Positions 1-64,000 of a DNA stretch of 64,000 nt are shown piece by piece. The stretch comes from a virus. Each line of letters begins with the position of its first letter. Position 1 is the stretch's first letter. The notes under the pieces were generated by a model. The model ran no database searches. It was not told the DNA's origin and worked only from the letters and a program-made list of their open reading frames with translations. Where the stretch lies: the IMG/VR virus record IMGVR_UViG_3300001919_000028, positions 1-64,000 of that record, one strand, 5' to 3'. A program made the translations under genes and the position numbers.

Positions 1-41
1 GGGGGTTGCCCCTTTGCGGTAAGGGTTGCAAGGGCAAGCCC
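1..41. repeat. 41-bp GC-rich direct repeat, copy 1 (identical copy at 104-144); contains internal palindromes ccctt..aaggg and ttgccc..gggcaa
   Basis: Exact 41-nt identity between 1-41 and 104-144, read directly; sub-repeats cgccgccccgccgc between the copies. Confidence 0.8.
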
Positions 42-103
42 ACGCCGCCCCGCCGCAAGCCGTCAGCCGCCGCCCCGCCGCCCTGTTTCCGGGCAAGGGG
101 GCC

Positions 104-144
104 GGGGGTTGCCCCTTTGCGGTAAGGGTTGCAAGGGCAAGCCC
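104..144. repeat. 41-bp GC-rich direct repeat, copy 2
   Basis: Identical to 1-41. Confidence 0.8.
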
Positions 145-639
145 CCTTGCAGTCGGCCACGAAAACGGCCTAAAAGTTTTCGAGTATCCCCGAACTAACG
201 GGGCGTCGCCGGTGCCGTGGAGTTAGGCCACGGGTTCGAGATTGTGAAAATCCCCGGAGGTTTGTGCCAATGAGCCTAAACGCGGCTTGCGGAACTGATG
301 GCTATATGGGAAAGTCCCCTGATGGCAAGTAGTGCTGTCTGTTGCCGACACCCAAGGGTGAGCGGCTTTATTATCGAGGCTCCGAGGAGTTGCGATAGCG
401 GACATTAAGGCGCGAAAACCGGACGAGGGCGAGTATCACGAAAACAAGAAAATTCCCCTGAGCGGGTGGTATCAGAAACGATACACATTCCAAGGAATAC
501 TGCAACGGCGTCCATGGGGCATATTGCGCCCATGCGCCGAAATGCAGGGCCCGGAACACCCGCCGGGTTTATCGTTGATTGAGCGCCGGGGCAATCGTCC
601 CGGCGTTCTCTTGAGCGATAAACCACCGCTCAAAAATAC

Positions 640-1533
640 ATGAAAGGGGCATTTCCAATGACCAGAGAAGAAAGCACCGCCAAATTGGCTGAGCTTCGGT
701 CCGCCGCCGAGAACCTGTGCAAGACCTACAATGAGGCCATCCAGAATGGCAAGTATGAGGAGGCGTCCAAGGCCGATGCCGCCATCACCGAAAAGGTGAA
801 TGAGTACACCGCCACCGTCCGCGATATGTGCTTTGCCGAGTGCAAGGCGGCCCCGGACCCCATGCTGAAAGCTGTCCAGATCCTGTCCTTCGTGACCATC
901 GGCGTCAAGGACGAGAAAAAGGGCGACGATAAGGTTCCCGTTCGGTCTATCGTGGAGAAAGAGCGGCAGATCGACCTGCTCAAGCTCCACAAATTCTGCG
1001 GCTCCATCGGGGCCAATGAGAACTGGGCCCATATCGCCATGAAGATGAATTTCCTGCTGACGGCTCAGAAGTGCGTGGATTTGGGTATCGACCCGAAAGC
1101 TGTCAATGACAGCTACTCTATGAGCGAGATCGCCCGCGACTTCGATATGGGCAAAAATCCCACCAGCAAGACCAACCTGCTCCGCACTCTCCAGACTGTC
1201 GTGACCGCAATGCTGGGCGAGGGCTATAAGGCCACCAGCCACGATGTCAACTATCTCATGAGCGTGTACAGCAAGAAGAACCGGGCGGCCCTGACCGTGA
1301 CCTGTGCCAATCACCGGTTTTTCCGGAACTATCTGGCTGAGGTCTGCCACCGTATCGTGACGCCCGGCGCCTGCTACGCGGTGGACTATCGCACGAAGCG
1401 CCAGACCGATGGGGTCGCCGACAAGAAGACCAATGCGCCCAAGGCGGAGAAGCCCGCCGAGAAAAAGGTCAATCAGGCTCCCAAGGCTAAGGCCAAGGCC
1501 GAGGCCAAGACCGAGGAACAGGCCGCCGCGTAA
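640..1533 (+). CDS. Hypothetical protein with Lys/Ala-rich C-terminal tail (KAEKPAEKKVNQAPKAKAKAEAK); possible nucleoid-associated or histone-H1-like DNA-binding protein
   Basis: 297-aa ORF with coding-like composition; the overlapping minus ORF (GLGLGL repeats) is the antisense artefact; basic low-complexity tail. Confidence 0.6.
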   Translation: MKGAFPMTREESTAKLAELRSAAENLCKTYNEAIQNGKYEEASKADAAITEKVNEYTATVRDMCFAECKAAPDPMLKAVQILSFVTIGVKDEKKGDDKVPVRSIVEKERQIDLLKLHKFCGSIGANENWAHIAMKMNFLLTAQKCVDLGIDPKAVNDSYSMSEIARDFDMGKNPTSKTNLLRTLQTVVTAMLGEGYKATSHDVNYLMSVYSKKNRAALTVTCANHRFFRNYLAEVCHRIVTPGACYAVDYRTKRQTDGVADKKTNAPKAEKPAEKKVNQAPKAKAKAEAKTEEQAAA

Positions 1534-1719
1534 TCGCGGCGGTTTCCCTCTCCCTAAAACCACCCTGACGAGTCTTTGAGAATTAAGACGAAACCGCCCT
1601 AAAGGGCGGTCGGTGGAGTGCCATACGATGGACGCGGTTTTTGCCTGTCGTCCGAGTACGGGATTGCTTTTGCCCTCGTTTTGATATGAGGGTTCTGGCC
1701 CCGTCAGGTATTGGTCAAA

Positions 1720-1982
1720 TGGAGTTTGATGAACAGCTCCACCTAAACGAGTTTGAAAGCGGTGATATTGTGACCAAGTTTGAGCAGGTCGGCGTGAGTT
1801 TCCAGAATGACGCCACGAACAAGCGCGAGGCCAACCGGAGTTTTCAGTATTCGTGCCGGGTCTGCTGTGAACGCGGCATAAGGATCGAGTGTGACCGTTG
1901 CGCTATCGCTGCTGTCCACGCCGCCAACATCGCCGCTTTCGATACCATGCAGTCCGGTTTCCCAAAAATGGATAGGAGGTAA
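1720..1982 (+). CDS. Hypothetical small protein (Cys-containing); weak start signal
   Basis: ORF-track frame, internal ATG (MEFDEQ..); no clear RBS. Confidence 0.3.
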
Positions 1983-1988
1983 ATAAGA

Positions 1989-2156
1989 ATGTCCGAACGT
2001 GAAATGAGGGCTGTCCTGTACAGCGAGAAATGCGCCCGCCGCAATCAGCGGAAGCGCCGCCGCCGCAACGCCAGGATTTCCAAGCTGATCGGGTACGGTC
2101 TGCCGTTCTCCATCGGTTGTCTGGTGATGGCCGGTTTCGTGGCGGTCTTGGTTTGA
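1989..2156 (+). CDS. Small protein (55 aa) with Arg-rich N-terminal segment and C-terminal transmembrane helix
   Basis: ATG preceded by AGGAGG RBS; hydrophobic C-terminus; below the ORF-track size cutoff. Confidence 0.45.
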   Translation: MSEREMRAVLYSEKCARRNQRKRRRRNARISKLIGYGLPFSIGCLVMAGFVAVLV

Positions 2157-2163
2157 CCGTAAT

Positions 2164-2238
2164 GGCCCGGTAGTCAAGCGGTTAAGACGCCGGCCTTTCA
2201 CGCCGGAGGCATGGGTTCGACTCCCATCCGGGTCACCA
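2164..2238 (+). tRNA. tRNA-Glu (anticodon TTC), CCA encoded
   Basis: Cloverleaf folded by eye: acceptor GGCCCGG/CCGGGTC, anticodon stem CCGGC/GCCGG, loop CTTTCAC, T-loop GGTTCGACTCC. Confidence 0.8.
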
Positions 2239-2274
2239 TCCCAAAAACTCAAATGATTTATGAGGAGGAGTATC

Positions 2275-2463
2275 ATGGAGTTTAATTCGTTCGCTGAGCT
2301 GGGGCGCTATATGAAGATCGCGCCGCCGGTTTCCGAGTCCGCGCCCCGTCCCCGTAAGTGCCGCAAGTGCGGCGCTGATATGGAGTTCATCGCCGGAACC
2401 AATGTTTTCGTCTGCACGGGCGAGAACTGCAACGCCACCGGTATCGCAACCGTTCATCGCTGA
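2275..2463 (+). CDS. Small zinc-ribbon protein (CxxC…C…C)
   Basis: GAGGAGG RBS then ATG; Cys pairs KCRKCG…CTGENC. Confidence 0.5.
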   Translation: MEFNSFAELGRYMKIAPPVSESAPRPRKCRKCGADMEFIAGTNVFVCTGENCNATGIATVHR

Positions 2464-2478
2464 GGGGGAGGTCTGCCG

Positions 2479-2628
2479 ATGTATCAGCACGAGTTCTACG
2501 AAAACGCCCGGACGGGCGAAAAGACGTTCAGCCGGTCTGTGGCTGAGCGCTGGGTTTCCCAGGGTTTCCGGGTATGGCACCATCACTCCGATGGCGGCAC
2601 CACCTACATGGGCGACTACTGGGGTTGA
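2479..2628 (+). CDS. Small hypothetical protein (49 aa)
   Basis: GGGGGAG RBS then ATG; short ORF. Confidence 0.3.
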   Translation: MYQHEFYENARTGEKTFSRSVAERWVSQGFRVWHHHSDGGTTYMGDYWG

Positions 2629-2632
2629 GCCT

Positions 2633-2791
2633 ATGGTCCGCAAGTTTCTGATGGCCGTTCTGTTCGCGGTCCTGTTCCCGTTCTATCTGTGTTCCTTTGG
2701 TATTGCGAGTCTGTTTCTTCCCCGGTATGCGGAAGATATGGAAACGCCCGGAGAAATGGTCGGCCTGTTATTCGAGGAATTGGCCGCATAA
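2633..2791 (+). CDS. Small hydrophobic membrane protein (52 aa)
   Basis: ATG directly after the upstream stop; transmembrane-like sequence. Confidence 0.3.
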   Translation: MVRKFLMAVLFAVLFPFYLCSFGIASLFLPRYAEDMETPGEMVGLLFEELAA

Positions 2792-2992
2792 AACCGCAGT
2801 TTGTTGAGCTGCGTATAACACTGTGTTTTCTTTCCTCCATTTTTCTTGCATATGGTTGGTGCGCCGTAACCTGGGGAGCGGCGGTAAACGAGGTGGGAGG
2901 CCAACCGCTCTAATGCAGCCGTCGGCGGTCACAAGCCCGCGTGAGAAATGCAGAGTGGGGTTTGGTATCAGCGGCCTTGTAAATCTACAACA

Positions 2993-3021
2993 TTGACACA
3001 AGGGTTTTGCCCGATTATACT
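2993..3021 (+). promoter_or_regulatory. Sigma-70-type consensus promoter TTGACA-N17-TATACT
   Basis: Perfect -35 (2993-2998), 17-nt spacer, TATACT (3016-3021) upstream of the 3080 gene. Confidence 0.6.
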
Positions 3022-3079
3022 GTAATAGGGTTTCACAAGCCACATATCAGACCGGTTCCTATCCACGGGAGGTGAGAGT

Positions 3080-3466
3080 TTGCGAGAGACTGAGGAGTTT
3101 GACGAGGAGCAGTTTGAGGATGAAGATTTCGCGGAAGTAGACGCTCTGATTGAGTATCTGCAATCGTTGCCGCGACATGAGGTTTCCATTCTCAATCCTG
3201 ACCGCGTCCAACAGTTGCGGTTTTCCGGTGCGATGATGAAGAAGATACTTCGCCAGACCGGGAGCAAAGCAAAGATCGAGTGCAGACAGCACGAGTTTGA
3301 GCCGAATGTCGGCGTGGTTCGGATCGAGGGTGTGGCTCTTGATATTGCCGACATGGACGGGTTCAATAAGGCGGCTCAGTTCGCCGATAACACGGAGATT
3401 TACCCGCTGAGGGAGAACAAAGTCAGAATGACATTCACATTCCACAATCTGCTGACTCCCCTCTGA
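3080..3466 (+). CDS. Hypothetical acidic protein (TTG start)
   Basis: GGGAGG RBS, own promoter upstream and intrinsic terminator downstream. Confidence 0.55.
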   Translation: MRETEEFDEEQFEDEDFAEVDALIEYLQSLPRHEVSILNPDRVQQLRFSGAMMKKILRQTGSKAKIECRQHEFEPNVGVVRIEGVALDIADMDGFNKAAQFADNTEIYPLRENKVRMTFTFHNLLTPL

Positions 3467-3490
3467 TACAATTTCATATCGTGATGAATG

Positions 3491-3517
3491 ACCACCGGTT
3501 TTCGCCGGTGGTTTTTT
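3491..3517 (+). terminator. Rho-independent terminator (ACCACCGG-ttttcg-CCGGTGGT + T6)
   Basis: GC stem followed by U-run immediately after the stop. Confidence 0.7.
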
Positions 3518-3821
3518 CATACTCAAAGCGAGGTTCGAGGCCGCGAGGCTGGCACGGTACGATTCCGTGGGGCGGGTTTCCGCCTAACGCTCAGACCCTA
3601 CACCGGCGAGGTAGGTAAGGAGGCATCCAAATCCAGAAGCTGATGTGGGGCGCAGCCGTCTGCGAGAGTGTGCGGAGCATGGGGCCTGGTTTTAGTGGTC
3701 AAGTGGAGGAAATGCTGTCTCTGCGTGGGGTTTTGGGAATGGAACGTGCATCCTTGGAAGCTGGAGTGGATATGACGCCGGGGTCATGGCCGGTGGACAT
3801 TGAGGTAAAACTTCCCCCCAT

Positions 3822-3897
3822 GCGCCAATAGCTCAGTTGGTAGAGCATCGCCCTTTTAAGGCGGGTGTCGCAGGTTCGAGCCTTGCTTGGCGCACCA
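3822..3897 (+). tRNA. tRNA-Lys (anticodon TTT), CCA encoded
   Basis: Acceptor GCGCCAA/TTGGCGC, anticodon loop CTTTTAA, T-loop GGTTCGAGCC. Confidence 0.85.
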
Positions 3898-3919
3898 ATT
3901 AAATTTCTGGAGGTGTGTA

Positions 3920-4047
3920 TGGATCGGTATGAGTTCAGATGGGTTCGCGGTCATGTGGAGGTATTTCTCGACGGTGAATTTCTGTTTTCCGCCGATACCA
4001 TCCACGAAGCGGAACAGGAGTTAGAGAGTGCCGGTGATGCCGCGTGA
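3920..4047 (+). CDS. Small hypothetical protein (42 aa)
   Basis: GGAGGTG RBS then ATG; the ORF-track upstream extension overlaps tRNA-Lys. Confidence 0.3.
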
Positions 4048-4197
4048 AAGAGTGCGCCACCGTCTCCGGTATCTGTCCGACCTGCGGGCTCGTTCTCCTG
4101 CTTTTTGGTGAGTTCGAGTTCGACCAAAACGGCAACACCGAAGTCTGCCAGTGTGATAACTGTGAAAGTGAGGTGCAGTTGCGGAGGGAGGAGCCGT

Positions 4198-4488
4198 ATG
4201 AATAAGTTTGAGTTGGTGAGCGGTATCGCCGAAAGAGCGGGCGTCTCCAAACGGCTTGCGGAAAAGTGTTTGGACGCCGCGCTGGAGACCGTTGCCGCCG
4301 CGCTGGAGTCCGGCGACCGTGTGCAGCTCGTCGGGTTCGGAACATTCGAGGCTAAGACTATGGCCGCAAAGGTTGGCCGCAATCCAAAGACCAACGAGGA
4401 AGTCCCCATCCCGGCCAGGAGGTCCCCGGTATTCAAGGCCGGGAAGTATCTCAAAGACCGGGTATCAAAACAGCAAGTCCAGGGCTGA
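4198..4488 (+). CDS. hup: HU/IHF-family histone-like DNA-binding protein
   Basis: MNKFELVSGIAE…GDRVQLVGFGTFE…GRNPKTNEEVPIPAR matches the bacterial HU fold signature; GGAGGG RBS. Confidence 0.9.
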   Translation: MNKFELVSGIAERAGVSKRLAEKCLDAALETVAAALESGDRVQLVGFGTFEAKTMAAKVGRNPKTNEEVPIPARRSPVFKAGKYLKDRVSKQQVQG

Positions 4489-4604
4489 GCCCTGTTTTTG
4501 CACCACATAGGGAAACGGCGCAGATGCAGTGCATTGGGGCGCCGGTCGCAGGCTGTTCGCCGAGGGTTTCTGCCTGCAATCTAAAAATTAAAGGAGCAAA
4601 GTTT

Positions 4605-5252
4605 ATGAGCACTACCGAGAAGATGACTGTCCATAAGGCTCTCGTCGAGTTGAAGACTCTGGACAGCCGCATTTCCAAGGCAACTACCGAGGTTCCCTTC
4701 GTCCTCGCCAATAAGCACGCCAACACCAAGATCTCCGGTATTCCGGTTTCGGAATACTGCGAGAACATGAAGTCCGCCTATCAGCGGGTGCGTGACCTCA
4801 TTGCCCGGCGCGACGCCATCAAGCGGGCTGTGGTCATGTCCAACGCCACCACCAAGGTCACCATCGGTTCCGACGAGTTCACCGTCGCCGAGGCCATCGA
4901 GATGAAGAACCACGGCATCGGGTACTACCAGTCCCTGCTGAACGTCATGAGCAACAGCTACCGGCGGGCGCAGCGCGACGCCGACGTGAACAACGGCGAT
5001 GCCCTGGAGGAGCGAGCGGACGAGTATATCAAGAGTATGTACGGCAACGCCACCGATCTCAAGAACCTGACCGAAGACATCAAGCGTGTCCGGGCCGACT
5101 TCATCGCCGCTCAGACCTACGAGCTGGTTGACCCCATCAAGGTCAAGGAGCAGATGGAGTCCTTGGAGAGCGACATCAGCACCTTCATGGTCGAGGTGGA
5201 CGCGGCCCTGTCCGTGTCCAACGCCATCACGGAGATCGAGATCGAGTATTAA
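4605..5252 (+). CDS. Hypothetical protein (215 aa)
   Basis: AAGGAG RBS then ATG; coding-like composition. Confidence 0.6.
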   Translation: MSTTEKMTVHKALVELKTLDSRISKATTEVPFVLANKHANTKISGIPVSEYCENMKSAYQRVRDLIARRDAIKRAVVMSNATTKVTIGSDEFTVAEAIEMKNHGIGYYQSLLNVMSNSYRRAQRDADVNNGDALEERADEYIKSMYGNATDLKNLTEDIKRVRADFIAAQTYELVDPIKVKEQMESLESDISTFMVEVDAALSVSNAITEIEIEY

Positions 5253-5380
5253 CCAGGCAAATCACCTCGCTGTCACCCGAAAACCCTGAACCATATTCCT
5301 TCTCTGTTTGAGCGCGATACAGATAAGTAAAGTAAAAAAGAACCGCGCAACTTTTGGACTGATTATCCAAAATCAAGATG

Positions 5381-5411
5381 AAAAACTTTTGCTTTGGGTG
5401 CAAAAAGTTTT
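5381..5411. repeat. Imperfect palindrome AAAAACTTTTGC-N7-GCAAAAAGTTTT in a 450-bp AT-rich intergenic region
   Basis: Inverted repeat seen directly; a related motif recurs at 20317-20350. Confidence 0.5.
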
Positions 5412-5709
5412 GTAACAACACTTTCCACCTGAATTGGGAGGTGCCTATTACAAATAGTTGTTTTGGCGGGCAGAGTGAGACCCGCCTCTCCGGCTGTAAA
5501 GCTCAAGGCTCAACACTCAATGCTGAAAGATAAAAGTTAAAAGCTCTTCTTTTTGGATCAAAGTTCAACAGTAAAAGCACAAAGTTCTAACGGTTTATCA
5601 AACCCAGGACGAATGGTTTATCGGGTGAATATGTGGCCGTAGGGATTACCACCTGGCTGGGTGGCAGCGAGTTGATTTTATATACGGCTGGGGAAACCCA
5701 GCCGATCAT

Positions 5710-5785
5710 GGGGATATAGCTCAGTTGGGAGAGCACCTGCTTTGCACGCAGGGGGTCGCCGGTTCAAGTCCGACTATCTCCACCA
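5710..5785 (+). tRNA. tRNA-Ala (anticodon TGC), CCA encoded
   Basis: GGGGATA acceptor with G3:U70, anticodon loop TTTGCAC, T-loop GGTTCAAGTCC. Confidence 0.85.
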
Positions 5786-5812
5786 TCCAAAATTGTATAA
5801 GGAGGAAATACA

Positions 5813-7852
5813 ATGGAGTTTAAGGAGTTCAAGGCAAAGTTCCAGAGACATTTCGCCCAAATGGTCTCCGACGGCCAGCGGCTGTTCGAGGTCGCCGTGG
5901 ACAAGGATGAACTCTGGAACCTGTATCTCGACAGCTTCCCGGCGGGAACGAACGAGATCTACCGCAAGCGCAGGGAGCATGACTGCTCCTGCTGCCGCCA
6001 GTTCATCCGGAATATCGGCAGTGCTGTCATCATCAAGGACAACAAAGTCCACACCCTGTGGGAGTTCGACACTGGCAGCCCTGCGTATCAGCCCGTGGTC
6101 GATGCTCTGGACGCCTACATCAAGGCGCACGCCGTCACCGGTCTGTATCTGACCAAGGTTGCCAAGATCGGCACCGACAAGAACTACGAAACCGCCGAAG
6201 ATGGCCGGGTCACCACATGGGATCACTTCTACCTGGAGCTTCCCCGTACCCTGGTGGAGCGCTCTGGCCGCTCTCTCGGTGACATCCAAAACGACTTCTG
6301 CACCAACAAGCAGGTGTTCAAGCGTTCTCTGGATGAAATCACCCAGGACGCCGTCGATACGGTCCTGGAGCTGATCGCTCAGAACTCCATCTATCGCGGC
6401 AGCGAGTGGAAAGTGGCACTGACCAACTTCCGCACGCTCCAGCGCAAGTATGCCGAGGTCCCTGATGAACTCAAGGACAACTTCGCCTGGGAGCAGTCCA
6501 TCAAGTCCGGTCCCGCCGTCACCCGTATCCGCAACCACAGCATGGGTACTCTGCTGGTCAACATCAGTTCCGGTATGGAACTGGACGAGGCGGTCCGCAA
6601 GTACGAGGCCATCGTCGCCCCGGAGAACTACAAGCGGCCCAAGGCCATCTATACCAAGCGGATGCTGGACGACGCCAAAAAGACCATCACCGACCTGGGC
6701 TATCTGCCCTCTCTGGAGAGGCGGTTCGCCACTCTGGACGACATCACCGTCAATAATATCCTGTTCTCCAACAAGGACGCCGCCAAGCGTATCGGCGGCA
6801 GTGTGTTCGACAAGATGGAGCAGGATGTGGCCGTCAATCCCAAGAAGTTCACCAAGGTGCAGGAGGTTCCGGCTGAGGAGTTCGTCAAGAACGTCCTGCC
6901 TACCGCAAACACCGTGGAGGTGCTTCTGGAGAACCGGCACATCACCAATCTCATGTCCCTTATCGCTCCTGTTCACCCCGACGCGCCTAGTATGTTCAAG
7001 TGGAACAACGGTTTTAGCTGGGCGTACACCGGAAACATGACTGACAGCTCCATGCGGGACAACGTCAAGGCTGCCGGCGGCAAGGTGGACGGAGTCCTCC
7101 GCTTCTCTATCCAGTGGAATGACGGCAGCGACTATGACCGCAACGACCTGGACGCCCACTGTGAAACGCCGAGAGACCACATCTACTTCGGCCACAAGCG
7201 GTGCCAGGCCACCGACGGCAGGCTGGATGTGGACATCATCGACCCGGCCAAGGGACACCCCGCCGTCGAGAATATCACATGGGCAAGCACGGATAAAATG
7301 TGCGCCGGAACGTACATATTCTTCGTCCACTGCTACTCCAACCGTGGAGGCAAGAGCGGGTTCCGGGCGGAAATCGAGTTCAACGGCACAATCTATGCCT
7401 ATGACTACAACAAGCCTCTCCGCCACGGTGAAAAGGTGGAGGTCGCTGTCGTTCAGTACGACGGTCACGGCGGCTTCACGATCCGGGAGCTTCTGCCGTC
7501 CACCACATCAAGCCGTGAGGTGTGGGGCCTGAACTCCAACCAGTTCGTTCCCGTTTCTGTCATTAGCTACTCTCCCAACTATTGGGACGAGCAGACCGGC
7601 ATCGGCAACCGGCACTACTTCTTCTTCCTCAAGGGGTGTGTGAACCCGGACAAGCCCAACGGCTTCTACAACGAGTTCATCAAGCCTGAGCTGGAGAAAC
7701 ACAAGCGGGTATTTGAGGCGTTGGGCAGCCAGATGGCAGTCCAGGACTCCCCCGACCAGCTCTCCGGCCTGGGCTTCTCGTCTACCAAGCGCAACGACCT
7801 GCTGGTGCGTGTCACCGGCGCTTCTGAGCGGATCATCCGCATCAAATTTTAA
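5813..7852 (+). CDS. Large hypothetical protein (679 aa) with N-terminal HDCSCC cysteine cluster; function unknown
   Basis: Long ORF with AGGAGG RBS; the opposing 564-aa minus ORF is the antisense artefact. Confidence 0.65.
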   Translation: MEFKEFKAKFQRHFAQMVSDGQRLFEVAVDKDELWNLYLDSFPAGTNEIYRKRREHDCSCCRQFIRNIGSAVIIKDNKVHTLWEFDTGSPAYQPVVDALDAYIKAHAVTGLYLTKVAKIGTDKNYETAEDGRVTTWDHFYLELPRTLVERSGRSLGDIQNDFCTNKQVFKRSLDEITQDAVDTVLELIAQNSIYRGSEWKVALTNFRTLQRKYAEVPDELKDNFAWEQSIKSGPAVTRIRNHSMGTLLVNISSGMELDEAVRKYEAIVAPENYKRPKAIYTKRMLDDAKKTITDLGYLPSLERRFATLDDITVNNILFSNKDAAKRIGGSVFDKMEQDVAVNPKKFTKVQEVPAEEFVKNVLPTANTVEVLLENRHITNLMSLIAPVHPDAPSMFKWNNGFSWAYTGNMTDSSMRDNVKAAGGKVDGVLRFSIQWNDGSDYDRNDLDAHCETPRDHIYFGHKRCQATDGRLDVDIIDPAKGHPAVENITWASTDKMCAGTYIFFVHCYSNRGGKSGFRAEIEFNGTIYAYDYNKPLRHGEKVEVAVVQYDGHGGFTIRELLPSTTSSREVWGLNSNQFVPVSVISYSPNYWDEQTGIGNRHYFFFLKGCVNPDKPNGFYNEFIKPELEKHKRVFEALGSQMAVQDSPDQLSGLGFSSTKRNDLLVRVTGASERIIRIKF

Positions 7853-7866
7853 CGGAGGTAACAACC

Positions 7867-8232
7867 ATGTTTGAAACTGCTGTTCGTAACAAGTATCGCT
7901 TCCCCTTCCGTGGTCAGGTTTCTGTGGAAGACCTGTGGGACCTGTCCCTCACCAATCTGGACAGCGTTTTCAAGACGCTGAACGCTCAGAAGAAGCAGGA
8001 GAGCGAGGAGAGCCTGCTGTCCGAGCGGTCCGCCGCCGACACCGAGCTGGAAACCAAGATCGCCATCGTCCGGCACATCGTCGCCGTGAAGCTGGCCGAG
8101 CGTGACGCGGCCAAGTCCGCCAAGGAGAAGCGTGAGCGCGACCAGCGCATCATGGAGATCATCGCGGCCAAGCAGGACGAAGCCCTCCAGGGCAAGTCCA
8201 TCGAGGAGCTCCAGGCGATGCTCGGTAAGTAA
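7867..8232 (+). CDS. Hypothetical coiled-coil protein
   Basis: RBS GGAGGTAACAACC then ATG; charged heptad-like sequence. Confidence 0.55.
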   Translation: MFETAVRNKYRFPFRGQVSVEDLWDLSLTNLDSVFKTLNAQKKQESEESLLSERSAADTELETKIAIVRHIVAVKLAERDAAKSAKEKRERDQRIMEIIAAKQDEALQGKSIEELQAMLGK

Positions 8233-8240
8233 CAAGGGTT

Positions 8241-8270
8241 GAGGGGCCGTCCATGCGGCCCCTCTTCTTA
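8241..8270 (+). terminator. Rho-independent terminator (GAGGGGCCG-loop-CGGCCCCTC + TTCTT)
   Basis: 9-bp GC stem after the stop. Confidence 0.6.
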
Positions 8271-8294
8271 AAGCAGCGAAAGGGTGATAACAAT

Positions 8295-8627
8295 ATGTGG
8301 TTCTTGAAAGTATTGCTCACGCTCGACATCATCGTTGCAGTGGCTTTCATCGCTTTGTTCATCACCTTTCTCTGCAAGGTGATATATTTGTTCTATGATA
8401 AGCACCCAGGTTTCAAGAGCGCGGACTGCCCCGGCAAAAAGAAACTTCTATGGCCCGATAAAGTCATCATGGCCGTAAAGATTTTGTTTGTTGCTTTCTG
8501 TCCAGTCATCAATGTCCTTGGATGCTATGTCGTGGTTTCAGACTTCGATGTTTTGTGCGACAATGTGCTTCATTCGACTGAGGAGGTTTTCGGTCTTATC
8601 TCTCAAGAGGTGACAGGCCATGATTGA
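8295..8627 (+). CDS. Membrane protein (lower-GC island)
   Basis: Transmembrane segments; GC visibly lower than the surroundings. Confidence 0.5.
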   Translation: MWFLKVLLTLDIIVAVAFIALFITFLCKVIYLFYDKHPGFKSADCPGKKKLLWPDKVIMAVKILFVAFCPVINVLGCYVVVSDFDVLCDNVLHSTEEVFGLISQEVTGHD

Positions 8628-8985
8628 TACAAAGGCTTTGCTCGACCGTGACATCTATGTGTACTGCGAAACAGAGGCACAGGCGGTAGAACTGCTGACA
8701 GCCATGGAAAAAGAGGGGTATCAGTGGAACTCCGGTGAACACATAGCTGGGAATTATATGTGGATGGGCTACGACGACTTTGTCGCCTATCATTTCCGCC
8801 CGAACAAAAAAGTAACCAGGTATGTGACAAGCAGAAGCTATGAGGATTTCCTCGAAGACACGTTCCTTTCTGCGAATTACCCGGATGCTGAACGTATCCA
8901 CGTCAGCGACGTCTGCGATACAGAGCTTGAGACGGCAAGCGACGAGGAACTTTTCTTGCTTCTCGGAATGGGGGTAATGCAATGA
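8620..8985 (+). CDS. Hypothetical protein (lower-GC island)
   Basis: ATG overlaps the upstream stop (ATGATTGA). Confidence 0.5.
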   Translation: MIDTKALLDRDIYVYCETEAQAVELLTAMEKEGYQWNSGEHIAGNYMWMGYDDFVAYHFRPNKKVTRYVTSRSYEDFLEDTFLSANYPDAERIHVSDVCDTELETASDEELFLLLGMGVMQ

Positions 8986-9263
8986 TAGGTGGGAGCGCGG
9001 AATATGATGTCGGCGACATCGTCCGTATCGTAGATAAGCCGTATAGGGAGTGCGTATTCTCCTGGGTAGGTAGCATGGACAAATACTGTTCCAGGACCGC
9101 GAAAATCACATGGACACACGGCACCTGGAAAGGCGAGACCGCCTACACTATCGACATAGACGACGGTGAGCACAGTTGGTGTGCCCACTGCTTCATGCCG
9201 AAAGCTGGTCCCGACTTTGAGCAGGCAGACGACAGTGAGCTGATGACGCTATTTGGTATGTGA
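8982..9263 (+). CDS. Hypothetical protein
   Basis: Overlapping start/stop coupling. Confidence 0.5.
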   Translation: MIGGSAEYDVGDIVRIVDKPYRECVFSWVGSMDKYCSRTAKITWTHGTWKGETAYTIDIDDGEHSWCAHCFMPKAGPDFEQADDSELMTLFGM

Positions 9264-9276
9264 GATATGAGATGTG

Positions 9277-9366
9277 GGGACGTGGCCGAGTGGTTGAAGG
9301 CAGCGGTCCTGAAAACCGCAGGTTGTGCTGAGCTTCCCGTGGGTTCGAATCCTACCGTCCCCGCCA
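9277..9366 (+). tRNA. tRNA-Ser (anticodon TGA), type II long variable arm, CCA encoded
   Basis: Acceptor GGGGACG/CGTCCCC, anticodon loop CCTGAAA, long variable arm, T-loop GGTTCGAATCC. Confidence 0.85.
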
Positions 9367-9447
9367 AAGTTTCCTGCTTTCTTCATATTTCCTCCAAAAG
9401 TCTCATTACCAGTACCCTACGGGTTGACTGAATAAAGCTGGCAATAA

Positions 9448-9523
9448 CCGGGCGTAGCTCAGCCGGGAGAGCGCGTGGTTTGGGACCATGAGGCCGGGAG
9501 TTCGAGCCTCCCCGCTCGGACCA
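9448..9523 (+). tRNA. tRNA-Pro (anticodon TGG), C1:G72 start, CCA encoded
   Basis: Acceptor CCGGGCG/CGCTCGG, anticodon loop TTTGGGA, T-loop GAGTTCGAGCC. Confidence 0.8.
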
Positions 9524-9554
9524 TACATATTCAAATAATAAGGAGGGTGACGGT

Positions 9555-10184
9555 ATGGGCGTCAACATCCATGTAAAGCCTACGGAGGTCTGGAAGTTCT
9601 TCGACCTCAACAAAAACCGCCTCGCCAACGAAATGGTGGCGATTGCGGAGAACGAAGAAACAGAACACGCCGTGTATCTGACGGAAGAAAAGGGTCTCCC
9701 GCTCCTCTCCGTCTACCGTGATAATCAGAAGTTGTATGAAGAGGGCGCGGTCTCCGAAGATGACTGTACGGAAACGGCAAAGAAACTGTATGTCAAGTAC
9801 CTGTTCCCCGTTGTCATCGACGCCTCCTCCAAAGCCGCTACTTTCGACAAGCCGAAGTACAACTATGGAATTGAAGAGGACAACGACTTCCCGGATGATA
9901 CCCGCCAGGAGCGGGAGGACGAGATGTATGAGCGGGAGGATGCGCTTCTCCAGGCGACCTACGATTTCCTCGAAGTCTTCCTGAGCACAGACCGCGACGA
10001 CATCGACGTGTTCTTTGGCGAGGATGTGATCCCGGATTTCATCGACAATATCTGTGAGATGCTGGCTACGGAGTACGGTGTCTCCGTCTACCGCCCCATG
10101 TTTATAACAGATCCGGAGACCGGGAGTGAGATTTACACCGAGTATCCGTATCTCGACATTGACGACGAGGACACGCTTGCGTAA
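9555..10184 (+). CDS. Hypothetical acidic protein
   Basis: AAGGAGGG RBS; D/E-rich. Confidence 0.6.
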   Translation: MGVNIHVKPTEVWKFFDLNKNRLANEMVAIAENEETEHAVYLTEEKGLPLLSVYRDNQKLYEEGAVSEDDCTETAKKLYVKYLFPVVIDASSKAATFDKPKYNYGIEEDNDFPDDTRQEREDEMYEREDALLQATYDFLEVFLSTDRDDIDVFFGEDVIPDFIDNICEMLATEYGVSVYRPMFITDPETGSEIYTEYPYLDIDDEDTLA

Positions 10185-10197
10185 GGAGGTGTGAAAT

Positions 10198-10857
10198 ATG
10201 CCTGATTGCCTGGACTCCTATCCGTGGAGGTCACTCAAGGGCTTCGGGACGATGGCCCCGAAAATTTTCCACATCGGAGACTTCAAGAACATCGAGATGA
10301 AAAACGGCGTGATCGTCCCCGTTCATATCATCGGTTTCAACCACGACAAGACGCCGGACGGCAGGCTCTGCCCCATTACCTGGGAGAGCATCAACTGCCT
10401 GAACGACCGCTACTCCATCAATCGGCGTGACACCAACCAGGGTAACTGGGGCGGTTCCGACCTGTTCAGGCAGATGAATGACGATGACGGCTCCATCTTC
10501 CGCCTGTTCCCCGACGATCTCATTGAGGTTGTTGAGCCGGTGGTAAAGCTGACAGCGGAGACCTATGACCGCAGTAACCATATCACGGAGTCCGTCAACA
10601 GGTTCTTTGTGCTGTCTGAAAAAGAAATCTTCGGTCGGTGTATCTTTTCTGCCCCTGGCGAGGGACATTGGTACGAGTGGTACAAGCAGGAGGATGTTCC
10701 GTACTTCAAGCTCCGCAACGGTGAGCTTGAATACAGAGCTACGCGTTCTCCTATTTCCAGCAGCAGCACTAATTTCTGTTGTGTCGGCGGCAGCGGCAAC
10801 GCCGGCTACAGCAGCGCCAGCTACACTATTGGCGTGTCCTTCGGCTTCAGCTTTTAA
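10198..10857 (+). CDS. Hypothetical protein
   Basis: AAGGAGG RBS then ATG. Confidence 0.55.
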   Translation: MPDCLDSYPWRSLKGFGTMAPKIFHIGDFKNIEMKNGVIVPVHIIGFNHDKTPDGRLCPITWESINCLNDRYSINRRDTNQGNWGGSDLFRQMNDDDGSIFRLFPDDLIEVVEPVVKLTAETYDRSNHITESVNRFFVLSEKEIFGRCIFSAPGEGHWYEWYKQEDVPYFKLRNGELEYRATRSPISSSSTNFCCVGGSGNAGYSSASYTIGVSFGFSF

Positions 10858-11067
10858 CCCCGTACCTAAAGCGGCAAGGCGGTTTCGCAACTCCGGTAAG
10901 GAGGGCAAACCGCCGATTGAGAATACCGTATTCTATGGGAGGCCGTCCGGCAAGGGCGGCCTTTCTCATGCCCACACGGCCCGGCCTCCTCGTGGCGTGG
11001 GTGGATAACCAACCAACGGGTACATAAAAAATTGGGCAAAGCCCAGAAAATGAAAGGACGTATCGTT

Positions 11068-11469
11068 ATGGCAAAGATCACTATCGCAGGGGACGCCGTC
11101 GTCATCACCTCCTCCCAGAAGCTGGACGACATCAAGATGCTGGAGAAGTATCGTCCCAACGCCCTGGTCCTGTACGAGACCAACGACAGCGGCAAGAAGG
11201 AGGCCGTGTTCAAGGTCGGTTCCACCACCGGCAAGGGTGAGATCGGTCGCTACGGCGCCAGCTTCGCCAGCACCACCCACGACGACGACAAGCTGGCCAC
11301 CATCACCATGGCCCTGCCCGCCGGCGTCACCGACGCCAAGAAGGCCGTGGCCGATATGGTGGGCGTCGCCATCCTGAACCTGAACAAGGTCGAGGAGCAG
11401 TTCGCCGCCGCCATCGCCGAGGTCGCCGCCGAGAAGGCCGCCATCGAGGCCAACATCACCGTCGCCTGA
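11068..11469 (+). CDS. Hypothetical protein (133 aa) with Ala-rich C-terminal helix; first gene of the Ubl cassette neighbourhood
   Basis: AAAGGA RBS then ATG; N-terminus shows faint similarity to the 11589 protein (M-K-T… / …ASF…). Confidence 0.55.
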   Translation: MAKITIAGDAVVITSSQKLDDIKMLEKYRPNALVLYETNDSGKKEAVFKVGSTTGKGEIGRYGASFASTTHDDDKLATITMALPAGVTDAKKAVADMVGVAILNLNKVEEQFAAAIAEVAAEKAAIEANITVA

Positions 11470-11486
11470 TTTCAGTCAGGCAAATC

Positions 11487-11509
11487 GGGGCGGGCGGGAT
11501 GCCCGCCCC
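11487..11509 (+). terminator. GC hairpin (GGGGCGGGC-gggat-GCCCGCCCC), weak U tract
   Basis: 9-bp perfect stem after the stop. Confidence 0.4.
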
Positions 11510-11588
11510 AGTCTTCAACCTGGGCGGAAGTCGCCCCTAAATATGTGGTTTCAAACCAAAAAATAAATGAATTAAAGGAGATATCACT

Positions 11589-11816
11589 ATGATCAAGGTT
11601 ACTGTCGGCAACAATGCCAAGCGCGAGTCCGTCATCATCGACGCCAACACCACCCTGCGGTCCTGCCTGGAGGCCAACGGTGTGGACTACACCCGTGGTA
11701 TGACCACCCTGGATGGTTCCACCCTGCAGCCCGGCGACCTGGACAAGACCTTCGCCAGCTTCGGGATCACCGAGAAGTGCTTCCTGTACAACATCGTCAA
11801 GGCGGACAACGCCTGA
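11589..11816 (+). CDS. Small beta-grasp ThiS/MoaD-like (ubiquitin-like) protein, 75 aa; C-terminus …KADNA (no terminal GG)
   Basis: Length and hydrophobic pattern MIKVTVG…TLDGSTLQPGDLD…FLYNIV resemble ThiS/MoaD sulfur carriers; AAGGAG RBS. Confidence 0.45.
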   Translation: MIKVTVGNNAKRESVIIDANTTLRSCLEANGVDYTRGMTTLDGSTLQPGDLDKTFASFGITEKCFLYNIVKADNA

Positions 11817-11830
11817 TCGCAGGATACATA

Positions 11831-11851
11831 GGGGCCGCCTTCGGGCGGCCC
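11831..11851 (+). terminator. GC hairpin GGGGCCGCC-ttcg-GGCGGCCC
   Basis: Stem-loop after the stop, modest T tract. Confidence 0.45.
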
Positions 11852-11858
11852 TTCCTAT

Positions 11859-11911
11859 GTCGGAGCGGTGGATTGGCGCCAACTCCGGTTCGAGTCCGGG
11901 CTCCGGCACCA
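11859..11911 (+). ncRNA. tRNA-like minihelix: 7-bp acceptor stem + T-arm (CCGGTTCGAGTCCGG) + discriminator A + CCA; no D or anticodon arms (possible attP core or tRNA 3' fragment)
   Basis: GTCGGAG…CTCCGGC pair as an acceptor helix around a canonical T-arm and a CCA end. Confidence 0.45.
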
Positions 11912-11936
11912 TCCAGAAAATAAGTGAGGTGTCTAT

Positions 11937-13433
11937 ATGTTCAAAACCACGATATCAGATACTCCATTCACAAGCGATATTGCGAGCTCGTATTTCAGCA
12001 ATATCACCGGCGACCCGATCCTGGGGGATGTGTCGTTTCTCGCAACGCTGAGAGCCCTGCTGGCACCTCGCATTAAGGCGGAGGACACCATCAGGCTCGT
12101 CTACACCACCAGCCGGTACAGCAAGAGCGAGATCAACGGAGCCTCCGTCAACCAGTGTGTGGATGCGATCACCAGCGACATGAGGCTGACCAGGGACGGT
12201 TCTCAGGGGCTGTTCGTCGTCCACAATTTCAGGAGCGACCAGGAGAGCAACCTTGCCAACATGAAGGCGATTGAGGCCGGATTCACCGACCGGTACTCCG
12301 GGTATAGCCGCCTGGAGAAGATGACCGCATTCTTCAAAAAGTCCTTCCCGGTCCTCTGCTATGTCAATCCGGAGCGCCGCAACGTCGTCATGTTCGTGGA
12401 GAGCCTGGACATCAAGAAGATGCACTATCTCCAGATGTCCGTCCTGCCCGCTCTGCCCTGGTACTTCAACCCGGAGGTCGGTATCTCCGAGGACGAGATG
12501 GCGTTGATCCAGTCCCTGCGTGAGACAACGTCAACGAAGTACCTTGAGTGCCTCGAAAAGCTCGCCAAGCAGTACGATTTCAGAACGGCCCGTATCCGTC
12601 AGATGTTGGCGGGGTTCGAGACCAGGTATGAGCAGCGCGAGTGTGAGCAGGTGAAGGGGAATATCCAGAACACCGACAATGAGATTGAGCGGTATAACAA
12701 CCAGATTGGGGTCTTGATCCGCAAGCGGAACGACCTGTGCATCCGGCTCCTCGGTCTGGAGCAGAAGATTGCGGAGGGCTGCGAAGACTCCGACATCATG
12801 GATTACTTCCTCTGCAACTCCAAGCTCTATCTGGAGGAAGTGAACGACTCGGATATGTACTTCTCCGTCAAGGACTATGTGTCCTACTTCGACAAGGACG
12901 CAGTCGAGCGTGTCCTCAACAACAAGACCAGCTACATCTACTGCAACGACCACGGGAACCCGTATACGTCCATCGACCCGGAACGGATGGTAAAACTTAT
13001 CAAGGCTGTGTTCATCGACGAGACCTTGAAGATTAAGTTCTGCGCGGCGTATCGGTTCAGCCTGAACGGCAGCGTGTCCGCGATGGGGGATCACAGCTTC
13101 CCGGCATCTGAGTTCAGCGAGTGTATGCCAAACCCGCACATCAACCAGTACCGCTGTATGGGCGGTTATCAGCAAATCATCAACGATCTCCTGCGGCAGA
13201 ACGACTACATCGGCGCTCTGGAGCAGTGCATCGCGTCTTGCAAGAGTCTGAACTTTTGTGACTCCGCCGTGATGCGCGCCTTCATGAGACAGATGTATGG
13301 CTCCAGCGGTACGAACAGCCGCTGTATCGAACTGCCAGACGGCAGTGTGGTCAAGCCGTTGGCGGCAATCAAGTGGCTTGAGGAACAGGAGGCGGCAGCA
13401 AATGGGACGAAGGAGGAAGAAGCGCATGAGTAA
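11937..13433 (+). CDS. 498-aa Cys-rich protein of the Ubl cassette; candidate E2/E3-like partner or target (unknown)
   Basis: Long ORF overlapping the JAB gene start; multiple Cys/His clusters in the C-terminal half; no recognisable family. Confidence 0.65.
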   Translation: MFKTTISDTPFTSDIASSYFSNITGDPILGDVSFLATLRALLAPRIKAEDTIRLVYTTSRYSKSEINGASVNQCVDAITSDMRLTRDGSQGLFVVHNFRSDQESNLANMKAIEAGFTDRYSGYSRLEKMTAFFKKSFPVLCYVNPERRNVVMFVESLDIKKMHYLQMSVLPALPWYFNPEVGISEDEMALIQSLRETTSTKYLECLEKLAKQYDFRTARIRQMLAGFETRYEQRECEQVKGNIQNTDNEIERYNNQIGVLIRKRNDLCIRLLGLEQKIAEGCEDSDIMDYFLCNSKLYLEEVNDSDMYFSVKDYVSYFDKDAVERVLNNKTSYIYCNDHGNPYTSIDPERMVKLIKAVFIDETLKIKFCAAYRFSLNGSVSAMGDHSFPASEFSECMPNPHINQYRCMGGYQQIINDLLRQNDYIGALEQCIASCKSLNFCDSAVMRAFMRQMYGSSGTNSRCIELPDGSVVKPLAAIKWLEEQEAAANGTKEEEAHE

Positions 13434-14379
13434 GGTTGTCAGAATCACTCCGGAAATGTATGAGGAGTGCAGGCAGGAGTTGGAGAAGTGCTGCCAGAAC
13501 GCGAAGCTCTCCGACGGCAAAATCACATTCACCAAGGTTTTCACCGCTGAGAAGCGGAAGGCGACCCTGTTCTTCACCGATGAAGCGTGGGCGAAGATGA
13601 CCATGCTTCTCCAGGAGTTCGACAAGGAGGTGGCGTGGCATGGCGTCGCCTACCGGCTGGACACCGAGGGGAAGGACGAGTACGTCATCACCGATATCCT
13701 GGTCTATCCCCAGGAGGTCTCCGCCGCGACAGTGGAGATGGACGTCGAGAAGTACGCCAAGTGGCTGATGGAAAACGACGAGGACGAGCGGTTCCAGAAT
13801 ATCCATATGCAGGGTCACAGCCATGTCCGTATGGCACCCAATCCGTCGGCGACCGACATCACACATCAGGAGGAGATCCTCGCCCAGCTCGACGATGATA
13901 ACTTCTACATCTTCATGATCTACAACAAGTCTTTCAGCCGGAACATCAAGATCTACGACATGAAGAAGAACATCCTGTTCGAGGATGGGGATGTCGAGGT
14001 CAAGCTCCAGAGTGCAGTCACTGGCTTTGACGAGTTCATCGCGGATGCCAAGGCAAAGGTCGTGTCCAAGACCTACACCTACAACCAGGGCAGCTACCAG
14101 AGGCCGTCCTATCAGACCCCGACGTATCAGCAGCCGGGGACCTACAAGGGGAACGTGCCGTACAATCCGCTCAGTCCGGCACCTGTCGCCCCTGTCACCC
14201 CGGCTTCCGGGGCGAACCCTCCCAAGCAGGAGAGCAAGAAGAAGGAAAAGGAAAAGAGAAAGGTTCAGATCGGGGCCGGTTGGCACGGTGTGAACGGATA
14301 TGAGCAGGAGTCGCTGTACGGCATGGGCGGCCAGCTCGACGATGACGATGACCCGTATTGGTCCGGATCAGGGAGGTAA
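13426..14379 (+). CDS. JAB/MPN+ (JAMM) metalloprotease (deubiquitinase-like) with Pro/Gln/Tyr-rich C-terminal tail
   Basis: JAMM motif E…HMQGHSHVRMAPNPSATD (HxHx7Sx2D). Confidence 0.8.
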   Translation: MSKVVRITPEMYEECRQELEKCCQNAKLSDGKITFTKVFTAEKRKATLFFTDEAWAKMTMLLQEFDKEVAWHGVAYRLDTEGKDEYVITDILVYPQEVSAATVEMDVEKYAKWLMENDEDERFQNIHMQGHSHVRMAPNPSATDITHQEEILAQLDDDNFYIFMIYNKSFSRNIKIYDMKKNILFEDGDVEVKLQSAVTGFDEFIADAKAKVVSKTYTYNQGSYQRPSYQTPTYQQPGTYKGNVPYNPLSPAPVAPVTPASGANPPKQESKKKEKEKRKVQIGAGWHGVNGYEQESLYGMGGQLDDDDDPYWSGSGR

Positions 14380-14383
14380 CAAG

Positions 14384-15055
14384 ATGGATCTTTCCAAGAG
14401 CTACGAATATTTCCAGCCTGAGAAAATCGACGCCCGCATCCACATCATCGGGTGCGGGTCCGTGGGGTCCACCGTGGCGGAGAATCTCGCCAGGAGCGGC
14501 GTGTCGAAGATGACGCTATGGGATTTCGATGTGGTGGAACCGAAGAACCTGGCAAACCAGATGTTCCGGCAGAAAGATGTCGGTCAGCGCAAGGTGGATG
14601 CTCTGCTGGATATCCTGACCGAGATCAATCCGGACATCGTCGATGATGTGAAGCTCCAGCCGGATGGCTGGAAAGGCCAGCAGCTCAACGGGTATGTGTT
14701 CCTGTGCGTGGACAACATCGAACTGCGGAAGCAGATCGTGGAGATGCACATGAACAATCCATACGTTAAGGCCATGTTCGACTTCCGCACCCGGCTGGAG
14801 GATGCCCAGCACTACGCGGCAGACTGGTCGAACTACAAGATGAAGAAGGATTTCCTGAACTCCATGAACTTCTCCCATGACGAGGCCAAGGAGGAGACGC
14901 CGGTCTCCGCCTGCAACGTGACCTTGTCCGTCTGCCCCACCGTCCGGGTCATCTGCGCCCTGGGTGTGGCCAACTTTATGAACTTCTGGAACGGGAAGGG
15001 CTTGAAGAAGCTGATTCTGGCCGACTCGTTCAACTTCTCGCTGGACGCCTTTTGA
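14384..15055 (+). CDS. ThiF/MoeB/E1-like adenylyltransferase (Ubl-activating enzyme)
   Basis: Rossmann motif IHIIGCGSVGSTVAENL; downstream Cys cluster C-x6-C-x6-C; E1-family size. Confidence 0.85.
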   Translation: MDLSKSYEYFQPEKIDARIHIIGCGSVGSTVAENLARSGVSKMTLWDFDVVEPKNLANQMFRQKDVGQRKVDALLDILTEINPDIVDDVKLQPDGWKGQQLNGYVFLCVDNIELRKQIVEMHMNNPYVKAMFDFRTRLEDAQHYAADWSNYKMKKDFLNSMNFSHDEAKEETPVSACNVTLSVCPTVRVICALGVANFMNFWNGKGLKKLILADSFNFSLDAF

Positions 15056-15081
15056 TGGCGTCCGGTGAGATATGAAAGGAG

Positions 15082-15390
15082 GTGGCTCGGTTGAGAAGAT
15101 TTAACGTCGGTGATATCGCCACAGTCAGAAGAGATATCGAAGCTGGTAAGTATTACAAAATGGACGACGGCCATGATGATGATGTTGTCACTGCGGACAT
15201 GGCTAAAATGGCCGGAAGACAAATCGAAATCCTTGCGATCAGCAGCGCTGGGACATACATCGCCAGAACAGACAAGCAGAGACGGTACTGGACCGATGAA
15301 ATGTTTGAGTCCTCGGATTTTGAGGAGAGCGACGTCCCAATCGAGTCATTCCTGTTCGGCGATCTTGATCTGAAAGGCGGTGAAGCGTAA
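15082..15390 (+). CDS. Small ubiquitin-like protein candidate with C-terminus …ESFLFGDLDLKGG-EA (diglycine plus 2-residue extension); alternative TTG start at 15091
   Basis: C-terminal match to the ubiquitin …ESTLHLVLRLRGG pattern; located immediately after the E1 gene. Confidence 0.5.
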   Translation: MARLRRFNVGDIATVRRDIEAGKYYKMDDGHDDDVVTADMAKMAGRQIEILAISSAGTYIARTDKQRRYWTDEMFESSDFEESDVPIESFLFGDLDLKGGEA

Positions 15391-16223
15391 TGCAGCCCAC
15401 GGTAAAAAGTCTGCGGCTTGGCAGCAAGCTGCTCTTTGGCAGGTATGGTGTGAAAGCGGACATGGAACCGCAGCCCATCACATGGTTGAAGGCCACGCCA
15501 AACTGTGATTTGGTCTCGGAGAGTGTGGTGGACTTTCTGTGCTTTGACGCAAAGGAACGCTATCCCGTCGAGAACCGGGCGTGGCCGGAGGTAAGGCCGA
15601 ACGACTGTTGGCATCTGTCCAACATCTTCCAGTATCTGAACAGCGAGGAGGACAACTGGTTCCACAAGCTGCACGAGCAGGATGTGGCACCGGCCAGAGG
15701 GTACTCCGATGTGGATTCCCCCGAAGCTGTCTACTCGGCACACTACGGGTTCCTGAGATACTTCGAGGACTTTGAGCTTGCCAATCTGCTGGATCAGACA
15801 TACATAATCAATGATTTGGAGTGTACCTCCAAGATGCGTCTCCTATCCGTCGCTGATGTGTCCGGAGATACGAGGTTCAACGTGTTCCGCAAGCGTGGTA
15901 TCCGTGCCCATCCGACAGTAGATATCCAGCGGTATAAGTATAACGCTCCAGGGTCTTCGACGGAACAGTTCATGGGTTTCTTCCTGATGGACAAGCCGAA
16001 CAGGGCGGGTTGGAGCAGTTATGTGCAGGCGGTTGGCCGTAACGGAAGCGTCTATGCCGAGTATGCCAGCCACGGGCTTGGTATCCGTCCGACTTGCCGG
16101 ATAAAGCCGGACACCAAGGTTGAGGAAGTAGAGGACGGCGTCTACACTGTCGTTCCTTACGATGTTCATCCGATTCCGGTTGGAACGGATGAAGAAATCA
16201 TGATGCTCTTAGGTCTGGTGTGA
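15390..16223 (+). CDS. Hypothetical protein (277 aa)
   Basis: TAATG stop/start overlap with the upstream gene. Confidence 0.55.
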   Translation: MQPTVKSLRLGSKLLFGRYGVKADMEPQPITWLKATPNCDLVSESVVDFLCFDAKERYPVENRAWPEVRPNDCWHLSNIFQYLNSEEDNWFHKLHEQDVAPARGYSDVDSPEAVYSAHYGFLRYFEDFELANLLDQTYIINDLECTSKMRLLSVADVSGDTRFNVFRKRGIRAHPTVDIQRYKYNAPGSSTEQFMGFFLMDKPNRAGWSSYVQAVGRNGSVYAEYASHGLGIRPTCRIKPDTKVEEVEDGVYTVVPYDVHPIPVGTDEEIMMLLGLV

Positions 16224-16571
16224 CCTCAACAGCACCATCTGTAACGCATTTACCTCGCAAGAGGAGCTTCACGCCGATGGTTGAAGTAACAAATAGCTGA
16301 GAAGAAAAAGAATGCCCCGAGATGCCTGGCGAAGGTGGACCGAGTCTGGGAACGAGGCCATCGCATCCACGAAGGTTAAGAACTCGCACGGGAGTAGAGA
16401 GAAATCCCCGAATCCCAAGGATTTCGTCTCCTGCACCTGGTGAGAGAACCGGCAGTCCGAAGACTCACAGAGCTGCAATGCGCTGCGGGCGCCTTCATCG
16501 CAGATCACGAGCCCAGTCGTCTTACTTATGTAGGTTACAGATATCTTATAATGAAAAGAGGTGCGGAGATA
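16224..16571 (+). ncRNA. Structured noncoding region upstream of the RT (candidate retron msr/msd or RT-associated ncRNA)
   Basis: 348 bp without a credible ORF; several hairpins (e.g. AAATCC…GGATTT, CTGCG…CGCAG). Confidence 0.35.
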
Positions 16572-17708
16572 ATGGTTTATATGACTGTCATGCAGTCTCC
16601 GATGTACCATCAGATGACGCTGGACGAGTTCCTGTTCAACACCTATAAGGAAAGTCCGGTCGTCAACTACAATGTCGGCAACACCAGGACTTACAAGTTC
16701 GACAATATCAGTCGTAGATTTTTGGACAGCATCGACGTCCCCAGTTTGATTTTGACTCTCCAGGCGTTCAACAACAGCACGGAAGCGCTCCGCCGGGTCA
16801 AGCGGTCGGACCTCTACATCACATTCTATATCCCCAAGAAGAGCGGAGGGCTCCGTAAGATTGACGAGCCGAAGCCGGAATTGATGGATGCGCTTCGCCG
16901 CCTCAAGACGATTTTCGAGCGGGACTTCCACACTCTGTATCACACCAGTGCATTTGCGTACATCCAAGGGCGGTGTACCGTTGATGCGATCAAGCGTCAT
17001 CAGGCCAACGAGAGCAAGTGGTTTGGCAAGTATGACCTCCACAACTTCTTCGGAAGCACGACGCTCGAGTTCGTCATGCAGCAACTCAGCATGATCTTCC
17101 CGTTCAGCGAAGTGGTGAAGCTGGAGTCCGGGCGTGCCGAGCTGGAGAAAGCGCTGGAACTTGCGTTCCTCAACGGCGGTTTGCCGCAGGGAACGCCGTT
17201 CTCTCCGACCATCACCAATGTGATGATGATCCCCGTTGACTACGAGCTGTCACACGGGTTCCGCAACCTCAACAACCAGAGCTTTGTCAACACCAGATAC
17301 GCGGATGACTTCACGATTTCCTCCAAGTATGAGTTCGACCCAAAGGAAATCGAGAAGTTCATCACGGATACGTTGGCTCAGTTCAATGCGCCGTTTACAT
17401 TGAACGAGTCAAAGACGAGATACGGCTCCAGTTCCGGACGCAACTGGAACCTTGGGCTGATGCTCAACAAGGACAACGTGATTACGGTCGGCCACAAGCG
17501 GAAGCGTCAGCTCCAGACGATGCTCCACAATTACATTCTTGACAAAAGGAATGGGATCAGGTGGGATCTGCACGATGTGCAGGTAATGGACGGGAACATC
17601 AACTACTGCCGGATGGTCGAAGAGGAGGCGACAAACAACATCATCAAGCATATCAATGAGAAAATGGGCGTCGATGTTTGCAGAATGATAAGAGAAGACC
17701 TGAGATAA
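16572..17708 (+). CDS. Reverse transcriptase, retron/UG (defence-associated) type
   Basis: RT motifs IPKKSGGLRKI, AF.YIQGR, YDLHNFFGS, LPQGTPFSP, YADD, NLGLMLNKDN…KRKRQLQTMLHN; QG..SP (not DGR-type). Confidence 0.85.
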   Translation: MVYMTVMQSPMYHQMTLDEFLFNTYKESPVVNYNVGNTRTYKFDNISRRFLDSIDVPSLILTLQAFNNSTEALRRVKRSDLYITFYIPKKSGGLRKIDEPKPELMDALRRLKTIFERDFHTLYHTSAFAYIQGRCTVDAIKRHQANESKWFGKYDLHNFFGSTTLEFVMQQLSMIFPFSEVVKLESGRAELEKALELAFLNGGLPQGTPFSPTITNVMMIPVDYELSHGFRNLNNQSFVNTRYADDFTISSKYEFDPKEIEKFITDTLAQFNAPFTLNESKTRYGSSSGRNWNLGLMLNKDNVITVGHKRKRQLQTMLHNYILDKRNGIRWDLHDVQVMDGNINYCRMVEEEATNNIIKHINEKMGVDVCRMIREDLR

Positions 17709-17815
17709 ACAAAAAACACTGTGATGTATAACCGCATTTATTTGTGGTGCTTACCGCCGATGGCGTAAGTGACGAATAGCCGAGAGAAAGAAGGAGTATC
17801 CCCTGAAGGGAGGAG

Positions 17816-17854
17816 ATGACGCGTGGCAGCAGGCATCGCCGACTGCCGCGTCAT
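17816..17854. repeat. 12-bp inverted repeat with 1-nt bulge (ATGACGCGtGGCAG…CTGCCGCGTCAT) in the 400-bp noncoding region downstream of the RT
   Basis: Read directly. Confidence 0.5.
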
Positions 17855-18113
17855 CCGACCCTCAACTGGCGAGACGACCCACCAGTTCAGACTGGCCAGG
17901 CGACCGAAGACACTCCGCATCTGGGTTCATCCCAAATCCTCTCGACAGATTCACAGAATCTGACCTGACAAATTTCCTTTTACAGGACATCAGATGACCA
18001 GAAACCATACCAGAGGAAGCGCGCACCGCCTCTTCGGATCTGTTTGATAGCTCCAGAAGGCACGCTATATTACTGTCAGATCACAGTGTACCCCCGTTCA
18101 AAGGAGTTTTGCC

Positions 18114-18788
18114 ATGATTTATTTGACTGGCGACACCCATGCCAATCTCGATATTGGCAAGTTAAACACGAAGAATTTTCCACAGCAGAAGGATTTGACC
18201 AAGAACGACTTCCTCATTATCTGCGGAGATTTCGGCCTTGTATGGGACGGCTCCGCGAGAGAAATCTACTGGCAGGACTGGCTGTCATCCAGAAATTACA
18301 CCACCCTGTTCGTAGATGGGAACCACGAAAACTTTGACATCCTCCGCAGAATGCCGCTGAGTGAGAAGTTCGGAGGACAGGTCAGGGAAATCGCGTCGGA
18401 CATCTACCACCTGGAGAGAGGTCAGGTTCTCACCATCGACGGGAAGAAAATATTTGTCATGGGCGGCGCTCGCTCCGTGGATAAGGACGGCCGCATCGAG
18501 CACCTCTCATGGTGGAAAGAAGAAATGCCGGCGATATGGGAGATGGACCGGGCGCTCAGCGCACTGGAGGCCGTCAACTGGGAGGTTGACTATGTGGTTA
18601 CGCACTGCGCCCCACGAAGCGTCCAGCAGATGATATCTCCCTGGTATGAGAACGACCCGATGGTCAGCTTTCTGGAGAGAGTCCGCCAGGACTTGAAGTT
18701 CAAGCGGTGGTACTTCGGCCATTACCACACAGACCGGCAGGTCAACGAACAGTTTATCGCATTATACAATAAGGTAGTCCCTGCGTAG
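18114..18788 (+). CDS. Calcineurin-like metallophosphoesterase
   Basis: GDTHAN…ICGDFG…DGNHEN…GHYH motifs. Confidence 0.8.
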   Translation: MIYLTGDTHANLDIGKLNTKNFPQQKDLTKNDFLIICGDFGLVWDGSAREIYWQDWLSSRNYTTLFVDGNHENFDILRRMPLSEKFGGQVREIASDIYHLERGQVLTIDGKKIFVMGGARSVDKDGRIEHLSWWKEEMPAIWEMDRALSALEAVNWEVDYVVTHCAPRSVQQMISPWYENDPMVSFLERVRQDLKFKRWYFGHYHTDRQVNEQFIALYNKVVPA

Positions 18789-18802
18789 GGGCTGCCTTTT
18801 AT

Positions 18803-18878
18803 GCTGGAGTAATTCAGTTGGTAGAATAGGGCTCTCGTACAGCCAATGTCCCCGGTTCAAGTCCGGGCTCCAGCTCCA
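18803..18878 (+). tRNA. tRNA-Thr (anticodon CGT), CCA encoded
   Basis: Acceptor GCTGGAG/CTCCAGC, anticodon loop CTCGTAC (G27·A43 mismatch), T-loop GGTTCAAGTCC. Confidence 0.7.
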
Positions 18879-18905
18879 CAAACCTCGCCGCCCAGGTTGC
18901 AAGCG

Positions 18906-18932
18906 AACGGTGCCTGCACCGTTGCTGTTTTT
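18906..18932 (+). terminator. Rho-independent terminator (AACGGTGC-ctg-CACCGTT + GCTGTTTTT)
   Basis: Stem-loop plus T-run after the tRNA. Confidence 0.6.
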
Positions 18933-19102
18933 GAGGGTGGCAAGAGTGTGCGGTGGCGAAATTAAAAACGCAGGGAAATGTTAGGAAAGCCCCGTAGTTA
19001 AAGACTGATTGGAAGTAAGGGGCACAGCGGTTCGAAACCCACTAACCTGGGCAGACGTCGGCCCTTGCATGGGTGAAAGTCCCATGCCCGCACACTTGAT
19101 AT

Positions 19103-19170
19103 GCTCTCATAGCTCAAATGGCAGAGCTGGCCTGTAAGGCTGAGTGCAGGTTCAAATCCTGCTGAGAGCG
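19103..19170 (+). ncRNA. Atypical or truncated tRNA-like element (68 nt): good acceptor, D and T arms but shortened anticodon region, no CCA
   Basis: GCTCTCA/TGAGAGC acceptor, T-loop GGTTCAAATCC; anticodon arm does not fold canonically. Confidence 0.35.
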
Positions 19171-19298
19171 AATGCCGGGGGACGCCCCGTCTGTGAAAGC
19201 CGGACGGATCAAAACCGAAAGAGCCGCTCAATTTTGTGAGTGAGGCACAAGCGTGGGTAAGCGGCAATTTGTGAGGCCCACGACCTCACACTTTATTT

Positions 19299-19374
19299 GC
19301 TGGTATAGCTCAGTTGGTAGAGCTGCTGTTTTGTAAGCAGCGGGTCGCGGGTTCGAGTCCTGCTACCAGCTCCA
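19299..19374 (+). tRNA. tRNA-Thr (anticodon TGT), CCA encoded
   Basis: Acceptor GCTGGTA/TACCAGC, anticodon loop TTTGTAA, T-loop GGTTCGAGTCC; preceded by a hairpin plus T-run. Confidence 0.85.
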
Positions 19375-19477
19375 CCGCAGGTTTTGTTCATTTTCCTGCG
19401 GTCACTTCCTTTCTTTGACATATTCCCGCTCGCTTTGTTCATCCGTCAAGCATTGAGGAGTTGATGCTTTCGGTGAA

Positions 19478-19502
19478 ACCGGTTCGAGTCCGGTGTCGGC
19501 TG
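19478..19502 (+). ncRNA. tRNA 3'-fragment (T-arm CCGGTTCGAGTCCGG + acceptor 3' strand), no CCA, no 5' partner
   Basis: Shares a 15-mer with the 11859-11911 minihelix. Confidence 0.35.
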
Positions 19503-19535
19503 AACGTGTGGCGATAACGGGGAACCGACCGCCTA

Positions 19536-19610
19536 TTGGGGCGTAGCCAAGTGGTAAGGCACGGGACTTTGACTCCCGCATCCGCTGGTTCGAGTCCAGC
19601 CGCCCCAGCC
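19536..19610 (+). tRNA. tRNA-Gln (anticodon TTG), U1:A72, CCA encoded
   Basis: Acceptor TGGGGCG/CGCCCCA, anticodon loop CTTTGAC, T-loop GGTTCGAGTCC. Confidence 0.8.
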
Positions 19611-19637
19611 AACCATCTCAATAAGGAGGCAACATCT

Positions 19638-20171
19638 ATGACAAGATCTTATTTTCTGGACCAAGTCAATTCGTGGTCAGAGCTGATTGACCTGTGTTCC
19701 GACGAAGGTTGTGATATCTGCTCAGATATTTACAGCAACGATGACATCGACAGCATGATTGATGACGATGTTGCCGAGGCGATCCGGAGCGAGTCATGGC
19801 GCTACATCCGCGACAACCTCGCCGACATCGACACCGACTATGACTACTACCGCTGCGACGGTATGTTCGACTATGTCGGCATGGATGACACTGACTTCGA
19901 CACCTATAAGGACGACGTCCTCGACTGGATGGACGACTGTGACCGCTGGGAGCCGGAGGAGGACGAGGAAGAGGAAGAAGAGGAGTATGTCGAGGAGGAG
20001 CCGCAGGAAGCGCCGCCTCCGCAGGAGGATTTCTCCGTCGGTGATCTGATCTCCATGTGCCTCGTGGATATGGCGAATGCCAAGGTGGCCGAGGAGAACC
20101 GCCGCGCTTCCGACGAAGAGAGTATCAGGAAGTTCCTGAGCGTAGAAGAGATCGACTTTTTGCCATTCTGA
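19638..20171 (+). CDS. Hypothetical highly acidic protein (D/E-rich, EEEEEE tract)
   Basis: AAGGAGG RBS then ATG at 19638; the ORF-track extension to 19536 overlaps tRNA-Gln. Confidence 0.55.
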   Translation: MTRSYFLDQVNSWSELIDLCSDEGCDICSDIYSNDDIDSMIDDDVAEAIRSESWRYIRDNLADIDTDYDYYRCDGMFDYVGMDDTDFDTYKDDVLDWMDDCDRWEPEEDEEEEEEEYVEEEPQEAPPPQEDFSVGDLISMCLVDMANAKVAEENRRASDEESIRKFLSVEEIDFLPF

Positions 20172-20316
20172 AATCAAAACCGGTGACGCGGTTTTAGATT
20201 ACCCAGGCGTTGTGCAGATTGATTGTGATACATAAACACCTTCGGGTGGAAAAATGCACAATATCTTCTCGCAGATTGTGGAAGAATGAGCCCGCTGGCT
20301 TCGCGCTTTTTGAGAT

Positions 20317-20350
20317 CACAAAAAGTTTTAACGGGGTTAAAACTTTTTGT
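20317..20350. repeat. Perfect 15-bp inverted repeat CACAAAAAGTTTTAAC-ggg-GTTAAAACTTTTTGT in the structured leader upstream of the NAD gene cluster
   Basis: Read directly; related to the 5381-5411 palindrome (shared CAAAAAGTTTT core). Confidence 0.55.
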
Positions 20351-20500
20351 CGATCCAAAAAGACGCGTCGCTTTGTGCATATGCCGCCCTGACAATCGAC
20401 GGGCGGCATACGGACAACGTCTGGGGAGCCGGGAATGGGGGAGCGGGAGGAGCCCGCTCCCCGCCCGGTGTTTTATTATGAAGAAACAGGGGTAAGGAAA

Positions 20501-21049
20501 ATGAAAGTTCTCGTTGTTGTCGATATGCAAAAAGATTTCGTCGATGGTTCGCTCGGAACGAAAGAGGCCGTCGCCATCGTCCCGAATGTCGTGGATAAGA
20601 TCCTCAAGTTTGACGGCGACGTCATCGCCGTGACCCAGGACACCCACCACGACAACTACCTGGAGACCCAGGAGGGCAAGAAGCTCCCGGTGAAGCACTG
20701 CATCAAAGGTTCCGAGGGGTGGATGCTGGCACCGGCTATCACCGCTGCACTCTCAACGCAGACCGGTATGGTGGTCATGGACTTCTTCCATAAGGAGACC
20801 TTCGGTTCTGTTGAGATGTGCGAGTGGCTGTCTGAACTCAATGCCGAGGAGGAGAGCATCGACGAAATCGAAGTGGTCGGCCTGTGTACTGACATCTGTG
20901 TGGTATCCAACGTGCTGATGATGAAGGCATATATGCCGGAAGTTCCCATCACAGTGGACGCCTCCTGCTGTGCCGGTGTCACGCCGGAGAGCCATGCTGC
21001 GGCCATCACGACCATGAAAGCCTGCCAGATCAATGTGATTGGCGAGTAA
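20501..21049 (+). CDS. Isochorismatase-family cysteine hydrolase, nicotinamidase (PncA)-like
   Basis: VVDMQKDF…, catalytic Cys in GLCTDICV; RBS AAGGAAA. Confidence 0.75.
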   Translation: MKVLVVVDMQKDFVDGSLGTKEAVAIVPNVVDKILKFDGDVIAVTQDTHHDNYLETQEGKKLPVKHCIKGSEGWMLAPAITAALSTQTGMVVMDFFHKETFGSVEMCEWLSELNAEEESIDEIEVVGLCTDICVVSNVLMMKAYMPEVPITVDASCCAGVTPESHAAAITTMKACQINVIGE

Positions 21050-21338
21050 CTTTGCAGTGTATGCGGTGGCGGAATAGACACTATCCTCATTGTGGTAAAG
21101 CCTACGGAGCCATATCGTGACCAAATAATCGGGGCGTCTGAGGCGCTTCTAAGCAGCCCGCCCGGTGGCGCACGGTACAGTCAGTCTCCCAAACGGCAAT
21201 AGTAGACGCAAACTAAGGGGTTGCGGGTGGAGTCGTCGCTGAAATAGAGCTGGCACTTCCGAGACACCCGTATGCGTGGTGCAAATCCACGCCCGCATAT
21301 GAATTTCAAGTTTTAAGGCATGAAAGGAGTGCCTGACC

Positions 21339-22130
21339 ATGATAGAAATCAACAAGAACAAGGTGGAGCTGAACCGGTTCCCGGACGGGACACTGGCTCT
21401 GCGGTACTACGACAACTCTCCCGTGCAGAATATCCGGTGGCGCTACGACGGGGACGAGGAGTGCATGGCCATCTGGTATCTCGTCCACCATATCCGTGAG
21501 TCGTATCCGCTGACGGAGATCAACCTCTATCTTCCATACCTCCCCAACGCGAGGATGGACCGGGTGAAGAACGAGGACGAGGTGTTCACGCTCAAGTGGT
21601 TCGCCAAGTTCATCAACGGTCTTCGCTTCGACCGGGTGTGGGTGACAGATCCGCACTCCAATGTCGGTATCGCCCTTCTGGATAGAGTATCGCAGGAGGA
21701 CATCAAGCCGAACGTCTACGGCTGGGTGCTCAATGATATTGAACGCGGAACGCATGATACCGTCCTATGTTTCCCCGACGAGGGAGCGTCCAAGAAGTAC
21801 GCCAGCATGTTCCCCGATTATCCCCATGTGTTCGGCATCAAGCACAGGGATTGGCGGACCGGCAAGATCCTCGGCCTGTCCATCACCAATGAAGAGCTGG
21901 TGAGCGGCCATCAGGTTCTGATCGTGGACGACATCTGCTCTCGCGGCGGGACGTTCATGCACACTGCCGCCGCACTGAAAGAGGCCGGCGCAACCAAGGT
22001 CTACCTGTATGTCACCCACTGTGAGAACAACATCTTCAACGGCGACGTGCTGTCCTCCGACCTCATTGAGCACGTCTACACGACGGACAGCATTTTCCGG
22101 GGCAGCCACCCGAAAATCACGGTTTTATAA
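21339..22130 (+). CDS. Ribose-phosphate pyrophosphokinase (PRPP synthetase)-like protein; possible ADPR-PP synthetase of a phage NAD+ reconstitution pathway
   Basis: Type I PRTase PRPP-binding motif VLIVDDICSRGGTF; two-domain Prs-like length; adjacent to the NAMPT-family gene. Confidence 0.7.
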   Translation: MIEINKNKVELNRFPDGTLALRYYDNSPVQNIRWRYDGDEECMAIWYLVHHIRESYPLTEINLYLPYLPNARMDRVKNEDEVFTLKWFAKFINGLRFDRVWVTDPHSNVGIALLDRVSQEDIKPNVYGWVLNDIERGTHDTVLCFPDEGASKKYASMFPDYPHVFGIKHRDWRTGKILGLSITNEELVSGHQVLIVDDICSRGGTFMHTAAALKEAGATKVYLYVTHCENNIFNGDVLSSDLIEHVYTTDSIFRGSHPKITVL

Positions 22131-22187
22131 ACCAATCATTTCCCATAACCAGCGGAAATGATATATTTCAAAAAGGAGTGTATAGCG

Positions 22188-23711
22188 ATGATTTCCTACA
22201 ATCCTCTGCTGTGCCTTGACTTCTATAAGACAGCCCACGTGGCGCAGTATCCGGCAGGTCTCACCAAGATGGTGTCCTACTACACGCCCCGCATGAGCCG
22301 TCTTGGCGATACGGATAAGGTCACACTGTTCGGGCTCCAGGCTTTCATTCAGGACTACCTGGTTGACGCCTTCAATCAGGACTTCTTCAACCGGGACATT
22401 GAGGAAGTGGTTGCGGAGTATAAGCGAGTTCTCAACGCCACCATCGGAACCGACGGTGTTGGCGAGGCCCGTGTCCGTGAGCTCCACGATCTCGGCTTTC
22501 TGCCTCTGGAGATCCGGGCTGTCCCGGAGGGCGTGAGAACCGACATCAAGGTTCCGCAAATCGAGATCACCAACACCCATCCCGACTTCGTGTGGTTGGT
22601 CAACACCATCGAGACCATGCTCTCCGCCACCATGTGGCACACCCAGGTCTCGGCGGAGGTCGGCTACCGCTATCGCCAGATCGTCGAGGAGTTTGCAGAG
22701 CGCACCTGTGATGACAGCGTGGTTCGCTCCAGGCTTCTCGGCGATTTCTCTATGCGCGGGCAGGAGAGTGTGGAGAGCGCCACCAAGAGTTCCGCCGCCT
22801 TCCTCCTGAGCTTCCTGAACACCGCCACCGTTCCGGCTATCCTATGGCTGGAGGAGCACTATGACTGCGACATCGGCGTGAATCAGGTCGGGTACGGCGC
22901 ACTCTCCACCGAGCACAGTGTGATGTGCTCCAACTACGCCGTGGACGGCGACGAGGAGACGCAGATCCGCCGCTTGCTCACCGAGATCTATCCCCATCAG
23001 AGTTTCTCCATGGTCAGCGACAGCTATGACTACTGGAACTTGGTCAACGACATCCTCCCCAAGTTGAAGGACGAGATCCTTGCCCACGACGGCTGCCTCT
23101 CCGTTCGCGGTGACAGCGGCGACCCCGTGGAAATCGTGACGAAGACCGTGTTCGCCCTCTGGGACATCTTCGGCGGGACCGTGAACAGCAAGGGCTTCAA
23201 AGTCCTTGACCCCCATGTCAAGGCGCTCTATGGGGACAGCATCACGCCGCAGCGGTGCCGTGAGGTCTACACCATTCTGGAGCAGAACGGGTTCGCCATC
23301 AACAACGTGTCCCTCGGCGTCGGTTCCTTCTCCATGCAGTGTCTGGAAACGCTGGAGCTGGACGGGTATCAGTTGTCACACCCGTGCGCTCCACGCCCCA
23401 TGACATACAAGCCCTACACCCGTGACACCTTCGGCATCGCCGTCAAGGCCACCTATGCCGAGGACAAGGACGGCAATCCCATCATGATTTTCAAGAACCC
23501 AAAGACAGACAACGGGCACTTCAAGAAGTCCCAGCGCGGCTGCTGCCGTGTGTTCAAGACCAAGTACGGTTACGACTATGTGGACGGTCTGACCTGGAAA
23601 CAGGCCAACACTGGTGAGAACGAGCTCTACCCGGTGTTCGTGAACGGCCTCTTCATCAAGCGGTACACTCTGGACGAGGTGCGGCAGAACCTGCACAACG
23701 GAAAGTTCTGA
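22188..23711 (+). CDS. Nicotinamide phosphoribosyltransferase family protein (NadV/NAMPT-like; could be Namat of NARP1)
   Basis: N-terminal YNPLLCLDFYKTAHV signature and about 500 aa length typical of NAMPT/NadV; AAGGAG RBS. Confidence 0.75.
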   Translation: MISYNPLLCLDFYKTAHVAQYPAGLTKMVSYYTPRMSRLGDTDKVTLFGLQAFIQDYLVDAFNQDFFNRDIEEVVAEYKRVLNATIGTDGVGEARVRELHDLGFLPLEIRAVPEGVRTDIKVPQIEITNTHPDFVWLVNTIETMLSATMWHTQVSAEVGYRYRQIVEEFAERTCDDSVVRSRLLGDFSMRGQESVESATKSSAAFLLSFLNTATVPAILWLEEHYDCDIGVNQVGYGALSTEHSVMCSNYAVDGDEETQIRRLLTEIYPHQSFSMVSDSYDYWNLVNDILPKLKDEILAHDGCLSVRGDSGDPVEIVTKTVFALWDIFGGTVNSKGFKVLDPHVKALYGDSITPQRCREVYTILEQNGFAINNVSLGVGSFSMQCLETLELDGYQLSHPCAPRPMTYKPYTRDTFGIAVKATYAEDKDGNPIMIFKNPKTDNGHFKKSQRGCCRVFKTKYGYDYVDGLTWKQANTGENELYPVFVNGLFIKRYTLDEVRQNLHNGKF

Positions 23712-23723
23712 GGAGGGTTTTCT

Positions 23724-24476
23724 ATGCTCTGTGATGTCAAGAGAACGAAGAACGAAATCGTACAGTGGATTCGGAACTACTTTGCCCGCAACGGCCAGAC
23801 GTGTTTTGCCGTTGTCGGTATCTCCGGCGGCAAGGACTCCAGCGTGGTCGCCGCCCTGTGTGTCGAGGCGCTGGGGAGAGATCAGGTCATGGGTGTCCTG
23901 ATGCCCAACGGGGTGCAGGACGATATTGAGTGCAGCTATCAGCTCGTGAAGCACCTCGGTATCCCACACAAGGTGGTCAACATCGCCGAGCCGTTCAACG
24001 CCATGGTCGCCCAGCTCAACGAGGCACTCCCGGTCAGCCGTCAGGCCATCGTAAATCTGCCGGCACGTCTCCGCATGGCCACGCTGTATGCGGTGGCTCA
24101 GTCCCTGCCCTACGGCGGGAGAGTCGCCAACACCTGCAACAGGTCTGAGGACTATGTCGGTTACGCCACCAAGTTTGGCGACGCCGCCGGGGATTTCAGT
24201 CCCTTGCCCCATCTGATGGTGCATGAGGTCAAGCAGCTCGGCTACGAGCTCGGCCTACCGAAGAACCTTATTGAAAAGGTCCCTACCGACGGCCTGTGTG
24301 GTTCCACTGACGAGGATAACCTGGGCTTTACATACGAAACGCTGGACAACTTCATCATGACCGGTAACTGCGAAGACCCTGAGATCCGGGCGAAGATCAT
24401 GGACCTGCACGCCAGGAACCTCCATAAGCTCCGCCCCATGCCGGCGTATGGCGACCCGTACACGACGTATGTATGA
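23724..24476 (+). CDS. nadE: NH3-dependent NAD+ synthetase
   Basis: PP-loop GISGGKDSS, ARLRMATLYAVA, KFGDAAGDFSPL, PTDGL…DE matches NadE. Confidence 0.85.
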   Translation: MLCDVKRTKNEIVQWIRNYFARNGQTCFAVVGISGGKDSSVVAALCVEALGRDQVMGVLMPNGVQDDIECSYQLVKHLGIPHKVVNIAEPFNAMVAQLNEALPVSRQAIVNLPARLRMATLYAVAQSLPYGGRVANTCNRSEDYVGYATKFGDAAGDFSPLPHLMVHEVKQLGYELGLPKNLIEKVPTDGLCGSTDEDNLGFTYETLDNFIMTGNCEDPEIRAKIMDLHARNLHKLRPMPAYGDPYTTYV

Positions 24477-24547
24477 GCCATATCTGGCGCTGGTCATCGT
24501 ACTGATTCTCATTGTCTTAACTCACGACGAGGGTGGTGGAAATAATC

Positions 24548-25825
24548 ATGGAGGATTTGCGTAACGCACTGGATGCTGTTCGGCTTTTGCAAAATACGAC
24601 CGGCTCAAAGGCGAAGCAGGAAGTGCTCGCCAGGAATGCCGGCAACGAGTATTTCCGGCAGCTTATCTACTACGCCTGCCACCCTCGCCTTACTTACAAG
24701 GTATCAGAGACGACGCTGAACCAGCGGTGCAGGCCGAACTCGGCCATCACACAGACCTTCACCACGATTTTCGATATCTGTTCAAGCCTGTCTCACAGAA
24801 AGGCAATCGACGATGTGACACTCTATCAAGTCCTCACCTTTCTGGAGCTGCAGACGCCGGAGGACAGAGTCCTGTATCAGAAGCTGTTGGCGAAAACGCT
24901 CCGGCTTGGAGTCACCGCCAAGAGTATCAACAAAGCGATCCCCGGCCTGATTCCTGAGTGGGAAGTCCAGCAGGCATATCCCATCGAGAAGTACCCGCTG
25001 AAAGATGGCGTGTGGTTTTCCGTTTCGCAGAAGCTGAACGGTGTCCGTGCTACCTTTTATGACGGGAAGATGATTGCCCGGAGCGGAGCGATCATGCCTG
25101 GGCTCGACCACATCGTAAATGAGCTGGAAAAGTACCCGGACTTCGTTTATGACGGGGAAATCACCTTGAAAGACAAAGGTGAGCTGTCCGACAACGAAGC
25201 ATTTCGCATAACCACGGGAATTTTGAACGGTGAAAATGGTGATAAAACGAGGGTTTGCTTCACAATTTTCGATATGCTCCCGGAAATGGACTTCGACCGG
25301 GGTTACAGCACCGCAACCTACCGGACACGCCGCCGGTGGATGGACGAGCTCACCAAGTTCCATCCGGGGAACGAGAATGTGTCCATTCTCCCGTCGCTCT
25401 ACTCCGGCACAGACCAGTCGGTTATCGCCCCGCTGCTGGACCGTATGGTCGCCGAGGATAAAGAGGGGCTCATGGTCAACCTTGATGTTCCTTACCAGTG
25501 CAGGAGGCACAGCGGTATCTTAAAGGTCAAGCGGTTCTACACGGTTGACCTCCCCATCGTCCGGGTCGAACCGGGAACCGGCAGATGCTCCGATGTGATG
25601 GGGTCCATCGTGGTGGACTTCATCGGTGCTGAGGTCGGCGTCGGGTCCGGGTTCACTGACGAGCAGCGCAAGTGGTTCTGGGAGCACCGCGAGGATGTCA
25701 TCGGAACACTTGCCGAAATCAAGTACAAGGAGATCTCGTTCGACAAGGATACGTCCAAACGCAGCTTGCAGTTTCCCGTTTTTGTTGCTCTGCGGACGGA
25801 CAAGGATGATGTGAGTTTCGGATGA
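24548..25825 (+). CDS. ATP-dependent DNA ligase (nucleotidyltransferase motif I variant KLNGVR)
   Basis: Motifs KLNGVR (I), FVYDGEI (III), EGLMVN (IV), LKVKR (V), FPVFVALRTDKD (VI). Confidence 0.7.
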   Translation: MEDLRNALDAVRLLQNTTGSKAKQEVLARNAGNEYFRQLIYYACHPRLTYKVSETTLNQRCRPNSAITQTFTTIFDICSSLSHRKAIDDVTLYQVLTFLELQTPEDRVLYQKLLAKTLRLGVTAKSINKAIPGLIPEWEVQQAYPIEKYPLKDGVWFSVSQKLNGVRATFYDGKMIARSGAIMPGLDHIVNELEKYPDFVYDGEITLKDKGELSDNEAFRITTGILNGENGDKTRVCFTIFDMLPEMDFDRGYSTATYRTRRRWMDELTKFHPGNENVSILPSLYSGTDQSVIAPLLDRMVAEDKEGLMVNLDVPYQCRRHSGILKVKRFYTVDLPIVRVEPGTGRCSDVMGSIVVDFIGAEVGVGSGFTDEQRKWFWEHREDVIGTLAEIKYKEISFDKDTSKRSLQFPVFVALRTDKDDVSFG

Positions 25826-25841
25826 AAGGAGGGCGTCGCCT

Positions 25842-26120
25842 ATGGTCAGCTTAGATCGTTTGCAGGTCGGCATGAAAATCAAAATCGTTGACGAGTGGAA
25901 CGAAAACTCCGGCGAAAACAAAGAGGGTCTCATGGACCAGTGGCTCGGCCAAATCGTCACAGTATCGGAGGTCTACCCCAATTACTGCGTTCTGGTCGAA
26001 GAGGACAACAGAAGATGGGCGTGGTATCCGAGCGCCATCGACTGCATCGTAGATGGAACCGAGTCTGACTTTGACGCCGCCAGCGAGGACGAGTTATCCG
26101 ATTTCATCTTCGGGAGGTGA
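25842..26120 (+). CDS. Hypothetical protein (paralogue of the next gene; shared C-terminal …DFDAASEDELSDFIFGR)
   Basis: Tandem paralogy visible in translation. Confidence 0.5.
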   Translation: MVSLDRLQVGMKIKIVDEWNENSGENKEGLMDQWLGQIVTVSEVYPNYCVLVEEDNRRWAWYPSAIDCIVDGTESDFDAASEDELSDFIFGR

Positions 26121-26126
26121 CCGGCT

Positions 26127-26399
26127 GTGAATTTTGCCTCACTTCGCTACGGTATGCCGGTGACCATTTCTGACGGCGAGACCACCAAGCAGTATATCGT
26201 CCACCATGTCGATGAATGCGGTATCTATTTCGTCGGCGTCGCAGACAAGTATATCCGCATCGACCCGGAAACCAACAAGTGCGGTTGGGCGCCGATTCCA
26301 TTCACGCTGGATTTTGAGGATGTGGCAGAGTCAAACTTCGACGCAGCGACAGATGACGAAATCAACAATCTGATTTTTGGAGGGCGAGCCTATGTCTAA
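26127..26399 (+). CDS. Hypothetical protein (paralogue; …NFDAATDDEINNLIFGGR)
   Basis: Tandem paralogy. Confidence 0.5.
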   Translation: MNFASLRYGMPVTISDGETTKQYIVHHVDECGIYFVGVADKYIRIDPETNKCGWAPIPFTLDFEDVAESNFDAATDDEINNLIFGGRAYV

Positions 26400-26796
26400 G
26401 AAGAAGCCTACGATCCCTCCGTTTTCTCAAAACATCAGCGCGGTCTGTGAGCTGATGGATACCGCTGTCAAGGACTACGCATGGAGCAGCGAACAGGTTC
26501 ACCGCATGGATGGGCTCACGCAGGACTACCTCCATAAGCTAGAGCTGGACGGGCTTGACTACGGCGAGCGTGCAAAGGTCGCCACTCAGATCCAGCGGTG
26601 CCGCCAGCTTCGCAGGGCTCATAAGGACACCTGCGAGATACTGGAACCGCTGGTGATGTTCCTCAACAGCGACAAGGGCCGCAACATGATGAATCTTCTG
26701 CGGGAGGCGCTCGGCAAGACCAGGAAGGCGGAAAGCCGAATGGGCAGCCGGACGTATTTCCCACGGGTTTTAGGGCAGGGTGATTCAAATGACTAA
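26392..26796 (+). CDS. Hypothetical protein
   Basis: GGAGGG RBS then ATG. Confidence 0.5.
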   Translation: MSKKKPTIPPFSQNISAVCELMDTAVKDYAWSSEQVHRMDGLTQDYLHKLELDGLDYGERAKVATQIQRCRQLRRAHKDTCEILEPLVMFLNSDKGRNMMNLLREALGKTRKAESRMGSRTYFPRVLGQGDSND

Positions 26797-27019
26797 TCTG
26801 GACGCCTTGAAATCCAATATCGAAAAGCTCGCCGCGATGCTGATCCATTCCGAAGTCCACCGGGATTATGACGAGAACCTGGATGGAGAGTGGGAGTGCT
26901 GCGGCGAGTTTCCGTATTACATTACCAGCGACGACGAGAGGTTCTGGGATTTTGTGGACGCTCTGGAACATGAAATCAGTTGGCTGATGTCGGAGGTGCA
27001 GGATGATACGAATCGTTGA
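26780..27019 (+). CDS. Hypothetical protein
   Basis: ORF with overlapping coupling. Confidence 0.45.
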   Translation: MIQMTNLDALKSNIEKLAAMLIHSEVHRDYDENLDGEWECCGEFPYYITSDDERFWDFVDALEHEISWLMSEVQDDTNR

Positions 27020-27467
27020 GGGAGACCTGCTGAGGTCCGGCGCAAGATACATATGCCATCAGGTGAATTGCCAGGGCGTGATGGGAAGCGGTGTAGCCAA
27101 GCAGATCCGGGAGAAGTGGCCGGATGTCTACGACCGGTACAAGGTGCTGTGCGACCGGTACAGCGACAACAGGGAGCAGCTTCTCGGCAGGGCGCAGGGT
27201 GTCCGCGTTACGGGTTACTCTGTGGTCGTCAATCTGTTTGGCCAGAACCAGTATGGCAGAGACGGCAGCCAGTACACAGACATAAACGCTCTGCGCCGTG
27301 GCTGTGAAACGCTCGCCGTTCATGTGAATCTCGGAGATACCATCGCCATGCCGTACCGGATCGGCTGTGGTCTTGGCGGCGGAGACTGGGGAAAGGTTAT
27401 GGATATGCTCACGGGAGTTTTCCGTGAGCACTACCTTACCTTATATATCAAATGTAAAGGAGGATAG
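27003..27467 (+). CDS. Macro-domain protein (ADP-ribose binding/hydrolase)
   Basis: IVEGDLL…ICHQVNCQGVMGSGVAKQI…GCGLGGGDW macrodomain signature. Confidence 0.75.
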   Translation: MIRIVEGDLLRSGARYICHQVNCQGVMGSGVAKQIREKWPDVYDRYKVLCDRYSDNREQLLGRAQGVRVTGYSVVVNLFGQNQYGRDGSQYTDINALRRGCETLAVHVNLGDTIAMPYRIGCGLGGGDWGKVMDMLTGVFREHYLTLYIKCKGG

Positions 27468-27470
27468 CAG

Positions 27471-27638
27471 ATGCCCGTATTCGTGATCCTGGTGTTCCTC
27501 GCTGCTGGTCTTCTGTGGCTGTTGCTCTCCTTCGCATTTATCCCGTTCGGCAGATTCGTGAGCCGCCTGTGGAAAGATGCGAAGGACGCGATGGAGGAAG
27601 AGGACCCGGAGCCCGGAGAGGAAAAAGACAAAGAATAA
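27471..27638 (+). CDS. Small membrane protein (55 aa) with acidic tail, upstream partner of the SPFH gene
   Basis: AGGAGG RBS; transmembrane helix then EEEDPEPGEEKDKE. Confidence 0.4.
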   Translation: MPVFVILVFLAAGLLWLLLSFAFIPFGRFVSRLWKDAKDAMEEEDPEPGEEKDKE

Positions 27639-27656
27639 AAGGAGTAAAGCAGACAG

Positions 27657-28556
27657 ATGCGTAAGAAAGGACTCATTGGGGCGATTGTGCTCGCCCTGCT
27701 GATTTTCGGAGGCGTGACTTTCGCCTTCGTCTGTACGGAGCGTATCCCCGCCGGTTACGTCGGCGTCGTGTACAACATGAACGGCGGCGTGGATGGGGAG
27801 GTTCTCACGCAGGGCTGGCACATCGTCGCACCCACCAAAAAGGTGACCACCTATTCCATCGGCATTGAGCAGTCCTATCTGACAGCCGCCGACAAGGGTG
27901 ACTCACCGAACGACGAGAGCTTTAGTATTCCCACATCGGACGGCAAGACGGTCCGGGTGAACCTGGAGTTCTCCTACTACTTCGATGTTGACCGCGTGGC
28001 AGAGACGTTCACCCGGTTCAAGGGGCGCTCCGGCGAGGCCATCAAAGACACCTTCATCAAGCCCAAGGTCATCGCCTGGACACAGGAGGTTTCCGCCAAC
28101 TACCCCGTCACAGACATCTTTGGCGACCAGCGTACCGCTATCAACGCGGAGCTGGATACATACCTGCGGGAGAAGTTCAGCACCTACGGTATCATCATTG
28201 ATACGGTGAACTTCACCGACATCTCCGTGGACGAGGAGACCGCCGCTGCTATCCAGAAGAAAGTGACGGCACAGCAGGAACTGGAGCTGGCGAATATTGA
28301 AGCGCAGACCGCCAAAGTCCAGGCCGAAAAGGATAAAGAGGTCGCCAGCATCGCGGCGGAGACCGCTGTTGTAAAGGCTGAGGCGGAAGCTGAGGCGCTG
28401 CGTATCGCGGCAGAGGCCGAGGCAGACGCCAACCGCGTGATTGCGGCTTCCCTGACCCCTGAGCTGATTGAAAAGATCAAGTACGAACAGTGGGACGGCA
28501 AGATGCCGACCGTCTCCGGTTCCAGCGCCATCATCGGCATTGACGGCGTTAATTAA
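27657..28556 (+). CDS. SPFH/Band-7 (stomatin/prohibitin/HflKC-like) membrane protein
   Basis: N-terminal transmembrane segment, SPFH core, Ala/Glu-rich coiled coil (AEAEAEALRIAAEAEADANR). Confidence 0.85.
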   Translation: MRKKGLIGAIVLALLIFGGVTFAFVCTERIPAGYVGVVYNMNGGVDGEVLTQGWHIVAPTKKVTTYSIGIEQSYLTAADKGDSPNDESFSIPTSDGKTVRVNLEFSYYFDVDRVAETFTRFKGRSGEAIKDTFIKPKVIAWTQEVSANYPVTDIFGDQRTAINAELDTYLREKFSTYGIIIDTVNFTDISVDEETAAAIQKKVTAQQELELANIEAQTAKVQAEKDKEVASIAAETAVVKAEAEAEALRIAAEAEADANRVIAASLTPELIEKIKYEQWDGKMPTVSGSSAIIGIDGVN

Positions 28557-28570
28557 ATAGAGCGGAGCGA

Positions 28571-28602
28571 AGCCCACGGAGTCACATCCGTGGGCTTTTC
28601 CG
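28571..28602 (+). terminator. Rho-independent terminator (AAGCCCACGG-loop-CCGTGGGCTT + TTCC)
   Basis: 10-bp stem after the stop. Confidence 0.65.
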
Positions 28603-28614
28603 CGTATCGCGCAG

Positions 28615-28929
28615 GTGCGTATGAAAGAAGAAGTTTTCGGTTTCATCAGCCGCTTTACGAACAACGGCAAATTCCAGCAGGTCATAACAGCATTTACTTG
28701 TGGCTGCTGTTATTGGTTCGCTCAGATTTTGTGTGAGAGGTTCGCTCAATACTCCCCCGTTTTAGTCTATGACGAGGTAATGAACCACTTCGCCACAGAA
28801 ATATGTGGCCGGGTATACGACATTTCAGGAGATGTCACCGACCAGTTTGATTGGTCTCCGTGGGAAGATTTGAACGACAGTTCTTTAAGGAAACGAATCA
28901 TACGGGATTGTGTGATGTTTAAGAAATAA
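28615..28929 (+). CDS. Hypothetical protein (Cys-rich)
   Basis: ORF. Confidence 0.45.
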   Translation: MRMKEEVFGFISRFTNNGKFQQVITAFTCGCCYWFAQILCERFAQYSPVLVYDEVMNHFATEICGRVYDISGDVTDQFDWSPWEDLNDSSLRKRIIRDCVMFKK

Positions 28930-28953
28930 GGCAGAGAACGGAGGTGCTGTGGG

Positions 28954-29541
28954 ATGTCTTCGTGGACTCATATCAAAGGTGCGATCATTGTTCGACCGGC
29001 TGGCCGTTCCCAGCCGGAAATAGAGTATGTTCTCCGCACGGTTCTCGACCACCTTCCAATGGTCACCGGTTCTGAGGGGCCGATGCACGTCTATGTGCAG
29101 AAGTGCGAAGGCTTCAACAGCTCAAGCAGCCATGACGAGTTCGGGCAACCCAGCAATCTCGGTTCCGGCCACTTCAAGACGCAGAGAGAATACATCATCG
29201 CCGTTGACGGACGCCTGCGTGACCGCGAGTTCTCCAGAACATACCGAGAGTTTCAAAGGTGGCTCTGCCGTCTTGCCAAAAGAGTGCGGGTCGAAGATGT
29301 CCTGGTTCGTGTGTCAGGCTATGACAGGTCCGCAGTGATTGATGACCCAGGAGAGCGTTACCATTCCATGTATGAGCTTCCGAGCTGGTGTAACGGCAGC
29401 AAAGAGCCTGCGTGGTATGAGTTCATGCTGTGGGACAGATCTCTTTCAAGCGATCTCCCCTTGATGCTGCAATATAAGTATTACACCGAGCCAAAGGATG
29501 ATGAAGAAGCAGAACGGCGGCTTTCCTATACGAAACAGTAG
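28954..29541 (+). CDS. Hypothetical protein
   Basis: ORF. Confidence 0.5.
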   Translation: MSSWTHIKGAIIVRPAGRSQPEIEYVLRTVLDHLPMVTGSEGPMHVYVQKCEGFNSSSSHDEFGQPSNLGSGHFKTQREYIIAVDGRLRDREFSRTYREFQRWLCRLAKRVRVEDVLVRVSGYDRSAVIDDPGERYHSMYELPSWCNGSKEPAWYEFMLWDRSLSSDLPLMLQYKYYTEPKDDEEAERRLSYTKQ

Positions 29542-29553
29542 GGCGGTGATACG

Positions 29554-30054
29554 GTGATAGACTTCGGCGATTGTTACATGATGTGCGACGAGTGCCCGAT
29601 TGGCGAGGCAGAGCTTCGCTGGCGTCGTGAGCGGCTGACCAAGTACGGTTTTGAGGATTGGCAGCCAGAGTATTGCTGCTGTGACAAAATCGGAGAGGAG
29701 CATTTTTGGATGGGCGGATATTGTGAAGATGCGTTTGTCGAAAAGGAGCCGGTGCGCCGCAAAGGTGAACGGCGCGGAGGCAGGGCTTATCGCCGTTACA
29801 TGAACCGTAAGAAGGACGCCGCGCTGCGGCGCATCATCAACTGCAAGTATGTCCCGTGGGCCGGATATGTCAAGTGGGATTGGGTCGATGGGGTTTGGTC
29901 CCCGGTTGGCGACCACATCAAGTACCCCAAGAACTCCAATATCCTTCGCTACTACAAGCGGCTTTCCAACCGGACGGTACGCCGCTATAAAGATACCTTT
30001 CCAAAAGGGAACCATTACAGAAAATGCTTCGAGTATGTGTACTCGATTTTTTAA
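29554..30054 (+). CDS. Hypothetical Cys-rich, basic protein
   Basis: Multiple CxxC/CCC clusters. Confidence 0.5.
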   Translation: MIDFGDCYMMCDECPIGEAELRWRRERLTKYGFEDWQPEYCCCDKIGEEHFWMGGYCEDAFVEKEPVRRKGERRGGRAYRRYMNRKKDAALRRIINCKYVPWAGYVKWDWVDGVWSPVGDHIKYPKNSNILRYYKRLSNRTVRRYKDTFPKGNHYRKCFEYVYSIF

Positions 30055-30066
30055 GGAGGTGCGACA

Positions 30067-30633
30067 ATGGGTCAGCGGTTGAACATTGAAATCACAAACA
30101 GAAACGGCTGTATCGCCAACTGCTACTACCACTGGTCTGCCTACACCTTTTCCTCTATCGCTATGACCAGACAAATCCTGGCCGCTATCGACGAAGACGA
30201 CGAGGAGTTCGGAACCGAGTACGCGGTCATGCTGTTGGAGCGTACAGGCGGCGGTGTTAATGAAGAGGAGCGGGAGCGGATCAAAGCGGACGCAAGGTAT
30301 TCCGGTATGCACTTCAATGAGTGCAGCGACCGGAACAGAGGTCTGATCGCCGTGACCAAGGAGGGAATCCGGGACACCAGGAATTGGGAAGAGGGCCGTG
30401 TGACGGTCAATCTGGACACCAGGACGGTGGACTTCGACGTGTTCTGGAGGTACAACTCCGTAGAGGAATACGAAGAAGAGAACGAAACTGATGCCCCGGA
30501 TGGTATCTATAAAACGGCCATGGACTTTTCCAACATCCCGTTCGATTCGTTCGATGAATTTGCGGCAGTGGTAGCAGAACACCCCGACGGTGTGGTGGAT
30601 GACAACGGAACTTACTACCGTTGGATTGAATAA
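30067..30633 (+). CDS. Hypothetical protein
   Basis: ORF with RBS. Confidence 0.5.
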   Translation: MGQRLNIEITNRNGCIANCYYHWSAYTFSSIAMTRQILAAIDEDDEEFGTEYAVMLLERTGGGVNEEERERIKADARYSGMHFNECSDRNRGLIAVTKEGIRDTRNWEEGRVTVNLDTRTVDFDVFWRYNSVEEYEEENETDAPDGIYKTAMDFSNIPFDSFDEFAAVVAEHPDGVVDDNGTYYRWIE

Positions 30634-30643
30634 GGAGGCCGAC

Positions 30644-31144
30644 ATGAATAAAAGATTAAAGATGCTTTGTATCACCGCGATGGGTATCGCGCTTTATGTC
30701 GCGCTGAGTATGACGATCAAAATCCCAATCGTCGGGCATATCGCCCTGGACCTTGGTTATATCGTTCTCGGCGTGTACTGCTACCTGTTCGGAGGCGCAG
30801 CCGGTGCTGTGGTCGGCGGTGCCGGCTGTGTGTTTGTCAGTCTGTTGACCTCCGGTTGGTTCCCTCCCGGCTGGCTGCTTGGCAACCTGTTCATTGGTGC
30901 AGTGTGCGGGAGAGGCTATGTGAGAGAAGACAACAGGCGGGCGCACCGTATGAACTACTGTCTCACTTACGCCGCTGTGTTCGTCGGAATTGCGGTCATC
31001 AAGCCTGTCGTAGAGTGCATTTTATACCAGCTCCCGCTTTGGGCCAAGGTTTCCACCAGCTCAATCGGGGCAATTATGGACGCTCTTGTGATGTTCGTTG
31101 GCCTTGCCATTGCGCCGCGCCTTTCACGGATGGTAAGCAGGTGA
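30644..31144 (+). CDS. Polytopic membrane protein, ECF-transporter S-component-like (possible vitamin/precursor uptake)
   Basis: 4-5 transmembrane helices, Gly-rich motifs; AAGGAGG RBS. Confidence 0.5.
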   Translation: MNKRLKMLCITAMGIALYVALSMTIKIPIVGHIALDLGYIVLGVYCYLFGGAAGAVVGGAGCVFVSLLTSGWFPPGWLLGNLFIGAVCGRGYVREDNRRAHRMNYCLTYAAVFVGIAVIKPVVECILYQLPLWAKVSTSSIGAIMDALVMFVGLAIAPRLSRMVSR

Positions 31145-31324
31145 TTTCATGCGGTGGATTGTCAACTACATACGTTCACTCTTTTGCGAGCACGACTTTG
31201 AACATCTGATTTCTATTGATGTCTACGAGTCCCCGTCAGACACGATGCCGTGTGGGCACAAATATGTCTACCGCTGCAAAAAGTGTGGATACACGCAGAA
31301 AATAAGGGTGTAAGGAGGTGCGAC

Positions 31325-31681
31325 ATGGAAATAGATATTGAGAGGCTGGTCGATGATTTTCGAAACCATCGTGTCACTATTTTGTGTACCACCCTCGGAG
31401 AGCGCTATCAGGCGACCATCCTGTTGCTTGAAAGCGGCGTGAATCATGGGACTTCCGGTGCCTCCGAAATTATTGCCAACAGGAACAGAGAATATGGGGC
31501 CATATGGAAGGTGCTGTTTTGTTCGAGTGATGGGATTGAGTATTGCACAGCCGATGCAGGACAAGCGAAAAACGCGGTTCGTTTCCAGGATTTGCCCGAC
31601 CTCTATCCTTTTTCATGGACACCATTTGAGACAGACGAGAAGCTCTTCGGTGAGTTTTTCCATGTAGCCCCAAAGGCATAG
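31325..31681 (+). CDS. Hypothetical protein (paralogue of next; shared …FGEFFHVAP / …FQSFFHVGG)
   Basis: AAGGAGG RBS; tandem paralogy. Confidence 0.5.
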   Translation: MEIDIERLVDDFRNHRVTILCTTLGERYQATILLLESGVNHGTSGASEIIANRNREYGAIWKVLFCSSDGIEYCTADAGQAKNAVRFQDLPDLYPFSWTPFETDEKLFGEFFHVAPKA

Positions 31682-31691
31682 GAGGTCTACC

Positions 31692-32042
31692 ATGAATTTA
31701 GCGATGGAATATCTCGCCAGCGACTTCATGGATGGGAAGTTCTCCATCTACTGTAAGGACTGGAGAGAGCGGAAAGAAGCGACGCAGCTTCTTGTGGATG
31801 CCGGAGTTCCGCACGGTGGTTCCGGTTACTCAAGGATGTTCCTCAAACTTGATGAAACATATTCAGACAGGTTCCATGTTGTTGTGATAGGGACTATCGA
31901 ACGCGGAATCGAATACAAGGGATCGCGGGATGAAAACACAATTCCCTTGCAGGAAGTTTACAGGCGGTACAGCAACGACCCGCTTGAGGTTGACGAGGAC
32001 ATCTTCCAGTCGTTCTTCCATGTAGGCGGTGCCCAGTCATGA
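31692..32042 (+). CDS. Hypothetical protein (paralogue of previous)
   Basis: Tandem paralogy. Confidence 0.5.
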   Translation: MNLAMEYLASDFMDGKFSIYCKDWRERKEATQLLVDAGVPHGGSGYSRMFLKLDETYSDRFHVVVIGTIERGIEYKGSRDENTIPLQEVYRRYSNDPLEVDEDIFQSFFHVGGAQS

Positions 32043-32353
32043 GCAAGTTCTCCGGTAAGTGCGATTTCTACGACGAGATTGAGATCTGCGGCCTCGATCA
32101 TGTTCTGAACTGCGAGGTGTATGTAGGCGACAGTGTGGAGCCGCTTCACCTCACCTGCCGTGAAGATTGTATCCCATACTATCCGTATGTGGTGACTACG
32201 GCGGCCCACGACAACGTGAAGAAGCGCGGTTATATCCGGCTCACCAGCAAGTCCTGGATAGACATCGAGGAGGAGCGGTACGGGCACCATGAGGCATACG
32301 ATTTCTACCGCGAGCAACTGGCAGAGGAGCTCAGGAAAGCTGGTGTTGTATGA
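32039..32353 (+). CDS. Hypothetical Cys-rich protein
   Basis: ORF. Confidence 0.5.
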   Translation: MSKFSGKCDFYDEIEICGLDHVLNCEVYVGDSVEPLHLTCREDCIPYYPYVVTTAAHDNVKKRGYIRLTSKSWIDIEEERYGHHEAYDFYREQLAEELRKAGVV

Positions 32354-32658
32354 GTAAACCAACGATTGACTTGCAGAGCGACAAGTTCGGGTGTATTCTG
32401 AATTGTGCGGTCCGGTATGCCGTTGGCCGCCAGACATATATGCCTGGGCTTGTGATCGACTTCATCACACCGTTGATTCCCTATCTGGATAACAGGACGC
32501 TGTGGTGTTTTGACCAGGATCTTACCGAGCAAAAGTACCTTGGCGGTTACGGCGACCCCCAAATCGACGAGCCGGGTTGGCTTCGGTTCCACGATGCGGT
32601 CCGGGCGGAGCGGTCCAAGCGCGGCCAGAATTTGTATGTAAGTCACAGACAGAGTTAA
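32350..32658 (+). CDS. Hypothetical protein
   Basis: ORF. Confidence 0.5.
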   Translation: MSKPTIDLQSDKFGCILNCAVRYAVGRQTYMPGLVIDFITPLIPYLDNRTLWCFDQDLTEQKYLGGYGDPQIDEPGWLRFHDAVRAERSKRGQNLYVSHRQS

Positions 32659-33069
32659 AGCGTGGAATGTTGGCTTAGAGGCAGCCATCATCTAAGGAGT
32701 AAATCGTGGCCATCGTAGGAGTTATGCCGGAGGAATCCCGGACGCGACCTACGGGATGCAGATGAACATCCTGCTTTGCAGACAGCCTATGTCAGCGCTG
32801 GACTTAGTGGCTGATATCTGCATTCGGCGACTGGGCGGGAGTGTGACCCGCAAGGCGTATGTGAGTAGCAGAGTGTGGAACTCATGCGCTTGCCATAGGC
32901 AACTCTGCCATGGATTTTTTGGCGTGACAGCACACCATGTTTTTTCGCTGTTTTAATTTAGGATTTTGCCGCAGGCTTTGTCCCTCAATGCCTGCCGGAG
33001 CGTTTGAACTACGCATTATATTGCTTATTCAATGCTTCGCCGCAACATTATAAAACTGGGGTGAGCTAT

Positions 33070-34092
33070 ATGACGATTGAACAAATCAAAGAAATGATTG
33101 CCGGGGAGCAGTATGATTTCCTGTGGACGAACCCGCATCTGTCGTACAAAATCATGTTCCTGACCATGGGAGGCAGCTACGCCTACGGAACCAACGTGGA
33201 GACATCTGATGTGGATGTGCGCGGTTGTACGCTCAACAGCAGAAGCGACATCCTTGGCCTGACGAGTTTCGAGCAGGTGGTCCACACGCAGACGGACACC
33301 GTCATCTACTCATTCAACAAGCTGGTCAGCCTCCTGCTGAACTGCAATCCAAACACGATTGAACTTCTCGGCTGCAAGCCGGAGCATTACTTCTTCGTTT
33401 CTCCCATTGGACAGGAGATGATCGACAACAAGAAGATTTTCCTGTCCCGCCGGGCGGCTGAGTCCTTCGGCGGATATGCCACACAGCAGCTTCGCAGGTT
33501 GAAGAACGCCCTCGCCAGGGACAAGATGTCCCAGGCCGACAACGAGGAACATATCCTCGACGCCATGAAGCGGGCGGTCAAGTCTTTCAGGGATAAGTAC
33601 AGCCACTTCGACAAGGGAAGTGTCAGACTGTACACCGCAGACAGTGAGCGGGACGATCTCGACCGCGAGGTTTTCGCTGACATCCACTTGGACAAGTATC
33701 CGGTGCGTGATTTCAGCATTATGATGAACTCCCTCTCCAACGTGATCGGGAACTACGAGAAGCTGAACCACAGGAACCATAAGAAGGACGACGCCCACCT
33801 CAACAAGCACGCCATGCACCTTATCCGGCTGTACCTGATGTGCCTGGATATTTTGGAGAAGGGCGAAATCAACACCTACCGTGCAAACGACAGGGATTTT
33901 CTGCTCAGTATCCGCCACGGATATTTCCAAAAGGAAGACGGTATGTTCCGGCAGGAGTTCTTCGATATTGTGGAGGACTATGAGAAGCGCCTGCAATATG
34001 CAAAGGCGAACACCTCCCTCCCGGACCAGCCGGACATGAAAGTGGTCGGAGAGTTTGTGGAAAGCGTGAACAGGAGGGCGATTGATGAATAG
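33070..34092 (+). CDS. Pol-beta-superfamily nucleotidyltransferase with GS-x3-G-x5-SDxD motif (cGAS/SMODS/MNT-like)
   Basis: GGSYAYGTNVETSDVDVRG motif near the N-terminus; directly upstream of the CCA-adding enzyme. Confidence 0.65.
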   Translation: MTIEQIKEMIAGEQYDFLWTNPHLSYKIMFLTMGGSYAYGTNVETSDVDVRGCTLNSRSDILGLTSFEQVVHTQTDTVIYSFNKLVSLLLNCNPNTIELLGCKPEHYFFVSPIGQEMIDNKKIFLSRRAAESFGGYATQQLRRLKNALARDKMSQADNEEHILDAMKRAVKSFRDKYSHFDKGSVRLYTADSERDDLDREVFADIHLDKYPVRDFSIMMNSLSNVIGNYEKLNHRNHKKDDAHLNKHAMHLIRLYLMCLDILEKGEINTYRANDRDFLLSIRHGYFQKEDGMFRQEFFDIVEDYEKRLQYAKANTSLPDQPDMKVVGEFVESVNRRAIDE

Positions 34093-35422
34093 GTATTCTC
34101 TCCCGCTTGGTGCGGCGTTTATCATTGACCCGCTCCAGGAGAACGGGTTTGAAGCCTATGTGGTCGGCGGCTGTGTGAGAGACAGGCTGCTTGGTCGTGT
34201 CCCGAAGGATTGGGACATCTGCACGTCCGCCTCCCCACAGCAGGTCAAGGAGATCTTTGGCGACAAGCGGGTCATTGAGACCGGTCTCCAGCACGGGACC
34301 GTCACCATCGTGATGCCGGACGGCTTATACGAGGTGACCACCTTCCGAGTAGATGGGACGTACTCCGATAACCGGCACCCGGATGAAGTGAAGTTCGTCA
34401 AAAGCCTGGAGGAAGACCTCGCCCGCCGTGACTTCACTATCAACGCCATGGCCTACAATGACCGGCGCGGTTTGGTAGACCCGTTCGGCGGCGAGAAGGA
34501 CTTGGCCGACGGTGTGATCCGCTGTGTCGGCGATGCAGCCGCCCGCTTCCACGAAGATGGGCTGCGTCTGATGCGGGCTTTGCGGTTTGCCTCCAAGTAT
34601 GGGTTCCGCATCGAAGACGGAACGGCGGAGGCGATCCACAAATGCTCTCACCTGCTCCGGAACATCGCCGTGGAGCGCATCAACACAGAGCTTTGCAGGC
34701 TGTTGTGCGGTAAGAATGTTCTCCAGGTTCTGCTGGACTACCCTGACGTTATCACCGAAATCATCCCGGAGATGAAGCCGTGTGTCGGGTTTCGTCAGAA
34801 CAATAAGTACCACGAGTACAACGTATATGACCACATCGCCCATGCGGTTTCCAACTACACAGGCGAGGACACCGTAGTCAATGTCACGCTTCTGCTCCAC
34901 GACATTGGCAAGCCCAACTGTTACACGGAGGACGAGCGTGGCGGTCACTTCTACGGCCACGGTGTGGTCAGCAGGGACATCGCGGAGGGCGTCCTTACCA
35001 AACTCAGGTTTGATAATCAAACCAAGGCCGATGTACTGGAGCTGGTTCTGTTCCACGACTCAGTCATTGAGCCTACGCCGAAGACGGTACGCAGATGGCT
35101 GAACAAGATTGGCCCGGAGCAGTTCTACCGTCTGCTGGAGGTCAGAATGGCGGACATCCTCGCCCACTCAAAGGATACGCAGGCCAGCAGGATCGAGCGT
35201 TGCAACGCGCTTCGCACCATTGTCGGCGACATCCTTGAACAGCAGCAGTGCTACACCGTCAAGGATCTGGCCGTCAACGGATACGATGTCATGCAGTCCG
35301 GTGTTCCGGAGGGGAAAGAGGTTGGCGCGGCGCTGAACGAAATCCTGGATAAGGTCATCGGCGGCGAGCTTGAAAACGAGCGGTCTGCGCTGCTCGAATA
35401 TCTGTCAAAGCGCAAAGCATGA
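34082..35422 (+). CDS. cca: CCA-adding tRNA nucleotidyltransferase with HD domain
   Basis: Class II NTase head GGCVRDRLLG…DWD, RRDFTINAMA, HD motif LLHDIGKP. Confidence 0.85.
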   Translation: MMNRYSLPLGAAFIIDPLQENGFEAYVVGGCVRDRLLGRVPKDWDICTSASPQQVKEIFGDKRVIETGLQHGTVTIVMPDGLYEVTTFRVDGTYSDNRHPDEVKFVKSLEEDLARRDFTINAMAYNDRRGLVDPFGGEKDLADGVIRCVGDAAARFHEDGLRLMRALRFASKYGFRIEDGTAEAIHKCSHLLRNIAVERINTELCRLLCGKNVLQVLLDYPDVITEIIPEMKPCVGFRQNNKYHEYNVYDHIAHAVSNYTGEDTVVNVTLLLHDIGKPNCYTEDERGGHFYGHGVVSRDIAEGVLTKLRFDNQTKADVLELVLFHDSVIEPTPKTVRRWLNKIGPEQFYRLLEVRMADILAHSKDTQASRIERCNALRTIVGDILEQQQCYTVKDLAVNGYDVMQSGVPEGKEVGAALNEILDKVIGGELENERSALLEYLSKRKA

Positions 35423-35497
35423 CAACCTAAGTTGTCTCCGCGCATTACATACCCACGGTCGCTCAGGCCGTGGGAATTTTCATAAGGAGACGATTTT

Positions 35498-36187
35498 ATG
35501 GCATACACAGAAAAAGACATCAAGTGGTTCACAGAGCATGAGTTGAAGCCGGATGACACTTTCCAGTTCGAGTGTGTCATGTGCGGCAACTGCTGCCGCA
35601 ACCGGAGAGAGCCGATCCTCCTCACAGGAGCCGATGTATTCCGCATCGGAAGGGCGCTGAATACTCCGGTCATCGAGGTCATCCGCAAGAATACGAGGGG
35701 AAACATCGGCGAGCAGTCCCATATTCCGGTCATCACACTCGCCGAGAGGATGGACGGAAGCTGCCGGATGATGCGTAAAGGTAAGTGCATGGTACACAAG
35801 GACAAACCGTCCGCCTGTGCCCTGTTTCCTCTGGGTAGATACTTCGATACACGCGACAACACCTACCATTACTTTGCCAACGAGCATTTCTGCGGCAACG
35901 GCACAAAGTCCGGCAAGACCTGGACGCTCCGTGAGTGGCTCGACGAGTTTCATGTCGATGAATCTATTGATATGACAGCGGCGTGGCACAAGCTCATGCT
36001 TGGTATCACCAATGTGACCTGCCGCATGAAAGAGGATAAGATCCGTGGGGATTTCCTCGCCGAGCTGATGGCGGTTCTGTACCTCAACTACGACATCACC
36101 AAGCCGTACATCCCACAGGTCGAGCAAAACATGAATTTTGCAAAAGCTATTTTCAAAAAGCGGTTCCATAAAGAATTAAAATTCTGA
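35498..36187 (+). CDS. YkgJ-family Cys-cluster (CxxCxxCC) Fe-S/zinc protein
   Basis: CVMCGNCC motif. Confidence 0.55.
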   Translation: MAYTEKDIKWFTEHELKPDDTFQFECVMCGNCCRNRREPILLTGADVFRIGRALNTPVIEVIRKNTRGNIGEQSHIPVITLAERMDGSCRMMRKGKCMVHKDKPSACALFPLGRYFDTRDNTYHYFANEHFCGNGTKSGKTWTLREWLDEFHVDESIDMTAAWHKLMLGITNVTCRMKEDKIRGDFLAELMAVLYLNYDITKPYIPQVEQNMNFAKAIFKKRFHKELKF

Positions 36188-36193
36188 GCGAGA

Positions 36194-36224
36194 AGCCACG
36201 CACCAACCCCGCGTGGCTTTTCTT
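36194..36224 (+). terminator. Rho-independent terminator (AGCCACGC-loop-GCGTGGCT + TTTCTT)
   Basis: Stem-loop plus T tract. Confidence 0.6.
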
Positions 36225-36300
36225 ATCTCTAAATCCGACGGAAAGAACATCAATTCAAAAGAGTTTTTCAGAGCAATCAATGAGGGGTGAGGTGGTTCGT

Positions 36301-36492
36301 ATGGACGACGAGATGGAGCGTGAGATCTATATTGATATCTCTTCAAACGCTCCGATCAGCATTGCACGACTTCGCTCTATTTTGCTGTACTGCGAAACAC
36401 TTGCCAGAAACCTTGGGGATGGCGGAGAACATCTTGCCTATATCTTAAATGGTGTCGCGCTTCTCCCTTATACAGACGACGGATCATTTTAG
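36301..36492 (+). CDS. Hypothetical protein
   Basis: ORF. Confidence 0.4.
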   Translation: MDDEMEREIYIDISSNAPISIARLRSILLYCETLARNLGDGGEHLAYILNGVALLPYTDDGSF

Positions 36493-36503
36493 GAGGTGGG
36501 TCT

Positions 36504-36944
36504 ATGAGCGCAGACTACTGGATTATTACAGGTGTCGGAATCGACACAGATGGACTTTACCCGTTCATTGATAAAGCAAAGGTCGCAAAGCTGCTGCTGG
36601 AGCAATTCACAGACGATGAAGAGCTCGTCCAAATGGTTGCTGACGGTGACTACGATGGCCTGGATGTCGATAATTTTGTGGACGGCGAGCCGTTCAACTG
36701 TCTCGCAGATATGTTTACCTTCTGCGATGACACGGACTCCCTCACTTATGGGGATGACGGCGCGGGGAAATCGTTCCTCTATTACCCGCCGTCATTGCCG
36801 TGGCAAAGGGCAGACAACGAACCGGAAACTCTCCAGGAAGTTCACAAGCGACTCATTGATGCGGTGAAAAAGCTCACGACCCTGGCAGACTCAGAAATCG
36901 AGTCCATGATCGACGATGATTTATACGTCGTCGGATACGATTAA
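36504..36944 (+). CDS. Hypothetical acidic protein
   Basis: GGAGGTGGG RBS. Confidence 0.5.
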   Translation: MSADYWIITGVGIDTDGLYPFIDKAKVAKLLLEQFTDDEELVQMVADGDYDGLDVDNFVDGEPFNCLADMFTFCDDTDSLTYGDDGAGKSFLYYPPSLPWQRADNEPETLQEVHKRLIDAVKKLTTLADSEIESMIDDDLYVVGYD

Positions 36945-36956
36945 GGCGGTGGTTTT

Positions 36957-37508
36957 ATGCTGCGAATTGCAAACGCATATGAGGCAGAATTGCGGCAGTT
37001 GCTTGCCGAGGCGAGCATTGACCCGAAGTATATGTACTACTTCACCCAGCCGGGCGGCGGCTACTTCGACATGGAACTCAACAACAACACCGTGTGGGGC
37101 CACCACTTCGTGAGCCTTGATAAGGACGGCAAGGTCATCGGGTATCTCTCATACCGGGTAGACGCCTTTGCACGGAGCGTGAGCAGCTTTGGGCTTATCA
37201 GCTTCGACATCGGCAATCAGACCTTCATCCGTGATACATACAATGCCATCGCCGATATCTTCGAGAAGTACCACATGAACCGCATGGAATGGTACGCCGT
37301 CGTGGACAACCCGGTCACAAAATCTTACAGGAGAGTCTGTAAAAAGATGGGCGGCAGAGAGTGCGCCTACGAACGGCAGGCGGTGCAGCTTCTTGACGGG
37401 AAGCTCCACGACTCGGTAGCCTTCGAGGTTCTGGCTGAGGAGTATTTCCAGTCTGAGTTCTATAAGCAGCACCTAAAGCGGATGGCAAAGCAAGCAGACA
37501 AGGAGTAA
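36957..37508 (+). CDS. Hypothetical protein, possibly GNAT-like acetyltransferase fold
   Basis: Weak resemblance only. Confidence 0.4.
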   Translation: MLRIANAYEAELRQLLAEASIDPKYMYYFTQPGGGYFDMELNNNTVWGHHFVSLDKDGKVIGYLSYRVDAFARSVSSFGLISFDIGNQTFIRDTYNAIADIFEKYHMNRMEWYAVVDNPVTKSYRRVCKKMGGRECAYERQAVQLLDGKLHDSVAFEVLAEEYFQSEFYKQHLKRMAKQADKE

Positions 37509-37512
37509 ACCT

Positions 37513-37740
37513 ATGACACTCAGAAACATCCTCCCTGATCGGAGAGTGGACATCATGGTCCGCACAAATCTGCCGCCTGCGTTCCATGGCGGCGATACGC
37601 TGTTCGGTTACTGCCGGTGGCACGGCAACAGCCTTGAATCTCTCGACGGCGATTCTTATGACATCGACTGGGAGATCACAAAGTTTGAGTGGGAGAGCGA
37701 GAACTCCCTTGTAGTTTGGATTGAAAGTGAATGGTGGTGA
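37513..37740 (+). CDS. Hypothetical protein
   Basis: ORF. Confidence 0.4.
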   Translation: MTLRNILPDRRVDIMVRTNLPPAFHGGDTLFGYCRWHGNSLESLDGDSYDIDWEITKFEWESENSLVVWIESEWW

Positions 37741-37744
37741 ACGT

Positions 37745-37954
37745 ATGAACCAACAGATAGGATTGCCTCCTATGATTTGCAACGGTCTGCGTAGGAAGTA
37801 TTTCGTGTGCCCGATCTGCGACTGGGAAGTCGGCGGATATGTCATCACCGGCCCAGGTGACGATGACTGGGATACGCATATGGATAAGTTCTGCTGCCAG
37901 TGCGGTCAGAAAATCGACTGGAGCCATATAAATTTCCAAGACATCAACCATTAG
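37745..37954 (+). CDS. Small zinc-finger protein
   Basis: CPICDW…CCQCG. Confidence 0.45.
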   Translation: MNQQIGLPPMICNGLRRKYFVCPICDWEVGGYVITGPGDDDWDTHMDKFCCQCGQKIDWSHINFQDINH

Positions 37955-37966
37955 GGGTGACGCCTT

Positions 37967-38170
37967 ATGAACCGGTACATCAAAGGTAAGGGGATTTTGG
38001 TCGGCACATTCTCGATGGCTGACCTGAACGCCGGAAAGGATACAGAGGCTGTGATGGCCGCCGAGGAGGAGACAGGTCTGCGTTACACAAACACAGAACT
38101 GGTGTGCTCAAAAGGCAACATTGTAGGCTTGCGTGTCTATGTTTGCACGCTGGACGATATGAAAATTTAG
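37967..38170 (+). CDS. Hypothetical protein
   Basis: ORF. Confidence 0.4.
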   Translation: MNRYIKGKGILVGTFSMADLNAGKDTEAVMAAEEETGLRYTNTELVCSKGNIVGLRVYVCTLDDMKI

Positions 38171-38181
38171 GAGGTAGCCAC

Positions 38182-38553
38182 ATGAAGTTTGAAGAGTACC
38201 CTGTGACCACGGATGACCAGGGTTTTCGCTGGGTAAAGAACGGGGTCATGGTTGGTGATACCGAGTGTGGGTGCCTGACCTGCGGTAAGCCAACAAAGTA
38301 CATCGAGGTCTGCTCGGAGAGCCACTTCTGCAGCGACGAGTGCGTGGACGAGTTTTACCGCCAGCACGACCGCATCGTAGAGCAGGACGAAATCCTCTGG
38401 AACCTGTTGGCGAAACACAGAGGGCACAATGTTTCCATCGTGTCCTACGGAGACCCTGACAACCCCGCAGATATCTGCCTCGAATGTGAGGACTGCTGCG
38501 AAGTAATCCTTGACGCTGAGATCTACACCATCTGTGCGAGAGAGGATGTGTGA
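38182..38553 (+). CDS. Cys-rich hypothetical protein
   Basis: AGGAGG RBS; CGC…CxxC…CxxC clusters. Confidence 0.5.
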   Translation: MKFEEYPVTTDDQGFRWVKNGVMVGDTECGCLTCGKPTKYIEVCSESHFCSDECVDEFYRQHDRIVEQDEILWNLLAKHRGHNVSIVSYGDPDNPADICLECEDCCEVILDAEIYTICAREDV

Positions 38554-38557
38554 CAAC

Positions 38558-38833
38558 ATGAATGCAGAATTGATACGGCTCGCCAATAAAGCCGCCGATT
38601 CCTGGCAGGGAACGGACGCATATCATCAGGCTTCCGAAATCATCAAGATGCTTATCAATGAGTGTAAGAACCAGGATAAGCAGTACCGCGAGGCCAAAGA
38701 GACGATTGAGTTCATCATGGGTTCGCAGAAATTCTGCGCTCTGTGCAGCAACCTTGCCTGCAAAAACAGCACCACGGGAGAGGTTGGGTGCGAACCAATG
38801 TGGTCTGGCCGTGCGCCGTGGAGGTTGGTTTAG
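38558..38833 (+). CDS. Hypothetical protein
   Basis: ORF. Confidence 0.45.
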   Translation: MNAELIRLANKAADSWQGTDAYHQASEIIKMLINECKNQDKQYREAKETIEFIMGSQKFCALCSNLACKNSTTGEVGCEPMWSGRAPWRLV

Positions 38834-38834
38834 A

Positions 38835-39098
38835 ATGAAATTCTTAAAAGAGCTTGACAGCCGTATGACCGATAGCGAGCTCAAGCCATCCGATATCCTG
38901 GTGATGGCGGCCATGATATTTCTGGCGATACTGGTTATTTTCGCGCTCATTGGATCGCTGATTGGAGCTATCTTCGTTTTAATTTTCGCGCTTTATACCA
39001 GTAATCTGGCCAATCTCCTCATGCTCATACCCTGTGCGATCATCTTTTCTATCTTGCTTGCGATTGCGCTATATGCTGGGATAAACTCAGGTTTTTAA
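38835..39098 (+). CDS. Small two-transmembrane-helix membrane protein (low GC)
   Basis: Hydrophobic; lower GC. Confidence 0.5.
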   Translation: MKFLKELDSRMTDSELKPSDILVMAAMIFLAILVIFALIGSLIGAIFVLIFALYTSNLANLLMLIPCAIIFSILLAIALYAGINSGF

Positions 39099-39112
39099 GG
39101 AGGTGTTGCGAC

Positions 39113-39361
39113 ATGGTGCTGATTGACGTAGAGCATATCCCATATGAAAACGGATTTGACAGAGTCAACGGCGACGAGAACTTCATCATGGGTATCGAAT
39201 CAATGCAAGAATGGATTCGACAGCAACCTGTTGTCGATGCGGTCCATGTTGTTCGGTGCAAGGATTGTAAGTTTAGAGATGGTACTCCAGGCCAACCGAA
39301 TATCTTGTGTTACCAGATGCGCGATGATGATTTTTGCAGTTATGGTGAACGGAAAGAATGA
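39113..39361 (+). CDS. Hypothetical protein
   Basis: AAGGAGG RBS. Confidence 0.45.
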   Translation: MVLIDVEHIPYENGFDRVNGDENFIMGIESMQEWIRQQPVVDAVHVVRCKDCKFRDGTPGQPNILCYQMRDDDFCSYGERKE

Positions 39362-39373
39362 AAGCTGGAACTT

Positions 39374-39817
39374 ATGAAAGGTACAATAACGCCACCAACA
39401 GAGAAACAGGTTAAGGCTGCTGAAATCATAGCAAAGAAACTTCATTTGAACCTGCCGGAAGAGAAGTCAAAGGCCGCTTATTGGGAGTTTATCTCGAAGA
39501 ATATGGCGGCCTCAAAATGTGTCAAACGCCATAACAGGTATAGCTGCACAGCGAAATACGCCAGCAGAAGTACCACATATACTCAGCGCGAGACGGACTG
39601 GGAAGCTATCCATTTATCTCCCGACACATGGGCGGAGAGAATTATGGATGGGAAAACAATCCCGCCAAGCTGGGCCAACGAGTCTCTCCAACAGGCGCAG
39701 AGGCGACTGCGATCTCTCGGATATAAGAGCAGTCTTGAAAAAGAGAACGAGCAGCTCAGGGAGAGATTATCAGGGTGTTATGGTCTTGAGGGCGCCATGG
39801 ATATGTGGGGTTACTAA
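39374..39817 (+). CDS. Hypothetical protein
   Basis: ORF. Confidence 0.5.
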   Translation: MKGTITPPTEKQVKAAEIIAKKLHLNLPEEKSKAAYWEFISKNMAASKCVKRHNRYSCTAKYASRSTTYTQRETDWEAIHLSPDTWAERIMDGKTIPPSWANESLQQAQRRLRSLGYKSSLEKENEQLRERLSGCYGLEGAMDMWGY

Positions 39818-39842
39818 AGCTGGGATAGTTTGGAGGTAAATC

Positions 39843-40217
39843 ATGATGGAGCGCACCATAAACCAATATATGGAAAGAGTAACCGCAACAGAAAACTGCG
39901 GAAATAAGCGCCTTTACTATATTGGAGATAGATTCCTCGTGATCGTATCCACTTACGCCCCTGACCCTAAAATTATGGGGTGTTTTAAGCGACATGGATA
40001 TATCAAAGAGATACCAAGCATGGCTTTTGCGGTACACACATACTACACAGACGAAAGTGGTAAATGCTGGGAGCGATACAATATCACCCTCAATCCCAGC
40101 GACGACGGTAAGCATCAAGTTATCAACCCCTATTTTCTGCGGGAGGCGACACCGGAAAACGAACGCGAGCTTGTGGCTGGGTGCATCCGCCTGGCCGTTG
40201 AAGCTGGAGCAATATAA
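39843..40217 (+). CDS. Hypothetical protein
   Basis: GGAGG RBS. Confidence 0.5.
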   Translation: MMERTINQYMERVTATENCGNKRLYYIGDRFLVIVSTYAPDPKIMGCFKRHGYIKEIPSMAFAVHTYYTDESGKCWERYNITLNPSDDGKHQVINPYFLREATPENERELVAGCIRLAVEAGAI

Positions 40218-40229
40218 AAGCAAAGGTCT

Positions 40230-40460
40230 ATGGAGGTAATTTTGGATAAGGAAATCGAAGAGCTCTTTGTAGTCGAGGCGGATATCATACCGACAGAATT
40301 GTTTTTACACCTTGTAGAAAAGGGTTCCATCAATGGCTATGATGGCATCGGTTACTTCCACGACGGGACTAAAGAGACTAATGTTGAGGTGTATTGCTAT
40401 CCGGATTATGTTAGTCGATATGTCGATATCTATCCATATGTCTGCTGGTATGGGAAATGA
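40230..40460 (+). CDS. Hypothetical protein
   Basis: ORF. Confidence 0.4.
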   Translation: MEVILDKEIEELFVVEADIIPTELFLHLVEKGSINGYDGIGYFHDGTKETNVEVYCYPDYVSRYVDIYPYVCWYGK

Positions 40461-40492
40461 AAGTTTAGTTTCAAGCGGGATGGGGGTAGGCA

Positions 40493-40888
40493 ATGAAGAT
40501 AGAGGAAGCAATCGAGGTTCTGGAAAATGGAGAGTGGTTTGAAGCATATTGTACCTTGCCATCGAAAGATGTCCCAGATAACGAGGAATTTTGCGAGGCG
40601 CTTGATATGGCGGTTGTCGCCCTCCGCGCCCAGCAGGAGACTGGAAAGAACGAACCACTGACAGAGACAGAGCTGATGCAAATGGTGGGACATCCCATCT
40701 GGATTATGCCTACGGCAAATGCACCAGATCGTCTCGATTGGGACCCTGCGTGGGTTATCATGCGTGAGGACTATGTGTTTGTCGATTCAAAGTCGCATGA
40801 AAGCAGGGCGTATATACGTTTTGTGAAGGATTACGGGAAAACGTGGATTGCCTACCGCAACCCACCCGAAGGAGATGATAGCTTATGA
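40493..40888 (+). CDS. Hypothetical protein
   Basis: ORF. Confidence 0.5.
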   Translation: MKIEEAIEVLENGEWFEAYCTLPSKDVPDNEEFCEALDMAVVALRAQQETGKNEPLTETELMQMVGHPIWIMPTANAPDRLDWDPAWVIMREDYVFVDSKSHESRAYIRFVKDYGKTWIAYRNPPEGDDSL

Positions 40889-41265
40889 GATACAAAGTCT
40901 TTGACACCGTCGCCAAACAGTACATCACCGACGACCGCTTGATTCTCAAGCCAGATGGCCGCCTCGCTTTGAATGACTACGGTGATGAAATCGGGCTCCC
41001 TAATTGTATCGCCATGTTCTATCCAACTGACGCGGATGATAACTGGATAGATGAAGTCGGTGGGACGCATGACTCAGGAACGGGGTGGGACCCGGACGGG
41101 AATTTTTGCGGCGAGTGTTACGGTGCCAGTTGCAGAACCTGTGGTGTATGGAAGCCAAACAGTTCCACACTGGCCGCACTAATCGACAAATTTGCGAATA
41201 CAGCCACCGGGTATCCTGTGACACCAGAGGAATTGCGGCACGCTCTCAACGACGAGAAAGTGTGA
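40885..41265 (+). CDS. Hypothetical Cys-containing protein
   Basis: ORF. Confidence 0.5.
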   Translation: MRYKVFDTVAKQYITDDRLILKPDGRLALNDYGDEIGLPNCIAMFYPTDADDNWIDEVGGTHDSGTGWDPDGNFCGECYGASCRTCGVWKPNSSTLAALIDKFANTATGYPVTPEELRHALNDEKV

Positions 41266-41269
41266 GTTT

Positions 41270-41452
41270 ATGAAAGCAAAAAGCAATATATTGCCGACCT
41301 TTATTTATTGCCTATGCGTGTCCAGTTTTGCTGTTATGATGGCAGATTCCGGATACAGCATCAAAACCTTGGAGTTTTGGTTTGGCCTCTTGTGTATTAT
41401 CGTTGCTCGTGAGTGCGGTGAGAAAATCCAAAAGGACAGAATGAAAGGCTGA
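41270..41452 (+). CDS. Small membrane protein
   Basis: Hydrophobic. Confidence 0.4.
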   Translation: MKAKSNILPTFIYCLCVSSFAVMMADSGYSIKTLEFWFGLLCIIVARECGEKIQKDRMKG

Positions 41453-41457
41453 TTCGT

Positions 41458-41709
41458 ATGGTAGACAAGAAAACATGGGACGAGTTCCGGCAAAGCGGTC
41501 TGCTGTGGTTCATCAATACGATCCTCCATGCGTTCGGTTGGGCAATCTGCGTCGAGCTGGACGACAACGGCTCAACCGTGAGCGCATTTCCGGCGAGAGT
41601 GAAATATCGTGGGTTCTCCCTGGACTGCAACGAGGCCGGTTACAGGAAGGTTTCGCAATACCTCAAGGACAATATAGACAGCATCTACTCAGACGCTATG
41701 GAAGAGTAA
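41458..41709 (+). CDS. Hypothetical protein
   Basis: ORF. Confidence 0.45.
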   Translation: MVDKKTWDEFRQSGLLWFINTILHAFGWAICVELDDNGSTVSAFPARVKYRGFSLDCNEAGYRKVSQYLKDNIDSIYSDAMEE

Positions 41710-41725
41710 ACCGGGAGGGCTGCCA

Positions 41726-42217
41726 ATGTACAAGTACATCGCTACATACAAGGAAGACCTATCCGCCATCGGTTTTGGCGACGAGCTGCAGTTCGACTAC
41801 GACCCAAGCGATGGGTGCCTGCGGGTATCTGTTTTCAAGGATAACCATTGGCAGGATGAAACCGTGATACGTCTGCCGGAGCTGTTTATCGGAGAGGACA
41901 GCCGTTCCGGTGTGCCGGCAAATAAGCCCAAACACCCTGCTGCCAACCGTGTTTCTGTTGGGAGCATCGTTATGACGAAGAACTGCCTCGATGTAGGCAT
42001 CGTCGGTGCCGTTTCCAATGGCAGACCAACCAAGGTCTATGCGAGATACAATCCCTACTCCGCCAATGAGAGCGGCTTTCCGCAGTATGGCGGAGCGGAC
42101 ACTACGGATTGGTACGACACGGGGTACAAGATGACGATGGAACAGTGGAAGCTCCTTGCGATAGAGAAGAAGGACGCGATGGGCTTCTATCAGTATTGGA
42201 GGAATAGGCTGCTGTGA
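41726..42217 (+). CDS. Hypothetical protein
   Basis: ORF. Confidence 0.5.
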   Translation: MYKYIATYKEDLSAIGFGDELQFDYDPSDGCLRVSVFKDNHWQDETVIRLPELFIGEDSRSGVPANKPKHPAANRVSVGSIVMTKNCLDVGIVGAVSNGRPTKVYARYNPYSANESGFPQYGGADTTDWYDTGYKMTMEQWKLLAIEKKDAMGFYQYWRNRLL

Positions 42218-42417
42218 GAGATCCGGACAGGCTGTATTCGTTCTACGAAAAACTCAGGGACATTCACATCAAGTGTTTCCCGGACTGGCGCTTCGGTCAG
42301 TTCTGCTACAACTTCTTCTGCTGGCTGGTTTCAGAGAAGGGACTTGACCCGTTCTTCCCGGAGGAAGATGAAATCCTCAAATACATCGGAGAGTTTTCCG
42401 GAAATAAGGTGGTGTAG
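42214..42417 (+). CDS. Hypothetical protein
   Basis: ORF. Confidence 0.4.
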   Translation: MRDPDRLYSFYEKLRDIHIKCFPDWRFGQFCYNFFCWLVSEKGLDPFFPEEDEILKYIGEFSGNKVV

Positions 42418-42420
42418 CCT

Positions 42421-42966
42421 ATGATTGTCGTTAATCTCTACGGCGCTCCCGGAGCCGGTAAGTCAACCGGGGCGGCCTACGTCTTCTCGCAGTTGAAGAT
42501 GCGCGGCGTCAACGCCGAGCTCGTCACAGAGTTCGCCAAAGACAAGGTGTGGGAGGAGAGCAAGGCCGCGTTCCAGAACCAGGCATATATCTTCGGGAAA
42601 CAGTATTTCAGAATCAGCAGACTGCAGGATAAGGTGGACGTGGTTGTCACGGACTCACCTATCCTGCTTTCGTGTTTCTATGGCAAAGATGACCCCAGGC
42701 TTGGGGAGGAGTTCGACGCCCTTGTCAGGAAAGTGTCCGGCTACTACACCTCCCTCAATGCCTTCATTGACAGGGTGAAGCCCTACAACCCGGCAGGCCG
42801 CTTCCAGACAGAGCAGGAGAGCGACGAGGTCGCCAAGAGCCTTGCCAAGCTGCTGGACGAATACGGTGTTACGGTCAAGCACTATCCGGGAAATATGCAG
42901 GGGTACGGCGACCTGATCGAAGACGTTCTCAAAATGCTGGAAGGACAGGAACATGGAAAATACTGA
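42421..42966 (+). CDS. P-loop NTPase, putative (poly)nucleotide kinase
   Basis: Walker A GAPGAGKST at the N-terminus, about 180 aa kinase-like; adjacent to the RNA ligase. Confidence 0.55.
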   Translation: MIVVNLYGAPGAGKSTGAAYVFSQLKMRGVNAELVTEFAKDKVWEESKAAFQNQAYIFGKQYFRISRLQDKVDVVVTDSPILLSCFYGKDDPRLGEEFDALVRKVSGYYTSLNAFIDRVKPYNPAGRFQTEQESDEVAKSLAKLLDEYGVTVKHYPGNMQGYGDLIEDVLKMLEGQEHGKY

Positions 42967-43149
42967 TAGGTTTTGTCCGCTGCTCAAGACGCAGTGCCTC
43001 AAAAGGGAGTGCGCCTGGTTTGAGCCGGTGATGGAGTGCTGCTGGGCGATCAGGAACGAGGTTTTGAGAGAGCGGGAAAGCACTGTCCTGAGACAACTCC
43101 AGCAAACAGTGCTTATGCCAATCAACTTTGGAGAAAAGGAGAATGACCA

Positions 43150-43785
43150 ATGATTGAGTACACAAAAATCAGTACCATCTACAATCGCAGTACGGAGGGT
43201 CGGAAGAAGCTGATCGAAGGTTCGTTCTGCGACGAGACCGTGGAGTTCCTCAAGGACAATCAGTGGGTCTGTACCGAGAAAATCGACGGCACAAACGTCG
43301 GCATCGTGTGGGACGGCCACCGCGTGACCTACCAGGGCCGCACTGAGACCTCTCAGATCCCCGCCCCCCTGCTTAACAAGCTCATTGAGATGTTCGGTGG
43401 TGACGCCAACGAGGAGCTGTTCGAGCAGAAGTTCGGAGATATGCCCGTCGTCCTGTTTGGCGAGGGGTACGGCCCCAAGATCCAGAGCGGTCACCACTAC
43501 CGCAGCGACCCGTCTTTCATCCTGTTCGATGTGTACCTTCCCAACAGCCACCTGTGGCTCAAGCGGGACGCCATCGAGGACATCGCTAAGACCTTCGGCA
43601 TTGATGCGGTTCCTGTTATCATGGTTGGCACACTGGATGAAGCGGTCGCCTATGTGAAGAGCAAGCCCAAATCCACCATTGGTACGGCCAATATGGAGGG
43701 CTTGGTCTGTAAGCCGCTTGTCGATATGCTTGACCGCCGTGGCCGCCGCGTTATCGTCAAGGTCAAAGTCAAGGACTTCGAGTGA
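43150..43785 (+). CDS. ATP-dependent RNA ligase (Rnl2-like)
   Basis: Motif I KIDGTN (compare T4 Rnl2 KIHGTN), EGLVCK (IV), KVKVK (V). Confidence 0.75.
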   Translation: MIEYTKISTIYNRSTEGRKKLIEGSFCDETVEFLKDNQWVCTEKIDGTNVGIVWDGHRVTYQGRTETSQIPAPLLNKLIEMFGGDANEELFEQKFGDMPVVLFGEGYGPKIQSGHHYRSDPSFILFDVYLPNSHLWLKRDAIEDIAKTFGIDAVPVIMVGTLDEAVAYVKSKPKSTIGTANMEGLVCKPLVDMLDRRGRRVIVKVKVKDFE

Positions 43786-43795
43786 GGTGTGCGGT

Positions 43796-44002
43796 ATGGA
43801 TAGATCTATGTTTATTGATGGAATCTGCCCTTGCTGCGGCAAGGAAATCGAGTATGTCGGATGCTGGGAGCATGACGACGACGGAGCTACGATTGATTGG
43901 GAGTGTCCGAACTGCGGCGTGTCCGGTAAGGCCGGATACAATTATGTGTTCGAAAACTACTACTGCCTGCAGGACAAGGACGGGAATCCGGTAGAACTGT
44001 GA
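43796..44002 (+). CDS. Zinc-ribbon protein (CPCCG…CPNCG)
   Basis: Two CxxC pairs. Confidence 0.45.
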   Translation: MDRSMFIDGICPCCGKEIEYVGCWEHDDDGATIDWECPNCGVSGKAGYNYVFENYYCLQDKDGNPVEL

Positions 44003-44012
44003 GGTGGACTAA

Positions 44013-44384
44013 ATGGGCTACTACACCAGCTATGAGCTGTCGGTAAGTAATGTGAACCCTCTTCTCGCGTCGAAGCTGGAAGAGGAAGTTGAGAAGATGC
44101 AGGTTTTTGAGTCCGGCAACAGCAAGGACGGATGGTATGGGTATGACAAGTGGTACGACCACGATGAAGACATGATGCTCCTTTCAAAGCGGTTCCCCGA
44201 TGCGCTCTTCGAGCTGTACGGGGACGGCGAGGAAAGCGACGATATGTGGAGAGCGTACTTCAAAAACGGTCGTATGCAGTTTTGTCCGGCAATCATCACA
44301 TTTGACCCGTTCGACGAGAAGAAGCTCACCGAAAGCGATAAAATCACGGACTGGGATATGAAGTACAGTTATCAAAGCGCATAG
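44013..44384 (+). CDS. Hypothetical protein
   Basis: ORF. Confidence 0.5.
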   Translation: MGYYTSYELSVSNVNPLLASKLEEEVEKMQVFESGNSKDGWYGYDKWYDHDEDMMLLSKRFPDALFELYGDGEESDDMWRAYFKNGRMQFCPAIITFDPFDEKKLTESDKITDWDMKYSYQSA

Positions 44385-44398
44385 ATAGGTGGTGTACG

Positions 44399-45001
44399 AT
44401 GGCCTATTTGAGTATTTCAAAGGGTAACTCCAAGCTCGGAGCAATCCCCAGTGTGTCTCTGCCGGCGGTTTTGACGTGCCGGCACTGCGCCTGTCAGAGC
44501 AAGTGCTACGCAAGAAAGCTGGAGCGGATTCGCCCGTCTGTGGCGAACGCTTACCGGAACAACCTGAAAGTTCTGCAGGAAGATCCTGATACATACTGGC
44601 GGGAGGTCGAGGCAGCGATCATGATGTCTCGGTTCTTCCGCTTCCATGTTTCTGGCGACATTCCGGACGAGACGTACTTCATCAGGATGGTGGAGGTCGC
44701 CAAGCGGAATCCGCACTGCCAGATTTTGTGCTTCACCAAGAAATATGAAATCGTCAATGACGCCGTGGCAGGCGGGTGCGAGATTCCCGACAATCTACAT
44801 ATCATTTTCAGCGCTTGGGTTGGCCTGCAGATGGTCAATCCTTTTTCATTCCCAGAAGCACACGTCCGTTACCGTGACGGATCTACGACAGCGGCTCCTG
44901 ACGCCCTCGCCTGCGGTGGAAACTGCACAGAGTGCGCCATCACAGATGGTGGATGCTGGACGCTGCAGGAGGGTGGGCAGGTGGTATTCGATGAACACTG
45001 A
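44399..45001 (+). CDS. Hypothetical Cys-rich protein
   Basis: ORF. Confidence 0.5.
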   Translation: MAYLSISKGNSKLGAIPSVSLPAVLTCRHCACQSKCYARKLERIRPSVANAYRNNLKVLQEDPDTYWREVEAAIMMSRFFRFHVSGDIPDETYFIRMVEVAKRNPHCQILCFTKKYEIVNDAVAGGCEIPDNLHIIFSAWVGLQMVNPFSFPEAHVRYRDGSTTAAPDALACGGNCTECAITDGGCWTLQEGGQVVFDEH

Positions 45002-45377
45002 TAAAGACGTATCCATCTCCATCAAGCGGCTGAAACGTGGTAAGTTTCCTGACCTTATCACCGGCCTGCAGGAGGAATACGATTATGTCTGCGAAGAGCG
45101 CGACAGGCTGGTCGAGAGATTGAAAGCCTGGAACAGGGACGAGGAAATCCAGAAGGCGCACGAGAAGGCGGACTATTACAGAGACCACAGTCTCGAAATG
45201 CTGACCGATAAGGAGCTTGAGGAATGTAAAGCCTTCCGGTACAGCCACTATGAGTCCTGCAAAAACAACGGCTCTTTCCTCTATGAGCTCACCGGGACCG
45301 GTATCGGGACGATCATCAAAATCATTTGCCCGGTTTGCGGTGAGTCAAAGGATGTCACAGACATTGACGCTTGGTGA
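44991..45377 (+). CDS. Hypothetical protein with C-terminal CPVCG zinc-ribbon half-site
   Basis: ORF. Confidence 0.45.
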   Translation: MNTDKDVSISIKRLKRGKFPDLITGLQEEYDYVCEERDRLVERLKAWNRDEEIQKAHEKADYYRDHSLEMLTDKELEECKAFRYSHYESCKNNGSFLYELTGTGIGTIIKIICPVCGESKDVTDIDAW

Positions 45378-45667
45378 TTGCCATGGATATGTGCCAGATC
45401 AGATACGGCCAGTATTTGGGAGAAGAAATCATCGCAGGCGGTATCCTGCTTGAAGTCCCATTCCAATGGCGTGGCGGAGAACTGTGCAGCGCAAAGGTTG
45501 TCAAGCTCTATTTCAAGAAAGTGGAACAGCCTACGGTTATGAAGGCGGTCGTCACCATGTTGAGCAACAATACGAGTACGAATGTGACGTCTGTGCATAT
45601 TTCAGCAAACACCGAGGAGGCGTTTGTAAACGAAGGAGAGTGGCGCATCCATGTTGGAATCACCTAA
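45371..45667 (+). CDS. Hypothetical protein
   Basis: ORF. Confidence 0.4.
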   Translation: MVIAMDMCQIRYGQYLGEEIIAGGILLEVPFQWRGGELCSAKVVKLYFKKVEQPTVMKAVVTMLSNNTSTNVTSVHISANTEEAFVNEGEWRIHVGIT

Positions 45668-46070
45668 ATATGGTTGGAGCAAACTCAGCATCGGCGACAA
45701 GTGGTCCGAGCGTGTCAGTTATCTTGACGATGTCCCGTATATGCTGATTGACGCGGTGGAGTCTGTCGTCCGGGTCAAGCGGCCATACGCCGTAAAGTTC
45801 GACGCGGAGGGCTTTGACTACATCGTGGTTTTTGATGTGTTCGAGACACACATCATCACGGAGAGTTCATACGACGACGGGTTCACATACTTCACCTTTG
45901 CAACCGACATCGACAGGCTCGCTCTGGAGTTGGTCGAAGACATCCGCAGGGATATTGAGGCGTGGAGCGTGTGGACGGACTACGGAGGTATGCCGGAGGA
46001 AGAGAGGTTGGAACGTCGCGCCGATCTGCTGGCGGCCTGCGACATCCTGGAGAAACGAGCAAAGAGGTGA
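45651..46070 (+). CDS. Hypothetical protein
   Basis: ORF. Confidence 0.5.
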   Translation: MLESPKYGWSKLSIGDKWSERVSYLDDVPYMLIDAVESVVRVKRPYAVKFDAEGFDYIVVFDVFETHIITESSYDDGFTYFTFATDIDRLALELVEDIRRDIEAWSVWTDYGGMPEEERLERRADLLAACDILEKRAKR

Positions 46071-46075
46071 GAACA

Positions 46076-46354
46076 ATGGATACATATGTAGTAAAATCAG
46101 TGGAGCCGAGAGAGGGTAAATGCCTGCGGTATCTCCACCAGGAGGTGCTTGACCGCGAGTGCTACATCAAGGAGCTGGAGCCGGGCCAGCGGGCAACCAT
46201 CATGGTCAAGTTTGATTATGACCCGCAGCGTTTCCACCGCCTGCACACGTCCTCTGTCGAGTCGGTCAACGACCTGGAGAACGGCGGAAAGGAAATCGTT
46301 ACCCTGAATACGGTCTACACGCTGTGGCCTATCCAGGAGGCCGGCCATGAGTAA
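46076..46354 (+). CDS. Hypothetical protein
   Basis: ORF. Confidence 0.45.
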   Translation: MDTYVVKSVEPREGKCLRYLHQEVLDRECYIKELEPGQRATIMVKFDYDPQRFHRLHTSSVESVNDLENGGKEIVTLNTVYTLWPIQEAGHE

Positions 46355-46913
46355 GTTCTACATCGCAGACTGGCATTACGGCCACAAGAATGTCCTCGCG
46401 TTCGACAACAGGCCGTTCACGACTGTGGAGGAAATGAACGAAGCCCTCGTGAAGAACTGGAACGACGCGGTAAAGCCTGACGACATCGTGTATGTTCTTG
46501 GCGATATGTTCTGGTGCAAGTCAACGGAAGCGGTTCCTGTTCTTGATAAGCTGAACGGCGTCAAATTCCTGATTCGCGGGAACCACGACAGAAGCAACGA
46601 CAGCCGCTTCATCAAGAAATTCGCCAAAGTCACCGATTATCTTGAGGTCGAAGACAATAGCCGCCATGTGGTTCTCTGCCACTACCCCATCCCGTGCTAT
46701 AAGAACCACTTCTACGGGTGGTATCATCTCTACGGCCATGTCCACACGTCGTTCGAGTACAACATGATGGAGCACGACAAGGTTCTCATGAGTGCGCTGT
46801 ACAGCAGGCAGTGCCGGATGTTCAATGTCGGCGCGATGATTCCCTATATGGGTTATACACCGAGGACGCTGGACGAGATCCTCGCGGCAAATCAGGAGGA
46901 GGGAACGACATGA
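46347..46913 (+). CDS. Calcineurin-like metallophosphoesterase (second copy)
   Basis: DWHYGH…GDMF…GNHD…GHVH motifs. Confidence 0.8.
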   Translation: MSKFYIADWHYGHKNVLAFDNRPFTTVEEMNEALVKNWNDAVKPDDIVYVLGDMFWCKSTEAVPVLDKLNGVKFLIRGNHDRSNDSRFIKKFAKVTDYLEVEDNSRHVVLCHYPIPCYKNHFYGWYHLYGHVHTSFEYNMMEHDKVLMSALYSRQCRMFNVGAMIPYMGYTPRTLDEILAANQEEGTT

Positions 46914-48088
46914 TTTATCTTGACAACGCTGCCACCACGAAAGTGGCACCGGAAGTCCTGGATACGATGCTCCCCTATTTCAGCGAGCAGTACGGCAACG
47001 CCGGAACGATATACGGGTTTGGCCTCAGCGCAAGAGCGGCGATGGATAAAGCCCGCGAGCAAACAGCCAGACTTTTCTCGTGCCAGCCGACGAATGTGAT
47101 TTTCACGTCCGGCGGCAGCGAGGGGAACAACATGATCATCAAGGGTCTGCGCCGCCATCTTCTGGAGAGCGGCAAGACTCACATCATTCTGTCCGCGACG
47201 GAGCATGACTCCGTGCTCCATGCCGCCCAGACGCTTACCAAAGACGGGTTTTATCTCACATTGGTAAAGCCGGGTCAGGACGGCAGCATTTCTGCGGAAA
47301 TCGTGGAGAAAGAGATCCGCCCGGATACGGGCCTCGTCTCCATCATGTACGCCAACAACGAGACCGGCGCTGTCAACGACATCGAAGCCATCGGCCTGCT
47401 GTGTGAGCGCCGCTCAATTCTGTTCCATTCCGATTGTGTACAGGCCGCCGGGCAGTTTTCCATCGACGTGGACAAGCTCAACCTGGACTTTGCAACGGTA
47501 TCCTCTCATAAAATACATGGTCCGAAGGGAGTCGGTGCGGTTTTCGTAAGAACCCCCGGCCTGCTGGAGCCGCTGATCAACGGAGGTTCGGAGCAGGAGT
47601 TCGGGCTTCGCGGCGGAACGGAGAATGTGCCGGGAGTCGTAGGCTTTGGTAAGGCTTGCGAGCTCGCGGTTGACAACATGAAAGAGAATATGATTGCGGT
47701 CACTTCGAACAAGCAGTTTTTCGTCCGGTCTCTGCTTGACGACCTGCCGTATGACAGCCTGCAGGAAGCGGGCATCCACTACAACGGATATACATATATC
47801 GACCCAGGTAAAGTCGTGAACCTGCGTATTGACAATGTGTCCGGCGACACACTGGTTTTGATGATGGGCGCGTTTGGCGTCTGCATCTCTGCCGGTTCCG
47901 CCTGCCGGTCGCATGAAGCCGAACCGAGCCACGTTTTGCTCGCCAATGGCCTGACGCCGGATGAAGCGAGGAGCAGCGTGCGGATTTCGTTCTCGAAGTA
48001 TGATACGCAGGAGGAACTTCGGGAGGCGGCCAGGATCATGGCCAACTGTATCGAGACCTTACGGGCGTCCACTCCGCCGGAGGATTGA
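46910..48088 (+). CDS. Cysteine desulfurase (class V aminotransferase, IscS/NifS-like)
   Basis: PLP-lysine region SSHKIHGPKG and catalytic Cys loop SAGSACRS; GGAGGG RBS. Confidence 0.85.
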   Translation: MIYLDNAATTKVAPEVLDTMLPYFSEQYGNAGTIYGFGLSARAAMDKAREQTARLFSCQPTNVIFTSGGSEGNNMIIKGLRRHLLESGKTHIILSATEHDSVLHAAQTLTKDGFYLTLVKPGQDGSISAEIVEKEIRPDTGLVSIMYANNETGAVNDIEAIGLLCERRSILFHSDCVQAAGQFSIDVDKLNLDFATVSSHKIHGPKGVGAVFVRTPGLLEPLINGGSEQEFGLRGGTENVPGVVGFGKACELAVDNMKENMIAVTSNKQFFVRSLLDDLPYDSLQEAGIHYNGYTYIDPGKVVNLRIDNVSGDTLVLMMGAFGVCISAGSACRSHEAEPSHVLLANGLTPDEARSSVRISFSKYDTQEELREAARIMANCIETLRASTPPED

Positions 48089-48312
48089 TGGGAAAGTTAA
48101 AGTACCCGCGAGGTGAACGTGTCTGGGTAGGATATTATGATATCGAAGGCGTGCTGCGGTTTATTATGACGAGCAAGGAAAACAACCGGGACTACTACTA
48201 TTTATATGAATGCGTAGACGGTGAGTTTCGGAAGCTCGGTCGTTCCCGCTCCCCAAAAGACCTGGAAGAGAAGTTCGATGTTGACTCCAAGGTTAGAAAG
48301 GGGTTGGGCTGA
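48085..48312 (+). CDS. Hypothetical protein
   Basis: ORF. Confidence 0.45.
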   Translation: MMGKLKYPRGERVWVGYYDIEGVLRFIMTSKENNRDYYYLYECVDGEFRKLGRSRSPKDLEEKFDVDSKVRKGLG

Positions 48313-48924
48313 TTGACTGACTTTGAGTTTGACTGTTTCCAGAAGAAGCAGCTCGCACGAATGGCCAGACACCGCAAGCGCGGCAGTAACAGCAAGAAGT
48401 GTCGTATGTCAACAGACTACATGACCGAAAAACAATGGAAAGAGAGGAATGGGAAGTTGTACACTTGCAACCTGAATGAGCCTGTGTCGTGGGCGGGTTT
48501 CAAAGACCTGCCTCGTAATATCCAGGAGGAGTACATCAGGCATATGATCGAGCTCTACAACGTCAATGCCTCCAGTCTGGCGCAGATGTTCGGAGTTCGC
48601 CCGCTTACCGTTCGCCGTCTGATAGAGGCGAACAAACTCGGCATCTCATTTAAGGTCGGCAACAGCATGAACGCAGCGCAGAGAGAAAGATGGAACGAGT
48701 TTCTCGCTGGCGGCAGAGCTGTGCCGGCACCCGACCCGGAGCCTGCGGCAGACGTCGATATGGCCGAGGAACCGGAGGAGCAATTCCGCCCCGGTTCCAT
48801 GTCGATGAAGCAGTTTTCCCTTGTATTCCAGGGGAGGCTTGACCCGACGATGATTGCAAACTCGATTCTCAGTATTGCCGGCCAAAACGCAGAGGGCAAA
48901 ATCGAAATCATCTGCACGCTGTAA
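48313..48924 (+). CDS. HTH-containing protein (non-ATG start uncertain)
   Basis: Helix-turn-helix-like LAQMFGVRPLTVRRLIEANKLG. Confidence 0.45.
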   Translation: MTDFEFDCFQKKQLARMARHRKRGSNSKKCRMSTDYMTEKQWKERNGKLYTCNLNEPVSWAGFKDLPRNIQEEYIRHMIELYNVNASSLAQMFGVRPLTVRRLIEANKLGISFKVGNSMNAAQRERWNEFLAGGRAVPAPDPEPAADVDMAEEPEEQFRPGSMSMKQFSLVFQGRLDPTMIANSILSIAGQNAEGKIEIICTL

Positions 48925-48981
48925 CTCGCACTTCCAAAAGTGTGTGGGTTGTGGTAATATAAGAACGACCGAGGTGATGTT

Positions 48982-49335
48982 ATGCCAGAGACAAGCGTAA
49001 AAGCTGTTGCACAGGATGTGCTCGGCCAATTCTCAAATTTCGTGGCTGGGAAATATGAGCTGGTTGAACCAGCGAAGACAAGGTTTCTCAGTCTTTGCGA
49101 CCTCGCGGATATGATGGACGAGGAATTTGGTTCCGACGATATCAGCATTGAAGTGGAGCCAACCGGACTATCCGGAACGATCTGCTTTGACACGGACGAG
49201 GTCACGTTTGAGTACGGCCAATCCCACCCATTCTTCCAGTATATCAAGTGCGCGGATTTGGTCAGGTTCTCAAAGTCAGAGGATGGTATGCTCCGAATCC
49301 AATTCATCGTGAAAGATTTGTGGGTGAAAAAGTGA
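48982..49335 (+). CDS. Hypothetical protein
   Basis: ORF. Confidence 0.5.
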   Translation: MPETSVKAVAQDVLGQFSNFVAGKYELVEPAKTRFLSLCDLADMMDEEFGSDDISIEVEPTGLSGTICFDTDEVTFEYGQSHPFFQYIKCADLVRFSKSEDGMLRIQFIVKDLWVKK

Positions 49336-49587
49336 ATGAAAGGAAAAGAAAATCGCTGAGAGAAGCGATTCAGTTTTTGAACCGGGCGATTTTCATTGTC
49401 GATGGGGTGTGCGACCAGGAACAGGACGCCATTGACAATCTGCCCGAAGGTCTCCAAGCCTCCGAACGGTGCGAGGCGATGGAGCTTGCAGTCGATAGTC
49501 TCAATGATGCAACAGAAAAAATCGAAGAGGCGAAAGAATATATAGAGTCCGCCATAGGATAGATAGAAAGCAAGAGGGTGAGTCTGT

Positions 49588-50667
49588 TTGAGTTCAGAAT
49601 GGTTGATGTTTGGAGCTTGTGCTGCGATTGACGAGATGGGGTATCGCGTCCGCAGCAACTCAGCAAAGCGAGACTATGAATCACAGATGTCCGTCGCCAA
49701 AATGCTGCGGTGCAGCAAAGAGTTGGAAAGCGAACTTTGGAGTATGGTCGGCGACCCGTCCAAGTATGACGAGGTGTGGGATCGGATCGAGCTTTTTAAG
49801 AGGAAGAACCCGCATCTCTGTCTGGCGAAGGAGTGGGAAATCGTTGGAACGCGCAGGTTTCCTTTGCACACGGCAAAAAGCAGTGCAAGGTCTGCCATTC
49901 TCAGCTTGAAGACCGCAACAGTCAGGCTTTTGTGCCGGACCTACGGCAAGCTGACGCCGGACCACGCCTCCGAGCTGGCGCTGGAGAACAACTTTTATAA
50001 GATATGGTTGTCTTCCGGCGACAATGATTCAGTCCAGCCGGTTTGGACAAGCTCAAGTCAATCTTCATTTGAATCCATGCAGCGATCTTTCAGAGACGGT
50101 CTGGCGGAGAAGAAAGATAAGCTCCGCCAGGAGATCCGCAGCGCAACAGAGGAACAACACGACGCCATTGTCTATATGTCCTCGCTTGAGTACGACCCAA
50201 GCGTGGAATCTGCGGTCGATTATGTGACCGACACAATCCTCAATCTGGCGGTTCCGGCGTTTGATGCTCCGCAAGGCGTGCCGGACGGTGTTTGTCAGGC
50301 CATCACTCCGGAAGACTACGAAAAGTATGTGGCGGATGGCGGTGTGGACAGCCCATTCATTCGCCAGTCAATCGAGTCTCGCAGACGCAGGGAGGAAACG
50401 GTCAGGAGCGAGCGGTTGATGAACTATGTGCCGCAGAATGAGCAGTTCTCCAGTCTGCTGGGGGACATCATGTGGTCAAACAAGATCGCAAACCTCCCGT
50501 CGTCCACCGCCCCGACAATGGCGGCGATGTTCGGGAGCGCAGTCAAGGACGACTTTATAAGCAGTTGCTTCAACGGGTCGTTCAGTGGCATACTGTATTT
50601 TGTTTTGATAATTGTTGTTGTGCTGGTGGCGCTTGCTTCTATCGTATCGTTTATGGCAGAGTTCTAA
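49588..50667 (+). CDS. Hypothetical protein with C-terminal transmembrane anchor (TTG start)
   Basis: AGAGGGTGAG RBS; hydrophobic C-terminus. Confidence 0.5.
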   Translation: MSSEWLMFGACAAIDEMGYRVRSNSAKRDYESQMSVAKMLRCSKELESELWSMVGDPSKYDEVWDRIELFKRKNPHLCLAKEWEIVGTRRFPLHTAKSSARSAILSLKTATVRLLCRTYGKLTPDHASELALENNFYKIWLSSGDNDSVQPVWTSSSQSSFESMQRSFRDGLAEKKDKLRQEIRSATEEQHDAIVYMSSLEYDPSVESAVDYVTDTILNLAVPAFDAPQGVPDGVCQAITPEDYEKYVADGGVDSPFIRQSIESRRRREETVRSERLMNYVPQNEQFSSLLGDIMWSNKIANLPSSTAPTMAAMFGSAVKDDFISSCFNGSFSGILYFVLIIVVVLVALASIVSFMAEF

Positions 50668-50698
50668 AAAGAACGACGGGGAAAACTCCCCGTCGTTT

Positions 50699-51514
50699 TC
50701 AAATATCGAAGTAGTCTGGGAGGGGGATCGCTTGCCCAAGGATCACCTTCCCGCTTGCCCTGAAAGTGGAACCGCTGTCGGCGCTCAGGTAAACATTAGA
50801 GCTTTTGCGGTCCGGGTTCGCAGATAACAGGTAGACATTCCCCGCCCTGTCGCGGTAATACTGCTTGCAGTACATCGCTCCGTCAACGGAGAAAATCCCA
50901 ACGTCACCATTATTGATCTCGGCGTCCTTGTTCACGAACACCATTTCGCCGTCCTCAATATATGGGTACATACTGTCCCCCTGAATCCATACGGCAAAGT
51001 CGGCGTCCTCCGGGACAGATTTGTCGGCCAGTATCATCTCGAACTCATTCCCCTCCAGTGGGACCGCGATACCGGCGGCAGACGGGCTCGTATAGGCAGG
51101 GATATAGCGCTCCCGCTCTCTCCTCTCTGGGAGTACGACAACTTTGCTTTCCGAACGTGCGCTGCTTGCCCTGTTTTTCGCGGTAAACCTCGCATATTCT
51201 ATGTTGCAGAGCATTTCCACAGCTTGTTTCCCGTATTTATCAAGCTGCCGGAACTTTTCCAGGAGCGATGTCTCGGTTATATCGGAAGGGGTTGCCCCTT
51301 TGCGGTTGTCTGACGAGGGCTGAAAGCCGGTCAGAACGTCAATGGAGACATCCAGCGCTTCCCCAAGTGCCAGGACGGCCCGCAAACCTGGGAGTTTTAC
51401 GCCTCTCTCCCAGTTCCCGATAGTAACCTCTGTGACACCGATCTTCGCGCCGAGTTCTTTCTGTGTGATTCCATTTTTCAGGCGCAGGTCTCTCAGTCTC
51501 TTGCCAAAATCCAT
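50699..51514 (-). CDS. LexA/CI-like transcriptional repressor: XRE-type HTH + S24 peptidase domain
   Basis: HTH LKNGITQKELGAKIGVTEVTIGNWERG; S24 catalytic region GDSMYP…K; minus-strand RBS GGAGG 7 nt before the ATG at 51514. Confidence 0.85.
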   Translation of the reverse strand: MDFGKRLRDLRLKNGITQKELGAKIGVTEVTIGNWERGVKLPGLRAVLALGEALDVSIDVLTGFQPSSDNRKGATPSDITETSLLEKFRQLDKYGKQAVEMLCNIEYARFTAKNRASSARSESKVVVLPERRERERYIPAYTSPSAAGIAVPLEGNEFEMILADKSVPEDADFAVWIQGDSMYPYIEDGEMVFVNKDAEINNGDVGIFSVDGAMYCKQYYRDRAGNVYLLSANPDRKSSNVYLSADSGSTFRASGKVILGQAIPLPDYFDI

Positions 51515-51548
51515 AGGCGCAGCCTCCGATTTTTCTACACGATAGGTT

Positions 51549-51577
51549 CTTGACATCCATTCGTCGCTGTGTTACTA
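51549..51577 (+). promoter_or_regulatory. Consensus-like promoter TTGACA-N17-TACTAT (rightward, divergent from repressor)
   Basis: Hexamers read directly. Confidence 0.5.
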
Positions 51578-51607
51578 TAACAAGCACAAACTTTCTTTTG
51601 CTTCTCC

Positions 51608-51636
51608 ATGGTATCACAAACTTTTGTTGTTGTCAA
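51608..51636 (-). promoter_or_regulatory. Candidate leftward promoter (TTGACA-N17-TACCAT on the minus strand) for the repressor gene
   Basis: Reverse complement of 51608-51636. Confidence 0.4.
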
Positions 51637-51649
51637 GCACTTAAAAAGA

Positions 51650-51673
51650 GCAGTCCAACACCACTTGGACTGC
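51650..51673. promoter_or_regulatory. Perfect palindrome GCAGTCCAA-caccac-TTGGACTGC, candidate repressor operator
   Basis: 9-bp perfect inverted repeat in the divergent promoter region. Confidence 0.5.
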
Positions 51674-51843
51674 CCAGCGATTCCGGTATTGGTCAACCAA
51701 ACCTTTAAGAAAGGACTACTTCACCATAAAGTAGGGCAATACCGTACAGCCCGCAGATTTACAGGCGCACTCGCTCGCCACCGAATGCACCTGTAGTATA
51801 CCACAAAGAATTTGGTAATGCAATCGGAGGTTTACTGCAGAAC

Positions 51844-52158
51844 ATGAGCAAAATCAGGGAATTTAAGGACTTCATTGCCAAAAGAAACCCCAAGTCGTTT
51901 GTATTCTGGTCGGAGAACCAGGACTCCTACCGTGCCGCAGATCCGTGTAAACTCCAACTCACTTTTACAAATATGTTGATAAGCGAAAACCCGAGTGTGA
52001 TTTACCTGACCTGTGGAGAGAACTCCATGCGGTTGGACAGGGTCAAAAATGTTGAATACAGCGACAATATCACCCCTTTGGGGACCATAATCCGCATTTA
52101 TTGCGGGAACTCCGTGGTTGGACGGCAGGAGTTTTGTTACAGTTTGATTGCAATTTGA
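51844..52158 (+). CDS. Hypothetical protein (low-GC)
   Basis: ORF. Confidence 0.45.
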   Translation: MSKIREFKDFIAKRNPKSFVFWSENQDSYRAADPCKLQLTFTNMLISENPSVIYLTCGENSMRLDRVKNVEYSDNITPLGTIIRIYCGNSVVGRQEFCYSLIAI

Positions 52159-52177
52159 AAAAATTTATTTAATTATG

Positions 52178-52206
52178 TTGACAAATCACGCGAAGTGTGC
52201 TATACT
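52178..52206 (+). promoter_or_regulatory. Consensus promoter TTGACA-N17-TATACT upstream of the MazF-like gene
   Basis: Perfect -35 and near-perfect -10. Confidence 0.6.
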
Positions 52207-52246
52207 CCCCACTATCAACATATTTGTAGTGAGAGGAGAATCACCT

Positions 52247-52683
52247 TGCGTCGTCAAACCATGGAGCGTACCCCACTGATTGGGGAAGTGTATATGATGG
52301 AGTTCGAAGGGAGCGGGAGCGAGCAAAGCGGGTTCCGTCCTGGCCTTGTGTTCCAGAACAACGTCGGAAACGCATACAGTCCGAATATCATCGCCCTTCC
52401 GCTTACCAGTTCCATCAAGAAAATGGGTCAGCCAACCCATGTCCTGCTCAAAGCGAGCGAAACCGGCCTCCTCAGAGACAGCGTAGTCCTCTGCGAGAAT
52501 CCGCAGCGGATGTCCAAAGAGCGTATCGGTCGGTTTATCACCAAACTGTCCAACGAAGACATGAAGCGGGTCACAGAGGGCAACCTACTGGCGACATCAG
52601 CAATCGCGTTCCTCGATATCGAAACGCTGTACCGGGTTTGGAAGGCAGCGTCGGCTCTCAATGCAGCGAAGGTTCCTACATAA
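52247..52683 (+). CDS. mazF: MazF/PemK-family endoribonuclease toxin homologue (no adjacent antitoxin recognised)
   Basis: PLIGEVYMMEFEGSGSEQSGFRPGLVF…IIALPLTSS…VLCENPQRMSKERI matches the MazF/PemK fold signature; GAGGAG RBS then TTG. Confidence 0.7.
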
Positions 52684-52702
52684 ACGATAGGAGGTAATCG
52701 CT

Positions 52703-53656
52703 ATGTATAACGAGGAGCGAAAGCGGGCGTTTATCCAGAGCTATACCAAGAGCCTGAATACCGCCGATATCGCCGTCAATACCTTTGACGCGCTCCAGCC
52801 CTATGAAGAGACCTACGAGAAGGATATGGCCTGCTTTACCGTAGAGGAACTGCAGCCTGCCATCAACACCATTCTCGGTATCAGGTCGAGAAGCAAGTGG
52901 ATACGCATGACGATTCTGCGGGAGTATGTCCGGTGGTGCCAGATCAACCGGGTCCCGGACGCACAGGACAGCATCATGCACATCGACCTGCTGGGGCTCG
53001 ACAAGTTGCGGGAGCAGATGGTATCCGGTCCGCTTCATCTCCAGAACTACTTCAATCAGGTTTTCGACCCGGAGAGCGAAGAGACGCTGGACAATATCTA
53101 TCGCTGCTGGCTGTGGCTTGGGTATTCCGGTATCCAGGAGGAGGATACGCTGGAGATAGAGGATAAGGATATCGACTTCTCCAATCTGGTGATCCACTTT
53201 CGCGGCGACGAGTATCCGCTCTATAAGGAGGCGATCCCAGCCTTCCGTAACGCAGTTGGGCTGACGGACTTCCGCTACCTTCACCCGAACTACGGGGACA
53301 AAATCGTAAGACGCAGCCGGGTCGATGGGCACCTTCTCCTGCGCGGCATCAAGGCGACGACCAAGATCCTGACCATACGCTCCACCCTGTCCAAGCATCT
53401 CACCGAGTGCCAAAAGAAAGGAAAGACCACGCAGAAGCTGAGTTTTTACCGCGTTTCCATGTCCGGTCTTTTCTACCGGATGTACGAGCTCGAACGTGCC
53501 GGAATCCCACCGGATTTTGGCGGGTTTGCCGTCCGGGATATGGAGGGCAAGGAGTATTCGCAGAACAGCGGCGTAAAGCTGGAATGGCTGCAGAACAGGC
53601 GGGCAAGAGACTACATGGAAGATTACCAAAGGTGGAAGCTCGCGTTTTCATTCTGA
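52703..53656 (+). CDS. Hypothetical protein; possible tyrosine-recombinase/integrase-like or replication-initiator role (low confidence)
   Basis: 317 aa directly downstream of the repressor region and upstream of the replication module; no clean R-H-R-Y signature. Confidence 0.35.
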   Translation: MYNEERKRAFIQSYTKSLNTADIAVNTFDALQPYEETYEKDMACFTVEELQPAINTILGIRSRSKWIRMTILREYVRWCQINRVPDAQDSIMHIDLLGLDKLREQMVSGPLHLQNYFNQVFDPESEETLDNIYRCWLWLGYSGIQEEDTLEIEDKDIDFSNLVIHFRGDEYPLYKEAIPAFRNAVGLTDFRYLHPNYGDKIVRRSRVDGHLLLRGIKATTKILTIRSTLSKHLTECQKKGKTTQKLSFYRVSMSGLFYRMYELERAGIPPDFGGFAVRDMEGKEYSQNSGVKLEWLQNRRARDYMEDYQRWKLAFSF

Positions 53657-53731
53657 TAAGAGGAGCGCCAGTAGGCGCTTCTTTTATAGCCTATCAACAT
53701 AATTAAATAATTTGTAAAGGAGGTGAGTCCG

Positions 53732-54307
53732 TTGGACAATGTTTCTGGAAAAATGGAAGAGTTCCTCTCTCTGTATCAAACCAACATCACCAGAGAGGGA
53801 GCCGACAAGCTGCTGGATTGGTTGAAGCAGTCTGATTTCTTCAAAGCGCCGGCCTCAACGCGGTTTCATGGCAATTTCGATGGCGGTCTGCTGGTGCATT
53901 CGCTGAATGTCTACCACTGCTTGAAGTCTCTGCTTTCCCATCTGGATTTGGCGGACAAGTACAGCGACGAGACCGTCGCCATTGTGTCCCTGCTCCACGA
54001 TGTTTGCAAGGTGAATTTCTACAAGAAAGGAACGCGCAACGTGAAGGAGAACGGACAGTGGGTGACCAAGGAAGTGTTCGAGATTGACGAGAAATTCCCA
54101 TGCGGTCACGGAGAAAAGTCCGTCATCATTCTGCAGAACTTCATCAGCCTGTCGTCAGACGAGATTTTCGCCATTCGTGCCCACATGGGAGGGTTTGATA
54201 CCTCGGTAAAGGGCGGCGACCGTTTTATCGGGCAGATCTTCGAGCGCAGTTCTCTCGCACTACTCACACACATGGCCGATATGGAGGCCACCTACCTCTA
54301 TGAATGA
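53732..54307 (+). CDS. HD-domain phosphohydrolase
   Basis: H…LLHD motif; common in phage replication modules. Confidence 0.7.
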   Translation: MDNVSGKMEEFLSLYQTNITREGADKLLDWLKQSDFFKAPASTRFHGNFDGGLLVHSLNVYHCLKSLLSHLDLADKYSDETVAIVSLLHDVCKVNFYKKGTRNVKENGQWVTKEVFEIDEKFPCGHGEKSVIILQNFISLSSDEIFAIRAHMGGFDTSVKGGDRFIGQIFERSSLALLTHMADMEATYLYE

Positions 54308-54321
54308 AAAGGAGAATACAT

Positions 54322-54588
54322 ATGCCTTACTTCTGGAACAAAGAGGACATCCTGCAGCAAAAGCAGCGTGAACTCGACAACTACATGGGGCAGTTCAATG
54401 GTGCGGTTTCTCTGATTACGAACACCATCGACAGTCTCAGCGACATCAACCAGGCGATCAACGACAAGGTCAGCGAGATCGAAGCGTATCAGGCTGATCT
54501 GGAGGACACGAAGAACGGTCTCTTGAACGCGCAGAGCAAGAACGCCAAGGTCATCGCCAACTTCCGCGCTCTGCTCGGCGAAGACTGA
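54322..54588 (+). CDS. Hypothetical protein
   Basis: AAAGGAG RBS. Confidence 0.5.
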   Translation: MPYFWNKEDILQQKQRELDNYMGQFNGAVSLITNTIDSLSDINQAINDKVSEIEAYQADLEDTKNGLLNAQSKNAKVIANFRALLGED

Positions 54589-54600
54589 TAGGTGATGTCT

Positions 54601-55305
54601 ATGGCAGAACAAGATCTGAACATCTATCAGAAGCTCGCCAAAATCCGCAAGCAAGTCGAGGTCATGAAGCGCGACACCAAGGCTTACGGGTACAGCTACA
54701 CCAAGGAAGAGAGCATCCTGGCCAAGATCACGGTTTTCATGGAGAAGTTCAACCTCTCCCTTATCCCCGGCATCGTTCCCGGCACCACGGTCGTGACGCC
54801 GTACAACTACAAGAAGACCAAGACCACGCAGAAAGGCGATATCTACGAGGAGAACGTCAACGAGGTTCTGGTCAACGCCGACACCACCTGGACGTGGGTG
54901 AACAACGACAATCCGGAGGAGTGCATCGTGGTTCCCTGGGCCATGGTCGGCCAGCAGAGCGATGCGTCCCAGAGTTTCGGGTCCGGCCTCACCTACTCCT
55001 CCCGGTATTTCCTGTTGAAGTATTTCAACATCTCTACGTCGAACGACGACCCGGACAAGTTCCGCAGCAAGCAGCGTGAGGCCGAGGCGGAAGAGGAACG
55101 GGTGGTCACTCAGCAGATCATCGAGAGCATCGACAAGATCATCAAGGATTATCTGACTGCTCACCCCGAACGTGCGGCTGACGTGAAGAAGCTGGTCAGC
55201 AAGTACGTCAAGAACAGCGACTACTTCGCCATCAAGGAGTCTGCTCTCGCGGCGAAGTTGCTGCAGGATATCCGCGACACCTTCACCAACGGTCTGCCGG
55301 TATAA
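54601..55305 (+). CDS. ssDNA annealing protein (Erf-family-like)
   Basis: N-terminal LNIYQKLAKIRKQV…YGYSY pattern typical of ERF; context with SSB and exonuclease. Confidence 0.55.
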   Translation: MAEQDLNIYQKLAKIRKQVEVMKRDTKAYGYSYTKEESILAKITVFMEKFNLSLIPGIVPGTTVVTPYNYKKTKTTQKGDIYEENVNEVLVNADTTWTWVNNDNPEECIVVPWAMVGQQSDASQSFGSGLTYSSRYFLLKYFNISTSNDDPDKFRSKQREAEAEEERVVTQQIIESIDKIIKDYLTAHPERAADVKKLVSKYVKNSDYFAIKESALAAKLLQDIRDTFTNGLPV

Positions 55306-55326
55306 TCAGGATTGGAGGAATAACAC

Positions 55327-55698
55327 ATGGGTTTCAGGAATGGCGCATACGCCAAGGTCTGGGAAGTTACTCCCATGAGTGACACCAGCACCAAGCTCCG
55401 CATTTCGGTCAGCCGCAAGAACAAGCAGAGCGGCCAATACGAGCAGGACTTCTCCGGCTTCGTGCTCTGCATCGGTACGGCGGCGGCCAAGAAGGCTTCC
55501 CTTCTGCATGAGGGGTCCCGCATCAAGATCGGAGACTGCGACGTGACAACGAAGTATGACTCCGGCAAGAAAGTCACCTACACCAACTACAAAATCTTCT
55601 CTTTTGAAGATGCAGGCGGCGACAGCAGTTCTTCCCACGATGACCCGCAGCCCTCTGTTGACGACGGAGAACTGGACGACAGCAGGCTCCCGTTCTAA
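55327..55698 (+). CDS. ssb: Single-stranded DNA-binding protein
   Basis: OB-fold-size protein with acidic tail ending DDSRLPF (SSB C-terminal D-x-I/L-P-F motif). Confidence 0.7.
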   Translation: MGFRNGAYAKVWEVTPMSDTSTKLRISVSRKNKQSGQYEQDFSGFVLCIGTAAAKKASLLHEGSRIKIGDCDVTTKYDSGKKVTYTNYKIFSFEDAGGDSSSSHDDPQPSVDDGELDDSRLPF

Positions 55699-55713
55699 CG
55701 AGGCTGACTGCCT

Positions 55714-56505
55714 ATGGGAGAAATAAGCTACGAACCACTTATCCGAGATATGGTCTGGAGTTATTCCAGAATCAAAGCGTTTGAGGCTTGCCCATACAGG
55801 TGGTACTTGAAATACATACGCTTCCCCAAAAAGCACGGCAAGGATTTGTTCTTTGCAGACTACGGCAAGTTTGTCCACGAACTGATCGCTGATTTTTACT
55901 CCGGCAGGAAGTCCAGGCAGGAGGTAGAGCTGGAGTATTTACAGCGTTTCAGAGAAAAGGTCAAGTCGTTCGCTCCGAACAAAAAGATTTTCACGAATTA
56001 CTTCAAGGATGGCCTCTCCTACCTCAGAAGTTTGGAGCCGTCGGCCAATCAGGTCTTGGCGATTGAGGAAGAGACGAAGTTTTCCGTCGGCGATATCCCA
56101 TTCATCGGTTACATAGACCGTGTGGACAGGAATAAGGCCGGCGAGATCTCCATCATCGACAACAAGTCGAGGAAATTAAAGCCGCGCAGTGGGAGAAAGA
56201 CTCCGACAAAGGCGGACGAAGAGTTAGACGACTATCTCAGGCAGCTCTACCTGTACTCTATCCCGGTGAAGGATATGTACGGCTGTTTCCCAAGTAAGCT
56301 GTGCTTCAACTGCTTCCGGGACAAGCTGACAATAGAGGAACCGTTCCAGAAAGAGGTGTTCAACAACACGCTCCAATGGGCGGCGGACAGGGTTGACGAG
56401 ATAGCGGTCGAGACAGACTTCAAGCCGATTGTCGAGTATTTCAAATGCAGGTATTTATGTGAGATGCAGGATTACTGCGAATATTACGAACTGTCAAGGA
56501 GGTAA
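55714..56505 (+). CDS. PD-(D/E)XK Cas4/RecB-like exonuclease with C-terminal Cys cluster
   Basis: Nuclease core …IDRVD…E.K… and C…CxxxxxC Fe-S-like cluster. Confidence 0.7.
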   Translation: MGEISYEPLIRDMVWSYSRIKAFEACPYRWYLKYIRFPKKHGKDLFFADYGKFVHELIADFYSGRKSRQEVELEYLQRFREKVKSFAPNKKIFTNYFKDGLSYLRSLEPSANQVLAIEEETKFSVGDIPFIGYIDRVDRNKAGEISIIDNKSRKLKPRSGRKTPTKADEELDDYLRQLYLYSIPVKDMYGCFPSKLCFNCFRDKLTIEEPFQKEVFNNTLQWAADRVDEIAVETDFKPIVEYFKCRYLCEMQDYCEYYELSRR

Positions 56506-57839
56506 TGACCATGAAACCAGGTGAAATCAGCAACATCACGGCAGAATCTGGCGTCATCGCCTCTTTGGTACACCACCCGGAGTTTGTTTTCTACTCCGAG
56601 AACCTTCTGCCAAACCACTTTTCCAACAAACAGAACGCCTATATGTACCTTGCCATCAGCGTACTCGCCCAGCAGGGCATCAAGACGGTCGATGCGTACA
56701 ACATCATCAGTGCCTTGGAGTCCTCTGAGAACACAAAGCGGTATGCTGACGCTCTTCCCATCGACGAGCTCCAGGAGTTCCTTGACAACAGCGAAGACAT
56801 CGCCAGACACACGGTCGAAGATTATAAGCTGGTTGTCGGGAACGTCATGGACGCCGCTCTACGGCGTGATGTGATGAAGCGGCTCAAAGACTGCGAGGAA
56901 CTCTGTCTCCGCGAGGGACAGGGCGACCTGGAGCAGAAGATATATTCCGCTCTTGACGAGGTTATGCTGGAGTTTTCTGCGGCAAACGAAGTCCCTCCCT
57001 ACTCAGAGGTCGTTGACGAATACTGGGAGGAAATCAAGACGAGACAGGGCAGCGGATATGCTGGCATACCGTTCAAGTTTCCGACTTTGAACGAGTACGC
57101 GACCATCGAACCGGGAGAGCTGTTCATCTTTGCGGCGGAGGCAAAGCAGGGCAAGAGCATGATGCTCCTCAACTGCGCCGTAGACCTGCTCAAGCGGGAT
57201 CTGTCCGTCCTGTACCTCGACAGCGAGCTGAACACAAGGTTGTTTACGGCCCGTCTGCTCGCCCACCTGACCGGGATAGAGTTCAAGAGGCTGACATCCG
57301 GTCGTTACACCGAGGAAGAGGGAGAGCGCATCATCCAGGCGAAAGAGTGGTTGAAGACCAGGAAGTTCACACACGTCTATATCCCCATGTTTGACCAGCA
57401 GAGCATTTACACGGCAGTAAAAAAGGTATGGCACACGCAGGGGATCGACGTCCTTGTGGTTGACTATTTCAAGGGCTCCGGTTCTGGCGATGCGTTTGAC
57501 AGCTACCAGGAGCTTGGCCGTTTTGTAGACATGGTCAAGAACAAGCTGTGCGGAGACATGGGCTTTGCAGGGCTTGGCGCCGCACAGGCCACAGCGACAG
57601 GTAAGGTCGCGGACAGCGCGAAGATAGGGCGCAACGCCTCGACCATAGCCATTATCACGGATAAGACACCGGAAGAAATCGAAGCCGACGGACCGGAATG
57701 CGGCAACAAGAAGCTGTTCGTGAAGATGAACCGCAACGGAATGCAGATGGCCGACGGAGAATACATAGACCTGCTGTTTGACGGGAACCACATCTTATAT
57801 TCCGAGGCCAAACAGCACATCCCGCAGACCCCATACTAA
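56505..57839 (+). CDS. dnaB: DnaB-like replicative helicase
   Basis: N-terminal DnaB domain (AESGVIASLV…), RecA-like core with Walker A AAEAKQGKS. Confidence 0.85.
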   Translation: MTMKPGEISNITAESGVIASLVHHPEFVFYSENLLPNHFSNKQNAYMYLAISVLAQQGIKTVDAYNIISALESSENTKRYADALPIDELQEFLDNSEDIARHTVEDYKLVVGNVMDAALRRDVMKRLKDCEELCLREGQGDLEQKIYSALDEVMLEFSAANEVPPYSEVVDEYWEEIKTRQGSGYAGIPFKFPTLNEYATIEPGELFIFAAEAKQGKSMMLLNCAVDLLKRDLSVLYLDSELNTRLFTARLLAHLTGIEFKRLTSGRYTEEEGERIIQAKEWLKTRKFTHVYIPMFDQQSIYTAVKKVWHTQGIDVLVVDYFKGSGSGDAFDSYQELGRFVDMVKNKLCGDMGFAGLGAAQATATGKVADSAKIGRNASTIAIITDKTPEEIEADGPECGNKKLFVKMNRNGMQMADGEYIDLLFDGNHILYSEAKQHIPQTPY

Positions 57840-57855
57840 GTTTGGAGGCAATGTT

Positions 57856-58044
57856 TTGAAAAAAGCGCTTATCGTTATCGCGGTGTTAGCCATCGCGCTT
57901 GGGATTAGCTGGGTAATCACGGTTGGAATCCTCAAATTGATTTCCATCTGCTTCGGGGTGGGGTTCTCCCTCCCCGTCGCAACCGGTATCTGGCTCATTC
58001 TCTGCTTGGTACAGTCGATTTTCAGCAAATCGAGCAAGGATTGA
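57856..58044 (+). CDS. Small membrane protein
   Basis: Hydrophobic 62 aa. Confidence 0.4.
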   Translation: MKKALIVIAVLAIALGISWVITVGILKLISICFGVGFSLPVATGIWLILCLVQSIFSKSSKD

Positions 58045-58070
58045 CACGAGAGTAAAGGAGGGGTGACAGA

Positions 58071-59051
58071 ATGACGCTGTCAGAGTTGATAGAGTCCGTC
58101 GATATTCTCGAATACATATCTCAGTTCACTGAATTTGAGGAGAAGAACGGAGAATATTGGGCGCTGTCACCCCTCAAAGAGGAAGAGACGCCCTCTTTCT
58201 CCGTCAACAAGGAGATGAACCGCTTTTATGACTTCTCGTCAGGCAAAGGCGGCAACATCATGTCCTTCATCAAGTACCATAACCACTGCGGCGACTCAGA
58301 AGCGGCAGATATCCTGCGAAAATACGCCGGAGACAAGGGTTGTGATAAGGTGCGGCACAAAATGGAGGCTTACAAGGTCGCAAAACGGTTCGCACCGAAG
58401 AAAAAACAGCAAAAATCGTCCAAAGCCTCTATTTTGCCGGACGATTACATGAAACGGTATGAAAAACGTGCCGATAAGCTGGCCATCTGGCGCTCGGAAG
58501 GCATTTCAGACCGCTCCATGGAGCGTTTCAGTGTGTTTTACGACGATTTTTCGGACCGGATCGTCTATCCGATACGGAACATGGACGGAAAAATCATCAA
58601 TGTGTCCGGCAGAACGGTCGATGAACACTGGAAAGAGAAAAAACTGCGAAAATACACCTATTTTAAGCCCCTCGGAGTGCTCGACACCATCTATGGAGCG
58701 TCCGAAAACATGGATTTCATCAAAGAAAAGGGCGAAATCATCCTTTTTGAGGGCGCGAAGTCGGTTATGATCGCCGACACATGGGGTTACAAGAACACGG
58801 GGGCAATCCTGACATCGCACTTGAACCCATTTCAGCTCAAAATCCTCATTAAACTCGGCTGTACCGTGGTTTTTGCCTTGGACAAGGAGATAAACATCAA
58901 GGAAGATGACAACATCAAGAGGCTAAAGCGGTATGTGAGGGTCGAATATGTCTGGGATAAGGATAATTTGCTGGATGAAAAAATGAGTCCGGTGGACGCC
59001 GGGCTTGAAGTCTGGAAAAAACTATATGAGGGGAGGTTATATTATCGCTAA
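58071..59051 (+). CDS. DnaG-like primase with degenerate zinc-binding N-terminus and TOPRIM domain
   Basis: …TPSFSVN…FYDFSSGKGGNIMSFI resembles the DnaG CHC2 finger with Cys/His replaced; TOPRIM …EGAKSVM…ALDKE. Confidence 0.7.
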   Translation: MTLSELIESVDILEYISQFTEFEEKNGEYWALSPLKEEETPSFSVNKEMNRFYDFSSGKGGNIMSFIKYHNHCGDSEAADILRKYAGDKGCDKVRHKMEAYKVAKRFAPKKKQQKSSKASILPDDYMKRYEKRADKLAIWRSEGISDRSMERFSVFYDDFSDRIVYPIRNMDGKIINVSGRTVDEHWKEKKLRKYTYFKPLGVLDTIYGASENMDFIKEKGEIILFEGAKSVMIADTWGYKNTGAILTSHLNPFQLKILIKLGCTVVFALDKEINIKEDDNIKRLKRYVRVEYVWDKDNLLDEKMSPVDAGLEVWKKLYEGRLYYR

Positions 59052-62000
59052 CGAGCTGGTTATCTACCATTTGCACTCCGATTTGAGCAATGGCGTTACG
59101 AACATAGACAGCGTAACGAAGTTCGGAGAGTACATAGAGGCCGCCAAAGCGTGCGGGATGAAAGCCCTTGGGTTTTCCGAGCACGGTTCTATCTTCGAGT
59201 GGTATCACAAGAAAAGCGCGATAGAGGCGGCGGGCCTCAAATACATCCATGCGGTCGAGGCTTATCTGACGGCGGACCTGACCGAGAAAGTCCGCGACAG
59301 CTACCACTGCGTTCTGATCGCCAAAAACTACGACGGTTTTCTGGAACTGAACCAGTTGGTGTCCGACAGCTTCAACCGCAAAGACAACCACTTCTACTAT
59401 GTCCCTCGTATCTCATTCCAGGAGCTGTTCGGCACATCGGATAACATCATCATCACGACGGCCTGTATCGGTGGCGTCTTGGCAAAGGGCGACGACAACA
59501 CGCAGCGTGTGTTCCTCTCATTCCTGGAGCGGAATAAGCACCGCTGTTTCCTCGAAATCGGCCACCACCTTGACGAGAAACAGGTGTCGTACAACCAAAA
59601 GCTGTACGACCTGTCGCTAAACACAGGGATACCCCTCATTGCCGGGACAGACACACACGTTTTGAACGCCAAGCATGAACGTGGGCGGTCCATTCTCCAA
59701 AAGGCGAAGAACATTCGGTTCGATGAAGAGGATAAATGGGACTTAAAGTTCAAGAACTACGACGAGTTGGTCGAGGCATACCGTTTGCAGGGCGCTCTGC
59801 CGCCAGAGGTGTATCTGGAAGCCATCGACAACACCGTGAAGATGGCTGACATGGTCGAGCCGTTCACGCTTGACAAGGGCACGAAGTACCCGCACATCTA
59901 CGAGAATCCGGAGGAGACATTCGAGAAGAAGATCGCCGACGCCGTCAACTCTCACAAAATCGCAATCGAGCGGCACGGCAAAGAGAAAATCGAGCAGGTC
60001 GTAAAGGACGAGTTGGAGGTCTACAAGGCCACAAAGTCCATCGACTTCATGCTCCTGCAGACCTACCTGCGGGAGTGGGAGCGGAGCAAGGGAATCCAGT
60101 GCGGATACGGGCGCGGTTCTGTGTCAGGCAGTATGATTGCCTATCTGCTCGGCATCACAGAGATGGACAGCATCCGGTTCGATCTGAACTTCTTCCGCTT
60201 TATGAACCCCTCCCGTGTCACGAACGCCGATATTGATACGGATTACAGCGGCAAGGACAGGGACAGGGTCAAGGAGTTCCTCTTGAAAGATAAGATGAAT
60301 CTGCCGAACATACAGTCGGCGGAGATCATCACATTCAACACCATCGAGGAAAAGGGCGCCATCCGCGACGTTGCGAGAGCCCTGCAGATTCCTCTTGACG
60401 AGGTGGCCTCCATCACAAAAGCGTCTGACAGCAAGAACGAATCGGAGCGGCTGGCCGTCAGGAAGAAGTACAAAGAGTTGTTCTCCTATGTGGATATTGT
60501 GCGTGGCACCATCGTGTCAATCGGCACACACCCCAGCGGCGTTCTGATAAGCGACCTGCCGATTGCTCAGACGGTCGGGCTTTGCAGCGTGTCCACGTCA
60601 GATTATCCGGTCTCCATGATAAACATGAAAGAGCTGGACGAGCTGATGTATGTGAAGCTGGATATCCTCGGCCTGGACAACATCGGCGTTATCAATGAGA
60701 CGTGCAAAAAGCTGGGCATCGAGCGGCTGACGCCGGACAACGTAGACCTGGAGGACATGAACGTGTGGAAGAGCATCCGTGATGACACCACGCTGATCTT
60801 CCAATGGGAGTCCGACTCGGCGCAGGCATATCTAAAGAAGTTCCTGTCAGACAGGACCATTGATATTGCGAAGTCGAGAATCCCCAACTTCTCCATGCTG
60901 AAATGGCTGTCCTTCGGCAACGGCCTGATACGACCGGCCTGTGCCAGTTTCCGAAACAGCGTGGCAAACGGCGAGTTCTACGACAACGGCTTCAAAGAGT
61001 TGAACGATATGCTCGCCATGGAGGCCGGCAGGATCGCCATGCAGGAGACCATCATGCGGTTCCTCGTCACGTTCTGCGGCTACTCCAACGCGGAGTCGGA
61101 TAACGTGCGCCGCGCCATCGCCAAAAAGAAAGGGACCGAGAAGCTCCTGCCGGAGATTGAAGAGCGGTTCATCAAGTATTCCTCCGAGCACTACGACATC
61201 ACAAAAGAGCGGTGCGAGGAAGTCATCAAGCCGTTCCTGCAAATCATCCTGGACGCATCCGCCTACGGTTTTTCCTGGAACCACTCTGACGCATACTCAG
61301 CCGTCGGGTATATCTGCGGGTATCTCAGGTACTATTACCCGCTTGAGTTCCTGACGGCGGCGCTGAACATCTTTGGCGACAACAAGGATAAGACGGCGGC
61401 CATCACAAAATATGCCACAAGAGTCGGCATCAAAATCACACTTCCTAAATGGGGGCTGTCAAAGGGCGACTACTTCTTTGACCGGGAACGCAACGTCATC
61501 GCAAAGGGGTTGGCATCTGTAAAGTTCATGAGTGCCGGCCTTGCGGAAGAGCTCTACAACCTCGCCAAAGAAAAGCCGTACATCAACTTTATGGATGTGC
61601 TCTACGACCTCGACCACAAAACCAGCATCAACTCAAGACAGCTTGAGATTTTGATACAGCTCGACTTCTTCTCTGACTTCGGCAACCAGCGTGAGCTTCT
61701 CCGCATGGTAGACCTGTTCAATATGTTCAAGAAAGGCGAGGCAAAGCAGATCAAGAAGTCCGCCGTTGACGGCACACCGCTGGAACCAATCGTCGAGAGG
61801 TACGCCGTCGGCGTGACAAAGTCCGGCGGGGTCGCCAAGAGCTACACCCTGCTCGATGTCATGTCCATTCTGCGTGAGGCAGAGGCCGCTGTCAAGGCCA
61901 TGGGCATGGACGACCTGAGCGACATCATCAAGGTCAGGAACTTCTATGATGTCATGGGCTATATCGGCTATGTGTCCGGCAAGGACGCGGACAGGCCGAA

Positions 62001-62226
62001 GCTATACATAACCAAAACCGCACCGCTCTATCGGAAGAAAGACAACGTGCAGTTTGGATATAGTGTCTTCACAAAATCAATAGGCAACGGCAAGGAAAGC
62101 AGGTTCACCGTGGTCAACCAAATCTACAATAAGGAGCCGGTCAAGGAGGGCGACATTATTTATTGCAGAGGTTACGAGCGAAATGGACAATATTTCAAAA
62201 TGACGGCCTATGAAAAAATTTATTAG
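59026..62226 (+). CDS. dnaE: DNA polymerase III alpha subunit (DnaE-type, PHP domain); start uncertain (59005-59040)
   Basis: PHP motif HLHSDLSNG…HGS, polymerase core and C-terminal OB region; about 1070 aa. Confidence 0.85.
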   Translation: MRGGYIIANELVIYHLHSDLSNGVTNIDSVTKFGEYIEAAKACGMKALGFSEHGSIFEWYHKKSAIEAAGLKYIHAVEAYLTADLTEKVRDSYHCVLIAKNYDGFLELNQLVSDSFNRKDNHFYYVPRISFQELFGTSDNIIITTACIGGVLAKGDDNTQRVFLSFLERNKHRCFLEIGHHLDEKQVSYNQKLYDLSLNTGIPLIAGTDTHVLNAKHERGRSILQKAKNIRFDEEDKWDLKFKNYDELVEAYRLQGALPPEVYLEAIDNTVKMADMVEPFTLDKGTKYPHIYENPEETFEKKIADAVNSHKIAIERHGKEKIEQVVKDELEVYKATKSIDFMLLQTYLREWERSKGIQCGYGRGSVSGSMIAYLLGITEMDSIRFDLNFFRFMNPSRVTNADIDTDYSGKDRDRVKEFLLKDKMNLPNIQSAEIITFNTIEEKGAIRDVARALQIPLDEVASITKASDSKNESERLAVRKKYKELFSYVDIVRGTIVSIGTHPSGVLISDLPIAQTVGLCSVSTSDYPVSMINMKELDELMYVKLDILGLDNIGVINETCKKLGIERLTPDNVDLEDMNVWKSIRDDTTLIFQWESDSAQAYLKKFLSDRTIDIAKSRIPNFSMLKWLSFGNGLIRPACASFRNSVANGEFYDNGFKELNDMLAMEAGRIAMQETIMRFLVTFCGYSNAESDNVRRAIAKKKGTEKLLPEIEERFIKYSSEHYDITKERCEEVIKPFLQIILDASAYGFSWNHSDAYSAVGYICGYLRYYYPLEFLTAALNIFGDNKDKTAAITKYATRVGIKITLPKWGLSKGDYFFDRERNVIAKGLASVKFMSAGLAEELYNLAKEKPYINFMDVLYDLDHKTSINSRQLEILIQLDFFSDFGNQRELLRMVDLFNMFKKGEAKQIKKSAVDGTPLEPIVERYAVGVTKSGGVAKSYTLLDVMSILREAEAAVKAMGMDDLSDIIKVRNFYDVMGYIGYVSGKDADRPKLYITKTAPLYRKKDNVQFGYSVFTKSIGNGKESRFTVVNQIYNKEPVKEGDIIYCRGYERNGQYFKMTAYEKIY

Positions 62227-62242
62227 AAAGAAGGAGTCCACT

Positions 62243-62461
62243 ATGAAGTGCATCATCTGTGACAAGTGCAAGAAGACCATCGAAGACCCCCGGCAGGTGC
62301 GTACCATCACCTGCTCCCGCCCTCTCCGCCGCCGGCATGACGAGGACGAGTCCTGCAGGAACCGGTGCGACGACCCACGCATGAACGACATCATCTGGGA
62401 GAAGGATCTCTGCCAGGAGTGCGTCGCGGAGGTCGAGGCTTTGATCGAGGGCGGAGAGTAA
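62243..62461 (+). CDS. Zinc-finger protein (CIICDKC…CQEC)
   Basis: AAGGAG RBS. Confidence 0.45.
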   Translation: MKCIICDKCKKTIEDPRQVRTITCSRPLRRRHDEDESCRNRCDDPRMNDIIWEKDLCQECVAEVEALIEGGE

Positions 62462-62471
62462 GGAGCGGCGT

Positions 62472-62666
62472 ATGACGAAGCGTAAGATTACAGAGACCGT
62501 CTATGAGTATGACAAGGACGGGAAAGTCACCAAGAAAACCGTGACCGAGACAGAGGAGGAAGACGACACCATTTACGTCCCGTCATGGACCCAAACACCC
62601 TATTCTCCGCTTAACAGCGGCCCATACTACGTCACAAGCACCAATCAAGAGGAAAAGCCCATCTGA
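62472..62666 (+). CDS. Hypothetical protein
   Basis: ORF. Confidence 0.4.
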   Translation: MTKRKITETVYEYDKDGKVTKKTVTETEEEDDTIYVPSWTQTPYSPLNSGPYYVTSTNQEEKPI

Positions 62667-62731
62667 AAACGGCTTGGTTAAGCCACTTAAAATGATATAA
62701 AACTACGCTTTTATGCACAGGAGGTGTGAGT

Positions 62732-62980
62732 TTGTCCGACGTGAAGCGTTGTAACCACTGCGGGAAGCCGCTCGACGAGTGGGACTTGCAGGAGGACTTC
62801 AAAATACATAAAGCGGTCGGCTACGGGAGCAAGTATGACCTCAGCAAAGTAGAATTGCAGCTTTGCTGTGACTGCTTCGACAGGCTCGTAGACGAGTGCG
62901 TCATATCTCCGGTTGTTGGGGAGGTGCGTCTTGTTGGAGAGCATCAGTTACAGGATGTGTGCCCCTTCCAACCACAATGA
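62732..62980 (+). CDS. Zinc-ribbon protein (CNHCG…CCDC)
   Basis: AGGAGG RBS then TTG. Confidence 0.45.
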   Translation: MSDVKRCNHCGKPLDEWDLQEDFKIHKAVGYGSKYDLSKVELQLCCDCFDRLVDECVISPVVGEVRLVGEHQLQDVCPFQPQ

Positions 62981-62999
62981 AATACATAACGGTGACATC

Positions 63000-63773
63000 A
63001 TGTTTAACGAAGGAAAGTTGTATGCTTTTGCTGGCGGTGAATGGACAGAGATTGGTAATGTGACGCAGCCAACAGCCTTTGAGTTTGAGTACGAAGCTAT
63101 GGCCGCCAGGGCGATGGAACGTGCGAACAACCTTGTGGCGCAGGGTGCGTCCATCAACAATCTTTGTATGGTCTTATCGAAGGACGTTGCATCCCATCTG
63201 GTGAGGTTATCTCACGGGTCCGACCTGACAGTCGCATTTCGTGACGGGAACGAACTCGGTTGGAACGGACTCGTCGGAAGATACTGCGGGCTGAACATCG
63301 TTGTGATCCGAAATGATGACGTCCAGGGGTTCTGTGAAGTCGCACACATTGGCGTCCCCATTGATTCCGGCGGCTACACAGCCCACTATGGAGACTACGC
63401 CATAGAAGATGAAAGGTTGTTGAGGGTCTGCGAAGTAACAGCGTCACCACAAGCCACTGCAGTTAAAGTGGAGGAGACTGGCTATATGATATCGACCGAG
63501 CTTTATAAATACTTGGAGGCACACGCGACCGCCGATTTGGGTACAATGGCGGATTCCGGTTCTGCCGGAGGGGAGGGCTGGTGGCTCAGAACTCCCACCA
63601 CTTATTACGGAGTTCCGTGGAATTATTCGTGGGACAACACACCGTGGTTCAGCATCACTGACAACAGCAAGCCAAGGTTTACGGCAAAGAAAGCGAGGCA
63701 GGAGGAGTTCCAGCCATCTCCAGAACTTGACGAGTACCTGAACAGCTACCGTGTGCTCAAAAGCGCAACATAG
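63000..63773 (+). CDS. Hypothetical protein
   Basis: ORF. Confidence 0.5.
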   Translation: MFNEGKLYAFAGGEWTEIGNVTQPTAFEFEYEAMAARAMERANNLVAQGASINNLCMVLSKDVASHLVRLSHGSDLTVAFRDGNELGWNGLVGRYCGLNIVVIRNDDVQGFCEVAHIGVPIDSGGYTAHYGDYAIEDERLLRVCEVTASPQATAVKVEETGYMISTELYKYLEAHATADLGTMADSGSAGGEGWWLRTPTTYYGVPWNYSWDNTPWFSITDNSKPRFTAKKARQEEFQPSPELDEYLNSYRVLKSAT

Positions 63774-63850
63774 GAATATCTGAGCGGTAAAAAGGGCGGT
63801 GTTTCACACCGTTCCTTTTTATTGCCCGGAACAGTTTGGAGGTATCCACA

Positions 63851-64000
63851 ATGAAACGGACTTTAATTTTAGGCCCTCTGCTCTGCTTGGTCATTATCCT
63901 GTCGTCTTTCGTTCTTGTTGTTGACGGGACAGTGATCGACAGCGAGCAGGAGTTGGTCGATGCGGTGGCGGTCACGCTTCCTTATGAGGCAACACACGCC
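63851..64000 (+). CDS. Partial CDS (N-terminal signal/transmembrane segment), runs off the window end
   Basis: GGAGG RBS then ATG. Confidence 0.4.
   Translation, partial: MKRTLILGPLLCLVIILSSFVLVVDGTVIDSEQELVDAVAVTLPYEATHA

Follow-up and report, generated by a model that had tools for sequence, protein, structure and literature searches.

We analysed a 64 kb window of a larger genome (source contig 85 kb) from an uncultivated gut phage that is probably temperate and associated with Clostridia. The window carries tRNA genes and, further along, genes for RNA-end chemistry (Table 1). The six open reading frames (ORFs) singled out in the initial annotation lie on the plus strand, where the family matches fall, with coordinates and motifs as given there, and their assignments are family matches at curated thresholds, not chance motif matches. 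The long ORFs found antisense to them (for example 42655-43941, minus strand) are artefacts that arise from the 53% G+C content. The genome arm holding these genes also carries NAD salvage, DNA ligase, Macro and other genes.

Table 1. Features of the 64 kb window bearing on RNA-end repair
Feature	Coordinates	Strand	Basis
Eight tRNA genes: Glu-UUC, Lys-UUU, Ala-UGC, Ser-UGA, Pro-UGG, Thr-CGU, Thr-UGU, Gln-UUG	2164..19611	+	ARAGORN
Second calcineurin-like metallophosphoesterase (MPE1), among the tRNA genes, putative role	18114..18788	+	Metallophos, PHROG 1649
Aberrant tRNA-like element	19103..19170		Rfam
Divergent 'long' RlaP-family Pol-beta nucleotidyltransferase, 340 aa	33070..34092	+	PF10127, PHROG 388
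Class II CCA-adding tRNA nucleotidyltransferase, HD domain	34085..35422	+	Pfam, NF009814
CxxCxxCC (PF03692) Cys-rich metal-binding protein, possible accessory	35498..36187	+	Pfam, E 5.3e-07
AAA_28 P-loop kinase, Walker A GAPGAGKST	42421..42966	+	Pfam AAA_28
Minimal ATP-dependent RNA ligase, 211 aa, Rnl2-like nucleotidyltransferase domain	43150..43785	+	Pfam RNA_ligase
GP88-family (PF17338) Cys-rich protein	44399..45001	+	Pfam, E 1.4e-24
Calcineurin-like metallophosphoesterase (MPE2), candidate RNA 3'-end phosphoesterase	46347..46913	+	Metallophos, PHROG 547
NifS/IscS-type cysteine desulfurase	46910..48088	+	TIGR03402

The CCA-adding enzyme is a genuine and full class II protein with an HD domain, as first proposed. 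Pfam recognises the PolyA_pol head (E 4.4e-40), PolyA_pol_RNAbd, HD and tRNA_NucTran2_2 domains, and the score of 315.3 bits with the NCBIfam CCA equivalog NF009814 exceeds its cut-off of 290. The translation contains the head-domain motifs GGCVRD, RRDFTINA and EDGLR, and the HD domain (E 2.7e-5, residues 251-331) keeps its metal-binding H..HD..D residues intact (DHIAH, LLLHD, LFHD). Phosphohydrolase activity of this domain is known from the E. coli CCA enzyme and is assumed for the phage protein by analogy. The listed ORF, 34082-35422, begins at a TTG, with an ATG at 34085 preceded by a Shine-Dalgarno sequence, AGGAGG, at 34071-34076. The upstream RlaP-family gene stops at a TAG at 34090-34092, and its last codons overlap the start of the CCA gene. 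Of 115 related loci, 80 show the same overlapping arrangement with RlaP directly upstream; it is represented in each of the 11 clusters formed at 70% CCA identity and is conserved down to about 49% identity between CCA enzymes. At two loci where RlaP is missing, the RNA-repair gene KptA/Tpt1 lies upstream of CCA. RlaP and the CCA enzyme form a translationally coupled pair, the core of the proposed repair set.

By sequence, the upstream partner is a divergent RlaP-family RNA-repair enzyme. It matches PF10127 at 64.3 bits (cut-off 23, E 1.8e-17) and PHROG 388 (E 1.4e-53), and its Pol-beta nucleotidyltransferase core contains the pattern hG[GS]x9-13Dx[DE] in the motif GGSYAYGTNVETSDVDV. The Pfam match spans positions 18-141 of the 249 in the profile and only the N-terminal half of the protein, and BLASTP aligns no more than the nucleotidyltransferase core with T4 NrdC.11 and with canonical RlaP (the latter at 32% identity over 53 residues). 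The AF2 model has a helical C-terminal domain and a terminal helix, as described for PfRlaP. Members of the family extend RNA 3'-OH ends in vitro by one or two nucleotides without a template, an activity established for PfRlaP and PaRlaP alone, with a preference for mimics of damaged tRNA (PMC12776372); the phage protein is predicted to make the same one- or two-nucleotide additions. Among relatives, Thg1, a metallophosphoesterase, KptA, RtcB or ligases are found near RlaP, and related phages carry RlaP together with KptA, RtcB and NrnB.

We consider it reasonably probable that the phage possesses a loosely organised gene set for RNA-end repair, directed chiefly at tRNA 3' ends, with a presumed role in counter-defence. 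The tRNA genes bear on this reading. ARAGORN finds eight, in line with the eight or more first counted, and Rfam confirms them and adds a ninth, aberrant element that has no encoded CCA. Read from the sequence, the 3' ends of all eight ARAGORN genes encode CCA, so the CCA enzyme is not needed for their maturation, which favours repair over maturation. It nonetheless could be that RlaP and the CCA enzyme serve housekeeping, by maturing or quality-controlling the phage's own tRNAs or by boosting CCA turnover in infection, with no reversal of a defence. The aberrant element would suit this explanation, as would the many large phages that have both tRNA genes and a CCA enzyme (PMC7824862). We think it unlikely, given the encoded CCA of the eight confident genes and the company of Thg1, KptA, phosphoesterases and ligases in which the RlaP-CCA pair travels; moreover, the untemplated addition and damaged-tRNA-mimic preference of RlaP (PMC12776372) have no place in normal maturation.

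Further downstream, the ligase was correctly recognised as Rnl2-like in its nucleotidyltransferase domain. It matches Pfam RNA_ligase (E 2.9e-22) and positions 3-233 of 341 in PHROG 548, its best PDB match is T4 Rnl2 residues 1-249 (E 1.2e-5), and motifs I, III, IIIa, IV and V align with those of T4 Rnl2 as EKIDGTN, FGEGYG, FILFD, EGLVCKP and VKVKVK. The label of a full Rnl2-type enzyme does not hold, however: the protein ends a few residues past motif V, leaving no Rnl2-specific C-terminal domain, and its TIGR02307 score is 47 bits, far below the cut-off of 197. Of the 120 homologues listed, nearly all are likewise 210-213 aa long; one reaches 226 aa. To judge from T4 Rnl2, the ligase, lacking the C-terminal domain, may be unable to seal nicks unless it has a partner.

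The neighbouring Walker-A ORF is also real, but its reading as an RNA-repair kinase of the Pnk type is not borne out. Its fold neighbours are the NadR ribosylnicotinamide kinase and dTMP/dN kinases, with T4 Pnk absent from the best 60. Homologues at 53-72% identity reside in a ThyX-DNMK-NT5C-NrdD-NrdG-[kinase]-dUTPase cluster at 57 of 80 loci, are fused to dUTPase at 17 of the 80 and have a ligase nearby at one; the kinase occurs in none of 11 ligase loci of other phages. On the contigs of the closest relatives by RlaP and CCA, it stands beside NrdG, far from the RlaP-CCA pair. These fold neighbours, fusions and dNTP-cluster loci speak against a polynucleotide kinase, and from them we infer an enzyme that phosphorylates nucleosides or nucleotides in dNTP (or NAD) metabolism and that we place outside the repair set. 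This comes close to the dNMP kinase that the initial annotation had itself named, together with a ligase acting only on DNA nicks, as fatal to its proposal.

That proposal was a component list for Pnkp/Hen1 or T4 Pnk+Rnl tRNA healing, which proves incomplete in the window. The AAA_28 protein is the only small Walker-A protein in the window, and since it is a small-molecule kinase, the window is left with no 5'-kinase. The plus strand of the window contains no HAD DxDxT motif, the calcineurin-type phosphoesterases are stand-alone candidates for 3'-phosphate removal and not kinase-fused, and between 33 and 48 kb we found neither a methyltransferase family among the scanned ORFs nor an unannotated ORF large enough for a Hen1 2'-O-methyltransferase. 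With neither 5'-kinase nor HAD phosphatase in the window, heal-and-seal of the T4 type is unsupported, and the 5'-OH ends that anticodon nucleases of the PrrC/RloC type produce are beyond what the window alone can mend; the gene for a Pnk could lie elsewhere in the genome. In a complete pathway, the P-loop protein would act as the kinase of 5'-OH ends, a metallophosphoesterase would clear 2',3'-cyclic or 3'-phosphates and the ligase would close anticodon-loop breaks of the PrrC/RloC type. Such a pathway would accord with the presence in the tRNA set of Lys-UUU, Glu-UUC and Gln-UUG, classic anticodon-nuclease targets, and with the translational coupling of the kinase, a 66-aa ORF (42953-43153) and the ligase, an arrangement seen in this phage only and kept in near-identical strains. 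Two sister strains (98-99% nucleotide identity), and only these, also have a HAD_SAK_2 phosphatase of the 'Swiss-army-knife' RNA-repair kind, encoded 1 kb upstream of the kinase and ligase genes, which speaks for an RNA-repair set in general as well. Against the complete pathway stand the genomic contexts and fold neighbours of the kinase and the absence of the HAD motif from the window, and we regard it as quite unlikely. With the presumed RNA kinase assigned to the metabolism of DNA precursors, we read the gene set as one form of a counter-defence already known from phages, short of the full repair pathway of T4.

Both predicted calcineurin-like phosphoesterases match Metallophos (MPE1, E 1.7e-12; MPE2, E 1.6e-6), with PHROG matches at E 2.7e-38 and E 1.4e-45, respectively; the best PDB match of MPE2 is the uncharacterised Aquifex aq_1665. 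The MPE2 gene overlaps by 4 nt that of NifS (TIGR03402, E 3.4e-111, below the equivalog cut-off). MPE2 lies 11 kb from RlaP-CCA here, but in relatives it forms part of a Thg1..MPE2-NifS-RlaP-CCA block, with the position of NifS between MPE2 and RlaP conserved. An MPE2 homologue directly follows CCA at six related loci. The MPE2-NifS-RlaP-CCA genes are contiguous in 25 of 57 seeded loci, and of 19 clusters formed at 85% identity, 6 have MPE2 next to NifS. At least one phosphoesterase, MPE2, is thus repeatedly contiguous with RlaP-CCA, which supports the place in the toolkit first given to it, and MPE1 lies within 10 kb of the pair in several relatives. GP88 recurs beside MPE1, MPE2 and RlaP: MPE1-GP88 pairs are found upstream of RlaP in four relatives, GP88 adjoins MPE2 in 4 of the 19 clusters, and RlaP adjoins GP88 at one locus. 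The PF03692 gene sits directly 3' of the ligase at three loci and near GP88-MPE2-NifS at three.

Gene order in this arm is heavily shuffled between relatives, and proximity alone is therefore weak evidence. The genes might form no functional unit but be separate auxiliary functions gathered in a shuffled arm of early or accessory genes; the very different gene orders would fit, as would the ligase and kinase, which have no conserved partners in the set. Across ligase loci no conserved neighbour was found, and no ligase lies within 10 kb at any of the 88 viral loci seeded with RlaP or CCA. Such a chance assembly is nevertheless very unlikely in view of the overlapping RlaP-CCA pair, kept through wide CCA divergence, and of MPE2, NifS, GP88 and Thg1, which recur beside it in varied orders in several lineages. 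Barely credible is the initial label of the GS...SDxD nucleotidyltransferase as a SMODS/CD-NTase/cGAS-type signalling enzyme, and equally so an antibiotic/MNT-type identity: the ORF and its Pol-beta motif are real, but the motif is generic, Pfam returns RlaP, every listed homologue belongs to PF10127, the conserved partner is a tRNA enzyme, and no PADLOC model matches at E 0.01 or better, nor did we find a cyclase-model match or cGAS-like fold.

We return to repair of RNA 3' ends, for which we infer the following substrates and order of steps. A host nuclease or toxin would damage tRNA ends; the stand-alone metallophosphoesterase(s) or the HD domain, as candidates, would remove blocking groups of the 3'-phosphate type; RlaP would replace lost nucleotides beyond the reach of the CCA enzyme; and the latter would rebuild C74-C75-A76. 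Separately, the minimal Rnl2-like ligase could seal breaks already bearing 3'-OH and 5'-phosphate ends. RNA-repair gene sets in large phages have been described before, reportedly also by Burroughs and Aravind in 2016, and the coupling of RlaP to a CCA enzyme is the modestly new part.

Like the multifunctional class II CCA-adding and repair enzyme of E. coli, the phage enzyme has head, neck and body regions plus an HD domain with intact H..HD..D; in both, CCA is encoded in every cognate tRNA gene, which points to repair as the role of the enzyme. They differ in type, the best NCBIfam model of the phage protein being the Bacillus-type NF009814, with the E. coli-type NF008137 far below its cut-off. 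With the RlaP of Pseudomonas rtcB-rlaP-rtcA operons and T4 NrdC.11 (PMC12776372), the phage protein shares the Pfam family, association with RNA-repair genes and, in its predicted structure, a nucleotidyltransferase domain with a helical C-terminal domain, whereas it belongs to a divergent 340-aa 'long' subfamily alignable in the nucleotidyltransferase core alone. In phages this long form goes with the CCA enzyme, and its partner in Clostridia chromosomes is a canonical RlaP of 253 aa. As in T4, with its Pnkp and Rnl1/Rnl2, tRNA repair would be phage-encoded, and the ligase has all Rnl2 nucleotidyltransferase-domain motifs. Unlike T4, the window has no Pnk-type kinase or DxDxT phosphatase, its ligase lacks the Rnl2 C-terminal domain, and the emphasis falls on 3'-end extension enzymes; T4 lacks a CCA enzyme and keeps NrdC.11 unlinked. 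In content the set resembles the RNA-repair gene sets of jumbo and other large phages, read by Iyer et al. 2021 as a counter to host attacks on tRNA (PMC7824862), which also unite RlaP, an ATP-dependent RNA ligase, a CCA enzyme, calcineurin-like or HD phosphoesterases and tRNA genes in one phage. In contrast to those, this phage is smaller (related contigs reach a few hundred kb), gut-living, Clostridia-associated and probably temperate; its window has no Pnk or HAD phosphatase, its RlaP is translationally coupled to the CCA enzyme instead of lying beside the ligase, and its conserved block includes a NifS gene.

The genes for a RlaP-like nucleotidyltransferase and a class II CCA-adding enzyme form a conserved, translationally coupled pair. 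The start ATG of the CCA gene, at 34085, lies inside the final RlaP codons (stop codon, 34090-34092), with AGGAGG 8 nt upstream of the ATG, and a hairpin is found downstream of the CCA gene. We pooled viral loci seeded with ligase, RlaP, CCA or MPE2 proteins (MPE1 and MPE2 denote the two metallophosphoesterases of the window), 115 of which contain a full-length CCA homologue. RlaP lies directly upstream of CCA with an overlap in 80/115 loci, the overlap being 11 nt in most loci measured, and such loci are represented in 11/11 clusters at 70% CCA identity. RlaP is absent from 21 of the 115; at L058 and L074 at least (L-numbers denote related loci), a KptA/Tpt1 RNA 2'-phosphotransferase occupies the place upstream of CCA. 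An ORF of ~940 bp, without a Pfam match, separates the two genes and breaks their overlap in a further set (14/115). In an unrelated Acinetobacter phage, RlaP and a tRNA nucleotidyltransferase lie 2.3 kb apart.

The initial annotation had read six ORFs as a full tRNA heal-and-seal toolkit. Assigned to families by curated profile searches, all six are present on the + strand, each with the motif ascribed to it (see the table); the 53% G+C accounts for the long antisense ORFs, which are artefacts. The RNA-repair identities of the nucleotidyltransferase, the CCA enzyme (with its HD domain, also matched by an HD profile) and the ligase hold, whereas the polynucleotide kinase and the complete pathway are not supported. 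The eight or more tRNA genes also annotated proved to be eight by ARAGORN, the same eight confirmed by Rfam, which added an aberrant ninth. The 3' CCA is genomically encoded in 8/8 confident genes, as in E. coli, where the CCA enzyme has a repair role; the phage enzyme thus points to repair, and a requirement in tRNA maturation is disfavoured. The ninth element, missed by ARAGORN, has good acceptor, D and T arms, an anticodon arm that is aberrant around GUA, and no encoded CCA. Two small RNAs, RAGATH-16 and RAGATH-36, match Rfam above the gathering score within the tRNA-rich region.

Coordinates of the features discussed, in the window unless a related locus is named
Feature	Position	Strand	Match or remark
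RlaP (PF10127)	33070-34092	+	64 bits, cut-off 23; PHROG 388, E 1e-53
Class II CCA-adding enzyme	34082-35422	+	PolyA_pol head, RNA-binding domain, HD, tRNA_NucTran2_2; NF009814, 315 bits, cut-off 290
AAA_28 P-loop protein	42421-42966	+	PF13521, E 5e-9
RNA_ligase (PF09414)	43150-43785	+	E 2.9e-22
Calcineurin-like phosphoesterase MPE1	18114-18788	+	Metallophos, E 1.7e-12
Calcineurin-like phosphoesterase MPE2	46347-46913	+	Metallophos, E 1.6e-6
NifS/IscS-type cysteine desulfurase	46910-48088; L122-L167		
CxxCxxCC protein (PF03692)	35498-36187		
GP88 (PF17338)	44399-45001		
Cys-rich recurrences	L020 9065-9451; L021 8639-9043; L113; L119; L125		
ATP-dependent DNA ligase	24533-25825		OB domain
NAD+ salvage or reconstitution block	20435-24476		PncA-like isochorismatase, PRPP-synthetase-like, NAMPT-like, NadE
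Macro domain protein	27003-27467		Between NAD block and RlaP
SPFH/Band7 protein	27657-28556		Between NAD block and RlaP
ECF-transporter S component	30590-31144		Between NAD block and RlaP
ThiF-like E1 enzyme, then retron-type reverse transcriptase	14300-15055, 16440-17708		PADLOC RT_II-A, E 5e-44 (reverse transcriptase)
Lysogeny-like block	50699-51556, 52195-52683, 52703-53656, 53723-54307	- (first)	
Eight tRNA genes	2164 to 19611		
Ninth tRNA-like element	19103-19170		Rfam, 49 bits
RAGATH-16, RAGATH-36	188-259, 3550-3677		85 bits, 103 bits
ORF between RlaP and CCA	L042 9046-10008, and 13 similar loci		320 aa
340-aa long RlaP overlapping canonical 253-aa RlaP	L274 7992-9772; L326 7953-9781; L289 7992-9780		PF10127, 300 bits (canonical)
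Fused AAA_28 kinase::dUTPase, related gut phages	L199 6001-7005; L203 6001-7026; L212 5983-6996; 14 others		
HAD_SAK_2 phosphatase, sister phages	L251 331-813; L252 805-1287		DYDGVVNT motif; Pfam E 8e-21

A signalling role for the nucleotidyltransferase, previously suggested as SMODS/CD-NTase-like, gives way to the RlaP family: PF10127, named by Pfam 'RNA repair pathway DNA polymerase beta family', is present in 120/120 listed homologues (the best 120 of >7600), and no PADLOC defence model matches the enzyme at E 0.01 or better. By its profile assignments, then, it is RlaP-like and not a signalling enzyme. Pseudomonas RlaP adds one or two untemplated NMPs to an RNA 3'-OH and prefers mimics of broken tRNA, and T4 NrdC.11 belongs to the same family (PMC12776372). 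The enzyme of this phage belongs to a divergent 'long' type, with which the Pfam profile (positions 18-141 of 249), canonical RlaP and NrdC.11 each align only over the nucleotidyltransferase core; a sequence search of a PDB copy without the PfRlaP crystal structure gave no match. On Clostridia chromosomes (Anaerocolumna, Enterocloster, Butyrivibrio), a long RlaP overlaps a downstream canonical RlaP, forming a two-enzyme arrangement analogous to the phage RlaP-CCA pair. With CCA as partner in phages and canonical RlaP in Clostridia, a second Pol-beta nucleotidyltransferase seems habitual for the long form, and the bacterial pairing hints at a two-enzyme complex. At L274 the long RlaP has among its neighbours an AbiEii-like AAA_21 ATPase and a kinase of the APH family.

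MPE2 recurs near RlaP-CCA in varied orders, which supports a functional link. Its homologue immediately follows CCA at six loci (L024, L025, L030, L084, L086 and L089), and in 25 of the 57 loci seeded with MPE2 it heads an uninterrupted MPE2-NifS-RlaP-CCA block that has Thg1 a short way upstream. Once loci were de-replicated into clusters at 85% identity, MPE2 adjoined NifS in 6/19 clusters and GP88 in 4/19. The closest solved relative of MPE2 is an uncharacterised Aquifex protein, so any substrate named for MPE2 is putative. MPE1 lies among the tRNA genes and in relatives is paired, upstream of RlaP, with a gene of the GP88 family; it is a candidate, though unproven, member of the repair set. 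Phosphatases of the calcineurin-like and HD types are on record as occasional members of jumbo-phage RNA-repair sets (PMC7824862).

The cysteine desulfurase NifS is wedged between MPE2 and RlaP in the Thg1-containing block, and in the window its gene is overlapped by MPE2 by 4 nt. Among the phage tRNAs are Lys-UUU, Glu-UUC and Gln-UUG, the s2U34 tRNAs. No PP-loop thiouridylase that would account for NifS was found in the window, where NadE is the sole SGGxDS protein, and this explanation was set aside. The Cys-rich CxxCxxCC and GP88 proteins, which had no match in PDB sequence searches, recur beside ligase, CCA, MPE and NifS genes across phages.

The 211-aa ligase aligns with the nucleotidyltransferase domain of T4 Rnl2, with motifs I, III, IIIa, IV and V intact. 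It terminates right after motif V, covering positions 3-233 of the 341-position PHROG 548, and scores far below the Rnl2 equivalog cut-off; the Rnl2-type label therefore stands for the catalytic motifs and fails beyond motif V. Nearly all of the best 120 homologues are 210-213 aa, making the short form the family norm. The N-terminal domain of T4 Rnl2 is not known to seal 3'-OH/5'-P nicks by itself, and the short enzyme may likewise need a partner. Among 11 ligase loci, no common ORF family emerged that might supply a C-terminal domain in trans, except CxxCxxCC in L020 and L021; the CxxCxxCC gene directly follows the ligase in L020-L022. Since the phage carries its own DNA ligase, an RNA role for the short enzyme is coherent. 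Its neighbours vary: RlaP-CCA is 5 kb away in L018, the NAD cluster is directly adjacent in L003, and no ligase occurs within 10 kb in any of the 88 viral loci seeded with RlaP or CCA.

The P-loop protein is predicted to be a small-molecule nucleoside or nucleotide kinase, not a polynucleotide kinase. Its homologues number >4000, and the best 120 share 65-98% identity with it. Deoxynucleotide genes, in the order ThyX-DNMK-NT5C-NrdD-NrdG-(Y07B)-kinase-dUTPase, accompany it in 57/80 viral kinase loci, and in 17/80 it is fused to dUTPase in a single protein, whose N-terminal 174 residues are homologous to the window kinase and whose C-terminal half is dUTPase. In the closest relatives by RlaP and CCA, the kinase adjoins NrdG (contigs giving L023 and L189, and L031 and L190). 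It could act with the phage NAD cluster as a nicotinamide riboside kinase: NadR is its top fold match and it follows NadE, after that cluster, in 3/80 loci, but these signs are outweighed by the dNTP context and the dUTPase fusions. The RNA-healing kinase of the initial annotation was rejected on fold neighbours, dNTP-gene context and these fusions; a ligase is nearby in only 1/80 loci. In the window a 66-aa ORF links the kinase to the ligase, each gene overlapping the next, but such packing is common to nearly all genes here, and only near-identical strains share the arrangement. The AAA_28 kinase is very widespread in gut phages, most probably with a role in deoxynucleotide metabolism, and adjacency to a ligase alone is no ground for annotating a polynucleotide kinase.

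Searched for further small Walker-A proteins and for a DxDxT HAD motif on the + strand, the window gave neither. Because the window lacks a 5'-kinase, cuts of the PrrC/RloC type could not be healed by the window genes alone, and a full heal-and-seal pathway is highly improbable. Its residual chance comes from sister phages at 98-99% nucleotide identity, which encode an RNA-repair phosphatase of the 'Swiss-army-knife' HAD_SAK_2 type; at that place (~41154-41430) the window holds ~280 bp of unrelated sequence, a strain-level indel.

The source is an 85-kb gut-metagenome contig, and Oscillospiraceae, Lachnospiraceae and other Clostridia carry homologues, in MAGs as well as in genomes. No GenBank phage matched 33000-48100 by megablast; this is a phage without a close cultured relative. 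The contiguous NAD block, conserved as a unit in many relatives, resembles the NARP1-like NAD-reconstitution pathways of phages. DNA ligase, Macro domain protein, SPFH/Band7 protein and ECF S-component follow it in order; Band7 and RlaP are likewise only a few kb apart in L023, L026 and L033. The ThiF-reverse transcriptase pair recurs in L003 and L025. A lysogeny-like block encodes a CI-type HTH and S24 repressor (- strand), a PemK/MazF-like endoribonuclease toxin, a protein with a MrpR-type recombinase core-binding domain and an HD-domain protein. We read this arm as accessory, with a probable counter-defence role, in a phage that is probably temperate.

From the family identities, intact catalytic motifs, translational coupling and conserved neighbourhoods observed here, we infer a gene set that repairs tRNA ends in order. 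A phosphoesterase or the HD domain of the CCA enzyme would clear blocked 3' ends, RlaP would fill in nucleotides out of the CCA enzyme's reach, the CCA enzyme would rebuild the tail, and the ligase would seal 3'-OH/5'-P breaks.

More tentatively, and with considerable doubt, the RlaP-CCA pair, which often has a phosphoesterase and Thg1 ahead of it, may be a dedicated tRNA-tail rebuilding module against immunity that destroys 3' ends. Cas12a3, reported in January 2026, cleaves within the tRNA tail, at 2-4 nt from the 3' end, and its post-cleavage structure holds the cleaved ACCA tail; its authors note that spare phage tRNAs cannot evade such cleavage and that viral resistance mechanisms are unknown (PMC12851939). 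The toxSAS/CapRel defences pyrophosphorylate CCA ends (PMC9712102). Where a nuclease removes N73 and CCA, as Cas12a3 does, RlaP could restore the discriminator base before the CCA enzyme rebuilds CCA; phosphorylated or pyrophosphorylated ends, such as those from toxSAS/CapRel, could be cleared by the phosphoesterase or HD domain. An adder of one or two nucleotides, a CCA enzyme and a frequent phosphoesterase are what repair of Cas12a3- or toxSAS-type damage would require, making the pair a concrete candidate, open to direct test, for resistance to defences that cleave tRNA tails. The characterised Cas12a3 is from a Bacteroidetes bacterium, not Clostridia, and nothing here ties these phages to Cas12a3-carrying hosts.

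In the literature examined, the Burroughs & Aravind 2016 survey excepted, we found no description of the tight RlaP-CCA coupling, of NifS embedded in the block or of the long RlaP paired with a second nucleotidyltransferase. Phage sets with RlaP, ligases, CCA enzymes, phosphoesterases and tRNAs have been described (PMC7824862), so the present one adds a further member to a known kind; from its RlaP-CCA pairing, the CCA enzyme suggests itself as natural partner of the recently characterised RlaP enzymes. Among the major targets of bacterial antiviral immunity is tRNA, which is attacked by anticodon nucleases, PARIS, retron effectors, toxSAS/CapRel and Cas12a3. To the known phage answers, spare tRNAs and T4-type heal-and-seal, the tight RlaP-CCA pair widespread in gut Clostridia phages points to a third: rebuilding of the acceptor 3' end.
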